From positions 52,452,001 through 52,516,000 of the forward strand of contig NC_135824.1 in NCBI RefSeq assembly GCF_964213995.1: DNA of 64,000 nucleotides, given 5' to 3'. A model generated the notes under the pieces. The model searched no databases. It was given only the letters and a program-made list of their open reading frames with translations, and was not told the DNA's origin. The position numbers and the translations under genes were made by a program. Below, piece after piece: positions 1 through 64,000 of the stretch; within the stretch, counting starts at the first letter, position 1; every line of letters starts with the position of its first letter. The DNA comes from Mustelus asterias. Its lineage: Eukaryota.

Positions 1-272
1 CCCATTCCTGGACACCCTGTAGCCAAGACACCGTAATGGTTATTAGATTATATTTATTTCAAAATGCACTATTAATTTACTTTGTTCTGAATGCTGCACA
101 CATTCAGATACAGAGTCTATTGTTTTGTCTTGTTAGCATGTTCTCCCCATGTCTGCATGGGTTTCCTCTGGATGCTCCGGTTTCCTCCCACAGTCCAAAG
201 ACATGCTGGTTAGGTGCTTTGGCCATGCTAAATTCTCCCTCAGTGTTCCCGAACAGGCGCCGGAGTGTGGCA

Positions 273-594
273 TCATAGAAACCCTACAGTACAGAAAGAG
301 GCCATTCGGCCCATCGAGTCTGCACCACAATCCCACCCAGACCCTACCCCCACATCCCTACATATTTTACCCGCTAATCCCAGGACACTAAGGGGCAATT
401 TTTTAGCATAGCCAATCAACCTAACCCGCACATCTTTGGACTGTGGGAGGAAACCGGAGCACCCGGAGGAAACCCACGCAGACACAAGGAGAATGTGCAA
501 ACTCCACACAGACAGTGACCCAAGCCGGGAATCGAATCCAGGTCCCTAGAGCTGTGAAGTAGCAGTGCTAACCACTGTGCTACCGTGCCGCCCG
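273..594 (-). mobile_element. HE1-type V-SINE (tRNA head, V-domain, CR1-like tail) nested in a second V-SINE with a different tail (about 133-272 and 595-672, +)
   Basis: A-box TAGCACAGTGG, B-box-like GATTCGATTCC, V-core TGTGGAGTTTGCACATTCTCC...GGGTTTCCTCCGGGTGCTCCGGTTTCCTCCCACAGTCCAAAGA. The host element resumes on the far side. Confidence 0.9.
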
Positions 595-1039
595 TCTAGG
601 GGATTTTCACAGTAACTTCATTGCAGTGTTAATGCAAGCCTACTTGTGACACAAACTAATAAATAAACTTTTAACTTCTAGCCTTGGTTATTGCTGCATT
701 CTTAGGTTTTATTTCTATGTCCTTCATTTCCATATCTTCTGCTGCCACTGAATCTACCCTTGATTCGCTGCAATTACTCAAGTTTGATCCCTCACTCCCT
801 TTAATTAAAACCCTCTCTACTTCCTGAATTTTGCAATTTGTAAGAACACTCACCCCATTACAGTTCAAGCAGGACTGTCCCAATTTCCCCGGGAGAGGTG
901 CCGTCTTGCACACCAGTCTTTCACCCACACGTTAATCTCTATAATCTTACTTGCCCTGTGACTCTGGTAATAATCCAGAAATTATTACTCTCTGCTTAAC
1001 TTGCGACCTAAGCTCTCACATTAACAATGCAGAACCTCT

Positions 1040-1660
1040 TTTAGCATTCATGTCGAGGGGGCTAGAATACAAGAGCAGGGATGTACTCCTGAGGCTGTAT
1101 AAGGCTCTGGTCAGACCCCAATTGGAGTATTGTGAGCAGTTTTGGACCCCATATCTAAGGAAGGATGTGCTGACCTTGGAAAGGATCCACAGGAGGTTCA
1201 CAAGAATGATCCCTGGAATGAAGAGCTTGTTGTATGAGGAACGGTTGAGGACTCTGGGTCTGTACTCGTTGGAGTTTAGAAGGATGGGGATCTCATTGAA
1301 ACTTACAGGATACTGCAAGGCCTGGATAGAGTGGATGTGCAGAGGATGTTTCCACTAGTAGGAAAAACTAGAACTAGAGGGCACAACCCCAGGCTAAAGG
1401 GACGATCCTTTACAACAGAGATGAGGAGGAATTTCTTCAGCCAGAGAGTGGTGAATCCGTGGAACTCTTTGCTGCAGAAGGCTGTGGAAGCCAGATCATT
1501 GAGTGTCTTTAAGACAGATAGATAGGTTCTTGATTAATAAGGGGATCAGGGGTTATGGGGAAAAGACAGGAGAATGGGGATGAGAAACACATCAGCCATG
1601 ATTGAATGGCGGAGCAGACTTGACCCAAGTGGCCTAATTCTGCTCCTATGTCTTATGGAC
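1040..1660 (+). mobile_element. CR1-clade LINE 3' fragment (decayed ORF2 end plus 3' UTR)
   Basis: LYKALVRPQLEYCEQFWTP, TRTRGH and RRNFFSQRVVN.WNSL motifs, with a frameshift. Confidence 0.92.
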
Positions 1661-2009
1661 CATGACAACTGGACCTCCCACCCCTATTAGTTCCCCTCCA
1701 GCCCTGAGCAGATGTCAAGACCCCTGGCACCATATCCCCCTTATTATATTGTCCCCGAAAATCACATTCCTAATTACTCCCCCCACTTGAATGGCTTCAC
1801 GAGGGAGAAAAGAACTGGATATGTTGAGGGGATTAGATGAAGTAAGGTTTATTTGAGGGAGGGCACGAGTGGACATCATGGAAAATAAACGCTGCATGGA
1901 TCTGTTGGACGGAATAGCCCGTTTCTGCACTGTAAATTCAACACTCTGAACAACTGCAGCCTGACCACATCAATGGAACATTGAGATCAACAGAACCCAC
2001 AGTGCTCAC

Positions 2010-2182
2010 CATAGGTTTGTCATAGAAGGGAAAACCCTGCATTGACCGCAGGGCATTCGTGGCACTGCTGACTTCTTTGAAAATCACGAAGGCTTGTCCT
2101 CGCATCTTTAGGTTCCTGGAGACAAGGATGTCGAGAATCTGGCCAAACTGGGAAAAGATGGCGTAGAGCGATTTCTTCAACT
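2010..2182 (-). CDS. SNRPA: SNRPA second coding exon: (E)[57 protein letters not shown]
   Basis: Acceptor ccgtctag|AG and donor ATG|GTGAGC; 173 nt, in phase with the previous exon. It carries RNP1 RGQAFVIF and the U1A-specific DILVSR.LK segment (SNRPB2 has DIVALKTMK). Downstream exons lie outside the window. Confidence 0.97.
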
Positions 2183-2196
2183 CTAGACGGAACACA

Positions 2197-2330
2197 CAAA
2201 GTTAAAGTTTATTTATTAGTCACAAGTAGGCTTACATCAACACTACAATGAAGTTACTGTGAAACTCCCCCAGTCGCCACACTCCAGCACCAGTTTGTGT
2301 ACACCGAGGGAGAATTTAACACGGCAAACA
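2197..2330 (-). mobile_element. 3' tail fragment of the tail-2 V-SINE abutting the SNRPA exon acceptor
   Basis: Reverse complement of ...GGAGTGTGGCGACT...CACAGTAACTTCATTG...GTAAGCCTACTTGTGACTAATAAATAAAACTTTAAC. Confidence 0.85.
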
Positions 2331-3409
2331 CAATCTGTGGGACAGATGCAGAAGCTGTCCACTTCACCCATAATCTGGAGCTCTGATAGGCGTCAAACCA
2401 CACAGTAGACTTTGACAAAACTCAAATGTAAATTCCTGTACAAGAACCATTGTCAAAACCATTAACCTGCCAGCCTATGAGTGCAGCACCATGACAAGCA
2501 CACTTGGCTGTTTTTTTTTTTAACGAAAAGAAATAAAGTGCCACCATCAAAGCTGAAAAAAACCCACAATCAACTTCTAGCCAAAAACTCCAAGTACGAA
2601 GGGTCATCCAGACTCAAAATGTCGGCTCCACACTCTCCCCACAGACGCTGTCAGACCTGCTGAGATTTTCCAGCATGTTTCTGCTTTTGTTTCAGATTCC
2701 AGCATCTGCAGTATTTTGCGTTCAGTTCCAAGTACAGATCAGCCATCGCTCACTGGTGAAAACCCAGTAAATCTGCTTGAGCACAAGTATTTTTGTTCAT
2801 ACATGGTGCTGTACTGTGTATGGGTCCTGGCCTTCCTACGACAGAAACAATACAGGGGCGCGAGAGAAGGTGCAAAGAAGATTTTACAATTATCCTACCA
2901 CTCAGTAGAGATCAGGAAACAAGAACAGGAGCTCTTCCCTAGAAGAGAGATGGTCGAAAGGGTGACCTTTAATATTACGGTCTTTAACATTATAAAAGGA
3001 GTGCAACCATGTTTCCAATTGTTGGGAGACTTCAAATCAAAGGGCTACAAACATTGGATAATCACTAATGAATCCAAAATGGAGAACTGGTTTTGATGGT
3101 GAATGATCAGAATGTGTCACCACAGTGAATAACTGAACAAAATAACCACTAAGGGCCTAGGCAAGTATGAGGGGGAATAAGGAAAAGGCTTTTTAAAAAA
3201 ACCATTCGTTGGATGAGCGTTACTCGCAAAGTCAGCATTTATTGCCCATTTCTAATTGCCCTGGAGAGGATGGTGGTGAACCGCCTTCTTGAACTGCTGC
3301 AGTCCATGTGGTGTAGGTGTTCCCACAGAGTTGCTGGGAGGGTGTTCCAAGCCAGAATGGGATGTGACTGAGAGGGATCACATCTAAGGTGGAATCAGGT
3401 GAAAATCAG

Positions 3410-3710
3410 GGGCAGCACGGTGGCACAGTGGTTAGCACTGCTGCCTCACAGCGCCAGGGACCCGGGTTCAATTCTGGCCTTGGGTGACTGTGCGGAGTCC
3501 GCACGTTCTCCCCGTGTCTACGTGGGTTTCCTCCGGGTGCGCTAGTTTCTTTCCACAGTCCAAAGATGTGTGACTTAGGTTGATTGGCCATGCTAAATTG
3601 CCCCTCAGTGTCAGGGGGATTAGGAGTGTAAAGAGGGCCTGGATGGGATTGTAGTCAGTGCAGGGTTCGATGGGCCGAATGGCCTCCTTCTGTACTGTAG
3701 ATTCTATGGA
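3410..3710 (+). mobile_element. HE1-type V-SINE
   Basis: Full head GGGCAGCACGGTGGCACAGTGGTTAGC, V-core, and tail GATGGGCCGAATGGCCTCCTTCTGTACTGTAG. Confidence 0.92.
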
Positions 3711-3853
3711 AAGATGGAGGAAGTTCATGTGGAGCTTAGACCAGTTGAGTCAAATAGCCTGTTCGAGCTGTTTAAAAACTCTGTAACCCACATTTCCAAA
3801 TGCTCTCCTGACCAACCCATTAGCTTAACACACCCCTGTCCCCAAACACTTAC

Positions 3854-3926
3854 CATCTTTTTTGATCTTCTCATTCAGATTGTTGATGTAGATGGTGTGA
3901 TTCGGACGGGATTCTTGAACAGACAT
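3854..3926 (-). CDS. SNRPA: SNRPA (U1 snRNP protein A) first coding exon: [24 protein letters not shown](E)
   Basis: ATG at 3926 in context GAACCATG; 73-nt coding part ends at donor G|GTAAGT. The peptide matches the U1A RRM1 N-terminus ([18 protein letters not shown]). An acceptor ttttctcccttctcatttttag lies 13 nt upstream of the ATG (exon starts 3939). Confidence 0.96.
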
Positions 3927-4599
3927 GGTTCTTCACTGACTAAAAATGAGAAGGGAGAAAAGTACAAATGAAAGCCAGTCTCAGCAGTCACTCTGCAAAA
4001 TAAAAATGCTCAACTCCACCAGGGCAAACACGCAGCATTTAAACTCAAATAAACCCATGAATTCAAATCCAACTGCGGCAAATCATGAAATTCAAGAAAT
4101 CTGACTTTGTTTTGGTTCAGACCAAGAAGGAAGTGACCTAAAGATAATGAGTAAAACTTAGCCAGTACACTGACGCTCTTCAGAGAAGGAAGCCCCCCCC
4201 CCCCCCCCACACTGGCCACCAGTGCCAACCATGTATCAATACAGACACGTGTGAAACCAGAGTAGACGAGGAGGAGAGCTGCCAGCTGACTAACACTGCT
4301 CCCAAGGTTCAAAGAGTTGCAGCAGACAGTGGATCAGGAAAAATGAATGAGGGCAGTCCCCATCTCTAGAGACAGGGCACAACCCAAACCACGCTCACCA
4401 CCACCATCCTAGCCCTCCCCACAGGGCAGGAACCCTTAACCACTCCACACCCAATCCAGAGACAGGGAAGGACCCCCCCTCCCCAGCCCCCAAACGAGAG
4501 ACAAGACCCATAACCCCATCCGGACCATAGATATGACTTCCTAACCACCCCCACCCCGAGACCTCAAGACCTGCTACCCCACTCTCTTTCCCCCCCATC

Positions 4600-5300
4600 C
4601 AAAGATCAGATCTGTCCCCTCGCCCAAAGATAGGATCTGTTCCCCCCCTCCTCCCAAAGATAGGATCTGTTCCCCGCCCCCCCAAAGATAGGATCTGTTC
4701 CCCCCCCTCCTCCCAAAGATAGGATCTGTTCCCCGCCACCCCCCCAAAGATAGGATCTGTTCCCCGCCCCCCCCCAAAGATAGGATCTGTTCCCCACCCC
4801 CCCCCCAAAGATAGGATCTGTTCCCCACCCCCCCCCAAAGATAGGATCTGTTCCCCACCCCCCCCCCCAAAGATAGGATCTGTTCCCCACCCCACCCCCC
4901 CAAAGATAGGATCTGTTCCCCACCCCCCCCCCAAGATAGGATCTGTTCCCCACCCCCCCCCCCCAAGATAGGATCTGTTCCCCACCCCCCAAGATAGGAT
5001 CTGTTCCCCCCCCCCCCAAGATAGGATCTGTCCCCCCCCCAAGATAGGATCTGTTCCCCACCCCCCCCCAAGATAGGATCTGTTCCCCACCCCCCTCCCC
5101 CCCAAGATAGGATCTGTTCCCCACCCCCCCCCCAAGATAGGATCTGTTCCCCACCCCCCCCCCAAAGATAGGATCTGTTTCCCCGCCCCCAAAGATAGGA
5201 TCTGTTCCCCGCCCCCCCAAAGATAGGATCTGTTCCCCCACCCTACACACCCAGGTAGGATCTCTCTCCACCTCCACCCCCACCCCATAGGATCTCCACC
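4600..5300. repeat. Minisatellite, about 21 copies of a ~30-bp unit CCCCAA(A)GATAGGATCTGTTCCCC(A/G)C(n)
   Basis: Invariant core GATAGGATCTG recurs about every 23-35 bp from 4629 to 5232, separated by variable C-runs. Confidence 0.95.
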
Positions 5301-5399
5301 TCCACCCGATAGGATCTCCACCTCCACCCAGAGACGGGACCCCCTAACGCCATTTACCCCCACCCTCCAAGGAGGGCCCCTTAACCGCCGTGCCCCCCC

Positions 5400-6160
5400 C
5401 CCCCCGTACAGGACCTCCTAACCACATCGCCCTCCTAACCACATCGCCCTCCTAACCACATCGCCCTAGCCCCCCCAGGGCCCCTAGCCCCATGTGCCCC
5501 CCTGCCCCGGACATGAACCGGAAGCTTTAACCTTCTCCCGTCCCGCCGGCCGCTCGACATCCGCTCCGAACAATCCCGGCAGGACGGTAAGATCGCGGCT
5601 CTCCGGGCGGGCAAGGGGTTTGAGCCGCAATATTGGCCTGTACCCACTGCTCAGGCAGCGAGGAGGAGACCCCAGGGGCTGGAACGCGCCGATGGCACCG
5701 GGCACTGACCGATGGAGGCGGATTGTCCCGGATTCCAACCGCCAGAAAACGCCGCTCGCTCTCAAGCCCGGAGCTTGACCGGATATCCCGCCCCCCGTCC
5801 TCCCCCGGATTGGTCAGCTCGGCTGAGGGAGCTACCACCTGATTGGCCCGGGCGACCTGTCAAGCGGCGAAGCGGCATAAAGGGCGGGCTGTCCTGGCCC
5901 CGCCCCCTCCCCGGGACCCGGATTCTGGAGCCGTTTGTCCTGGCGGGAAAACCGCCAGCACTCGCGCGCGGGACCAGCCCCTATTGCCCAAGGTGTCGGC
6001 TGATTGGCTGAGACGAATCCAATGGGATGGGCCGATTGGCGGATCCGGATGTCAATCAAATGGATGACATTCGCCCCTGGCCAATTGAGTCCAGCCTCTG
6101 GCTGGAGGGTGGAGGTGGGGGGAGGGATCAGAGCCAATTACAGGATGGGATCCAATCACC
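5400..6160. promoter_or_regulatory. CpG-island bidirectional promoter region shared by SNRPA (-) and ACTMAP (+)
   Basis: Dense CpG against a CpG-depleted background; about 8 CCAAT/ATTGG boxes between 5808 and 6156; GC box CCCCGCCCC near 5898; ETS-like CCGGAAG near 5518; lies between two divergent genes. Confidence 0.8.
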
Positions 6161-6199
6161 CATCATTCCAGCACAGTGTTCGGAACCAAAACTGCACAT

Positions 6200-9100
6200 T
6201 CCCTACCCCCCCTCCCAACACCACCCCTACCCCACCCAACAGCCCGACTCCCAACACCCCCCCTACCCCACCGCTCCCACACCTCCCCTACCCCACCGCT
6301 CCCAACAACCCCCCTACCCCACCACACCGCTCCCAACACCCCCCCTACCCCACCACACCGCTCCCAACATCCCCCTACCCCACCCTCCCAACATCCCCCT
6401 ACCCCAACATCCCCCTACCCCACCCCTCCCACCCCACCCAACACCACCCCCACCCCTCCCAACACCCCCCCTCCCAACCCCTCCCAACACCCCCCTCACC
6501 CACCCCTCCCAACACCCCCACTCAGCCCCTCCCACCCCCCCCCTACCCCACCGCTCCCAACACCCCCCCTACCCCACCGCACCGCTCCCAACACCCCCCT
6601 ACCCCACCCCTCCAACACCCCCCCTCCCCCACGCTCCAACACCCCCCTACCCCACCGCTCCCAACACCCCCTACCCCACCGCTCCCCCCACCACCCCCAC
6701 CCCACCCCTCCCAACACACCCCCCTCCCCACCGCTCCCAACACCCCCCCTACCTCATCGCTCCCAACACCCCCTACCCCACCCCTCCCAACAATCCCCCT
6801 CCCAACACCCCCCCTCCCAACACCCCCCCCACCCCACCCCTCCCAACACCCCCCCCACCCCACACCCCCCCACCCCACCCCACCCCCAACAACCCCCCCA
6901 CCCCACCCCTCCCAACAACCACCCCACCCCTCCCAACAACCCCCCCACCCCACCCCTCCAACAACCCCCCCACCCCACCCCTCCCAACAACCCCCCCACC
7001 CCACCACTCCCAACAACCCCCCACCCCACCCCTCCCAACAACCCCCCCACCCCACCCCTCCCAACAACCCCCCACCCCACCCCTCCCAACAACCCCCCCC
7101 CACCCCTCCCAACAACCCCCCCACCCCACCCCTCCCAACACCCCCCCACCCACCCCTCCCAACACCCCCCTCACCCCACCCCTCCCAACACCCCCCTCAC
7201 CCAACCCCTCCCCAACACCCACCCTACCCCACCCCTCCCAACACACCCCCCTCCCAACACCCCCCTACCCCACCGCTCCCACACCCCCTACCCCACCGCT
7301 CCCAACACCCCCCCTACCCACCGCTCCCCAACACCCCCCTCCCCCACCCTCCCAACACCCCCCTCCCCCACCCCTCCCAACACCCCCCTCCCAACACCCC
7401 CCTCCCCCACCCCTCCCAACACCCCCCTCCCAACACCCCCCTCCCCCACCCCTCCCAACACCCCCCTCCCCCACCCCTCCCAACACCCCCCTCCCCCCAC
7501 CCCTCCCAACACCCCCCTCCCCCCACCCCTCCCAACACCCCCCTCCCCCCACCCCTCCCAACACCCCCCTCCCCCCACCCCTCCCAACACCCCCCTCCCC
7601 CCACCCCTCCCAACACCCCCTCCCCCCACCCCTCCCAACACCCCCCTCCCCCCACCCCTCCCAACACCCCCCTCCCCCCACCCCTCCCAACACCCCCCTC
7701 CCCCCACCCCTCCCAACACCCCCCCCAACACCCCCTCCCAACACCCCCCTCCCCCCCTCCCCAACACCCCCCTCCCCCCACCCCTCCCAACACCCCCCTC
7801 CCCCCACCCCTCCCAACACCCCCCACACCCCACCCCTCCCAACACCCCCCTCCCCCACCCCTCCCAACACCCCTCCCCTCCCAACACCCCCCCTCCCCCA
7901 CCCCTCCCAACACCCCCCTCCCCCACCCCTCCCAACAACCCCCTCCCCCACCCCTCCCAACACCCCCCTCCCCCACCCCTCCCAACACCCCCCTCCCCCA
8001 CCCCTCCCAACACCCCCCTCCCCCTCCACCCCTCCCCACACCCCCTCCCCTCCCAACACCCCCCTCCCAACACCCCCCTCCCCCCACCCCTCCCACACCC
8101 CCCTCCCCCACCCCTCCAACACCCCCTCCCCCACCCCTCCCAACACCCCTCTCCCCCACCCCTCCCAACACCCCTCTCCCCCACCCCTCCCAACACCCCT
8201 CTCCCCCACCCCTCCCAACACCCCTCTCCCCCACCCCTCCCAACACCCCTCTCCCCCACCCCTCCCAACACCCCTCTCCCCCACCCCTCCCAACACCCCT
8301 CTCCCCACCCCTCCCAACACCCCCCCTACCCCACCCCTCCCAACACTCCCCCCACCCCACCCCTCCCAACACTCCCCCCACCCCACCCCTCCCAACACTC
8401 CCCCCACCCCACCCCTCCCAACACTCCCCCCCACCCCACCCCTCCCAACACTCCCCCCACCCCACCCCTCCCAACACTCCCCCACCCCACCCCTCCCAAC
8501 ACTCCCCCCCACCCCACCCCTCCCAACACCACCCTACCCCACCCCACTCCTCCCAACACCCCCCTACCCCACCCCTCCCAACACCCCCCCACCCCACCCT
8601 TCCCAACACCCACCCCACCCCTCCCAACACCCCCCCCCACCCCTCCCAACCCCTCCCAACACCCCCCCCACCCCTCCCAACACCCCCCCCCACCCCTCCC
8701 AACACCCCCCCCCACCCCTCCCAACACCCCCCCCCACCCCTCCCAACACCCCCCCCCACCCCTCCCAACACCCCACCCCTCCCAACACCCCCCCCACCCC
8801 TCCCAACACCCCCCCCCACACCTCCCAACACCCCCCCCCACCCCTCCCAACACCCCCCCCCACCCCTCCCAACACCCCCCCACCCCACCCCTCCAACCAC
8901 CCCCCCTACCCACCTCTTCCAACACACCACCCCTCCCGACGCCCCCTCCCGATGCCCCCTCCCGACCTCCCCCCCCAACCTCCCCCCCCAACCTCCCCCC
9001 CCACCTCCCCCCCCAACCTCCCCCCCAACCTCCCCCCCCAACCTCCCCCCCCCAACCTCCCCCCCCCCCAACCTCCCCCTCCCCAACCTCCCCTCCCCAA

Positions 9101-11040
9101 CCTCCCCCCCCCAACCTCCCCCCCCCAACCTCCCCCCCCCCAACCTCCCCCCCCAACCTCCCCCCCCAACCTCTCCCCCCAACCTCTCCCCCCAACCTCT
9201 CCCCCCAACCCCAACCTCCACCCCCAACCTCCCCCCACAACACCCCCCTCCCAACCCCCCCTCCAACCCCCCCTCCCAACCCCCCCTCCCAACCCCCCCT
9301 CCCAACCCCCCCTCCCAACCCCCCCTCCCAACCCCCCCTCCCAACCCCCCCTCCCAACACCCCCTCCCAAACACCCCCCCCAAACATCCCCCCAAACATC
9401 CCCCCAAACACCCCCCCCAAACACCCCCCCCAAACACCCCCCCCAAACATCCCCCCAAACACCCCCCCCAAACACCCCCCCCAAACACCCCCCCCAAACA
9501 CCCTCCCCCAACCCCCCCTCCCAATATCCAACTGCACACTCACTCCCAAGCCCCCCCTCCACCCCCAACAACCCCCCTCCACCCCCAACACCCCCCCACC
9601 CAATATCCAACTGCACACTCGCTCCCAATCCCCCTCTCTCCCTCCCCACCCACTCACGTCCCCCCTCCCCACCCACTCACGTCCCCCCTCCCCACCCACT
9701 CACGTCCCCCCTCCCCACCCACTCACGTCCCCCCTCCCCACCCACTCACGTCCCCCCTCCCCACCCACTCACGTCTCCCCCTCCCCCGCCCCTCACATCC
9801 CCCACCCAATATCCAACTGCACACTCACTCCCAACTCCCCTCCCCCCACCCCCTTCCCCCCGGCCCCTGCCACCCCCCCCCCCATTCCCTGCCCCCCCCG
9901 CCCCATCCACCTAAAACCCAACCCACACCTCCCCTCCCCCTAACACCCAATATCCAACTGCACACTCACTCCCAACTCCCCTCCCCACCCCCAACACACC
10001 CCACCCCTCACACCCCACCCCCTCACACACCCCACCCCCTCACACACCCCACCCCCTCACACACCCCACCCCCTCACATCCCCCACCCCCTCACATCCCC
10101 CACCCCCTCACATCCCCCACCCCCTCACATCCCCCACCCCCTCACATCCCCCACCCCCTCACATCCCCCACCCCCTCACATCCCCCACCCCCTCACATCC
10201 CCCATCACATCCCCCACCCCCTCACATCCCCCACCCCCTCACATCCCCCACCCCCTCACATCCCCCACCCCCTCACATCCCCCACCCCCTCACATCCCCC
10301 ACCCACTCATTCCCAACTCACATCCCCCACCCACTCATATCCCCCACCCAATATCCAACTGCACACTCACTCCCAGCTCCCCTCCCCATCCACCCAAAAC
10401 CCAACCCACCTCCTCCCCCTAACACCAACCTACTCCTATCCTCCATCCAATATCCAGCTCCCACCCCCTCCCTATCCACTTAAAACCCACCACACCCTCT
10501 CCCCTCCACCTAAAGCCCACCCCTTCCCACCCAACCCACTCCCCATCCCCACCTAATATCCATCTCCCAACCCCACTCCCCCCCGAACACCCAATCCACT
10601 CCCATCCCCCACCGACTCCTAACCCACCTGATGCCCAATCCCATCCATTCCCCATCCACTCTCCAACAACTCCCACTCGCCAACTCTCCACTCAACTCTT
10701 ACTCTCCAACTCCCCACCCCATCCTCTCCCCACTCACTCCCCATCCCATCCTCTCCCCACTCACTCCCCACCCCATCCTCCCCCCACTCACTCCCCATTC
10801 AACTCGTACCCTCCCACTCCCCATCCCATCCACTCCCCAACTCCTATTCTCCAACTCCCATCTCATCCGCACTCCATTTCCCAACCAATCCCCACCCCAA
10901 CCTTACCCCCTCCACTACTTCTCAACCCACCCCCACCCCACCCATTCCCCCTCCCCAGCGCTCAAACATTGCCTCACCCCCCCCCCCCCCGCAACCCACA
11001 CATCTCTTCCCCCACCCCCTCCTCGCAGTCACCGTTCCCC
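6200..11040. repeat. About 4.8 kb C-rich low-complexity / compound minisatellite tract (CCCCACCCCTCCCAACA-type units and derivatives)
   Basis: Almost G-free plus strand; successive blocks of related units (CCCCACCCCTCCCAACAC, CCCCCAACCT, CCCCAAACA, CCCCACCCACTCACGT, CCCCCTCACAT). The motif CCAATATCCAACTGCACACTC recurs at about 9521, 9600, 9807, 9947 and 10348. Confidence 0.95.
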
Positions 11041-11094
11041 TCCAACCCCATTCACCAACTATCAAATTTGCTGGGGGATTATTTATAGCAAATC

Positions 11095-11615
11095 ACTACA
11101 TTCTGCACTCTCTCATTTCCTTCTCTATGAACGGTATTCTTTGACTGTATAGCGCGCAAGAAACAATATTTTTACTGTACGTTAATACACGTGACAATAA
11201 TAAATCAAATCAAAATTGGATCACACCAAAACTGAAGGTTTGGGAGTGATGTCACAGCTTATAATGGGGGGAAGCAAATCAATGTACCTTTCTGCTTCGG
11301 GGAGAGGAGGAATCAGGGCTGTTTAGATTAACCCTCCTCCTGGGGTGGCACAGTGGTCAGCACTGCTGCCTCAGCTCCAGGACCCGGGTTCAATTCCAAG
11401 CTTGGGTCACCATCTGTGCGGAGTTTGCTCGTTCTCCCCGCTTGGGTTTCCTCCCACAGTCCGAAAGATGTGCTGGTTAGGGTGCATTGGCCGTGCTAAA
11501 TTCTCCCTCCGTGTACCCGAACAGGAGTGTGGCGACTAGGGGATTTTCACAGTAACTTCATTGCAGTGTTAATATAAGCCTTACTTGTGACAGTAATAAA
11601 TAAACTTTAAAAAAA
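11095..11615 (+). mobile_element. Rex1/Babar-like LINE 3' tail (11095-11215) followed by a tail-2 V-SINE (11343-11615)
   Basis: The tail matches the 3' end of the LINE at 57800-59172 (...GTGACAATAATAAATCAAATCAAA); the SINE has head, core and tail-2. Confidence 0.85.
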
Positions 11616-12075
11616 AACTAAAACTGTCCATAACAATACCTCTTTGTAATTTTTGCTTCTATCTACACTGCAAACAATGCTCCCTATTTTTTTATTGCAA
11701 TGGGAAATTTGAATATATGGCTTTTTATCCTGTCATCTAGGACATTGATAAATACACAGAGTAGCTGAGGTCCCAACACACATCCTGGGTGGGGGAAACA
11801 CCACCACCCGCCATACCTTGCCAGTTAGAGTACCTGCCCATTATCCCGACTCTGGCTCTTGAGGTCCAGCCAATTTCCTGACCAGATCAAGAATTGCTGT
11901 CAACTCCATGAGTTTCCACTTTCACTAACCCGTCCCTTTATGAGGGAGATTATCAAATGTGGCCTCTCGGAGTTAAAACATTTACTCTGTTTTCTCTCTC
12001 CTGATCTGCTGGGTTTTTCCAGCATTTTCTGTTTTTGTTTCAGATTTCCAGTAGTCTTAGTCTTCTGCTTGATTA

Positions 12076-12330
12076 TAGACCAGGAGTTCCCTAACTGGGG
12101 CTTGTGGGTCCCCAGGGGTCTGTGAAGGGTCTCTGGGGATCTGAGAAGCTCACGGCTGCCAGGTGACCGGTGGTTCAAATGTGCAAAATTTAAAAAGGAT
12201 TAGAGAAATCAAATAGGCAATCAGAGCAAGATGTTGGAGCGCTGACAGGCTGTCTATCAGTCCATCAGCATCCAGTGCTCTGAGAGATCTTGCTCCAATT
12301 GGCCCATTTGATTCACTCTATCTCGCTGTT
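12076..12330 (+). mobile_element. Probable non-autonomous hAT-like DNA transposon end with an internal imperfect inverted repeat (12201-12320)
   Basis: Starts CAGGAGTTCCCTAACTGGGG, resembling hAT termini; arm TAGAGAAATCAAATAGGCAATCAGAGCAAGAT pairs with ATCTTGCTCCAATTGGCCCATTTGATTCACTCTA. Confidence 0.45.
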
Positions 12331-12778
12331 CCTGGGCAGAATGGCCTGTAGCCATCAGTGAGGCTGAGGTGGGGCAGGAGTGGGCAGGAGATAAATTGGC
12401 CAGAAGCTGGTCTGTGAGGATAGGCTTCTAGCTGGTGGCTTGGGAATGGAGCGGTGAGGTTTGGGGGTCGGGAATGGTGGGGTAGTGGGGGTAGGTGTTT
12501 GGGCCTTGGAGTGTGTGACTGTGTTTGTGAGGGTGAATGTGTGTGAACGGGAGACAGAGTCGCATACATAGAATCAGAGAATCCTACAGTGGAGAAGAAG
12601 GCCATTTGGCCCATCGAGTCTGCACCGACAATTATCCCATCCAGTCCTATCCCCATAACCCCATGCATTTACCCGAGCTAGTCCCCCTGACTCTAAGGAG
12701 CAATTTAGCATGGCCAATCCACCTAACCAGCACATCTTGTGTGTGAGAGAGAGAGAGATGTGTGTGTCCGATAATAGA

Positions 12779-12884
12779 TGTGGAGATGCCGGCGTTGGAC
12801 TGGTAAACACAGTAAGAAGTCTAACAACACCAGGTTAAAGTCCAACAGGTTTAACTTTAACCTGGTGTTGTTAGACTTCTTACC
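12779..12884. mobile_element. Penelope-like fold-back insertion with an 11-bp target duplication
   Basis: TSD CCGATAATAGA at 12768-12778 and 12885-12895; internal inverted repeat GTAAGAAGTCTAACAACACCAGGTTAAAGT / ACTTTAACCTGGTGTTGTTAGACTTCTTAC. Confidence 0.8.
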
Positions 12885-13427
12885 CCGATAATAGAATCAG
12901 CTTTCCAGCATCATTCCTCTCACTAAAAATGACAAAGGATAAGACTTATATATGCGTTTGATCAGAGAAGGTTTAATTATTACAAGATGACTCTATATGT
13001 ATAGATATAGCGATAAAACACTTGTTTACATCTGATTTCTGTGTTCTCATCTATTTCGTGGCAAAACCCAGGGTGCTGACATTATGAGAATGCTTGAGGT
13101 TTCCCAATGCTCTGGGTAAGTCATGAAGGGTTGTGTGGCTGGAAAAGTTTTGGAAACCTTGCTTTCCCTGTCCACTAGCCACCTCTTCAACAGATTTAAC
13201 CAGGTTTGTCAGACATGACATTCCATAGAACGTGGGAGAACGTGCAAACTCCACACAGACAGTGACCCAAGCTGGGAGTCGAATCCGAATCCCTGGCGCT
13301 GTGAGGCAGCAGTGCTAACCACTGTGCCACCCAAGAAGAAATGCTTGCCCCAGCTCCTCACCCAACACCACTTCACTCCTTTTCCCACTCCACCCCTCCA
13401 TCAAATACTCCTCCACCTCCTCTCCCG

Positions 13428-14322
13428 TGGGTCAGCACAGTGGTTAGCACTGCTGCCTCACAGCCCCAGAGACGCAGGTTCAATTCCTGCCTCTGGTGAC
13501 TGTTTGTGTGGAGTTTGCACGTTCTACCCGTGTCTGCGTGGGTTTCCTCCGGGTGCTCCGGTTTCCTCCCCCAGTTTCAAAGATGTATAGGTTGGGTGGA
13601 TTGGCCATGCTAAATTGCTCCTTAGTGTCCAAAGATGTGCAGGTTAGGTGGATTGGCCAAACTAAATTGCCCCTTAGTGTCCAAAGATGTGCAGGTTAGG
13701 TGGATTGGCCATGCTAAATTGTCCCTTAGTGTCCAAAGATGTGCAGGTTAGGTGGACTGGCCGTGCTGAATTGCCCCTTAGTGTCCAAAGATGTGCAGGC
13801 TCGGTGGATTGGCCATGCTAAATTGCCCCTTAGTGTCCAAAGATGTGCAGGTTAGGTGGATTGGCCATGCTAAATTGCCCCTTAGTGTCCAAAGATGCGC
13901 AGGTTAGGTGGATTGGCCATGCTAAATTGCCCCTTGGTGTCCAAAGATGTGCAGGTTAGGTGGATTGGCCATGCTAAATTGCCCCTTAGTGTCCAAAGAT
14001 GCGCAGGTTAGGTGGATTGGCCATGCTAAATTGCCCCTTGGTGTCCAAAGATGTGCAGGTTAGGTGGACTGGCCATGCTAAATTGCCCCTTAGTGTCCAA
14101 AGATGTGTAGGTTAGGTGGATTGGCCATGCTAAATCACCCCTTAGTGTCGAAAGATGTGCAGGTTAGGTGGATTGGCCATGCTGAACTGTCCCTTGGTGT
14201 CAGAGATTAACAGGGTAAAAACGTGGGGTTACGGGGATAGGGCCTGTGTGGGATTGTTGTTGGTGCAGGCTTGATGGGCCGAATGGCCTCCTTTTGCACT
14301 GGAGGGATTCTGTGATTCTATG
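13428..14322 (+). mobile_element. V-SINE with an internal 52-bp unit expanded to about 12 tandem copies (13580-14200)
   Basis: Unit TTAGTGTCCAAAGATGTGCAGGTTAGGTGGATTGGCCATGCTAAATTGCCCC at exact 52-bp periodicity between an intact SINE head and tail. Confidence 0.93.
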
Positions 14323-14579
14323 ACTCCATCAAATTGTCCCCAATTTCCTCTCCCACTCCACCTCTTTGCCCTCCTAGCACTTTCCCCGTTAAAAATGCCG
14401 TTTTTGGAATTGGAGGCGTGACTGTGCTGTATTTTTTTCTCCCTACGCAGATGTCATATCTCAGTGTCTCTAACCCGTGATGTCCTGATCACTGAGTGAA
14501 CTGACCAGCAGAAAGTGTCGGGGTCGAGGGATGGTCAGTCTGAGGCCCAAAGGTGGATTGACAGAGGCCGGCTCCTGCC

Positions 14580-14815
14580 ATGTCCAACATGGAAATGGTG
14601 CAAGCGATGAGGGGAAATCCCAGCCAGGACAAGCCTGATGGTTCAGAGTGGTCGATGTTGCCCCCTCCTCCTCCACCTCCCCTGCCTCCACCGTTCCTGC
14701 CCCTTCCTTCAGTCCCACCGAGAAAGAAACTGTACCAGATTCTTGCAGAAGGGCCAATGCCCGTGATTGGGGACCGGGAGGAGGTGAAGATGTTGCTCAA
14801 GAACAGACCCGACAA
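14580..14815 (+). CDS. ACTMAP: ACTMAP (actin maturation protease, C19orf54) coding exon 1, proline-rich N-terminus
   Basis: Exon starts at 14451 after acceptor tttttttctccctacgcag; ATG in GCCATG at 14580; encodes MSNMEM...LPPPPPPPLPPPFLP...GDREEVKMLLKNRPD; donor AA|GTATGT (phase 2). The true start could be a later in-frame ATG. Confidence 0.85.
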
Positions 14816-15127
14816 GTATGTACAGTGCAGGAAAGCGTGAGCCAAGTTTATTACGGGTTTCCTGACTCTCTGGCAGGTTTCAGGCACACAGACCTTGCAG
14901 GATGAAACCTTGACGCTGACCAGTGAGGATACACGCAACAACAGCTCAGTGTAATCCATACCCTGACATTCAGTGAGTTCATGACTGATCTGAGGCCTGA
15001 CTCCATATTCTCCCCTTTGCCCTGTAGCCCAAAGGTGTTAAGGGATATGGGTGAAAGCAGGGAGTGTGGAGTTAGGTCACAGGTCAGCCATGATCTCCTT
15101 GAATGGTGGAATGTGCTAAATTATCAA

Positions 15128-15402
15128 GTGGCACTGCTGCCTCACAGCGCCAGGAACCCGGGTTCGATTCCCAGCTTGGGTCACTTTCTGTGCGGAGTTT
15201 GCACATTCTCCCTGTTTCCTCCGGGTGCTCCGGTTTCCTCCTGCAGTCCGAAAGACGTGCTGGTTAGGTGCATTGGTCATGCTAAATTCTCCCTCAGTGT
15301 ACCCAAACAGGTGCCGGAGTGTGGCGACTTGGGGATTTTCACAGTAACTTCATTGCCGTGTTAATGTAAGCCTACTTGTGACACTAATAAATAAACGTAA
15401 AC
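15128..15402 (+). mobile_element. Tail-2 V-SINE
   Basis: V-core plus tail GCTAAATTCTCCCTCAGTGTACCC...CTACTTGTGACACTAATAAATAAAC. Confidence 0.9.
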
Positions 15403-15505
15403 TGCTCTGAGCTGCCTCTGCAGCACAATGGGCCAGCTGTGTGTTATCGTAGATTTCCCTAGGTAAATTATCCCATGTTAACGCCGTCTCCACTAACAGG
15501 CTTAA

Positions 15506-16560
15506 GGGAGATGTCGGCGCAGTGGTAATGTCACTGGGCTAGCTGGGGCTAATGCCCCTGGGGGCATGGGTTCAAATCCCACCACAGCAGCTGGTGTAAT
15601 TTAAAATTCAGTGAATAAAATCTGGAATTGAAAGCTCGTCTCAGTAACGGTGACCATGAAACTGTCATCGATTGTTGGGTAGCACGGTGGTTATCACTGC
15701 TGCTTCACAGCTCCAGGGACCTGGGTTCGATTCCCGGCTTGGGTCACTGTCTGTGTGGAGTTTGCACATTCTCCTCGTGTCTGCGTGGGTTTTCTCCAGG
15801 TGCTCCGGTTTCCTCCCTCAGTCCAAAGATGTGTAGGTTAGGCTGATTGGCCAGGTTAAAAATTGCCCCTTAGTGTCCTGGGATACGTAGGTTAGCGGGA
15901 TTAGTGGGTAAATATGTAAGGATATGGGGATAGGGCCTGGGTGGGATTGTGGTCAGAGCAGACTCGATGGGCCAAATGGCCTCTTTCTGTGCTGTAGGGT
16001 TTCTAAGATTCTAATGCCCTTTAGAATCATAGAATCCCTGCAGTACAGAAAGAGCCCATTCGGCCCATTGAGTCTGCACCAACCTTCTGACAGAGCATCT
16101 TAACCAGGCCTACCCCCGGAACTCCACATATTTACCCCGCCAATCCCCGCCCCCCCCCAATCTACACCTGTTGGGACACTAAGGGTCAATTTAGCATGGC
16201 CAATCCACCTAGCCTGCACATTTTGAGACTGCGGAAGGGAACTGGAGCACCCGGAGGAAGTCCACGCAGACACGGAGAGAACATGCAAACTCCGTCCAGA
16301 CAGTCACCCAAGATCGGAATTGAACCCGGGTCCCTGGCACTACGAGGGAGCAGTGCTAACCACTCTGCCACCGTGCCGTCCTCCTTTTAGGGAAGGAAAT
16401 CTGCCATCCTTACCTGGTCTGGCCTTCATGTGACTTCAGACCTGCAGCAACATGGTTGACTCTTAACTGCCCTCTGAAATGGCCTCGCAAGCCACTCAGT
16501 TCAAGGGCAGTTAGGGATGGGCAATAAATGGTGGAACGCACTTCCCACAAAAGATTCTTT
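15506..16560. mobile_element. Older tRNA-headed SINE interrupted by two tail-to-tail inverted V-SINEs (15677-16012 +, 16021-16378 -)
   Basis: Host head GGCGCAGTGGTAATGTCACT...GGTTCAAATCC; host body resumes at about 16380 (TTTAGGGAAGGAAATCTGCC) and ends GGGATGGGCAATAAATG. Confidence 0.8.
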
Positions 16561-16785
16561 AATAAAGCACTCTGCTGTGTGTGCTTAGCTTCAGAGTGTA
16601 CATCTCTATGCTATTACAGGCTAAGAGCATATTCTCCAAATGATATGAGAGGTTAATGCCTGGTAACTGTGCTATTAAAGGTAAAACAGTGCATCTGTGT
16701 GTCATTGTAGAGTTAGCAGCTATTGCAGTTTAACAGCTTGCTATAAGGTTTTACGGTAATGACTGAGATTTTTTTTTAATTTCAG

Positions 16786-16854
16786 TTTTAACAAAGAACT
16801 GAATTGGCTCCTTATTAATAAACATGTTCCCTCGCTGATCCAGGATGGCCCACA
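16786..16854 (+). CDS. ACTMAP: ACTMAP coding exon 2: (N)FNKELNWLLINKHVPSLIQDGP(Q)
   Basis: Acceptor ttttttttaatttcag, donor CA|GTGAGT, 69 nt; matches the C19orf54 PSLIQEGPQ motif. Not in the ORF track. Confidence 0.93.
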
Positions 16855-17404
16855 GTGAGTATCCAATTCTGTTTCTATTTCATATCAAAGTGTAACAGTG
16901 ATGGCCAAACTAGGCGAGTGAGTTGTCCACGTAAGTGGCCCTCCTTCATCTCAGTGGTCACAAGATTGAAATCGGGCTTGTTCACTAACCGTGACCCCAT
17001 GAATAAAATTAAATATGTTTAATACACATTGAATATTTCATAGCGAATTACAAAAGATGCTTCATTTATATATTAATAGAACTGTCATCAACTTTGAATG
17101 GTTAAAAGCAAAAAGATTTATGCTTTGATTGGACACAGAGGGAGTGCACGGCTCTCACAGTCAGTGTTGTGAGCAATCAGCACACACCTCACCTCACCTG
17201 CCCTTGCTTTACGTGCGAATCGCCTCAGTCATGTCAGTAGGAAAAAAAGCTACGTGGTGAAAACCAGTGGCAACTTTGCATGTAGGTCACACTCAGAACC
17301 CTGATGGGCCGCATGTGGCTCACTACTGACGCGCACTGATAAAAACAGAAAATCTCGTAAATATTCAGCTTTAGCAACATCTGTGGTGAAACACAACAAG
17401 CAGT

Positions 17405-18183
17405 GTTGTTAGCACTGCTGCCTCACATCGCCAGGGACCCGGGTTCAATTCCAGCCTCGGGTGACTGTCAATTGTGGAGTTTGCACATTCTCCCCGTGTC
17501 TGCGTGGGTTTCCTCCGGGTGCTCCGGTTTCCTTTCACAGTCCAAAGATGTGCAGGTTAGGCGGATTGGCCTTGCTAAATTACCCCTTAGTGTCCAAAGA
17601 TGTGCAGGTTGATGCACCACCAATCAAGCAAAAACTAGTTTGTATGCAAGAACAAATAGGCTTTTATTAGCAAAAGACTTGGAGCACACCCATGCTGATG
17701 AACTGGTCCAGAGACTGAGGCAGGGGGGTGGGGAGCAGTCCCCTTTATACCTGGACCAGGGGGAAGAGGAGTCCCGGGCTGGGCCGGCAGGGACGTGTCC
17801 AGGCATGTCACACACACAGGCAATAAGCTAACAGTGGTTTACCACACAGGTTAGGTGGATTGGCCATGCTAAATTACCCCTTAGTGTCCAAAGATGTGCA
17901 GGTTAGGTGGATTGGCCATGCTAAATTGCCCCTTAGTGTCCAAAGATGTGCAGGTTAGGTGGATTGGCCATGCTAAATTGCCCCTTAGTGTGCAAAGATG
18001 TGCAGGTTAGGCGGATTGGCCATGCTAAATTGCCCCTTAGTGTCCAAAGATGTATGGGTTGGGGGATTAGTGGGATAAATACCTGTGTTTATGGGAATAG
18101 GGCCTTGGTGGGATGCTCTGTTGGAGAGTCGGTACAGATCAAATGGGCCGAATGGCCTCCTGCATTGCAGGGATTCTATTCTA
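17405..18183 (+). mobile_element. V-SINE with several 52-bp tandem units, interrupted by a solo LTR
   Basis: Head, core, repeated 52-bp unit and CR1-like tail. Confidence 0.9.
17610..17846 (-). mobile_element. Solo LTR (237 bp) of an LTR retrotransposon or ERV
   Basis: TG...CA termini; 5-bp TSD CAGGT (17605-17609 and 17847-17851); on the minus strand TATAAA (17749-17744) precedes AATAAA (17668-17663). Confidence 0.85.
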
Positions 18184-18678
18184 TGAAACAGAATTAACAT
18201 TTCTGAGCACAGGTCTACATCCTAAAACGTTAGCTCTGCTTATCTCTCTCTACCACCTGATCTGATGAGTGAGGGCACTTTCCTCAGTGTGTTGGCAGGC
18301 AATCGACTGCCCATTCGTTCTCATTTCTGTAGACGGGATTGCACTTTGCGCAAAATTGTCATTGCGTCAATCAACCTGACAATATTGGCTGCCTTCAGAG
18401 TGATTCAGTTCACACCGAGTGCTTTGAAGTGTGATCTATAAAAACAAAGCTTTCTATCCAAATGTGATCCAAAATCGGCACAGTTCTCAAATCTCCCACT
18501 CATGCCCGTCAGATGAAATTTTAACATGAGGTGTTTCTCTGTTGGAATTAAGGGTTCATTTCCCACCTGTAGTCCAACCTGTTGGTGAATTCCAGCCCAA
18601 GTGTGGACCCCACTCCCGTCTGTAAACTCAGCCCTTCCACCTGAGGGCTGCTGCTTGTTGTGTTTTCTTGTTCTTCAG

Positions 18679-18803
18679 GTGTGGCCTGGTCGCTCTGTGG
18701 ATGGCCGGACATTTGCTGAACATGTGTGAGGTGAAGGATCTGGAGGAGATTGTCGGCTGTGCGAAGGCCAGAGGCTACACCGTTCAGGGAGAGATGTTCT
18801 CAG
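18679..18803 (+). CDS. ACTMAP: ACTMAP coding exon 3 with the catalytic Cys motif: CGLVALWMAGHLL...ARGYTVQGEMFS
   Basis: Acceptor ttcttcag|G, donor CAG|GTATCT, 125 nt; GPQCGLVALWMA and RGYTxQGEMFS are diagnostic of C19orf54. Confidence 0.96.
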
Positions 18804-18904
18804 GTATCTTCCAACACACAACAGCGAGATATGTGCTGACTCTGCTCCTTCTGTTGCTCCATGTTCTCTTTATTGTCTGTCCCTATCTTACTTTCTGTGT
18901 CATT

Positions 18905-19471
18905 CATAGAATCCCTACAGTGCAGAATGCAGACTCCACTCAGACAGTGACCCAAGCCAGGAATCGAACCCGGGTCCCTGGCACTGTGATGCAGCAGTGC
19001 TAACCACTGTGCCGCCCCCAGTCTTTGGACTGTCGGAGGACACCGGAGCACCGGGAGGGAGCCCATGCAGACAGGGGGAGAATGTGCAAACTCCACGCAG
19101 TCATCCAAGGCTGGAATTGAAATCGGGTCCTTGGAGCTGTGTGGCAGCAGTTCTATTCATCTGATCATAGACTCCTACAGTGCAGAAGGAGGCCATTCAG
19201 CCCATCGAGTCTACATCGACCACAATCCCACCCAGGCCCCATTCCCATAACCCCATGCATCCACTCTAGCTAGGCCCGGAATACTAAGGGACAATTCGTC
19301 ATGGCTAACCCACACATCCTTGGAGTGTGGGAGGAAAGCGGAGCACCCAGAGGAAACCCATGCAGACATGGGGAGAATGTGCAAACTCCACACAGACAGT
19401 GACCCAAGCCGGGAATTGAACCCGGGTCCCTGGCGCTGTGAGGCAGCAGTGCTAACCACTGTGCCACCGTG
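18905..19471 (-). mobile_element. Two V-SINE copies (one rearranged at 18905-19150, one near full length at 19165-19471)
   Basis: Reverse-complement V-core and head sequences. Confidence 0.88.
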
Positions 19472-19851
19472 CTTCCTGGACAATAGTCACCCCTCAACCA
19501 ATATCATTGAAATAGATAATTTGGGCATTATCATATTCAATCGAGGCATCCATGATGATTATTTGCATAGAAGCAATGTGCAGGGGTATGAGGGAAAAGG
19601 CAGGGGAATGGTACTAAGTCATGATGCTCGTTTGGAGAGCCAGTATAGTCAAGATGGGCCAAATGGCCTCCTTCTGCGCCATAACGATTCTGTGATATTG
19701 GTGTGTGTGCGTGGGCCTTCCTGTATTCAAATTGGTTGCTGCATTTCCTATATCACAATAGTGACGACACTTCAAAAGTATTTAAATCGATTTGCAATAT
19801 TCCTGAGGTTGTGCTATAATTAAATGTAATTTCTTTCTCTTCCGATTCCAG

Positions 19852-19981
19852 GTGCCGATATGGTGAAACTGGCAGAGGAGGTTTTTGAATGCCAAGGTGA
19901 ACTCCTCCACGAGGGCTTAACGGGATGTAACAAAGCCAGAATAATGCACCACCTCCTCGCTGGTTACCCTGTGTTGTTACC
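19852..19981 (+). CDS. ACTMAP: ACTMAP coding exon 4: (G)ADMVKLAEEVFECQGELLHEGLTGCNKARIMHHLLAGYPVLL(P)
   Basis: Acceptor ttccgattccag; 130 nt in frame; ends at U12-type donor CC|GTATCCTTA. Confidence 0.94.
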
Positions 19982-20069
19982 GTATCCTTACGACAGTTAA
20001 TTACATTGACATTTGAGATGGTCTCTTCCCGAACAGCTCCAGGCCGCAAACCAGTGACGTTTCAAATCA

Positions 20070-20775
20070 AGAGTATAGAAACACAGAGGGACCTAGGTGC
20101 GCAAGTCTACAAATCCTTGAAGGTGGCAGCACAGGTGGAGAAGGTGGTGAAGAAGGCATATGGTATGCTTGCCTTTATAGGACGGGGTATAGAGTATAAA
20201 AGCTGGAGTCTGATGATGCAGCTGTATAGAACGCTGGCTAGGCCACATTTGGAGTACTGCGTCCAGTTCTGGTCGCCGCACTACCAGAAGGATGTGGAGG
20301 CTTTAGAGAGAGTGCAGAGAAGGTTTACCAGGATGTTACCTGGTATGGAGGGTCTTAGCTATGAGGAGAGATTGGGTAAACTGGGCTTGTTCTCCCTGGA
20401 AAGACAGAGAATGAGGGGTGACCTAATAGAGGTGTACAAAATTATGAAGGGTATAGATAGGGTGAACAGTGGGAAGCTTTTTCCCAGGTCGGAGGTGATG
20501 ATCACGAGGGGTCACGGGCTCAAGGTGAGAGGGGCGAAGTATAACTCAGATATTAGAGGGATGTTTTTTACACAGAGGGTGGTGGGGGCCTGGAATGCGC
20601 TGCCAAGTAGGGTGGTGGAGGCAGACACGCTGGCATCGTTTAAGACTTACCTGGATAGTCACATGAGCAATCTGGGAATGGAGGGATACAAACGGATGGT
20701 CCAGTTGGACCAATGAGCGGCACAGGCTTGGAGGGCCGAAGGGCCTGTTTCCTGTGCTTTATTGTTCTTTGTTTG
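20070..20775 (+). mobile_element. CR1-clade LINE 3' fragment, young (frame intact to the ORF2 stop)
   Basis: ORF 20006-20716: RDLG.QV...LARPHLEYCVQFWSPHY...TRGH.LK...FFTQRVVGAWNALP; 3' tail GAGGGCCGAAGGGCCTGT. Confidence 0.93.
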
Positions 20776-20916
20776 TTTGGATTGCTAGCTCAGGCTTCTT
20801 GAGTTACATAACTTGCTTTGAGTTCCTGGTTCTCCGCTTGCAAGGAAGCTAAGGGTACATTCCAGGGGTTAGTTGGCCTCCCATACCCCACACAATGGCC
20901 ATTCTACATATATACT

Positions 20917-21800
20917 CATAGAAATCATAGAAACCCTACAGCGCAGAAGGAGGCCATTCGGCCCATCGAGTCTGCACCGACCACAATCCCACCCAGGCCC
21001 TACCCCCACATATTTTACCCGCTAATCCCTCTAATCTATACATCCCAGGACTCTAAGGGGCAATTTTTTTTTTTTAACTTGGCCAATCAACCTAACCCAC
21101 ACATCTTTGGACTGTGGGAGGAAACCGGAGCACCCGGAGGAAACCCACGCAGACACGAGGAGAATGTGCAAACTCCACACAGACAGTGACCCGAGCCGGG
21201 AATCGAACCCGGGACCCTGGAGCTGTGAAGCAGCAATGCTAACCACTGTGCTACCGTGCCGCCCCCACCCCCACCCCCACCCATTGCCCCCCCGCGGCAT
21301 ATTTTTCAGTGGCAGAGGTGGCCTGTTATTGGTCAGCGGTGGGATCTTCCCGGTCCCACCAACATCTATGGAATTTTGTGTGCCCCTCCGCCGCGCCACG
21401 GGGGATACCACCGACGGCAGGACCGGAAGATCCTATGGGGAGGGCGGAGACATGGTGAACAGGAGCTAGAATCCTGGACCGTTTGCACCATCCACTCATA
21501 AGTGGTTACACAGCGGTTAGCACGGCTGCCTCACAGTGCCAGGGAACCCGGGTTCGATTCCCAGCTTGGGTCCCTGTCTGTGCGGAGTCTGCACGTTCTC
21601 CCTGTGTCTGCGTGGGTTTCCCCCGAGTGCTCCGGTTTCCTCCCACAGTTCGAAAGATGTGCTGGTTTTGGCCATGCTAAATTCTCCCTCAGTGTACCCA
21701 AACAGGCGCCGGAGTGTGGCGACTAGGGGGATTTTCACAGTAGCTTAATTGCAGTGTTAATGTAAGCCTACTTGTGATACTAATAAATAAACTTTACTTT
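20917..21800. mobile_element. V-SINE (20917-21263, -), MITE-like fragment (about 21290-21432) and tail-2 V-SINE (21505-21800, +) inside the U12 intron
   Basis: SINE cores in opposite orientations; the middle segment resembles the GC-rich MITE at 45330-45520. Confidence 0.8.
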
Positions 21801-22264
21801 ACATCTATGCTTTCTTTAACCAGGATTGTGATCAAGGGCTGGCACTCTGGCTGATATACCCTCTCTCTATATGGCCGAGGGATCACTGAATAGCAATCGG
21901 GGGCTGGAACTCTGGTAGATATACCCTCTCAGTCTAAACCAAGGGTCACTGGATGGTGATCATGAGGATTCTTGACAGATATCCCCACAGGGGACTGAGG
22001 CCAACTGTAAAAATCCCTAATAGTTCTTGAGCTGAGAGTCAGTGACCATGCTGATCTGTACCATTCAGCCCCTCCAGCTTCTTCCAAATGGTTTAATGAG
22101 AAAGCCAGCTCCACTGGAGAACACGTCAAGACAGAGCTCAATGTTGAATCACTGCGTTACCCGAGGCAGCAGCTGTTGCTGGCCTCGGTCGGCCTGGGTT
22201 GGAGAGAGCACATCGCAAACGCCTGGCTCTCAGTAAAGTGGGGAAATTCCTTAACCTCAGGAAG

Positions 22265-22335
22265 GTACGATGAAGATTTCAACCATGAACCCTGCTTGCG
22301 GAGAGGGCACAGAGCTCACTGGGCAGTCGTTTCAG
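22265..22335 (+). CDS. ACTMAP: ACTMAP coding exon 5: YDEDFNHEPCLRRGHRAHWAVVS(G)
   Basis: 71 nt, donor CAG|GTAGGA; PYDEDFNHEPC..GH.AHWA is the conserved C19orf54 motif. Confidence 0.96.
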
Positions 22336-22489
22336 GTAGGAGCGGAATACTGAGTGGATCTTTGTTCAGAGGCCTTATCACTGTCAGTGTCTTGGCCCCA
22401 CATTCTTAAGATGGCGCCAGAGTGAAGCTGCCCCCAATATATCCTCTAATTTTATCTTTCACTCTCGTTCTATGCTTTTAAAATTGTAC

Positions 22490-22864
22490 AGTAAGTAGTC
22501 TCACAACACCAGGTTAAAGTCCCAACAGGTTTATTTGGTAGCACGAGCTTTCGGAGTGTCAGTTGATGAAGGGGCAGCGCTCCGAAAGCTCGTTTAAAAG
22601 AGTTAGAGTACAATTTTAAATGTAGACATGATGTGGAGATGCCGGCATTGGACTGGGGTAAGCCCTGTAAGAAGTCTCACAACACCAGGTTAAAGTCCCA
22701 ACAGGTTTATTTGGTAGCACGAGCTTTCAGAGTGTCAGTTGATGAAGGGGCAGCGCTCCGAAAGCTCGTGCTACCAAATAAACCTGTTGGACTTTAACCT
22801 GGTGTTGTGAGACTACTTACTGTGCTTACCCCAGTCCAATGCCGGCATCTCCACATCATGTCTA
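22490..22864. mobile_element. Complex Penelope-like fold-back insertion with a 15-bp target duplication
   Basis: TSD CTTTTAAAATTGTAC at 22475-22489 and 22865-22879; long inverted arms; hammerhead-like TGATGAAGGGGCAGCGCTCCGAAAGC at about 22564 and 22740. Confidence 0.8.
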
Positions 22865-23579
22865 CTTTTAAAATTGTACTCTAACTCTTTTAAACTGTCT
22901 AATAATATTCCATATATTAAGTTGATCTTTCTCTACACCCTAGCTATGACTATGACACTACATTCTGCACTCTCTCCTTTCCTTCTCTCCTCTGTACTCT
23001 ATGAACGGTATGCTTTGTCTGTATAGCGCGCAAGAAACAGTACTTTTCACTGTATCCCAATACATGTGACAATAATAAATAAAACAAAATCCCACCCAAA
23101 ATAGAGTGCAACCCCACCCTACTTTGCTTTATATAAAGACTGTGTCAATGGCTATTCATTGGAGTCACACACTAAGACATGATACGCTATGTTACATGGT
23201 TGGACACACCATGCGTGATTGGTTACACCAAGGTGCATTATGTGAACCTTTAAGGACACAAGATCACACCACTGTGTCTCCCACAGGTTGAGGTTCAGTG
23301 AACACCATTAGGAAGAGACTGGCATTCTTTCTGTCCCTTCACAGTCACGCCGCGTGCTACCCTCTAACCTCATAGGCCACCCTGGCCTCCAAGCCTCACT
23401 GCCCTTCCAACTCTGGCCTCTTTGTATCTCTCTGCAAGAATCCTGCATGGGGTTTTCTTGCTAACAAACAAAAACTAGCTTAAGTACTGTGACTGACTGA
23501 ACTTCTTTAATATTATGCTACATCCTGGTTAAAAGTGGCTTTGAAGTGACTTGATAGGGAATTGTGTTTTGGGCCTTCA

Positions 23580-24088
23580 TTGATTTGATTTGATTTGGTT
23601 TGATTTATTATTGTCACATGCATTGGGATACAGTGAGAAGTATTGTTTCTTGTGAGCTATACAGACAAAACATCCTGTTCATAGAGTACATAGGGGAGAA
23701 GGAAAGGATAGAATAAATGTTGCAGTTACACGTTGGGTGAAGAGAAAGATCACCTTAATATTTAATAGGACCATTCAAAAGTCTGATGGCAGCAGGGAAG
23801 AAGCTGTTCTTAAGTTGGTTGGGATGTGATCTCAGACTTTGTATCTTTTTACCGATGGAAGAAGGTGGAAGAGAGTTTGTCCAGGTGCATGGGGTCCTTG
23901 ATTATGCTGGCTACTTTTCCGAGGCAGCAGGAAGTGTAGACAGAGTCAATGAATGGGAGGCTGGTTTGCATGATGGACTGGGCTACATTCACAGCCCTTT
24001 GTAGTTTCTTGCGGTCTTGGACAGAGCAGGAGCCCATACCAAGCTGTGATACATCCGGAAAGGATGCTTTCTATGGTGCATCTGTAAG
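23580..24088 (-). mobile_element. Rex1/Babar-like LINE 3' fragment (a second tail copy lies at 22912-23090, +)
   Basis: YRCTIESILSGCITAWYG motif; 3' end GTGACAATAATAAATCAAACCAAATCAAATC. Confidence 0.85.
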
Positions 24089-25125
24089 AATGTATTATTG
24101 GCTCACAAGGTGTAGAAGAAGTTAACTTGTCAGAAAGTAATGACGAAAACCTTGGCAGGAATCTAGCAGAGAATGAAAACAGACAACTGCTCCTGGAGCT
24201 CTCACACCCATATTCTATTTTTCTGTTCTTCAGTGAATAGCCTCTCACTTTCCCACATTGTACACCATCTGACGCTTTGTTGCCCGCTCACTTAACCTGT
24301 TGATATCTCTTTGCGGCTTTGTGTCCTCCCCACAGCTCACATTTCCACTTAAGAATAAGCCCTCAAGTTATAAGACTCTTACTGTTGTCTTTTAGTTACT
24401 CCCTGAAGAGCAGTTGGTTAGAGGTAGAGGGGAAATAGTTTAGGTAGCTTTTCTTGTACAAATTCTATAAAACAGATGGGTTGCTGATCAGATGATTAGG
24501 TTTAAGACAATTGGCAGAGGGACCCAGAGGGGAGGTGAGAAATGTTTCTATATAGTGAGTTATTGTGGTTTCGAATGCACTGCCTAAAAGGGTGGCAGAA
24601 GCACATTTAGCAATAACCTTTAAGAGAAAATTGGATGAATACTTCAAAAGGAGATATTTGCAGGGCAGTGGGAAATAAGAACAAAAGAATAGGAGCAGAA
24701 GGCCAATTGGCCCATTCAGCCTGATTTCCCATTTGGTAAGGTCATGGCTTATCCACTTGTGGCTTTAATGCCTCTTTCCTGCCTTTCCCCTATCCCTTGA
24801 CTCCCCTTGTAATCAAAAATCTGTCTAACTCTGCCTTGAATATAGTCATGACCCAGCCTCCACTGCTCTCTGTGGGGGAGAATTCCAAAGACTAATGACC
24901 CCTGTGTAGAGATGATCTAAACATGCCCCAAGGTTAATCCATTTAGTTGTTATTTGATGGGTTTAGATTGCTTGTACTTGAGTGTGTCTTCTTCAGAAAA
25001 GGGTACCGTAAAAATATAGCTTTGGCACTTTTCAATAATGATGGACACATTCAAAATGTTGGTAGGTTGATTCAGTGCTTGCTGGCCATTCAGCAGTTTA
25101 TGTGTTGTTTCTGATTGCTGTGTAG

Positions 25126-25466
25126 GGGTGCTGCTGGGACTGAAGTGTAGACTGCCAAAAGATCTCTATGAAGAGGACCCTGATACTCCTGGGTTCTTCT
25201 ATCGGCGTGCGAACATGCCTGGATCCAGCTATCCCGAGGACTGTGTTGTCGAGACCCACCTGCTGGCAAAGCAAGGGAAGAGCCTGAAGTACCAGTTGTG
25301 GCAGTACGAGCAAGTGCATCAGAGTAACATGCAGCTGACAGAGTTTAGCCCCAAGCGAGAGTGTGACGGAACAGTCTACGTGGTCCCTGATGGCGGGGTG
25401 GGCTCAGGACTGTGTGGGGTTGTGGTTCTTCTCCAGCCCTCGCCTCAGGAACAAAACGAAAGTTAG
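25126..25466 (+). CDS. ACTMAP: ACTMAP last coding exon: VLLGLKCRLPKDLYEEDPD...KQGKSLKYQLWQYEQVHQSNMQLTEFSPKR...GLCGVVVLLQPSPQEQNES*
   Basis: Acceptor tgctgtgtag|GG, stop TAG at 25464-25466. The spliced CDS totals 972 nt (323 aa) with no frameshift. Confidence 0.95.
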
Positions 25467-25499
25467 CCGCTTCCGCTAGCATCGACCTCAGAAAGGAGC

Positions 25500-26230
25500 T
25501 TTTGATTAAACAGCACCTTGCAAGAACTCAGGACATCACAAAGTGCTTCCTAATAGTAAAGTGTATTTTGTAACTGTTGTAAAGTAGGAAATGTGCTAAT
25601 CGTTTTGTTTACACAGCAAGCTCTTGCAAACGGTAAATGAGATGGTGACCAGATCATCTGATTTGGTCCTGCTGTTGACAGATAAATATTGACCAGGACA
25701 CTAGCATCAATTAGGGTGGCATAGCGGCTAGCATTCTTGCCTCACAGCGCTAGGGACCTGGGTTCAATTCTGGTCTTGGGTGACCTTGGTTCTCCCCATG
25801 TCTGCTGGGTTTCCTCTGGGTGCTCCAGTTTCCTCCCACTCTCCAAAGATGTGTAGGTTCGGTGGATTGGCCGTGCTAAATTGCCCCTTAGTGTCCCAAG
25901 ATGTGTAGGTTCGGTGGATTGGCTATGCTAAATTGCCCCTTCGTGTCCCAAGATGTGTAGGTTAGGGGGATTAGTGAAGTAAATAAGTGGGTTACTGGGA
26001 TAGGGCCTGGGTAAGATGCTCTGTTGGAGAGTCGGTGTAGACCAAATAGCCTCCTTCTGCACTGTAGGGATTCTATGGAAACTCCCCTGCTATTCACCAA
26101 AATAGTGCCGTGGGATATTTTATTGCACCTGAGAGTGCAGACTCTGCTCCATGTTGCATCTGTAAGATAGTCCTCTGATAGTCAAGCACTCCAACAGTAC
26201 TGCACCCAAGTGCCAGGCAGCCTTGAGGTG
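25500..26230 (-). mobile_element. Deu-domain SINE remnant in the ACTMAP 3' region, interrupted by a V-SINE (25713-26078, +)
   Basis: Similar in reverse complement to 35960-36360 (CACTATTT...GCAGGGGAGTT...GTCCTGGTCAATATTTATC...TTGCTGTGT). Confidence 0.6.
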
Positions 26231-26529
26231 CTCAAGTTTAGCTGACAGACCACAGATTTAACTTGCTCCACCCCAGGGAAATTCAACATTTAGAGTTGAA
26301 TTTGCCTTAACCCGTCCATAGACTCCATTCATGAAAGAAATGGCAACATGGGGGCTGCGTTTTTAAGGAGATTGTGCCAAACATGTCAAACCATGCATAA
26401 CATTACCTCTTTTTAGGTTTCAAATTCCACCATCTGCCGTGTCAGGATTTGAACTCAGGTCCTCAGACCTGGGGTTTCTGGATTAATTGTCTAGTGATAA
26501 TACCACTAGGCCATCACCTCCCCCTTTAC

Positions 26530-27630
26530 TGTGCAGAGGGACCTGGGGGTCCTCGTGCATGAATCACAAAAACTCAGTTTGCAGGTGCAGCAGGTGATCA
26601 AGAAGGCAAATGGAATGTTGGCCTTTATCGCGAGAGGGATGGAGTATAAAAGCAGGGAGGTCTTGCTGCATCTGTACAGGGTACTGGTGAGGCCGCACCT
26701 AGAGTACTGTGTACAATTTTGGTCCCCTTATTTAAGAAAGGATATATTAGCTTTGGAGGGGGTACAGAGAAGGTTCACCAGGTTGATTCCGGAGATGACG
26801 GGGTTAGCTTATGAGTAGAGATTGAGTAGACTGGGCCTGTACTCATTGGAGTTTAGAAGGTTGAGGGGAGATCTTATAGAGACATAGAATCATAGAATCC
26901 CTACAGTGCAGGAGGCCATTCGGCCCATCGAGTCTGCACCGACCACAATCCCACCCAGGCCCTACCCCCACATATTTTACCCGCTAATCCCTCTAATCTA
27001 CGCATCTCAGGACACTAAGGGGCAATTTTTAACCTGGCCAATCAACCTAACCCGCACATCTTTGGACTGTGGGAGGAAACCGGAGCACCCGGAGGAAACC
27101 CACGCAGACACGAGGAGAATGTGCAAACTCCACACAGACAGTGACCCGAGCCGGGAATCGAACCCAGGACCCTGGAGCTGTGAAGCAGCAGTGCTAACCA
27201 CTGTGCTACCGTGCCGCCCCAACCACTGTGCTACCGTGGGTTCACGGTATAAGACATATAAGATAATGAAGGGGCTAGACAGGGGAGAAGCAGCGAGGTT
27301 ATTTCCACTTACAATGGAAACAAGAACTAGGGGGCATAGCCTCAAAATACGGGAGAGTCAATTTAGAACAGAGTTGAGGAGGAACTTCTTCTCCCAGAGG
27401 GTAGTGAATCTTTGGAATTCTCTGCCCAATGAAGCAGTAGAGGCTACCTCGTTAAATGTGTTTAAGTCACAGATAGATAGATTTTTAACCATTTAGGGAG
27501 TTAAGGGTTATGGGGAGCGGGCGGGTAAGTGGAACTGAACCCACTATCAGGTCAGCCATGATCTTATTGAATGGCGGAGCAGGCTTGAGGGGCTAGATGA
27601 CCTACTCCTGCTCCTATTTCTTATGTTCCA
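26530..27630 (+). mobile_element. CR1-clade LINE 3' fragment interrupted by a V-SINE (26883-27240, -)
   Basis: QRDLGVLVH...LVRPHLEYCVQFWSPY, resuming after the SINE with YKIMKGLDR...TRGHSLKI...WNSLP. Confidence 0.93.
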
Positions 27631-28490
27631 GTTTCCCCAGAACCTTCTCCTTAGTGATGGCCACTACACTCACTTGTGCCCCCTGACTCTCCTGGAGCTC
27701 TGGCATCCCACTGGTATCTTTCATCGTGTAGACTAATGCAAAGTAACTAATCAGTTCCTCTTCATTTCTTTGTTTCCTATTATTACTTTTCCAGCCTCAT
27801 TTTCCAGTGGTCCAATGTCTATTTTTGCCTGTCTCTTATCTTTTATATGTTGAAAAAAACTTTTATCTTTTCATATTACTAGCGAGCTTACATTTCATCT
27901 TTCATATTTCATCTTCTCCCCCCCTTATTGCTTTTTTAGTTGTTCTCTGCTCACTTTTAAAGGCTTCCCAATCTTCTGTCTTCCCACTAATCCTCGTCAT
28001 TTTTTAAGCTTTTGCTTTTATGCTGTCCTTGACTTCCCTCGTCAGCCATGGGTGCCTCGTCCTCCCCTTAGCATGTTTCCTCCTCCTTGAGATGAATTTC
28101 TGTTCTGCCTCCCGAATAACCCCCAAAAACTCCTGCCATTGCTGTTCCACTGTCTTCCCTGCTAGGCTCCCTTTCCAATCAACTCTGGCCAGCTCCTCCC
28201 TCATGTCTTTGTAGTTACCTTTATTTAATTGTAATACCGTTACATCTGATTCCAGCTTCTCCCTCTCAAACTGCAGGGTAAATTCTATCATATTGTGGTC
28301 ACTGCTCCCTAAGGATTCCTTCACCTTAAGTTCTCTATTCGAGTCTGCCTCGTTACGCATCACCAAATCCAGAATTGCCTGTCCCTTAGTCAGCTCTGTC
28401 ACAAACTGCTCCAAAAAAACTCTCTTAGACATCCCACAAATTCCTTTTCTTGGGATCCACTATCTACCTGATTTTCCCAGTCTGCATTCA
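27630..28490 (-). mobile_element. CR1 ORF2 internal fragment (endonuclease C-terminus and linker), inverted relative to the adjacent 3' fragment
   Basis: FLEQFV...AILDLV...LGSSDHNMIEF...PWLTREVK motifs in ORF 28004-28432. Confidence 0.88.
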
Positions 28491-28619
28491 GCTGCATGAG
28501 TAAACCCACTTCACAAATTGCCAGTGCAGCCTTTCGGTCATTTACTCCACTTAAATATTCAGTGACAGAGGTTGACATTCCTGCAAGTGTAACATCTTTA
28601 TTCACTTGCTGGCTGGAAC

Positions 28620-29210
28620 CAAATTTATCTATTGTCACAAGTAGGCTTACATTAACACTGCAATAAAGTTACCGTGAAAATCCCCTAGTCACCGCACTCC
28701 GACACCTGTTTGGGGACACCGAGTGGGGATTTGGCACGGCCAACGCATCTAACCAGCACATTGAATATTATCACATAGAATCTTGACAGTGCAGAAAGAG
28801 GCCATTTGGCCCACCGAGTCTGCACCAACCACAATCCCACCCAGGCCCTATCCCCATATATTTACCCATAATCCCTCTAACCAATGCATCCCGGGACACT
28901 AAGGGGCAATTTAGAATGGCCAATCAACCTAGCCCGCACATCCTTGGACTGTGGGAGGAAACCGGAGCACCCGGAGGAAACCCACGCAGACACAGGGAGA
29001 ATGTGCAAACTCCACACAGACAGTGACCCGAGCCAGGATTCGAACTCAGGACCCTGGAGCTGTGAAGCAGTAGTGCTAACCACTGTGCTACCGTGCCGCC
29101 CTAATCTTTCTGACTGTGGGAGGAAACCGGAGCACCCGGAGGAAAACCACACAGACACGGTGAGAACGTGCAGACTCCGCACAGGCAGTGACCCAAACCG
29201 GGAATCGAAC
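28620..29210 (-). mobile_element. Tail-2 V-SINE with a nested HE1-type V-SINE (about 28775-29101)
   Basis: Host tail at 28620-28760 and host core at 29105-29210 flank a complete second copy. Confidence 0.85.
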
Positions 29211-30149
29211 ATTAGTGCCAATGGGCCTTTGGTAACCTAGCCTAGGATCACATCAGAGTTGATCCCTCGATGCAAAGCAATTGATGGTGGTGACGTTAAG
29301 GCGTTGCAGTTAACAACTTGCCAAGTTTCTCTCTTGGCTTTTGCTACAGGTCCTCAATGACCCTGACCAGTTGGGAGGTGCAGGTGCGTAACTTCAGGAT
29401 TCACTGAAGTCGTAAATTCTTCCGTGGTCAAGTAATCTAGTGATGTTTGCGATTCAAGATGAGGAGTGAAGAATGCAAAATGGGAGAGGCACAAAAAATA
29501 AAGAGGGCTCAGACACTAGAAATCTTCTCCTTTTCAAGTTAGCACCCTTGTGTTGGGAGGGAGCTGACAAAATTAAGAGTGAAAATATGGTCACAGGTCA
29601 TCAATCTATTCCAATCTGAAGAGACCGAGAATCAATCCAGATATTTTCAGGAACAGAGATAGAGCCATGGACCATTTCGCCTCATGGTCTCTGGGGCAGG
29701 AGGAGGCCCTGCCCCACACTTACCGGTGTAAATCTCTCTGAGGAACTCTGATGCACAGAGTGTTGGACATTCATTAAACTAAGTACTCCCAAAAAAATGG
29801 GCAAGAAATTCTCCCATATACCCACATATTGGGCAATTAGTTTTCTTTTGGGAGTGTCCCGGCCCATGCATCTGCTTCCACCAGCCTTTCAGGCAATGTG
29901 TTCGAGATCGCAATTACTTGTTGCCCAAGAACACTTTTAATTTCTTCTTTGGCTCCTTGCCAGCTACCTGAAACTTTCATCATCACCCGGCTACTGATCC
30001 ATCTATCAGTGGGTTTTATAGGATTTGAACAAGACAGTTGCTACAGATGGTTTTCAAACTGCCTCGACCAAGTGGTTCAGAGAGGAGTAACTGAAAAGAC
30101 AACAGGTAGGAGTACAAGAGTCTTACTGGCAGCTTATAGCTATATGGGA

Positions 30150-30965
30150 ATGCAAGTTGTGAGGAGGACACAGAAGGAGTTGCAAAGAGATATGGACAGG
30201 TTAAGTGAGTGGGCAACAAGTTGGCAGCATGTGGTGGTGTAAGAATGTAAACCTAGACTAAAAATAAAAGTTGGGAAACTTGTAAAGTTTGACGTTCAGA
30301 ACAACTTGCGTATACAGTACTCATAAGGAACAGAAAGTTAGCATGCAGGTAGAGCAAGCAATTAGGAAGGCAAACATCCATGTTGCCCTTTATTGTAAGG
30401 GGTTCAGAGCAGAAGAATGAGGTCTTGCTACAATTGTACAAGGCTTTGGTTAGACCACAACTGAGTACCGTACACGGTTTTGGTCTCCATTTTAAGGCAG
30501 GATATACTTGCATTGGAGGCAGTACAGGGAAGGTTCGCTAAATTGTTCTCTGGGATAAGGGGTTGCTCTGATGAGAGGCTGGGTAAATTGGGCTTAGGCT
30601 CGCTGGAATTTAGAAGAATGAGGGGCAATCTCATTGAATTGCAAAAGATTCTGAAGGGGCTTGACATGGTAGACACTGAGGTTGTTTCCCTCTGGCTGGG
30701 GGATCTAAACACAGGTCGGGGGTGGTGTAGTTTCAGGATATAGGACTGAGCTTGAGGAGAAATTTATTTACTCAAAGGTTTGTGAATCTCTGGAATTCTC
30801 TACCTCAGAGGATTGTGTATGTTCGAGAATATCAAGGAGGAAAACAAGGGATTTGGGGAGTGAATGTCAAGTGGGAGTTGAGGCCCCAGATCAGCCATGA
30901 TTGTGTTGAATGGCGGAGCAGACCCATGGAGCTGTCCACTCATACTCCTACTTATATTCTTATGA
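30150..30965 (+). mobile_element. Decayed CR1-clade LINE 3' fragment
   Basis: LQRDMDRLSEWA, LEFRRMRGNLIE and RRNLFTQRFVNLWNSLP motifs with frameshifts. Confidence 0.88.
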
Positions 30966-31562
30966 GAAATATTTGGCATTGTAGTAGGTTTTGCCTGTAA
31001 TAATAAACATACACAGCAAAGTCATGCAACACAAGTTTTCTTTCTGTATAAAGATGAATTGTACAATTAAACAGATATATTTTGTTTGACTTTAACGTGA
31101 AACCAATTTCTGGCTCTGAGTAAGAATTCTACCAAGACTGTAATTCACCAAACACATGGTCAATATTCAGCCTGGCTTGGTTATACTCAAGTTTGGAGGC
31201 CAGAGGTTGATAAGAGTGTTGCCTAGTTAAAATATTTCTGAAATTGGTAGTTATGTTGGAGTTAGTGGAGTGTTACTAAGGTTGATAAAGTGTCACTCGA
31301 GCTGACATGGAGTGCTGATGAGACCAATGGTATGCGATGACTGTGCTAGCTCTCCTTTTATCCGTTAACGAGCCAAGTGCAACTACTGAAAAAGGGGTGC
31401 CATCTCCTTGACAACATTGTGGACCGATGACCACAGGCCTCTGGGGCCAAGCAGTTTTCAGTTCCTCACGTCTAGTGTGGAGCCAGGGCTGGGGACTAAA
31501 GAGTTACAGTGCTGGTGACGACCGGGCCTGGAAGGTAAAATGCTGTTACCTTCAGTGATATG

Positions 31563-31761
31563 ATGTGGAGATGCCGGCGTTGGACTGGGATAAACACAGT
31601 AAGAAGTTTAACAACACCAGGTTAAAGTCCAACAGGTTTATTTGATAGCAAAAGCCACACAAGCTTTCGGAGCCCCAAGCCCAGCTCCGAAAGCTTGTGT
31701 GGCTTTTGCTACCAAATATACCTGTTGGACTTTAACCTGGTTTTGTTAAACTTCTTACTAC
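31563..31761. mobile_element. Penelope-like fold-back insertion with a 14-bp target duplication
   Basis: TSD CCTTCAGTGATATG at 31549-31562 and 31762-31775; near-perfect inverted arms of about 75 bp. Confidence 0.82.
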
Positions 31762-31966
31762 CCTTCAGTGATATGCATTGAAATAACTTTAAATTGTTGC
31801 ACAGTCGAAACTGGAGCTACTGGCGGATCCCTTGAAACCACTTTGTTGACCCCTAGGAGATCACAAACTCCTGGTCAAGAGCTCCTGCAGTAGAAGATAC
31901 TTTCCCCTTTAAGTAATTCCGCGGAAACAATCCCAACAGCTGCACAAGATGTTATACTTTCCATGT

Positions 31967-31972
31967 TTTATT
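31967..31972 (-). terminator. YIF1B: Candidate poly(A) signal AATAAA of YIF1B (3' UTR about 580 nt)
   Basis: tttatt on the plus strand at the end of a unique AU-rich UTR segment, followed on the minus strand by GU-rich TGTGCAGCTGTTGGGATTGTTT. Confidence 0.65.
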
Positions 31973-32548
31973 TGCCCAACTTCAGTGTTTATAAATAGAT
32001 ATTTAAAAAATTTCCACTGTGTGGACAGTGGAAAGTTAGCACACAGCAGGTGTGTCCTCACTTTTTACTTTCTATTTGGGACGGACACACCAAATTATGA
32101 ACTTGTTGCATTTCAGATGATACAGGCAGCCCAAAAGAAAAAGCCCAACATTCATGAAAGGAGAGGACACGACCCAGCGCCCCTTGGGGAGATGGACCCG
32201 TCCTGCGCGTCCCCCCCCCTCCCCACACAGGGAAATCATTTTACCCCCACCCCTGCCCCTTTGGGTAGATGGACATATCTCCCATGCCACCCTTGTATGG
32301 AGACAGTTTTTGCACCCCCGCTGCTCGGGGAGTTGGACCCCCCTCCTCCTTCCATGTCGCCACAGGCAACGGCCAACCTCTCGGGGGCAACAAATCTGTC
32401 CTGCACTCAACCCAACCCAACCCACCCACCCAAACCTCTGGGATTTAAGATTCCCCCCAGTTGTGTTCTCCCCTCAGCCCTACATTGAGGGGAGATGGGA
32501 CACACCTCCAATCCCCATCCCAGGGAACACAGGGGTGCTCCAGCTTTC

Positions 32549-32704
32549 CTATCTGACCAAATGAAATGTGAGCCAGTACATGAAGATTGGTTGCACTGCT
32601 GCGATCGCCATGGTCAGGTACATGCGTAGCTGATTCCTCGTGCCTCGCACCAGGACGCCCTCGGCTGCAGCTTCAGACAGAATCTTCAGTCTCAATGTTC
32701 GAAT
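32549..32704 (-). CDS. YIF1B: YIF1B last coding exon: [51 protein letters not shown]
   Basis: Acceptor ttttcttttcag, TAG at 32551-32549; the C-terminus YWLTFHLVR matches YIF1B. Spliced CDS 894 nt (297 aa). Confidence 0.97.
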
Positions 32705-32998
32705 CTGAAAAGAAAACACTGTTTAGGAGATCTTTGGGATGGCATGGTGCTAAATGCACTGTCCAATGAAACTGAGCCATATGGATCAGGAAGGTCAGTG
32801 CCAAATTAGTTGATCTCAGCCAGGGCAGCAATAGTTACTGGTTGACCTCAGTGCCTTTGCATTAGGGAGAGAATTCAGCCATGATTTTTACTGCAGGAGA
32901 GTGAACATGTGGATGTCTGACAAGTTTAGAATTGGTGGATTATTCATTGTGCGAATGCAGCCACAAGGGGATCAGAGAGAGAGACAGACAGACACACA

Positions 32999-34770
32999 TA
33001 GGGAATCTATGCGTGGAACCAGAGGAAATGGGCGAGGTATTAAATGAGTACTTTGCGTCAGTATTCACCAAAGAGAAGGACTTGGTGGGTGACGAGTCTG
33101 AGAAAGGGTTTGTAAATAGTTTGAGTCATGTTGAGATCAAAAAGGTGGTGGTATTGGGGTTCTTGAGAAACATTAAGGTAGACAAGTCCCCAGGGCCCGA
33201 TGGGATATACCCCAGAATATTGAGAGAGGCAAGGGCGGAAAATGCTGGGGTTTTGAAAGAAATCTTTTGTATCCTCATTGGCTACAGGGGAGGTCCCAAA
33301 GGATTGGAGAATAGCCAATGTTGTTCCTTTGTTTAAGAAGGGTAGCAAGAATAATCCAGGTAATTACAGGCCGGTGAGCCTTACATCAGTGGTAGGGAAA
33401 TTATTGGAGAGGATTCTTCGAGACAGGATTTACTCCCACTTGGAAATAAGTGGACGTATTAGTGAGAGGCAACATGGTTTTGTGAAGGGGAGGTCGTGTC
33501 TCACGAACTTGATTGAGTTTTTCGAGGAAGTGACGAAGATGATTGATGAGGGTAGGGCAACAGATGTTGTCTACATGGACTTCAGTAAGGCCTTGACAAA
33601 GTCCCTCATGGCAGACTGGTGCAGAAGGTGAAGTCGCATGGGATCAGAGGTGAGCTGGCAAGGTGGATACAGAACTTCGGTCATAGAAGACAGATGGTAG
33701 CAGTGGAAGGGTGCGTTTCTGAATGGAGGGCTGTGACAAGTGGAGTTCCTCGGGATCAGTACTGGGACCTTTGCTGTTTGTAATATATTATATATAGAAA
33801 AATGATTTGGAGGAAAACGTAACTGGTTTGATTAATAAATTTACGAACAACACTAAGGTTAATGAACCCCAATACCACCTTTTTGATCTCAACATGAGGA
33901 CCATCAGAGGATATAGATCGGTTGAAGACTTGGGCGGAGAGATGGCAGATGGAGTTTAATCCGGACAAATGTGAGGTAATGTGTTTTGGAAGGTCTAATA
34001 CAGATAGGAAATATGCAGTAAATGGCACAACCCTTAAAAATATTGATAGGCAGAGGGATCTGGGTGTACAAGTACAGAGGTCACTGAAAATGGCAACGCA
34101 GGTGGGGAAGGTAGTCAAGAAGGCATACGGCATGCTTGCCTTCATCGGCCAGGGAATTGAGTTTAAAAATTGGCAAGTCATGTTGCAGCTTTATAGAACC
34201 TGAGTTAGGCCGCACTTGGAACATAGTGTTCAATTCTGGTCACCACACTATCAGAAGGATGGGGAGGCTTTGGAGAGGGTACAGAAATGATTTACCAGGA
34301 TGTTGCCTGGCATGGAGGGCATTAGCTATGAGGAGAAGTTGGGGAAACTTGGTTTGTTCTCACTGGAACGACGGAGGTTGAGGGGCGACCTGATAGAAGT
34401 TTACAAGATTATGAGGGGCATGGACAGAGTGGATAGTCAGAAGCTTTTTCCCAGGATGGAAGCGTCAATTACTAGGGGGCACAGGTTTAAGGTGCGAGGG
34501 GCAAGGTTTAAAAGAGATGTATGAGGCAAGTTTTTTTTTTTTTACACAGAGGGTGGTGGGTGCCTAGAACTCACTGCCGGGGGAGGTAGTGGAAGCAGAT
34601 ACGATAGTGACTTTTAAGGGGAGTCTTGACAAATATATGAATAGGATGGGAATAGATGGATATGGTGCCCGGAAGGATAGGGGGCTTTAGTTCAGTCAGG
34701 CAGCATGGTCAGTGCAGGCTTGTAGGGCCGAAGGGCCTGTTACTGTGCTGTAATTTTCTTTGTTCTTCTT
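32999..34770 (+). mobile_element. CR1-clade LINE, about 1.8 kb 5'-truncated copy with a decayed reverse transcriptase
   Basis: KSPGPDGIYP, WRIANVVPLFKKG, NYRPVSL, QHGFVKGRSCLTNL and YMDFSKA motifs; several stops and frameshifts. Confidence 0.95.
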
Positions 34771-34799
34771 TGACAGCATCCCTGGAGTCTTATATCTTT

Positions 34800-35160
34800 C
34801 TAGAATAGAACCATGGTATCCTCACATTGCAGAGAGAGGCCATTTGGCCTGTCAAGTCTGTACCGACTCTCTGACAGAGTATCTTACCCAGGCTCTCTCT
34901 TCCGCTCTAATCCTGTAACCCCACACATTTACCCCGCAAATCTAATCAACCTACATATCGTGGGACACTAAGGGACAATTTAGCATGGCCAATCAACCTA
35001 ACCTGCACATCTTTGGGCTGTGGGAGGAAACCGGAGCACCCGGATGAAACCCACGCAGACACGAGGAGAACATGCAAACTCCACATGGTCACCCAAGGCC
35101 GGAATTGAACCCGGGTCCCTGGCGCTGTGCAATAGCAGTGCTAAACACTGTGCCACCGTG
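34800..35160 (-). mobile_element. V-SINE
   Basis: Reverse-complement head, core and tail. Confidence 0.88.
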
Positions 35161-35267
35161 TCCATGGAACCATTTCCCTGAGAGAATCAGGTCATGGTGA
35201 GAAGATATTGATGCATCAATGTTAACAAGTTGCGAAGCGAACAGGGAAGTTAAATAATTAAACCCAC

Positions 35268-35361
35268 CATGAACACCACAATTGAGATGCAGCACCAGCC
35301 CAGAGCAACGTAATATCCTGTTCTCCCAAAGATCAGCCCAGCCACGACTCCAGTGATCATC
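35268..35361 (-). CDS. YIF1B: YIF1B coding exon 7: [31 protein letters not shown]
   Basis: 94 nt, acceptor ttcttacccacag, donor ATG|GTGGGT; follows a 102-nt intron. Confidence 0.96.
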
Positions 35362-35463
35362 CTGTGGGTAAGAAATCAGGCGTTTTACAGATGACTACAG
35401 ACTTGCTTACTGCAATGACAACGGCGCCCACGGGGCCACCGACTCCATCGCTCACACACCTAC

Positions 35464-35619
35464 CCAACATACTTGTACCCGGCAAAAGCAACGAGATCGA
35501 TGGTGGTTAAGTCTGTGTTCACCGTGACCAGGTAGAGGCTGAGCAGGATAGCGAGCACCTCAATGACCAGCCAGATTAACGCTGAGCTGGCCTGCATCCC
35601 CAAAATCTCTGGAGAGAAC
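35464..35619 (-). CDS. YIF1B: YIF1B coding exon 6: [51 protein letters not shown](G)
   Basis: 156 nt, acceptor ttccccacag, donor GG|GTAGGT; [12 protein letters not shown] is YIF1B-type rather than YIF1A-type. Confidence 0.97.
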
Positions 35620-35959
35620 CTGTGGGGAAGAGAAATAAGTTAGTAAATGCTGGGTGTGCATCAGCATCTGCCTAGAAACCGTGGCACGATGAAAGACTGG
35701 GGGGCGATACACTTTATCGTGCAGAGACAGTACGGATTTGAATTCTTGGCCAATTCCGGTCACTCAGCGATGGAATTACTTCCCAGAGGAATCCTCTCTC
35801 GTACACTACCCAGCAGCCAGCCAGAGAACAGCATTAACTACAACACGTTTGTCATCGACTTTGGAATAGCACATTGTTTTGGGATGGGAGAATGAACATA
35901 TGAATCACAATAAAGAATTACAAACAGAGGAAGTGCTTGAAGCAAGAAAGTATTCCTCA

Positions 35960-36360
35960 GGCTGTGGTTCAGTGGGTAAAATTGTCCTCACCGAGTCAGA
36001 AGACTGTGGGTTCAAGTCCCAGGAGAACTAAAATCCTGGCGACACTCCAGTGGAGTACCAAGGCAGTGCCGCAGTGCCAAGGGAGTGCCGCAGTGTTGGA
36101 GGTGTGGTCTTTTGGATGCCACTTTGAACGGAAATCCCGACTGTCCCATCAGATTGGCATTAAAAAATCCCCTGGCATTATTTTGAGGAGGGGAATTTTC
36201 CCCAGTGCCCTGTCCAATATTTCTCGCTCAACCAACATCATCAAAAAGAAAACTACACAGGTTATCTGGTTGCTATTGTGGGAACTTGCGCTGTGCAAAT
36301 TGGCTTCTGCATTCTCTACATCACTATATTTTGACTGTAAAGCACTTTGAGATGTCCTAA
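35960..36360 (+). mobile_element. Deu-domain SINE (SacSINE1/AmnSINE1-like); related remnants at about 19480-19830 and 47735-48005
   Basis: tRNA-like head (GGTTCAGTGGGT...GGTTCAAGTCC), Deu-like core GTGCCGCAGTGTTGGAGGTG...CCCTGGCATTATTTTGA...CCAATATTT, tail CTGTAAAGCACTTTGAGATGTCC; family assignment from recall. Confidence 0.65.
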
Positions 36361-36515
36361 AGTCAAGCAAATTTTGTGCCAGCGCCCGGTCCCACTTCTG
36401 AAACATAATACATGAATAATGGTGAATCCCAATGGCCATTCTACTTAAACATCCTCAACACCCAGTTAGAGCAGAAAATGGGAAGCACCAAATGATGCGA
36501 CAAGAGGATCCTCAC

Positions 36516-36573
36516 CTGCTTTGAGTTCCAAGAGCAAACCCAGCTACCAGTAAGTATGTGATGAACGCCATTG
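36516..36573 (-). CDS. YIF1B: YIF1B coding exon 5: (A)MAFITYLLVAGFALGTQS(R)
   Basis: 58 nt, acceptor ctctctctcttcag, donor AG|GTGAGG. Confidence 0.96.
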
Positions 36574-36794
36574 CTGAAGAGAGAGAGAAGAGGACATAAG
36601 ACAGGGCGTGGACAGAGAGTCACGGTACATTGAACCAGTCTGCAATGAATATTTAATGACTTGTCTTTCACAATATTGTAAGCACCAACCAAAATGTGTG
36701 GTCACGCAATCAAATGCAATGAGCCTGACATAAGCGCAACACAAGTCTCTGCCCCCGCCCACATTCCGAGGACTCAATGAGCAATGCACAGCTA

Positions 36795-37100
36795 TGTGGC
36801 ACAGTGGTTAGCACTGCTGACTCACAGCGCCAAGAACCCAGGTTCGATTCCCGACTTGGGTCACTGTCTGTGTGGAGTCTGCACCTTCTCCCCGTGTCTG
36901 CGTCGGCTTCCTCCGGGTGCTCCAGTTTCCTCCCATAGTCCAAAAGATGTGCTGGTTAGGTGCATCGGCCCTGCTAAATTCTCCCTCACTGTACCTGGAC
37001 AGGGACTGGATTGTGCTGACTAGGGGGATTTTCATGGTAACTTAATTGCAGTGTCAATGTAAGCCTACTTGTGACACGAATAAAATAAACTTTAAACTTT
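36795..37100 (+). mobile_element. Tail-2 V-SINE
   Basis: Head, V-core and tail-2 ending AATAAAATAAACTTTAAAC. Confidence 0.9.
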
Positions 37101-37117
37101 TTAAAGCACGCTGGCAG

Positions 37118-38460
37118 TCATAAGAACATAAGAACTAGGAGCAGGAATAGGCCATCTGGCCCCTTGAGCCTGCTCCGCCATTCAAGAAGATCATGGCTGA
37201 TCTTTTCGTGGACTCAGCTCCACTTACCTGCCCGCTCACCATAACCCTTAATTCAAAGAACAAGAACAAAGAACAAAACAGCACAGGAACAGGCCCTTCG
37301 GCCCTCCAAGCCTGCGCCACTCATGTGCCCAACTAGACCATTTGTTTGTATCCCTCTATTCCCAGTCTGTTCATGTGGCTATCTAGATAAGTCTTAAACG
37401 ATCCCAGCGTGTCCGCCTCAATCACCTTGCTTGGGTGTGCATTCCAGGCCCCCACCACCCTCTGCGTAAAATACGTCCCCCTGACATCTGTGTTGAACCT
37501 TGCACCCCTCACCTTGAACCTTGCACCCCTCACCTTGAACCTGTGACCCCTTGTGTTCGTCACCTCCGACCTGGGAAAAAGCTTCCCACTGTTCACCCTA
37601 TCTATGCCCTTCATAATTTTATACACCTCTATTAGGTCACCCCTCATCCTCCAACTTTCCAGGGAGAACATCCCCAGTTTACCCAATCTCTCCTCATAGC
37701 TAAGACCCTCCATACCAGGCAACATCCTGGTAAACCTTTTCTGTACTCTCTCCAAAGCCTCCACGTCCTTCTGGTAGTGTGGCGACCAGAACTGGACGCA
37801 GTATTCCAAATGTGGCCTAACCAACGTTCTATACAGCTGCAACATCATATGCCAACTTTTATATTCTATGCCCCGTCCAATAAAGGCAAGCATGCCATAT
37901 GCCTTCTTCACCACCCTCTCCACCTGTGCTGCCACCTTTAAGGATCTGTGGACTTGTACACCCAGGTCCCTCTGTGTGTCTATACTCCTGATGGTTCTGC
38001 CATTTACTGTATAGCTCCCCCTTACATTAGATCTACCGAAATGCATCACTTCGCATTTATCTGGATTAAATTCCATCTGCCATTTCTCCGCCCAATGTTC
38101 CAGCCTATCTATATCCTGCTGTATTCTCTGACAATGTTCAACACGATCCGCAACTCCAGCAATCTTTGTGTCGTCTACAAACTTCCTTCCTTTACTGTTC
38201 AAAAATGTATCTATCCTTGCCTTACAAACATTCAATGAGGTAGCCTCAATTGCTTCACTGGGCAGAGAATTCCACAGATTCACAACCCTTTGGGTGAAGA
38301 AGTTCCCCTTCAACTCAGTCCTAAATCTGCTTCCCCTTATTTTCAGGCCATGCCCCCTAGTTCTAGTTTCACCTGCCAGTAGAAACAACCTCCCTGCTTC
38401 TATCTTATGTATTCCCTTCATCTTATGTTTCTATAAGATCTCCCCTCATTCTTCTGAATT
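37118..38460 (-). mobile_element. Nested CR1 LINEs: a young copy (about 37256-38180) inside the 3' end of another copy
   Basis: ORF 37333-38421 is chimeric, with two successive TRGH/FFTQRVV C-termini and an FVDDTKI RT motif between them. Confidence 0.9.
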
Positions 38461-38605
38461 CCTAAGATGAAGATATCAGAGGGCGGCTGGTGAATGAGTA
38501 GCGGTAATTCCAAGACTTTGTTTGCAAATTGACCAGAAATGTTGATCCCCTCAGGAAACCTTGCCAGCGACGTTGCAAATTCTACAGGTCAAGACAAAGC
38601 TTTGA

Positions 38606-38955
38606 GGGCGGCACGGTAGCACAGTGGTTAGCACTGCTGCTTCACAGCTCCAGGGACCTGGGTTCGATTCCCAGCTTGGGTCACTGTCTGTGTGGAGTTT
38701 GCACATTCTCCTCGTGTCTGCGTGGGTTTCCTCCGGGTGCTCCGGTTTCCTCCCACGGTCCAAAGATGTGCGGGTTAGGTTAATTGGCCATGCTAAAAAT
38801 TGTCCCTTAGTGTCCTGAGATGTGTAGGTTAGAGGATTAGTGGGTAAATGTGTAGGGATAAGGGGGTAGGGCCTGGCTGGGATTGTGGTCGGTGCAGACT
38901 CGATGGGCCAAATGGCCTCTTTCTGCACTGTAGGGATTCTATGATTCTATTCTAT
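38606..38955 (+). mobile_element. Full-length young HE1-type V-SINE
   Basis: GGGCGGCACGGTAGCACAGTGG head, B-box GGTTCGATTCC, tail ending in ATTCTATG repeats. Confidence 0.94.
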
Positions 38956-39338
38956 GAAAGCCAGTTTCACATTGTTGGGAGTCAGAGCTTACCCACACCG
39001 CTCAGAGTGTGAGAAACCACGCCATAACTGGGACGTGGTTCATGATTCACGCTCTCTGAAGACTATGGGTAAAATCACTCCCCCAGTAGCGGGGGTGCTC
39101 ATCACCGATCCGTGTGTTGAACCTCACAAATATTATGATTGTAACAAACAAAAAAAAACCCCAAAATACTGCAGATGCTGAAATATACAGCAGGTCTGGC
39201 AGCATCTGCGCAGTGAGAATCTTTTCAGATCTTTGACCTTTCACCAGAACTGGGCTGATCAGAGCGTCAGCCCACTTCCCCACTCGATCCAGAAACACTT
39301 CATGAGGCTGATTAATACTATACAGAGGTCGCACCTAC

Positions 39339-39417
39339 CTGGAATATATAAATCGGGAGCATTCACTTCGACCCTCGGGGCCACAGGGCTGTCCTGCTGG
39401 TATCGTACTTCCCAGCT
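39339..39417 (-). CDS. YIF1B: YIF1B coding exon 4: SWEVRYQQDSPVAPRVEVNAPDLYIP
   Basis: 79 nt, acceptor gagacag, donor CAG|GTAGGT; NAPDLYIP Yip1-domain motif. Confidence 0.96.
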
Positions 39418-39514
39418 CTGTCTCACAGAATTAAAGCAATAATTAGTTTGACAACAATCACACGAACTGAATGGGAAAACCTCCTCTTGGTCACTTCAGG
39501 AGAAAGTATATGAA

Positions 39515-40680
39515 CATGCAAATTAGGAGCAGAGGTAGGCCACTCAGCCCCTCGAGCCCGCTCCGTCATTCAGTAAGATCTTGGCTGATCTGATTGTAAC
39601 CTCAACCCTACATTCCTGCCTACCCCCTATAATCTTCCAGCCCCTTGTTAATCAAGAATCTATCTCACTCTGCCTTAAAAATATTCAAAGACTCTGCTTT
39701 CACTGCCTTTTGAGGAAGAGAGATCCAAAGACTCTCAACCCTCAGCGTATAAAATTCTCCTCATCTGTCTTAAACGAGCGACCCCTTATTTTTAAAGTGA
39801 CCCCCCCCCCCCCACTAGTTCTAGGTTCTCCGACAAGCAGAAACACCCACCCCACATCTACCCTGTCAACATTGCTCAAGATCTTAAACGTTTTGATCAC
39901 GTTGCCTCTTTCTTGTTCTAAACGCTAGTGGATGCAAGCTTAGCCTCTCCAACCGTTCCTCGTTCAGGCAACCCGCTCATTCCTGGTATTAGTCTAGGGT
40001 ACTCAGAGGTTCCCAACTAGTGGCCCCAAAAGTGGACCGCAAAATAAACTATGTGGCCGGCATCGCCAAGTCCCGATGAATCTCGGGCCTCCCACGCATG
40101 TGCCAGCTGGGATTGGGTCACACATGTGCAATTTGGATTGTTTTTAATATCGTGTTTGCGTGTATATTTATTGTTGTCACAAGTAGGCATACATCAACAC
40201 TGCAATGAAGTTACTGTGAAAATTCCTTACTCGCCACACTCGGGCGCCTGTTTGGGCACACTGAGGGAGAATTTAGCATGGCCAATGCACCTAACCAGCA
40301 CGTCTTTCGGACTTGTGGGAGGAAACCCACGCAGACACGGGGAGAACATGCAAACTGTACACAGGCACCCAAGCCCGGAATCGAACCTGGGTCCCTGGCG
40401 CTGAGGCAGCAATGCTAACCACTGTGCCACCGTTGGTGATTCGAGTTGTGCATGCGCCAGCTGGGAATGGGCCACAAATGCGCAGTTTGGATTTTGTACA
40501 TTGGCACAAGGACCCTAACTGATGTGTAAAATTCAGAATGGCGCATGCACGGCCCATTCCAGGCCGGCGCACGCAAGTTTCGGATTGTCAACATAAAACA
40601 TTCCGAACCGTGCATGTGCGGTCCTTTCCTGGATGACACAAGCATAGGAGATCCCAGGTTCTTTGGGAATTGGAGTTGAA
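39515..40680. mobile_element. CR1 3' fragment (39515-39995, -), then a hAT-like non-autonomous element (about 40004-40680) carrying a tail-2 V-SINE (40165-40432, -)
   Basis: CR1 tail in reverse complement; CAGAGGTTCCCAAC start and repeated GCGCATGC/GCATGCGC motifs. Confidence 0.6.
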
Positions 40681-41049
40681 GACAGAGGCCTGGTGCACCT
40701 GTGCACAAACATGAAAGGGAGGTTGAGAACAATAACAGGAGAGAAGACAAGGAGAAATTTAAAAAAACAGCGTGGGAAGATGACGCAGGGAAGAAACAGG
40801 AACCAATGAATTTAAGAAAAGGAGAGACAGGCTCCAATATTGTATTGGACACGCAAACGGTGGAGGCTTTCATTGTAAACATCTTAAACGAATGAAAATT
40901 GTGTTAAATGGTGGCTTGACATGTTTTTAGGAGGTTTGGGAGTTTAAAACATTTTGCGAGAGGGCAGTTCAGTTGGAGAGAATAAGAGGTCTGCCTCAGA
41001 TGTTTTTATAATATAAAGGTGTGCCGTGAACTAAAGTTTGGGAATCACT

Positions 41050-43085
41050 GGTCGAGTAAACCTCCGAGCTGTTTCTAATGCATTTACATCTTTCCTTAGA
41101 TAAGGAGACCAACACCGTACACAATACTCCAGATGCGGCCTCACCTGTACTAAAGCATAAACCTTCCTACATTTGCAATTAATTGATGTCATATACATGG
41201 ATTTTAGTAAGGCGTTTGATAAGGTCCCCCATGGTCGGCTTATGATGAAAGTGAGGTGGTGTGGGATAGAGGGAAAGTTGGCCGATTGGATAGGTAACTG
41301 GCTGTCTGATCGAAGACAGAGGGTGGTGGTGGATGGAAAATTTTCGGATTGGAGGCAGGTTGCTAGCGGAGTGCCACAGGGATCAGTGCTTGGTCCTCTG
41401 CTCTTTGTGATTTTTATTAATGACTTAGAGGAGGGGGCTGAAGGGTGGATCAGTAAATTTGCTGATGACACCAAGATTGGTGGAGTAGTGGATGAGGTGG
41501 AGGGCTGTTGTAGGCTGCAAAGAGACATAGATAGGATGCAAAGCTGGGCTGAAAAATGGCAAATGGAGTTTAACCCTGATTCATTTTGGTAGGACTAATT
41601 TAAATGTGGATTACAGGGTCAAAGGTAGGGTTCTGAAGACTGTGGAGGAACAGAGGTTCCTCCACAGTCTTCAGAACTGGGGTTCTGAAGACTGGGGTCC
41701 ATATCCACAGATCTCTAAAGGTTGCCACTCAAGAGGATAGAGCTGTGAAGAAGGCCTATAGTGTGTTAGCTTTTATTAACAGGGGGTTGGAGTTTAAGAG
41801 CCGTGGGGTTATGCTGCAACTGTACAGGACCATGGTGAGACCACATTTGGAATATTGTGTGCAGTTCTGGTCACCTCACTATAAGAAGGATGTGGAAGCG
41901 CTGGAAAGAGTGCAGAGGAGATTTACCAGGATTTGGGAGGTTTGGAGGGTAGGTCTTATGAGGAAAGGTTGAGGGAGCTAGGGCTGTTCTCTCTGGAGCG
42001 GAGGAGGCTGAGGGGAGACTTAATAGAGGTTTATAAAATAATGAAGGGGATAGATAGAGTGAACATTCAAAGACTATTTCCTCGGGTGGATGGAGCTGTT
42101 ACAAGGGGGCATAACTATAGGATTCGTGGTGGGAGAAACAGGAAGGATATCAGAGGTAGGTTCTTTACGCAGAGAGTGGTTGGGGCGTGGAATGGACTGC
42201 CTGCAGTGATAGTGGAGTCAGACACTTTAGGAACATTTAAGCGGTTATTGGATAGGCACATGGAGCACACCAGGATGATAGGGAGTGGGATAGCTTGATC
42301 TTGGTTTCAGATAAAGCTCGGCACAACATCGTGGGCCGAAGGGCCTGTTCTGTGCTGTACTGTTCTATGTTCTAATTCCCCTCACAATAAATGATAACAT
42401 TCTATTAACTTTCCTAATTACTTGCTGTACTTGCCTTTTGTGATTCATGCACTTGGACACTCAGGTCCCTCTGCAAATCAGAGCTCTGTAATCTCTAACC
42501 ATTTAGACAGTAAGCTTCTTTCTCCACCCCATTAACCAGCTGATCTCCTGCAGTACTACGCTTAGATCATTATTTTTAATGCATTTTTATTGTGAGCATT
42601 TCTGGCCATCAGACCTTAGGAAGGATATACTGACTTTGGAGGAAGCGCAAGGGGAATTACCAGAATGATACCCGGATTTCAAGGGTTAAATTATGAGTTG
42701 AGATTACTAAAACTAGGGTTGCACTCCCTGGAATTTAGAATGTTAAGATTTCATCCAAGTAATTAAGACATTGAGGGGAACAGACAAAGTAGATTTGGAG
42801 AAATTATTTTTGCTGGTTGGGAAGTCGAGGACTAGGTGGAGAATAGTCTAAAACATTAGACCCCCTCAGAAGCGAAATTAAGCAGTAATTCTACATGCAG
42901 GGTGGTGTTTGGAACTCACCTCTGCAAATGGCAACTGGTGCTAGATCGATGATTAATTTAAAAAATATGAATGATAAGATTCTTGTTACCCAAAGGTGTG
43001 AAGGGATTTGGGGCAAAGGCAGGTATATGGGGTTAGGTTGCAGATCAGTCTTGAAGGGCCAAATGGTCTTCTCCTGTTCCTATAT
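41050..43085. mobile_element. CR1 cluster: a plus-strand RT-containing copy (41180-42372) nested in a minus-strand copy, then a decayed copy (42600-43085, +)
   Basis: [22 protein letters not shown] and [10 protein letters not shown] motifs in ORF 41173-41592. Confidence 0.92.
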
Positions 43086-43789
43086 AATCAACTCTTGTTT
43101 TCCCCCACTGTAAATGTCCATTTGTCCCTCAATTAGGAATGTTGACGTACCTCCAGCTCTTCCCCCACCCCCTCCCAGCATGTTACTCTAGTCTCACGCT
43201 ATGAGGTTGATTTTTAATGCCTTCTGGGTAACTTGGGATGGGGTTTCCCAGTGCAAAGACCATCACCGAAACAAAGGGTCCCTCAACACAAACCAGCACC
43301 AGATACGAGAACACTCCTCGAACATCACCCTGCAGACTCTGAGGGACACCTGCATGCCTGTCCTCTCATAGTACAACTGTCAGGTTCAAATCTCCCTTCT
43401 TTGGGGTCCCCTGATGGTGCTCCAGCTACGTCACATTATACCCCTCAATGCTCATGGTACCAAACAGCGACAGAGGGCTGTGCTGGAAGTGAGGAAGTGC
43501 ATGTCCCTCTAAAGATGATTTCATTTTCCTGCTGCTTGGTGCAAAACAGCCCCAGCCGATCGTGGTAAATGGTTCCTAGCCACTGGAAACCTCATTTAAC
43601 AAAACGGTTGTGCAACAGAAAGGAGCTCAAAGGGCCGCATGTCATAACACCTCCCCAAGGACACTCCCAAAGCAAACCGTAGATTTTGAGAACTGATCAC
43701 CTGGTGAACTTATTCTCAGCGTCTCCCACTGACACGAGCTGACAAATGCAACATCTTCCCTGACAACTCAACTTGCAAAGCTTGCAAAA

Positions 43790-44190
43790 GGGCAACACGG
43801 TGGCATAGTGGTTAGCACTGCTGCCTCACAGCGTCGGGGACTCGGTTTCGATTCCCGGCTTAGGTCACTGTCTGTGCAGAGTCTGCACGTTCTCCCCTAT
43901 CTGCGTGGGTTTCCCCCGGGGGACTCCGGTTTCCTCCCGCATTCCAAAGATGTGCAGGTTAGGTGGATTGGCCATGCTAAATTGCCCCTTGGTGTCCAAA
44001 GATGTGCAGGTTAGGTGAATTGGCCATGCTAAATTGCCCCTTAGTGTCCCAAGGTGTGTAGGTTAGGAGGATTAGTTGGATAAACATGGGGTTAGGGCAG
44101 GGAGTGGACCTGGATAGGATGCTCTGTCAGAGAGTTGGTGCAGACTCGATGGGCCGAATGGCCTCCTTCTGCACTGTAGGGATTCTATGA
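43790..44190 (+). mobile_element. V-SINE with a duplicated 52-bp unit
   Basis: Head, core, two 52-bp units and tail. Confidence 0.9.
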
Positions 44191-44333
44191 AATCCCTTCA
44201 CTAGCGGAAGATCCAGTGAGTTTCAAGGCAGTAGCATGACTCGCTTTTTAACCATCGTGTTACACTCTACAGCTTTGCTTTCCTGATTAATAAGCGTCAA
44301 GATGAATCACCAGTGAAAGGCCACCTCTCTTAC

Positions 44334-44438
44334 CTGGTGCATGTAGGGAAAGATGAGGAGTCCCAGCTTCTTTCCGACATAAACAGTGTCCACAGCAAAA
44401 TAATATTTCAATTTGCTCACTGGAATAAGTCGATCGAT
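44334..44438 (-). CDS. YIF1B: YIF1B coding exon 3: [35 protein letters not shown]
   Basis: Acceptor ttctgcag, donor CAG|GTAAGA, 105 nt; [10 protein letters not shown] motif of the Yif1 family. Confidence 0.97.
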
Positions 44439-45329
44439 CTGCAGAAGTCAGGCAAAAAGGGTTCAATCACTCTCCACTACATGGCTTTCAGAACCATACG
44501 GAGGGGTTAAGAAGAAAAACACAGAATGAAAGGTCCCAATGATATGAAAACATTTTAGTCAATCTGTACAGTATTGCTGCTGAGGAATTGAAGACAATGA
44601 CTTGCTCAAATGATCCCTCGACTGGGCGGGAGTCGGGACCTGAAGATTTCTCGGTCAAGACACAGACTTTCAGAGCTAATGAGGCTCTAGTGTCAGACAT
44701 ACTCCTGTAAGGTGGGCTATTCCATAGTCACATCCTCCCCAAACCCTTAGCCAGACCAATCCCAATGAGGAATGGCAAGGTGTGATGTGACTGGGGGCAC
44801 GCGATTGACCAGTTCACTTATGCTGGGGGTCTGTCATGGGTATGGTTGCCAATTCCTCGGTTAAAGGGCTGCTGTCTTTCGGTACACTGCAGCTGGGCTG
44901 ATTGGCAGGAGGGAGAATGGTGAAGCTAGTGGAGTACTGGCCTCAGAGTTAAAGTTTCACCAGGGTACATTCCAGGACCCTCATAGACACTGCTGGGGCA
45001 GAAGCAGAGAATTCTCCTATCGCTGGTGGATGTTACCAGTGCCTTATCATGGTTAGGAATATGTTTGATGCCTTCGACCCTGGATCCTGCATTCACTACC
45101 TCTCCCTTCTTGTGTTTTCTGTTGTTTGCCAGTAAGCCCACCAGTGACATGTCTGACCCCCTTGGAATCTCTAGGAAGCATCTCTTCCTTTTCTTAAAGC
45201 GAATGGGGAGAAGCTTCAAGAGTCCTGCAACGAATCAACTAACCCATCACCTCAGGATGACTCCCCACAAACTGATTGGCGAGCTTTTAATCTATACCGT
45301 AAACGCCAGGCCTGTGAACAAATGAACCC

Positions 45330-45660
45330 ACTGGGCTGCATTTTCCAGCTCTTCCTCGCTGGCGGAATCCTCTGGCCCCGCCAAACATGACACCCTGCGG
45401 CAGGACAGGCAAGCCACGCAAAACCGCGTAGACCAAGAGGGGACTGGGAGATCCTGCCAACAGCCAATGGCAAGCCTCCTTCATTGCCAGTGAAAACATG
45501 CCTTGAGCTGGGGGACGGAGATTCCCGCTTTTGGCTGGAATTTTACTGTCCCACCCGCCAGGGGAATCAGAGCAGGTGAGGGGCGGAACATGGAAAGGTC
45601 TGTTGGCCGCGAACGGGATTTTCCAGTTTCGGGGCGAGCGAGGCCGGAAAATCCCACCCT
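45330..45660. mobile_element. GC-rich MITE(s) with termini resembling GGCxGxATTTT...AAAATCCCxCC (possibly PIF/Harbinger); related copy at about 55680-55800
   Basis: GGGCTGCATTTTCC and GGCTGGAATTTT starts, GGAAAATCCCACCC end; internal similarity to 55690-55790. Confidence 0.5.
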
Positions 45661-45949
45661 TTGTCTCAGTGGGTGATGATTTGACACCAATACAAACAGC
45701 CTTTGATGAAGTACGTCACCCAATCGTAACTCATTCCTGAAACTTTTCTGGAACAATGGTTAATAAATCCTGAAACACCTTTCTCTCAATTTAAACTGCA
45801 ATAGAACCGGTTGTGCCCATTCTCTCTCTCTTCACTCTCTAATTCAAAGTCAACAGTCCATCCAGAGGTAGAATTCTAATGCTACTCATTCCATCCATTG
45901 GAATTTACCAGAGAGAAAGGGGCCTGTACCCACCTTGCCCTGTGTTAAC

Positions 45950-46640
45950 TGTAACTCATCCAAAATCCTGCTCTCCACCTCCTAGCTTGTCTTGTCCCGT
46001 TCATCTATTATTGATGATTCACATTGGCTCCCAATCCAGCAAAGGCTGATTTAAAAAATCCTCCCTTGCCTTTACTCTTCCCCCATCTCTGTAACCCTCT
46101 CCAGCCCTACGACATTCACAAAATCGTGCACTCCTCTTATTCTGGCCTTTTGCGCATCCCCGGTTTCCATCACTCTGCCATTGTTGGCCATGTCTTTAGC
46201 CACCTGGGCCCTTAAAACTTTAGGATTCCCTTCCTAAACCAGTCCATTTCCCTACCTCGCTCTCCTTGTTCAAGGAGCTGCTTGATACCCAAGTCTTTGA
46301 TACCCAAGGACCTGGGTTCGATTCCCGGCTTGGGTCACTGTCTGTGTGGAGTTTGCACATTCTCCTCGTGTCTGCGTGGGTTTCCTCTGGGTGCTCCGGT
46401 TTCCTCCCACAGTCCAAAGATGTGAGGGTTAGGTTGATTGGCCATGCTAAAATTGCCCCTTAATGTCCTGAGATGCGTAGGTTAGAGGGATCAGTGGGTA
46501 AAATATGTAGGGATATGGGGGTAAGGCCTGGGTGGGATTGTGGTCGGTGCAGACTCGATGGGCCGAATGGCCTCTTTCTGTACTGTAGGGTTTCTATGAT
46601 CTTTGGCCAAGCTTTTGGTCACCTATCCCGATATCTCCTT
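45950..46640 (+). mobile_element. L2-like LINE 3' remnant with an inserted V-SINE (46305-46600)
   Basis: CATTGGCTCCC...CCCATCTCTGTAACC...CCTTCCTAAACC resembles an L2 3' region; SINE core and tail are clear. Confidence 0.65.
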
Positions 46641-47152
46641 GCGTGGCTCGCTATCAAATTCAGTTCTATAATCGCTCCTGCGAAATGCTTTCGAGACATT
46701 TTGCTCGCTGTTGTACCCAACTCCACAAATTGAAGGCACGACCCAGACAAGGAGCAACAAACGTCAAGTGGGGGTAAACAAAGCCAACGTGAAGCAAACC
46801 GCTGAGGCCAGATATTAGCACCGGTACAGATTCTGTGATGTGCTTCTCTGCGTTAACCAAACAAACCAATTCACAATGTGGGATAAATTAAAAATGCAGT
46901 CCCCTAAAGGGATACTGCATCAAAGTAAAAAGAATCTCAACAGAAACTTAAATACATCAAAAGAAAATGTGACTAAAGGGGTCAATAAAACAGCCCAATC
47001 CTTGCAGTGCCCACTGGGTAGATTATGTGATGTCCATGTGTGCACTCAGCATATGTGGTCCAGGAACTATTTGGTAAAGAGACAGACCCCTATATTGTGT
47101 GGAGAATAATTAACGATTAATTCCTACTTCCCCCCCCACCCTTTCTGCTCAC

Positions 47153-47373
47153 GTTTTGATCGACAATGTTCTTGCCCTGACTCGCCAAACTGCTGCCATA
47201 AGCCATCGCCAGGTTAGACACCACGGGGTCGCTGAGGAAGCCCTGCCCCGAAGGGCCAAAGCCAGCACCGCTGCCCTCGTATCCTGGAGCATCCATGTTC
47301 CCGCTGGTATCTTCAAAGAGGTGGCTGGGGTCGCCTGCGACGGGCATCGGCCCCCTCGTTCTCGCCTTGGCAG
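47153..47373 (-). CDS. YIF1B: YIF1B coding exon 2: (P)AKARTRGPMPVAGDPSHLFEDTS...[27 protein letters not shown]
   Basis: Acceptor ctctctattccag, donor AAC|GTGAGC, 221 nt; LF(E/D)DTS and DPVSN.[9 protein letters not shown] motifs. Confidence 0.95.
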
Positions 47374-48004
47374 CTGGAATAGAGAGTGACAGAATAAGGT
47401 GACCCTTGTCGTAACCGGGCTATGAATTCAAAATCACCTTAATCGATGAAGTGTCAATCTTCTGTAGAGGGGTTCACACACGGTTGTAGAATTTCCTCTC
47501 GCCCCCCCCTCCCTCAGCAGAAATACAGAAGCTGTGGATGAATTTCAGAGACCCTTTGAAATGTGTTTAAAAACTCTGAAAGTCATCAGGGCCCCTACCC
47601 TTCTAATTCCACAACAAAATGAGCAACAAAGCAATTATTTTGCCGTGTCAGCAAGAGAAAGGTTGCACAGGGACTTTTAATTCTAAATTGGGTCAGGCCA
47701 CAGGATATATATTTGGACTTCCTTTTACTGAGCGACTGCTGCACTGACCCTTGGATGAGACATGTTAAACCGAAGCCTGGTCTCCTTCCTGGGGTTGATG
47801 TAAAAGGTCCCACAACATGATTTCAAAGATGAGCAAAAGTCTCCCTCATCCCTCGACCAATGCTGCCAAAAGTTGCCTGGTCATTATCAAACTGCTGAAT
47901 GTGGCAGCTTGCTACACAGAAATGCACATTTCTTACATTACAACAATGACTAGAACTCAAAAAAACTTCACTGTCTATAAAGTACGACGCAAGGTCCCAA
48001 GGAT

Positions 48005-48625
48005 GTGAAACTGAACTGGACCAGCCATATAAATACTGTGTCTACAAGAGCGGGTCAGAGGCTGGAATACTGCAGACTCTCCAGAGAGCCTGTCACCATC
48101 TACAAGTCAGGAGTATGATGGAATACTCTGCACCTACCTGGGTGAGTACAGCTCCAACAACACGCAGGAAGCTCAACACCATCCAGGACAAAGCAGCCCC
48201 CCTTGATTGGCACCCCTTCCACCATCTTAATCATTCGCTCCCTCCTCCACCGACAAACAGTGGCAGCAGTGTGTACCGTTTTAAGATGCACTGCAGGAAC
48301 TCACTAAGGCTCCTTCAACAGCACCTTCCAAATCTCTACCATCTAGAAGGGCAAGGGCAGTAGACCCACGGGAATACCCCCCCCCACCCCCGGGGGTTCC
48401 TCTCCAAGTCACTCACCATCCTGACTTGGAACTATAATCGCTGTCCCTTCCCTGTCGCTGGGTCAAATTCCTGGAACTCCCACTCTAACAGTACTGTGGA
48501 TGTACCTACCCCTCAGGACTGCAGCGGTTCAAGAAGGTAGCTCACCACCACCTTCTCAAGGATAACTAGGGATGAGCAATACACACTGGCCCAGCCAGTG
48601 ATGCCCACATCCCACTAATGAATAA
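48005..48625 (+). mobile_element. LINE 3' fragment of a second CR1/L2-group family (tails also at about 3205-3350, 51215-51780 and 63000-63890, -)
   Basis: VRSMMEYSAPTWVSTAPTT.RKLNTIQDKAA ORF2 motif; tail CAGCGGTTCAAGAAGG...CACCACCACCTTCTCAAG. Confidence 0.75.
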
Positions 48626-48889
48626 AATATGTATATACAAGTGCAAGTCTTCCTTGTTTATTGAATATCGTCAGAACCATTTTACAAAATAGTTAAGATC
48701 TGAATTCCGTTAACACATGTTCCCACGGGCAGATAAGATGATTGGAAGTGGGTGAGAATCCACAGATGGAATATAATTTAAGTGTGAAACTCTCCACTTT
48801 GATTGAAAAAACACTTCACTGCTTACTCCAATTCAGGATCATGAGAACTCGGAGCCTATCGTGACATACACTGCAGGACTTACTCAGTT

Positions 48890-50716
48890 AATGGTAGGGC
48901 GTTGGGGAGAGTTACAGAACAAAGAGATCTAGGGGTACATGTTTGTAGCTCCTTGAAAGTGAAGTCACAGGTGGACAGAGTGGTGAAGAAGGCATTCGGC
49001 GTGCTTGGTTTCATCGGTCAGAACATTGAATACAGGAGTTGGAATGTCTTGTTGAAGTTGTACAAGACATTGATAAGGCCACACTTGGAATACTGTGTGC
49101 AGTTCTGGTCACCCCATTATAGAAAGGATATTATTAAACAAGAAAGAGTGCAGAAAAGATTGACAAGGATGCTACCGGGCCTTGATGGTTTGAGTTATAA
49201 GAAGAGGCTGGATAGACTGGGACTTTTTTCTCTGGAGCGCAGAAGGCTGAGGGGTGATCTTATAGAGGTCTATAAAATAATGAGTGGCACAGATCAGCTA
49301 GATAGTCAATATCTTTTCCCAAAGGTAGGGGAGTCTAAAACTAGAGGGCATAGGTTTAAGGTGAGAGGGAAGAGATGCAAAAGTGTCCAGAGGGGGCAAT
49401 TTTTTCACTCAGAGGGTGGTGAGTGGCTGGAACAAGCTGCCAGAGGTAGTAGTAGAGGCGGGTAGAATTTTGTCTTTTAAAAAGCATTTAAACAGTTACA
49501 TGGGTAAGATGGGTATAGAGGGATATGGGCCAAATGCGGGCAATTGGGACTAGCTTAGGTGTTTAAAATAAAAGGGTGCATGGAAAGATGGGCAGAAGGG
49601 ACTGTTTCCATGCTGTAAACCTCTATGACACTGGGTGGTAGGCAAGGGGCACCCAGGAGGAAGGAGGAGGATTGTACAGAACATGCGGGGGTCCACAGGT
49701 GAGCACTCACCTGATAAAGGAGCAGTGCTCTGAAAGCTTGTGGCTTGTGCTACCAAATAAACCTGTTGGACTTTAAACCTGGTATTGTGAGACTTCTTAC
49801 TGTGCTTACCCCAGTCCAACGCCGGCATCTCCACATCACGATGAGTCTCGAACCAGGGGACACAGGTTGGGACAGAGATGAGGAGGAATTTCTTCATACA
49901 GAGGGTGGTGAATCTTTGGAATTCTCTACCCCAGCTCAATCACTGAACATGTTCAAGACAGAAATCCGTGGATTTCTGAAGACTAATGACATTTGGGGAT
50001 AGCATAGGCAAAGGGGTGATGAGGTCACCCTTAATCTAATTGAATGGCAGAGCAGGCGCGAGGGACTGAATAGCCTGCTCCTGTCCCTCTGTTCCTAATC
50101 CCCTTCACAATTTTAAAAGGTTCCCACCTCTGTCTTCCCTTTTCCAGAAAAAAAATGTAGGAAATGGACATAATGAACAAAGTGCAGACCCTCCAGTGGG
50201 AGAGAGAGAGGAAGGAAATTAGAAAGAGCGCAAAAGAGATTTACAAGGATGCTACTGGGACTTGATGGTTTGAGTTATAAGGAGAGGCTGATTAGACGGA
50301 GACTTTTTTCCTCTGGAGCTTAGAAGGCTGAGGGGTGATCTTATAGAGGTCTATAAAATAATGAGGGACACAGATCAGCTAGATAGTCAACATCTTTTCC
50401 CAAAGGTAGGGGACTCTAAAACTAGAGGGCATAGGTTTAAGGTGAGAGGCGAGAGATACAAAAGGGTCCAGAGGGGCCATTTTTTCACACAGAGGGTGGT
50501 GAGTGTCTGGAACAAGCTGCCAGAGGTAGTAGTAGGGGCGGGTACAATTTTGTCTTTTAAAAAACGTTTAGACAGTTACATGGGTAAGATGGGTATAGAG
50601 GGATATGGGCCAAATGCGGGCAATTGGGACTAGCTTAGGGGTTAAAACAAAAGAAGGGCAGCATGGACAAGTTGGACCGAAGGGCCTGTTTCCATGCTGT
50701 AAACCTCTATGACTCT
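48890..50716 (+). mobile_element. Two near-identical CR1 3' ends (48890-49630 and 50225-50716), with a Penelope-like terminus (49700-49838) and a decayed CR1 piece between them
   Basis: LIRPHLEYCVQFWSP, TRGHRFKV, shared tail GGGCCAAATGCGGGCAATTGGGACTAG. Confidence 0.9.
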
Positions 50717-51286
50717 AAGGGCTGCACAACTTTAACTTAAAGCTCAGATTCAGTAACATTGGGAGCAACTTTTCAATTCCTGCAAAGGATTCCAAGAGTT
50801 AAAGCAACACAACCTCAAAAATTATAGCAATGTCAAGTTACTATGACTGCCTTGTTCCAGCCAAAACAGTATGGTGAACATTGGAACAGGGTAGATAGAT
50901 GTTTAGTATCTTGAGACTATTCCATTATTCAGCGAGATCGTGGCTGGTCTGTCACCAAACTCTTTCCCCAGATCCTTTAATGTTTTCCGTTAACTGAAGT
51001 CAATCAATCAGATTCAAAATTAACTGTTAGCTAGCATCAACTGCCTTTTTCAATTTGGTTTCATATCACCCCACGACTTCGCCCCTTCCCTATCTCTGGA
51101 ATTTCCTTCAGCCCCATAAACCTCAAGAGATATTTGGCTTCTCAAGCATACCCCAATTTTAATTTCTCCACCATTGGTGGCCATACTTTCAGCTGCCTGG
51201 GCCCCAAGAGTTCCATGTTGCGAATGGCGTGCCGATCAAGCGGGCTACTTCATCTTAGATGGTGTCGAGCTTCTTGAATGTTGTTG

Positions 51287-51472
51287 AGAGGTCACAGCAG
51301 GTTTATTTGAAATCACAAGCTATTGAGGTGCTACTCCTTCGTCCGGTGACTTCACCTGACAACGGGGCAGCGCCCCGAAAGCTTGTGATTTCAAATAAAC
51401 CCGCTGGACTATAACCTGGTGCCGTGTGACCTCTCATCTTGTCCACCCAGGTCCAACACCGGCATCTCCACA
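51287..51472. mobile_element. Older Penelope-like fold-back insertion with a 15-bp target duplication (one mismatch)
   Basis: TCTTGAATGTTGTTG at 51272-51286 and TCTTGAGTGTTGTTG at 51473-51487; hammerhead-like CTGACAACGGGGCAGCGCCCCGAAAGC. Confidence 0.75.
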
Positions 51473-51623
51473 TCTTGAGTGTTGTTGGAGCTGCACTCAT
51501 CCAGGCAAGTGGAGTATTCCATCACACTCCGAACTTGTAGATGGCTGGTGGACAGGCTTTGGGGAGTCAGGAGATGGGTTTCTCACTGCAAGATTCCCAG
51601 ACTCTGACCTGCTCTTGTAGTCA

Positions 51624-51723
51624 TGATGTGGAGATGCCGGCGTTGGACTGGGGTAAACACAGTAAGAAGTCTCACAACACCAGGTTAAAGTCCGACTTTA
51701 ACCTGGTGTTGTGAGACTTCTTA
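51624..51723. mobile_element. Penelope-like fold-back insertion with a 15-bp target duplication
   Basis: TSD CTGCTCTTGTAGTCA at 51609-51623 and 51724-51738; perfect inverted arms of about 33 bp. Confidence 0.82.
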
Positions 51724-51946
51724 CTGCTCTTGTAGTCACAGTATTTATATGGCTGGTCCAGTTCCGCTTCTGGTCAACGATAACCGCATGGTGTCCAATG
51801 ACAGCACATTCCCTTCCCCAATATGGGATCCAGCATACCACATTTCCTCCTCAGTTTGAGGTGGGGCAGAGGGGGGCATCCCTCCTCTACTCCATTCCCC
51901 CTCAATCTTCTTTGGGGCTTCTTTGGGCTATCCCATTCCCACTTGA

Positions 51947-52240
51947 GGGCAGCACAGTGGTTAGCACAGCTGCCTCACAGCGCCAGGGACCCGGGTTCAA
52001 TTCCGGCCTCGGTCTGTGTGGAGTTTGCACATTCTCTTCCCGTGTCTGCGTGGGTTTCCTCCGGGTGCTCCGGTTTCCTCCCACACCCCAAAGATGTGCG
52101 GGTTAGGTGGATTGGCTATGCTAAATTGCGCTTTAGTGTCTTGGGGATTAGCGGGGTAAATACGTGGGGTTACGGGGGATAGGACCTGCGTGGGATTGAT
52201 GTGGCAGCAGGCTGGATGGCCTCCTTCTGCACTGTAGGGA
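51947..52240 (+). mobile_element. V-SINE
   Basis: Head, core and tail. Confidence 0.9.
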
Positions 52241-52439
52241 CTCAGTCTGGGGGAGGGGATTCTTTGGGCTATCCCATTCGCCCCCACGTGGGGGTGATCC
52301 CACTCCCCAATTTGGGGTGGGGTGTTTCTTTGGGATATTTTGCAACTCAGCAGGAGGGGGGGGGTTGTGGTTCTGGAATATCCCATTCCCCAGTCTTGAA
52401 AGGTGTCCCTGGGCTATTCTATTCCCACCCCTCCCCAAG

Positions 52440-52680
52440 TTTTGGGTGGGGGTGGGGGAGCAGATTGACTCTGGAAGATCCCATTCCCTAATTTTGGGGG
52501 GGGGGGGGGGGGGGGGGGAATGACTCTGGAAGATCCCATTCCCTAATTTGGGGGGGGGGGCAGATTGACTCTGGAAGATCCCACTCCCTAATTGGGGGGG
52601 GGGGGGGGGGGGAGGGACAGAGTGACTCTGGAAGATCCCACTCCCTAATTGGGAGGAGGGGGGGGGGGTGGAACATTCCA
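52440..52680. repeat. Short minisatellite in YIF1B intron 1: 4 copies of GACTCTGGAAGATCCCA(T/C)TCCCTAATT followed by G-runs, with degenerate copies on both sides
   Basis: Core at about 52468, 52522, 52568 and 52625; G-runs of up to about 23 nt. Confidence 0.9.
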
Positions 52681-52819
52681 TTTGTCTCACATGGAGGGGA
52701 GGGTCTGCGGAATATTCCATTTAGAATGGGGTGAATTGGAGGGTCTCTGGGCGATGCCACTCCCGAGTCTGGGGGCGGGGATGTGAGGGGGTGGTCTCTG
52801 GAATATCCCATTCCCCACA

Positions 52820-53720
52820 TTCCCGGTATAGCGGGTCCCTGGCAGTCAGCTGTCGCTGCGTTCCTCTTCCCGTTCGCCAGTTTACCGGACACGGATAACG
52901 AGGGAACTTTGACAGCCGCCTCCGCCACCGTCGCATGGACAATCCATTTGGAGAGAGAGACTGAGGCCACGTACGTAACTTACGCTGTCTAAATCGGCTG
53001 TTCTCCATCGCTTCGCCCGTCCCGCGCGCGCACTTGAGCTCGAGCCCCAACCGCTGGAGGGGATGGGAAGCTCTCGCAGGCTGTCTGATTGACGGCCAAT
53101 CAGCGGGCGCATTCCAGCAGCGGGGCGGGCACCAAGCTGATTGACAGCTACACTCACCAATCAGCGGGCGTATTCCAGATGTGGGCGGGCGACAAGCTGA
53201 TTGACAGCTACAACTGCCAATCAATGGTCGCCCTCCAGCTGTGGGGCTCGCGGCTGGCTGATTGACAGCCAGTCAATGGGCGCCTTCCAGCAGCGGGGCG
53301 GGCGGCAGGCTGATTGACAGCTCCAACTGCCAATCGATGGGCGCCCTCCAGCTGTGGGCTCGCGGCTGGCTGATTGACAGCCAAACAGTGGGCGCCTTCC
53401 AGCAACAGGGCGGGCAGCTGGATGATTGACAGCCATCTTCGCCAATCAATGGGCGTCCTCCAGCAGTGGGGAATCGCAGCTGACTGATAGACAGCCACAG
53501 CCGCCAATCAGTGGGCGCCTGCCAAGAATGACGTCTCACACAACCCCTTGCATTGCCCCCGCCCAACGGCGTCGCCCTCCTCCCACGCCGCAACCAGTGC
53601 GCAGGCGCGGTGACGGAGCCCTCTGGCAGCCTACTTTTCGTACGGCCGACCGAATTTCAGGGGTGGCAATTAAAGTCACGGACGACTGGACTGTTGGAGA
53701 AAGCAGCCCGCAGCCGACCA
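52820..53720. promoter_or_regulatory. YIF1B: YIF1B CpG-island promoter containing a tandem TGATTGACAG/CCAAT/GC-box array (53086-53508)
   Basis: CpG-dense; eight repeat units 52-62 bp apart; NRF1-like TGCGCAGGCGCG near 53598 and CRE-like TGACGTC near 53529. Confidence 0.85.
52984..53008 (-). CDS. YIF1B: YIF1B coding exon 1: MENSRFRQ (an alternative donor at 52975 adds RKL)
   Basis: ATG at 53008 (GCGATGG) inside a CpG island; donor C|GTAAGT; phase 1 matches the next exon. Confidence 0.85.
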
Positions 53721-53874
53721 GAGGACAATCCCTTTAACAGGAAGTTCCCAGCGTCTGAGGAGTGTCAATCACTGGGAGTGGGTGACAGACAGGACAGCCC
53801 AAGGAGGGAGAGAACCATTTCCTTTCCCAACCTGGAAAAGTGCAAAAAAGGCATAGTACCAGAATTAAGAGGTT

Positions 53875-54965
53875 CATAGTGCAGAATAAGGCCATTCAGC
53901 CCATCGAGTCTGTACTGACAACAATCCCATACAGGCCTTGGGAATATGTACTTACCCTGCTCATCCCTCTGGCATTAAGGGTCAATTTAGCATGGCCAAT
54001 CCACCTAACCTACACATCTTTGGACACTAAGGGGCAATTTAGCATAGCCAATCTACCTAACCTGCACATCGCAGTTGACGTCTTCCGCGCCCGTTGGGCA
54101 CCGCAGGGGCTGGGGTGCATTATAGAACCCGATAATCACATTATGATTTGATGTTTTAAGTTTCCTTTGTACTTCTGTTCTGTTCGGACTGTTCCCCCTC
54201 CTTTTGGGGAGCTGCCCCTTTTACTTTATCCCTGAGTTAATTTGAGTTGGTTTATTTGGTTTGCCCTAAAAGAGGCCATACATTTGGACACTAAGGGGCA
54301 GTTTAGCATGGCCAATTCATCTAACCTACATATCTTTCAGACTGTGGGAGGAAACCGGAGCACCCGGAGGAAACCCATGTAGATAAGGATGTTGCCTGGT
54401 ATGGAGGGCATTAGCTCCACACAGTCACCCAAAGCTGTAATCGAGGAGAGGTTGGAGAAACTTGGTTTGTTCTCACTGGAACGAACATTGATGTTGAGGG
54501 GGCGACCTGATAGAAGTCTACAAGATTATGAGAGGCATGGACAGAGTGGATAGTCAGAAGCTTTTTCCCAGGGTGGAAGAATCAATTACTAGGGGGCACA
54601 GGTTTAAGGGGCAAGGTTTAAAGGAGATGTACGAGGCAGATTTTTTACACAGAGGGTGGTGGGTGCCTGGAACTTGCTGCCGGGGGAGGCAGTGGAAGCG
54701 GATACGGTAGTGACTTTTAAGGGGCGGCTTGACAAACACATGAATAGGATGGGAATAGAGGGATATGGTGCCCGGAAGGGTAGGGGATTTTAGTTTAGTC
54801 AGGCAGCATGGTCGGTGCAGGTTTGGAGGGCCGAAGGACCAGTTACTGTGCTGTAATTTTCTTTGTTCTTTGTTCAAAGGGGAGAACTTGCAAACTCCAC
54901 ACAGTCACCCAAAGCTGTAATCGAACCTGGGTCCCTGAAGCAGCATTGCTAACCACTGTGCCACA
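53875..54965. mobile_element. Minus-strand V-SINE split by a probable Tx1/L1-like 3' end (54070-54280, +) and a CR1 3' fragment (54385-54875, +)
   Basis: SINE pieces are collinear across both inserts. VDVFRARWAPQGLGCII...IMI* followed by a T-rich UTR resembles Tx1-clade ORF2 C-termini. Confidence 0.7.
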
Positions 54966-55484
54966 GTACTGCCCCAGTTATACCCATCAGTAAAGATTGT
55001 TGGTGATGTTTTCTCTCTAAAACTCCAGAATACACTGCCTGCGAGTGTGGTGGGGGTTGGTTCAATTGAGGCATTCAAGAGGATGTTAAATGATTATTTG
55101 AATAAAAATAATGTGCAGGGTTACGGGAGAAAAGGCAGGAGAATGGCACCTAGTCATAATGCTCATTCAGAGAGCCGGTGCAGATAGAGTGGGCAGAATG
55201 GTTTCCTACCGCACCCTAACAATTTTGTGATGTTTGCAAAAAAAGTTGACCTGATCAATATCTTTTGAGATTATGAAGGGGGTTCCAAATGGTTGTAATT
55301 TAAGCGCCAAACCAACTGGCATAGGCAAGCATGCTGTGCCAAATTTTCTGATATAGAAATTCACGATATCTGTCCAGTGTGAAAATAAAAATTAAACCGG
55401 GACACTCCACAAGAGAATTATGGAACAAAATCTGACACCAAGCCACATAAGGTGCTATAAGAGCTGATGACCAAAAGGTTGACT

Positions 55485-56880
55485 CATAGAATCCCTACAG
55501 TGCAGAAAGAGGCCATTCGGCCCATCGAGTCTGCGCTGACTCTCTTCATCCTACCTCTCTGCGCTATCTCCATAACCCAGTGCATTTAGCATGGCTAATC
55601 CACCTAATTTACACATCTTTGGACACTAAGGGCAAATTGGCAAGACTAATCCACTTAACCTATATGTCTTTGGACACTAATTCTGGACTTCTACTGCTTC
55701 GCCCACCACGGATTTGGAGTGAGCGAGGGGCGGACAATGGAAATGCCCGTTGACCTCGGGCGGGAATTTCTGGTCTTGCTCGAGCAAATCCTGTCCTAAA
55801 TGGCAACTTAGCATAGCCAATCCACCTAAACTGAACATCTTTGGACACTAAAGGTCAATTTAGCAAAGCCAATCAACTTAACCGGCAAATCTATGGAGTG
55901 TGGGAGGAAACCGGAGCACCTTGAGGAAACCCACGCAGACATGGGGAGAACGTGCAAACTCCACCCAGTCACCCAAGGCTGGAATTGAACCCAGTTCTTT
56001 GACGCTGTGAGGCAGCAGTGCTAACCACTGTGCCATCGTGCCACCCATGGTTGTAAGGAGTCTCTGAAAGAAGAAAGGGGAGGTTCAGGGGGCTGGTATT
56101 CCAGAATATAGAGCAGAGACCTATATAAGTGTTGCTTAAGTGGGAGCCAAGACAGATTGGTGAGCTGGTAGTCAATGTGGGAGTGATTAAACGTGGGGAC
56201 AATCAAAAAGCTGGAATAGAGGAGTGCTGGGACCTTGATCTTGTGAGTTGTACAGGTGGAGATTACAGATAGAGGTGAAGCAATGGACAGATTTGAAAAG
56301 TAGGATGGGAGTTTTAAAATCAAAGTGTTGCTTAAGTGGGAGCCAAGACAGATTGGTGAGAACAGGGTTGATGGATAAACAAGATTTGTTGCAGATTAGG
56401 ACACAGAGAGTAGAGCTTTTGATGGCCTCCATGTGTAGAATGTGCAAGTCTGGCCAGGAGTGCTTTGGAACACTCAAGCCTAGACGTAGCGAAGACACGG
56501 ACAAGAGTTAGAGCAGCAGAAGAACTGAGCCAGGGTGGTGCTACAAAGCTGGAAACAGGCATCTTAATTATGTCTTTGGAAATGTGATTGGGGTCAAAAA
56601 TGACCCCAAATTTGTGGGCAATCAAATTCACTGTTGCGGCAGATGGGGAAAGAAGCAGGTGCGAGAGAAAGCAGGGTTTGAATCAGGGACCAAAGAGGAA
56701 ATTTCTGCTCATCCAGTACTGATTAGAAATAAAATCTAATGACTTAGTGGAGGGGCGGAGAGAGTTATTGCTGAGGTAGAGTTGGGCATTGTGCAGGTGA
56801 AAATATCGTCGGGGGAACACAATGTGGATGGAAAATAGGAAGGAGACAAGATAAATCCTTGGGGGCTATCAGAATTTCCT
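55485..56880 (-). mobile_element. V-SINE with tandem units and a MITE insert (55485-56045), followed by an L2-like LINE remnant (56045-56880)
   Basis: SINE core; L2-like TLVRVFATSRL and LSWLPLKQH.DFK motifs on the minus strand. Confidence 0.7.
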
Positions 56881-57396
56881 GGTGGACTGAACATTTTTGA
56901 GTCCATATGACTTCTTCAAAGCTAAGGGGAGAAATGTAATGGATTTTATACTGTTTAAGAGGGGATGGAGCAGAGTGGAAGGTCAGTGATAGATGGAAGC
57001 TAAGAGGGATTGCACAAAAATGTTTGAAAGGAGGTGTTAATGGTAGCATTAAGAACTAAAGAAGGTGCTCATAATGGCATACAAGATAGCAGAACAAAGG
57101 TCAGTGCTCAGTGAGAGCAGAACTGAAGAACAAGTGACAGATGGTCCTGTGGGGGAGGGGTTGGTGGGGGAATTGCATGGAGACAAAAATTTGGATTTTG
57201 GAAAATGGGTTAAGATGGAGGAGAAAGTTCACTGACTGAAGTTGTTGATCTCAATGCTGAGTGCAAAAGACTGTAAAGTGCCTAATCGGAAGATGAGCTG
57301 TGGTTCCTCCAGTTTGCATTGGGCTTCACTGGAACATTGGAGCAGGCCAAGGATGGATGAGTCGGCAAGGGGCAAGATGCTGAGTTAAAATGGCAA

Positions 57397-57707
57397 ATCA
57401 TAGAATCCCTACAGTGCGGAAGGAGGCCATTCAGCCCATCGAATCTGCACTGACCACAATCCCACCCCATAACCACATGCATTTACCCTAGCTAGTCCCC
57501 CTGACACTAAGGGAGAATTTAGCACGGCCAATCCACCTAACCCACATATTTTTGGAGTGTGGGAGGAAACCGGAGCACCCGGAAGAAACCTACGTAGACA
57601 CGGAGAGAATGTGCAAACTCCACACAGACAGTCACCCAAGCCGGGAATCGAACCCAGGTCCCTGGCACTGTGAGGCAGCAGTGCTAACTGTGTCACCATG
57701 CCACCCA
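57397..57707 (-). mobile_element. V-SINE nested in the Penelope-like element
   Basis: Head, core and tail in reverse complement. Confidence 0.9.
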
Positions 57708-57799
57708 TAAATGACAGAACAGTTGGGGTCCTGCCTGCGGACTGAATGAAGGGATTTTGCAAAGCAGTATCTAGCCTGCTTTTAGTCTCCCCAATGTAG

Positions 57800-59172
57800 C
57801 CCCAATGACCATCGTCCGGTACCTAAGAAAAACCAAGCAGCGTGCCTTAATGACTATCGGCTGGTGGCTCTGACATCCACCATTATGAAGTGCTTTGAAG
57901 GCTAGTCATGGCATGAATCAACTCCAGCCTCCCAGACGACCTGGATCCACTAAAGTTTGCCTACCACCTCAACAGGTCCACAGCAGACGCCATCTCTCTG
58001 GCCCTGCACTCAACCCTGGAACACCTAGATAACAAGGACACCTATGTCAGACTCCTATTTATTGACTACAGCTCAGCCTTCAACACCATTATTCCCACGA
58101 AACACATCTCCAAACTCTGTGGCCTGGGGCTCGGCACCTCCCTCTGTGACTGGATTCTGAACTTCCTAACTCACAGACCATAATCAGTAAGGATAGGCAA
58201 CAACATCTCCACGATCATCCTCAACACCGGTGCCCCACAAGGCTGTGTTCTCAGCTCCCTACTATACTCCTTTTACACCTATGACTGTGCGGCCAAATTC
58301 CCCTCCAACTCGATTTTCAAGTTTGCTGATGACACCACTGTAGTGGGTCGGATGTCAAATAATGACGAGACAGAGTACAGGAATGAGATAGAGAATCTGG
58401 TGAACTGGTGCGGCAACAATAATCTCTCCCTCAATGTCAATAAAACGAAGGAGATTGTCATCGACTTCAGGAAGCGTAAAGGAGAACATGTCCCTGTCTA
58501 CATCAACGGGGACAAAGTAGAAAGGGTCGAGAGATTCAAGTTTTTAGGTATCCAGATGATCACCAACAATCTGTCCTGGTCCCCCCATGCTGACACTATA
58601 GTTAAGAAAGCCCACCAACACCTCTACTTTCTCAGAAGACTAAGGAAATTTGGCATGTCAGCTACGACTCTCACCAACTTTTACAGATGCACCATAGAAA
58701 GCATTCTTTCTGGTTGTATCACAGCTTGGTGTGGCTCCTGCTCTGCCCAAGACCGCAAGGAACTACAAAAGGTCGTGAATGTAGCCCAATCCATCACGCA
58801 AACCAGCCTCCCATCCATTGACTCTGTCGACACTTCCCGCTGCCTCGACAAAGCAGCCAGCATAATCAAGGACCCCACGCACCCCGGACATTCTCTCTTC
58901 CACCTTCTTCTGTCGGGAAAAAGATGCAAAAGTCTGAGGTCACGTACCAACTGACTCAAGAACAGCTTCTTCCCTGCTGCCATCAGACTTTTGAATGGAT
59001 CTACCTTGCATTAAGTTGATCTTTCTCTATACCTGAGCTGTGACTGTAACACTACATTCTGCACTCTCTTGTTTCCTTCTCTATGAATGATATGCTTTGT
59101 CTGTATAGCGCGCAAGAAACAATACTTTTCAGTGTATGTTAATACATGTAACAATAATAAATCAAATCAAAA
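57800..59172 (+). mobile_element. Rex1/Babar-like LINE, 5'-truncated, RT domain with frameshifts
   Basis: [71 protein letters not shown]; tail AATAATAAATCAAATCAAA. Confidence 0.9.
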
Positions 59173-60351
59173 TAGTGAAAACTGCATTGGAAGCAACGAA
59201 TAGACCAAATTGAGGGAGGTGCAAGTGGAACTGCTTTTCCTGTGGCCTGGGGAGGAGGGAGAAGGTAAAGGGGCACTTTGTGAGTGAATGGGAAGGTGCT
59301 GTGGGAAGGGGATGATAAGTTGGGGCAGATGGAGGAGTGGATCAGAATGTCACAGTGGGAACGATTCCTGTGGAATGCTGAAAGGGGGCTGAGGGGATAA
59401 TGTGTCTCCTGGTGGCATCATAATGGAGTCGGTGGAAATGGGGGAAGGATGATCCTTTGAACGCGGATGCTAGTGGGGTGAAAAGTGAGGACAAGGGTGA
59501 CCCTATCATGGGGTGAGGGCAGAGGTGCTGGAGATGGGTCGGACACGGTTGAATGCCCTGTTAACCACAGCATGGGGGAAATCCCGGTTAAGGAAAAAGT
59601 CGGACATGTCAGAAGCGCTGCTTTCGAAGGGGGCATCAGCGGAACAGATACGACAGAGGCGAAGTTACTGAGAGAATGGGATGGAGCCCTCACAGGAAGC
59701 AGGGTGTGAGGAGCTGTAGTCGAAGTAGCTGTAGGAGTTGGTGGGCTTGTAATGAATATTGGTGGTCAGTCTATCACCGGCAATGGAGTCAGAGAAGTCG
59801 AGGAAGGGAAGTGTTGGAGATGGACCATGTAAAGGTGAGAGAGGGGCGCAAATTGGAAGCAAAATCGCTAATTGTTTCCACGTCCAGTCAACAACATGAT
59901 GGAGAATGAGTTGTGAGAGAGGGACTCCTGAGTAGGATTGGAAAAAGGCGTGTTCCACATACCCCACATCCCAGGATGGGAGGAAGCTTGTGAATGGAGT
60001 ATAAATACTAGTTTTGACCATTTGGGCCGAATGGCCTCTTTCTGTGCTGTATTGGTTCTTATATTTCCAGCAGGAAGTGATCACAATCCAGTCGCGGCAT
60101 CTGGAAACCTCCGCACATCCACTAAGGGATTGGCAGAGATATAGCTAAACAGCCTGCCAACTCTTGATGTGAGCTCACACACTGCGCAATGTGCCACAGC
60201 GTCTTTAATAATCCCTGGAACGGTTCCATCCATAGTGTTGTTTTGTACAATCTAACTGCAACGTGTCTCCAGATGGATATCGGAGGATTTCCATTTCAAA
60301 TCTTTTAGAAGACGGAACCAAAACATTTGCATCTGTGAGACGCTCATGTCA

Positions 60352-61165
60352 GGGGTGGCACAGTGGTTAGCACTGCTGCCTCACAGCGCCAGGGACCCGG
60401 GTACGATTCCCGGCTTGGGTCACTGTCTGTGTGGAGTCTGCACGTTCTCCCCGTGTCTGCGTGGGTTTCCTCCGGGTGCTCCGGTTTCCTCCCACAGTCC
60501 AAAGATGTGTGGGTCAGGTTGCATTGACCGTGCTAAATTGTCCCTTAGTGTCAAGGGGACTGGTGGGGTAAATATGTGGGGTTACGGGGATAGGGCCTGG
60601 GTGGGATTGTGGTCGGTACAGACTTGATGGGCCGAATGGCTTCCTTCTGCACTGTAGGGATGCTATGATTCTGAATTAGGGATCAACTTTGCAATAACCA
60701 AAATTTTGCATTCAGAATGGAAAGATGGGTTTTCATGGTTTTTTAAAAATAGGTTAGTTAACCTCAGTATTTTCCACAAACTGAGAAAAATATTTTATTA
60801 AATAAGCTTATACAATTCTAACAAGGTTCGACAGGGTAGATTCAGAAAGAATGTTCCCAATGGTGGGGGTGTCCACAACTAGGGGTCACAGTTTGTCGAT
60901 AAGGGGTAAACATTTTAGAAGTGAGGTGGGGAGAAATTTCTTCACCCAGTGGGTGGGGAATGTGTGAAATTCACTACCACAGAAGGTAGTTGAGGCCAGA
61001 ATGTTGTCTGATTTCCATAAGTAATTAGATATAGCTCTTGGGGCTCAAGGGATATGGCGGGGGGGGGGGGATCAGGACATTGAATTCGATGATCAGCCAT
61101 AATCAAAATGAATGGGGGAGCAGGCTTGAAGGGCTGAATGGCCTACTCCTGCTTCTAGTTTCTAC
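60352..61165 (+). mobile_element. V-SINE (60352-60672) and CR1 3' fragment (60820-61165)
   Basis: SINE head, core and tail; CR1 tail CAGCCAT...GAATGG...GCAGGCTTGAAGGGCTGAATGGCCTACTCCTGC. Confidence 0.88.
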
Positions 61166-61367
61166 GCACATCACAAAACAGCTAAAATGATCAAGCCAGC
61201 ATATGCTCGCAAAAAGCCAATCGATTGTGCCATTGTTCTCTCAATTTGCCACATCATATTCCATCATCCTTTAAAACCATAAGACGTAGGAGCAGATTTC
61301 AGTCATCTGGCCCATCGAGTCTACCCCGCCATTCGTTCATGGCTGATATGTTTCTCAACCCCATTTT

Positions 61368-62030
61368 CCGGACCCGGTATCCAGGAAGCTTGGGAACGGA
61401 CCAGGTATCAGAGAAGCCTGGGAATGGACTTGTATCCGGGAAGACTGGGCTCGGACCCGGTATCAGGGAAGCCTGGGTTCGGACCAGATACCCGGGAAGC
61501 CTGGGAATGGACCGAGTATCCGGGAAGCCTGGGAACGGACCCCTGTATCTGGGAAGCCTGAGAACGGACCCGGTATCCGGGAAGCCTGGGAATGGACCGA
61601 GTATCCGGAAAGCCTGGGAACGGACCCCTGTATCTGGGAAGCCTGAGAACGGACCCGGTATCCGGGAAGCCTGGGAATGGACCGAGTATCCGGAAAGCCT
61701 GGGAACGGACCCGGTATCTGGGAAGCCGGGGAACAGACCCGGTATCCGGGAAGCCTGGGAACAGACCCAGTATCCGGGAAACCTGGGACCGGACCGGTAT
61801 CCAGGAAGCCTGGGACCGGACCCAGTATCCGGGTTTGACAAAGGGTCATCTGGACTCGAAACGTCAACTCTTTTCTCTCCTTCCAGATGCTGCCAGACCC
61901 GCAGAGATTTTCCAGCATTTTCTCTTCTGGTTTCAGATTCCAGCATCAGCAGTATTTTGCTTTTATCTATTATTCGGGAATCCTGGAACCGGACCCCGTA
62001 TCCGGGCAGCCTGGGACTGGACCCGGTATC
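61368..62030. repeat. Minisatellite of a 28-29 bp unit GGACCCGGTATCCGGGAAGCCTGGGAAC (about 17 copies plus 2 beyond an insert), interrupted by a Penelope-like terminus (61833-61970)
   Basis: Direct periodicity with a duplicated 3-unit higher-order block. The insert matches other termini at about 2593-2722, 11965-12070 and 39160-39250. Confidence 0.9.
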
Positions 62031-62492
62031 CACAGTATTTGTGGATTTTGGACCCTGGAGTGGGGGCAGGAGATTGGAATAGAATAATAATGGATTAAAA
62101 CTGAAAGCCGGGCTGATTTCTCCGTCCTCGGGAAGGGATGAGGGGCAGACCAGGCCGGCTTCCACACCTTTAATCCCACATGGAATAAGTAAGGCTGGAT
62201 CCAAAGAGCAGGAGACATTGCGCCACAACGCAGATGTGACAGACGGATGGAGACCCAGTTTTCAGGTCCTTCCAGATTTTGGGATGCCAAATAAGGGATC
62301 CGCAAGCCATACACCAGTTATCCCTTATCCAACCACTCGTTACATCCTCAAAAAGCTCTTAATAGAATTGTTAAACATGACTTCCCTTTCATAAATCTGT
62401 ATTGATTCTGATTAATCATATTAAGATTATTTAAGTGCTTCTTACTACATCTCTGATAATAGATTGTACCATTTTGTTATGCAGAATCCCTC

Positions 62493-62692
62493 NNNNNNNN
62501 NNNNNNNNNNNNNNNNNNNNNNNNNNNNNNNNNNNNNNNNNNNNNNNNNNNNNNNNNNNNNNNNNNNNNNNNNNNNNNNNNNNNNNNNNNNNNNNNNNNN
62601 NNNNNNNNNNNNNNNNNNNNNNNNNNNNNNNNNNNNNNNNNNNNNNNNNNNNNNNNNNNNNNNNNNNNNNNNNNNNNNNNNNNNNNNNNNNN
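62493..62692. other. Assembly gap (200 N)
   Basis: Run of exactly 200 N; true size unknown. Confidence 1.
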
Positions 62693-63173
62693 GGTTCTGT
62701 GAGCAGCTCCGTGCCTTTAATCTCTCCCGGACCATCCGCGCTGATCGGAATCTCCAATGGCAACCAGTTGAACCAGGCTGAGTGCCGAGTGCAGCTCTGT
62801 TTGGGGTCCGGGTGGCTTCCGGTCCCACCCCGAACCCGCTCCCCCGGAGCCCCATTTCCCTCCGCCTTTGGCCCGGCCCCCGTCAGCGCCCCCTGTGCCC
62901 GTGTCCGGTACTGCCGTTGCTCCACAGCCTGGAACAGCTTCAACAGGCAACATGCACAATCTCTCCCTGACCCAGCTCACATGGTGCTTATTATCCCTTC
63001 ATGCTGGCTGGGCTCAGCATTTATTGCCCATTCCTAATTGCCCCTTGAGAAGGTGGTGGGTGAGCCGCTTTCTTGAACCCACTGCAGTCCAAGTAGTGTA
63101 GGTACACCCACAGTGCTGTTAGGGAGGGAGTTCCAGGATTTTGACCCAGCGACAGTGAAGCAACGGCGATATA

Positions 63174-63337
63174 CCGTGGAACCCCGATTTTACGCGCCCC
63201 GATTTAGCGCGAAATCGGATATGACGCGATGGACCCTTTTTTTGCTATTTCCGGTTCAGTGATTTAGCGCGACCCCGATAACATTCGCGATAACATTTTA
63301 TGGACTCCAACCATCGCGTTTAAACGGGGCTGCACTG
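63174..63337. mobile_element. 164-bp Tc1/mariner(pogo)-type MITE with a TA target duplication
   Basis: TA|CCGTGGAACCCCGATTTTACGCG ... CGCGTTTAAACGGGGCTGCACTG|TA imperfect TIRs; removing it restores the host LINE tail GGCGATATATTTCCAAGTCAGG. Confidence 0.8.
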
Positions 63338-63419
63338 TATTTCCAAGTCAGGATGGTGACTGACTTGGAGGGGAGCTCCCAGATGATGATCGGCTGCCCT
63401 TGTCCTTCCAGTTGCTAGC

Positions 63420-63730
63420 AGCATGGTGGCACAGTGGTTAGCAGTGCTGCCTCAGAGCTCCAAGGGCCTGGTTCGATTCCCGGCTTGGGTCACTGTCTGT
63501 GCGGAGTTTCCACATTCTCCCCGTGTCTGTGTGGGTTTATTCCAGTTTCCTCCCACAGTCCAAAGATGTGCGGGTTAGGTGCATTGGCCACGCTAAATTG
63601 CCCCTTAGTGTCCCGGTATGTGTAGGTTAGAGGGATTAGTGGGGTTGTGGGGATAGGGCTTGGGGTGGGATTATTGTTGGTGCAGACTCGATGGGCCAAA
63701 TAGCCTCCTTCTGTACTGTAGGGATTCTAA
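63420..63730 (+). mobile_element. V-SINE
   Basis: Head, core and tail. Confidence 0.9.
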
Positions 63731-64000
63731 GAGTTGTGGGTTTAGAAGGTGCTGCCTAAGATGCCTTGGTGAGTTCCTACAATGCATCTTGTAGATGGTA
63801 CACACTGCTGCCACTATACATTGGTGGAGGAGGGGATGAATGTTTGTGGAAGGGGTAGCAATCATGCAGGCTGCTTTGTCCTGTCAAGCTTAGGATCATA
63901 AAATCCCTACAGTGCAGGAGGAGGCCACTTTGTCCATCGAGTCCACATAGACTCCATGAAAGAATATCTCACTCAGGAACACCCACCTGTCCTGTCCCCA

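What the first reader, a model, noticed from the sequence alone, without database searches (positions are those of the whole stretch)
53086..53508. YIF1B promoter is a tandem array of Pbx-Prep/Meis decamer + CCAAT + GC-box modules
Seen: starting 78 bp upstream of the ATG are eight units. Six have perfect TGATTGACAG (53138, 53198, 53259, 53311, 53371, 53423) and two have single mismatches (53086, 53485). Five are followed by CCAAT exactly 9 nt later (53157, 53217, 53330, 53442, 53504), and GGGCGGG boxes lie between several. Spacings are 52, 60, 61, 52, 60, 52 and 62 bp, near 5-6 helical turns with a 112-bp higher-order pattern. Linkers have diverged while the motifs and the 9-nt gap are kept. 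Known: TGATTGACAG is the TALE (Pbx-Prep/Meis) decamer, which co-occurs with NF-Y CCAAT boxes at promoters. Inference: tandem amplification of a composite element under selection, giving an unusually dense TALE/NF-Y/Sp platform that may be copy-number tunable and bidirectional.
Basis: partly seen in the sequence, partly recalled or inferred. Interest (0 to 1): 0.75.

Follow-up and report, generated by a model that had tools for sequence, protein, structure and literature searches.

The report
Shark promoter repeat of TALE/NF-Y sites
The start of a shark's YIF1B gene is built from eight head-to-tail copies of a short unit, five of which match a known paired docking site for the PBX-PREP and NF-Y gene switches; a related species has only six copies and many unrelated repeats in this genome carry the same motif, so it is likely one case of a common process that multiplies promoter sites rather than a special tuning device.

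Summary
The array is real: eight units at 53086-53508, six perfect decamers against 0.11 expected, 78 bp upstream of the minus-strand YIF1B ATG. Five long units match the published DECA-11 bp-CCAAT element bound by PBX/PREP, NF-Y and Sp2. The three 52-bp units lack the 9-nt spacer altogether, which explains the spacing pattern; helical phasing and bidirectionality are unsupported. Decamers are better kept than linkers under a matched null. A related species has six units, lost in register. The array's sequence is unique, but its type is not: 30 unrelated decamer-repeat loci on the first contigs against 5 genome-wide for the reversed motif; 14 of 30 flank CpG-rich DNA against 3 of 100 background; six lie just upstream of host coding sequence. 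NF-Y and YY1-type motifs behave alike. Best reading: mutation-driven tandem amplification of a bound promoter site, with motifs kept by purifying selection and copy number largely redundant. No binding or expression was measured. The scan noted similar arrays before on other DNA (e1-9598423, e1-9519716, e1-9093718).

The parts
53086..53508 (.). Eight-unit tandem array (units 52-62 bp; pairwise identity 67-93%) with a partial 112-bp long+short higher-order repeat
53086..53137 (+). Unit 1, short type: decamer with one mismatch, CCAAT directly abutting at 53096, GC box 53123. Nearest the ATG; probably at or inside the transcribed 5' end
   Evidence: spliced copy in organism C runs on into this unit (table 7)
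53138..53197 (+). Unit 2, long type: decamer, 9 nt, CCAAT 53157, GC box 53183. Segment 53156-53215 is absent in organism C
53198..53258 (+). Unit 3, long type: decamer, 9 nt, CCAAT 53217
53259..53310 (+). Unit 4, short type: decamer, no spacer, CCAAT box with one mismatch (intact in organism C by the listed change at 53272), GC box 53296
53311..53370 (+). Unit 5, long type: decamer, 9 nt, CCAAT 53330; 93% identical to unit 3
53371..53422 (+). Unit 6, short type: decamer, no spacer, CCAAT box with one mismatch, GC box 53408. Absent in organism C
53423..53484 (+). Unit 7, long type: decamer, 9 nt, CCAAT 53442
53485..53508 (+). Unit 8, long type, cut short: decamer with one mismatch, 9 nt, CCAAT 53504
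52984..53008 (-). YIF1B coding exon 1 (ATG 53008; GT donor after 52984, a second GT after 52975 would give the RQRKL form seen in P0001)
47153..47373 (-). YIF1B exon 2; 75-76% identical to YIF1B of two sharks
32552..53008 (-). YIF1B coding span (eight coding blocks by tblastn)
52750..53750 (.). CpG-rich promoter region (500-bp windows GC 0.55-0.63, CpG o/e 0.61-0.86)
53529..53534 (.). CRE-like half site just beyond the array (label recalled)
53599..53608 (.). NRF1-like site (label recalled)

Best explanation
The array is an old tandem amplification of a decamer-CCAAT unit at the start of the YIF1B gene, whose five long units match the known PBX/PREP + NF-Y + Sp2 element and are likely bound by that complex, likely keeping the promoter open. 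Shown: the repeat, the 11-bp geometry in five units, better-kept motifs, and two whole units missing in register in a relative. Inferred: a bound site was first duplicated by the mutational bias reported at germline binding sites in humans, the array then grew and shrank by unequal exchange or slippage, purifying selection kept the motifs, and the exact copy number is largely redundant. The three short units would bind either TALE or NF-Y but not the cooperative complex.
For: Geometry: decamer + 9 nt + CCAAT equals GAnnGAC-11bp-CCAAT (introduction). This gap is preferred in this genome: 502 matches vs 4 reversed; with a 10-nt gap 181 vs 10; on contigs C1-C7, 60 listed vs 12. Motif retention: mismatches 2/77 cells in the decamer, 2/40 in CCAAT, 13/48 in the spacer, 45/272 elsewhere; under a matched null the decamer scores 0.020 against a median 0.267 (minimum 0.15) for 21 eligible other 10-mers; in other arrays 10 of 14 lie below the median, 3 above, 1 tie, p 0.025. 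CCAAT is intact in 5 of 5 long units and 1 of 3 short units. Age and turnover: organism C (two studies) lacks 53156-53215 and unit 6, and the first loss leaves a hybrid unit with the 9-nt gap; the duplicated segments are 85% alike while the two species differ by about 5-8% (table 8), so the units predate the split and C more likely lost them. Recurrence: the first 100 of 535 decamer-pair matches fall in 30 loci on C1-C11 vs 5 loci genome-wide for the reversed motif; CpG-rich flank at 13 of 29, plus L066, vs 3 of 100 background points and 0 of 5 reversed-motif arrays; host coding sequence runs away from the array at six loci. NF-Y 10-mer pairs 365 vs 1, YY1-type pairs 42 vs 0. Mechanism precedent: insertions duplicate bound motifs in human spermatogonia (PMC8559717).
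Against: No binding, accessibility or expression was measured. Motif conservation inside the array is not significant if the best window is chosen after the fact (p 0.17), and units are related by descent, so cells are not independent. Sign test across arrays with CpG columns removed: 10 lower, 4 higher, 1 tie of 15, p 0.18. Between species only 1 of 10 listed changes hits a motif where 2.8 are expected (p 0.18); 23 rows were hidden, the one hit is in a decamer, and segment 53216-53358 is no better kept than the flanks (12/143 vs 20/409 and 22/369). A one-base mutant decamer gives more pair matches (1015) than the decamer, 99 of the first 100 from one satellite, so match counts alone prove nothing. 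16 of 30 decamer-pair loci have no CpG-rich flank, and 19 of 26 loci scanned gave no gene. The human insertions are 5-20 bp, shorter than these units, and the passages read do not name PBX or NF-Y.
Confidence: 0.6

Rival explanations
1. Adaptive tuning knob: each added long unit raises YIF1B output, and copy number is selected, as for the human TRIB3 promoter repeat.
For: Copy number differs between species, 8 vs 6; the unit carries a complete composite element; TRIB3 33-bp repeat raises reporter and tissue expression with copy number (PMC7425993 abstract).
Against: Units are 67-93% identical, far more diverged than an actively changing repeat is expected to be; the one same-species run laid shows no length variant; three of eight units have lost the cooperative geometry; a relative does with fewer.
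Confidence: 0.15
2. Neutral GC-rich minisatellite: promoter DNA is repeat-prone here, one original site was copied along, and the extra motifs do nothing. Their apparent conservation comes from how the array was picked, or from the small inverted repeat that each unit forms.
For: The window is rich in minisatellites (86 TRF rows). Each unit has 7-nt inverted arms matching at 5-7 positions; single-strand fold z = -2.2. Post-hoc best-window p 0.17. Cross-species test inconclusive.
Against: The matched null removes the two selecting copies and still ranks the decamer first among 21 windows; most other decamer arrays have no CCAAT arm yet keep the decamer better than linkers; spacer length stays 9 nt in all five long units although its letters drift.
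Confidence: 0.17
3. Relic of a transposon or LTR promoter that was captured at YIF1B.
For: One of seven loci with a composite followed by a second decamer lies upstream of a protease-reverse transcriptase ORF (L064). NF-Y sites in LTR repeats are documented in human (PMC4889920 passages).
Against: BLAST finds the array once in 3.68 Gb (the tool warns that common words are skipped). Best hits to 76 other motif loci are 17-29 bp and centred on the motif. No Rfam match.
Confidence: 0.06

Closest known systems
DECA-CCAAT composite element bound by PBX/PREP, NF-Y and Sp2 (bioRxiv 10.64898/2026.02.16.706105; zebrafish: PMC6023610, bioRxiv 10.1101/720102)
   Same: Decamer and CCAAT on one strand, 11 bp from GAC to CCAAT, in a promoter; the mouse Sp2 promoter has two such sites and a third at 10 bp.
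   Different: Here five composites arise from a recognisable head-to-tail repeat with shared linkers, mixed with three spacer-less units, in a cartilaginous fish; binding not shown.
Promoter VNTRs carrying a factor site, e.g. human TRIB3 33-bp repeat (PMC7425993, abstract)
   Same: Tandem copies of a unit that holds a complete regulatory element; copy number varies.
   Different: Units here are old and diverged, with two unit types; variation is seen between species only; no effect on expression shown.
Homotypic site clusters made by motif-duplicating germline insertions (PMC8559717)
   Same: Tandem duplication multiplies a binding motif at regulatory sites, for several unrelated factors.
   Different: Reported insertions are 5-20 bp single events in humans; here units are 19-62 bp, with up to 84 copies at one other locus.

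Membership tests
DECA-CCAAT (TALE/NF-Y/Sp2) composite element | GAnnGAC followed after 11 bp by CCAAT on the same strand | tested here: met
   5 of 8 units (2, 3, 5, 7, 8); units 1, 4, 6 lack the spacer (definition)
DECA-CCAAT (TALE/NF-Y/Sp2) composite element | Located in a promoter or enhancer | tested here: met
   78 bp from the YIF1B ATG in CpG-rich DNA; start site bounded only indirectly
DECA-CCAAT (TALE/NF-Y/Sp2) composite element | Occupied by PBX/PREP, NF-Y and Sp2 | not testable with these tools
   needs CUT&RUN, footprinting or EMSA
DECA-CCAAT (TALE/NF-Y/Sp2) composite element | Motif positions constrained across species | tested here: inconclusive
   1 of 10 listed changes in motifs, 2.8 expected, p 0.18; table cut
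Promoter minisatellite / VNTR | Head-to-tail units of 10-100 bp at one locus | tested here: met
Promoter minisatellite / VNTR | Copy number varies by whole units | tested here: met
   between species: two units missing in organism C, two studies
Promoter minisatellite / VNTR | Length polymorphism within the species | tested here: inconclusive
   only 1 of 5 listed same-species runs was laid; it equals the window
Expression-tuning VNTR (TRIB3 type) | Expression scales with copy number | not testable with these tools
   needs reporters or paired genotype and RNA
Bidirectional promoter | Divergent gene start within about 1 kb | tested here: not met
   150 of 152 plus-strand ORFs of 62 aa or more in the next 50 kb scanned; first host domain about 17.6 kb away. 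Non-coding or short exons are not excluded
Transposon- or LTR-derived promoter | Dispersed homologous copies | tested here: not met
   single BLAST match in G000; motif-only hits; old relics could be missed

The most novel reading that the evidence does not exclude
In this large shark genome, sites bound by constitutive promoter factors (PBX/PREP, NF-Y, YY1) act as seeds of minisatellites: dozens of unrelated repeats each carry one motif per unit, many beside gene starts, with the motif kept while linkers drift. Promoter architecture would then be rebuilt repeatedly by binding-driven tandem amplification, the long-unit, many-copy end point of the duplication bias seen in the human germline, and YIF1B would be the case where a whole TALE/NF-Y/Sp2 module was amplified.
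Probability: 0.4. Interest if true: 0.7.

Novelty: new variant of a known kind. Interest (0 to 1): 0.45.

Why it matters
The single array is a modest addition: a known element, repeated. It matters more as a clean specimen of a genome-wide pattern. If bound promoter sites seed minisatellites, clusters of like sites need no adaptive origin, and shark genomes offer dozens of independent natural replicates to separate mutation bias from selection. The array also holds its own controls: long units with the 11-bp geometry beside spacer-less units, and an 8-unit and a 6-unit version in two species, which test directly whether TALE/NF-Y/Sp2 modules add up.

Tried and rejected
Helical phasing: spacings are 4.95-5.9 turns, and 21 array periods show no phase (Rayleigh p 0.13-0.16; the sample is also shaped by the 50-64 bp search range). 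Divergent gene: none found nearby. Structured RNA: no Rfam match in 51000-56000; DNA fold z -2.2 only. Processed YIF1B copy in G000 to place the start site: 8 matches, all single exons of this gene or of a second locus on C1410. No RNA holder listed for the stretch; this says nothing on expression. Run X1 has one contig over 52733-53776 and no cover beyond 53776 in the stretch laid; not used as evidence of accessibility. Match counts as a measure of enrichment were dropped for locus counts after a one-base mutant gave 1015 matches, mostly one satellite; its locus number stays unknown (none on C1, where the decamer has 4; forward strand 12 vs 328). The complete list of cross-species changes in the array was not obtained, so that test rests on 10 listed positions. 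Pfam hits at L065 and at L096-L097 were set aside as repeat or sub-threshold matches. Rows dropped: 15 of 35 other loci had no TRF array and 5 had under two usable units; one search kept 14 loci with period 25 or more and 4 or more copies; the Pfam scan took 26 of 35 loci, picked for CpG-rich flanks; 11 NF-Y loci were picked from the first 100 of 365 matches. Look-alike search among the scan's windows found nothing. Literature searches listed no paper on tandem DECA-CCAAT arrays, the YIF1B promoter's structure or shark promoter minisatellites (listings only; subscription papers are missing). bioRxiv supplements were not seen and could list multi-copy DECA-CCAAT promoters.

Full report
Observation. 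Six perfect decamers lie in 300 bp, against 0.11 expected in the whole shuffled window; two more have one mismatch. Spacings, the five CCAAT boxes at a 9-nt gap and four GGGCGGG boxes are confirmed. TRF reports periods 52, 61 and 112. A same-species contig equals the window over 52733-53776, so the length is not an assembly error, although that run may be the assembly's own sample.

The gene. Exon 2 hits YIF1B of cartilaginous fishes best (75-76% to two sharks), and tblastn places eight coding blocks from 53008 down to 32552 on the minus strand. Exon 1 begins at the ATG at 53008 and splices in frame to an AG acceptor at 47373. The organism is therefore most likely a shark (inference). The array sits in CpG-rich DNA. 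A contig in organism C, seen in two studies and about 84% like the window, joins exon 1 directly to an exon-2-like sequence and, on its other side, runs on into unit 1's decamer (tables 7 and 8; compared by eye on the 30 letters shown). It looks like a processed copy, which would put the start site at or above 53092, so unit 1 may be 5' UTR rather than upstream DNA.

Anatomy. The alignment shows two unit types. Long units (2, 3, 5, 7, 8) have decamer, 9 nt, CCAAT. Short units (1, 4, 6) lack exactly that spacer. The 52/61 pattern and the 112-bp higher-order repeat follow from this, with no need for helical phasing; 21 array periods show no phase either. CCAAT is intact in 5 of 5 long and 1 of 3 short units. 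Mismatches per cell: decamer 2/77, CCAAT 2/40, spacer 13/48, rest 45/272. For pre-specified columns p is 0.009, for the best window after the fact 0.17. A matched null that drops two perfect copies and treats every other 10-mer alike ranks the decamer first: 0.020 against a median of 0.267. The units share descent, so these p values are generous.

What the unit is. Decamer + 9 nt + CCAAT is the published GAnnGAC-11bp-CCAAT element, bound by PBX/PREP and NF-Y and clamped by the N-terminus of Sp2, whose zinc fingers are dispensable (bioRxiv 10.64898/2026.02.16.706105; parts 1-2 of 7, passages and section 24 read). Zebrafish data show DECA sites about 20 bp from NF-Y sites and co-occupied elements near promoters (PMC6023610 and 10.1101/720102, passages). 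The same gap is favoured in this genome: 502 exact matches vs 4 reversed, and 181 vs 10 with one more base. 16 of 27 fetched composite loci have a CpG-rich flank. So the element is known and common; binding in shark is inferred.

History. Organism C differs by about 5-8% over the region and lacks two blocks: 53156-53215, and unit 6 (60 skipped, 9 other letters between), in runs from two studies. That leaves six units; the first loss makes a hybrid unit that keeps the 9-nt gap. The duplicated blocks are only 85% alike within the window, so they are older than the species split and C more likely lost them. Contig assembly could in principle collapse repeats, but 85% identity makes that unlikely. 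Of ten listed changes in the array one hits a motif (2.8 expected, p 0.18); 23 rows were hidden, so this test is inconclusive.

One of many. The array's sequence occurs once in the genome and shares only motif-length matches with other loci. Its type recurs. A composite followed by a second decamer within 26-56 nt occurs 11 times at 7 loci vs 0 reversed; one is an unrelated 62-bp array above a pantothenate-kinase first exon, in the same orientation as here. Decamer pairs 50-64 bp apart give 535 matches; the first 100 fall in 30 loci on C1-C11 with unrelated units of 19-62 bp; the reversed motif gives 29 matches at 5 loci genome-wide. A one-base mutant gives 1015 matches, 99 of the first 100 from one satellite, which is why I count loci. 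A CpG-rich 300-bp window lies within 800 bp outside the array at 13 of 29 loci, plus L066, vs 3 of 100 background points (p 1e-7) and 0 of 5 reversed-motif arrays. Of 26 loci scanned, six have host coding sequence within about 900 bp running away from the array (bromodomain, Got1/Sft2, LRR N-terminal, HLH, a weak 3-hydroxyacyl-CoA dehydrogenase hit, and the kinase), one precedes a retroelement ORF, and 19 gave nothing. The decamer is better kept than other 10-mers in 10 of 14 arrays (p 0.025). The pattern is not TALE-specific: NF-Y 10-mer pairs 365 vs 1 (4 of 11 fetched loci CpG-flanked) and YY1-type pairs 42 vs 0 (motif labels recalled). These motifs are also more frequent as single sites at promoters, which I could not correct for.

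Mechanism. In human spermatogonia, 5-20 bp insertions are enriched at bound sites and often duplicate the motif, building clusters (PMC8559717; abstract, passages and section 7). I infer a like first step here, then growth and loss of whole units by unequal exchange or slippage, with purifying selection on motifs and little on copy number (0.6). Rivals: an expression knob as at TRIB3 (PMC7425993, abstract; 0.15), a neutral minisatellite (0.17), a transposon relic (0.06; NF-Y sites in LTRs, PMC4889920 passages). Bidirectional use has no support: the first plus-strand host domain found is about 17.6 kb away.

Novelty. The element is known and promoter repeats with factor sites are known. Eight searches listed no description of tandem DECA-CCAAT arrays or of motif-bearing promoter minisatellites in sharks. 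The scan's own notes report similar arrays in this and other genomes; these are unchecked leads. Verdict: a real, new variant of a known kind, interest 0.45, most of it from the genome-wide pattern.

Noticed in passing
L032:1926-3357 (G000:C1:12.72 Mb): About 36 copies of a 34-bp decamer + GC-box unit end about 70 bp before an ATG whose exon weakly matches 3-hydroxyacyl-CoA dehydrogenase; a far larger promoter array than YIF1B's.
   Followed up: partly
L066:2953-3147 (G000:C1:177.44 Mb): Unrelated 62-bp array of decamer-9 nt-CCAAT + GC box above a pantothenate kinase 3-like first exon; same design and orientation as at YIF1B.
   Followed up: yes
window 52984-53059, runs X6 and X10: Organism C holds a diverged, intron-less YIF1B-like copy whose 5' side reaches into unit 1; none was found in G000.
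   Followed up: partly
window 53085-53511: Each unit is a small inverted repeat: the start of the decamer pairs with the end of the CCAAT box (5-7 of 7 nt), and the decamer is one base from an inverted CCAAT box (the minus-strand match at 53214). The composite may arise from a pair of inverted CCAAT boxes.
   Followed up: partly
L064:2943-3120 and 3606-5999 (G000:C70:17.33 Mb): A short decamer-CCAAT cluster lies upstream of a long protease-reverse transcriptase ORF, so some retroelements here carry the element.
   Followed up: no
G000:C8:4.6-5.8 Mb and 50.2-50.9 Mb; C71, C75: Runs of near-identical decamer-CCAAT sites spaced tens of kb apart suggest tandem gene families that each carry the composite.
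   Followed up: no
window 52444-52668: A second, poly-G-interrupted repeat (period 45-55) starts about 320 bp into YIF1B intron 1.
   Followed up: no
window 52975-52984: Two GT donors 9 nt apart would give two N-termini (with or without three residues), both seen among relatives' YIF1B isoforms.
   Followed up: partly
window 53776, run X1: The contig ends in what looks like a Tn5 adapter (recalled); the library type is not on record.
   Followed up: no
L095:7165-7356, L098:4570-5169 and 8195-9139: Plus-strand neighbours beyond the window: a phospholipase A2 exon and two immunoglobulin V-set exons.
   Followed up: no
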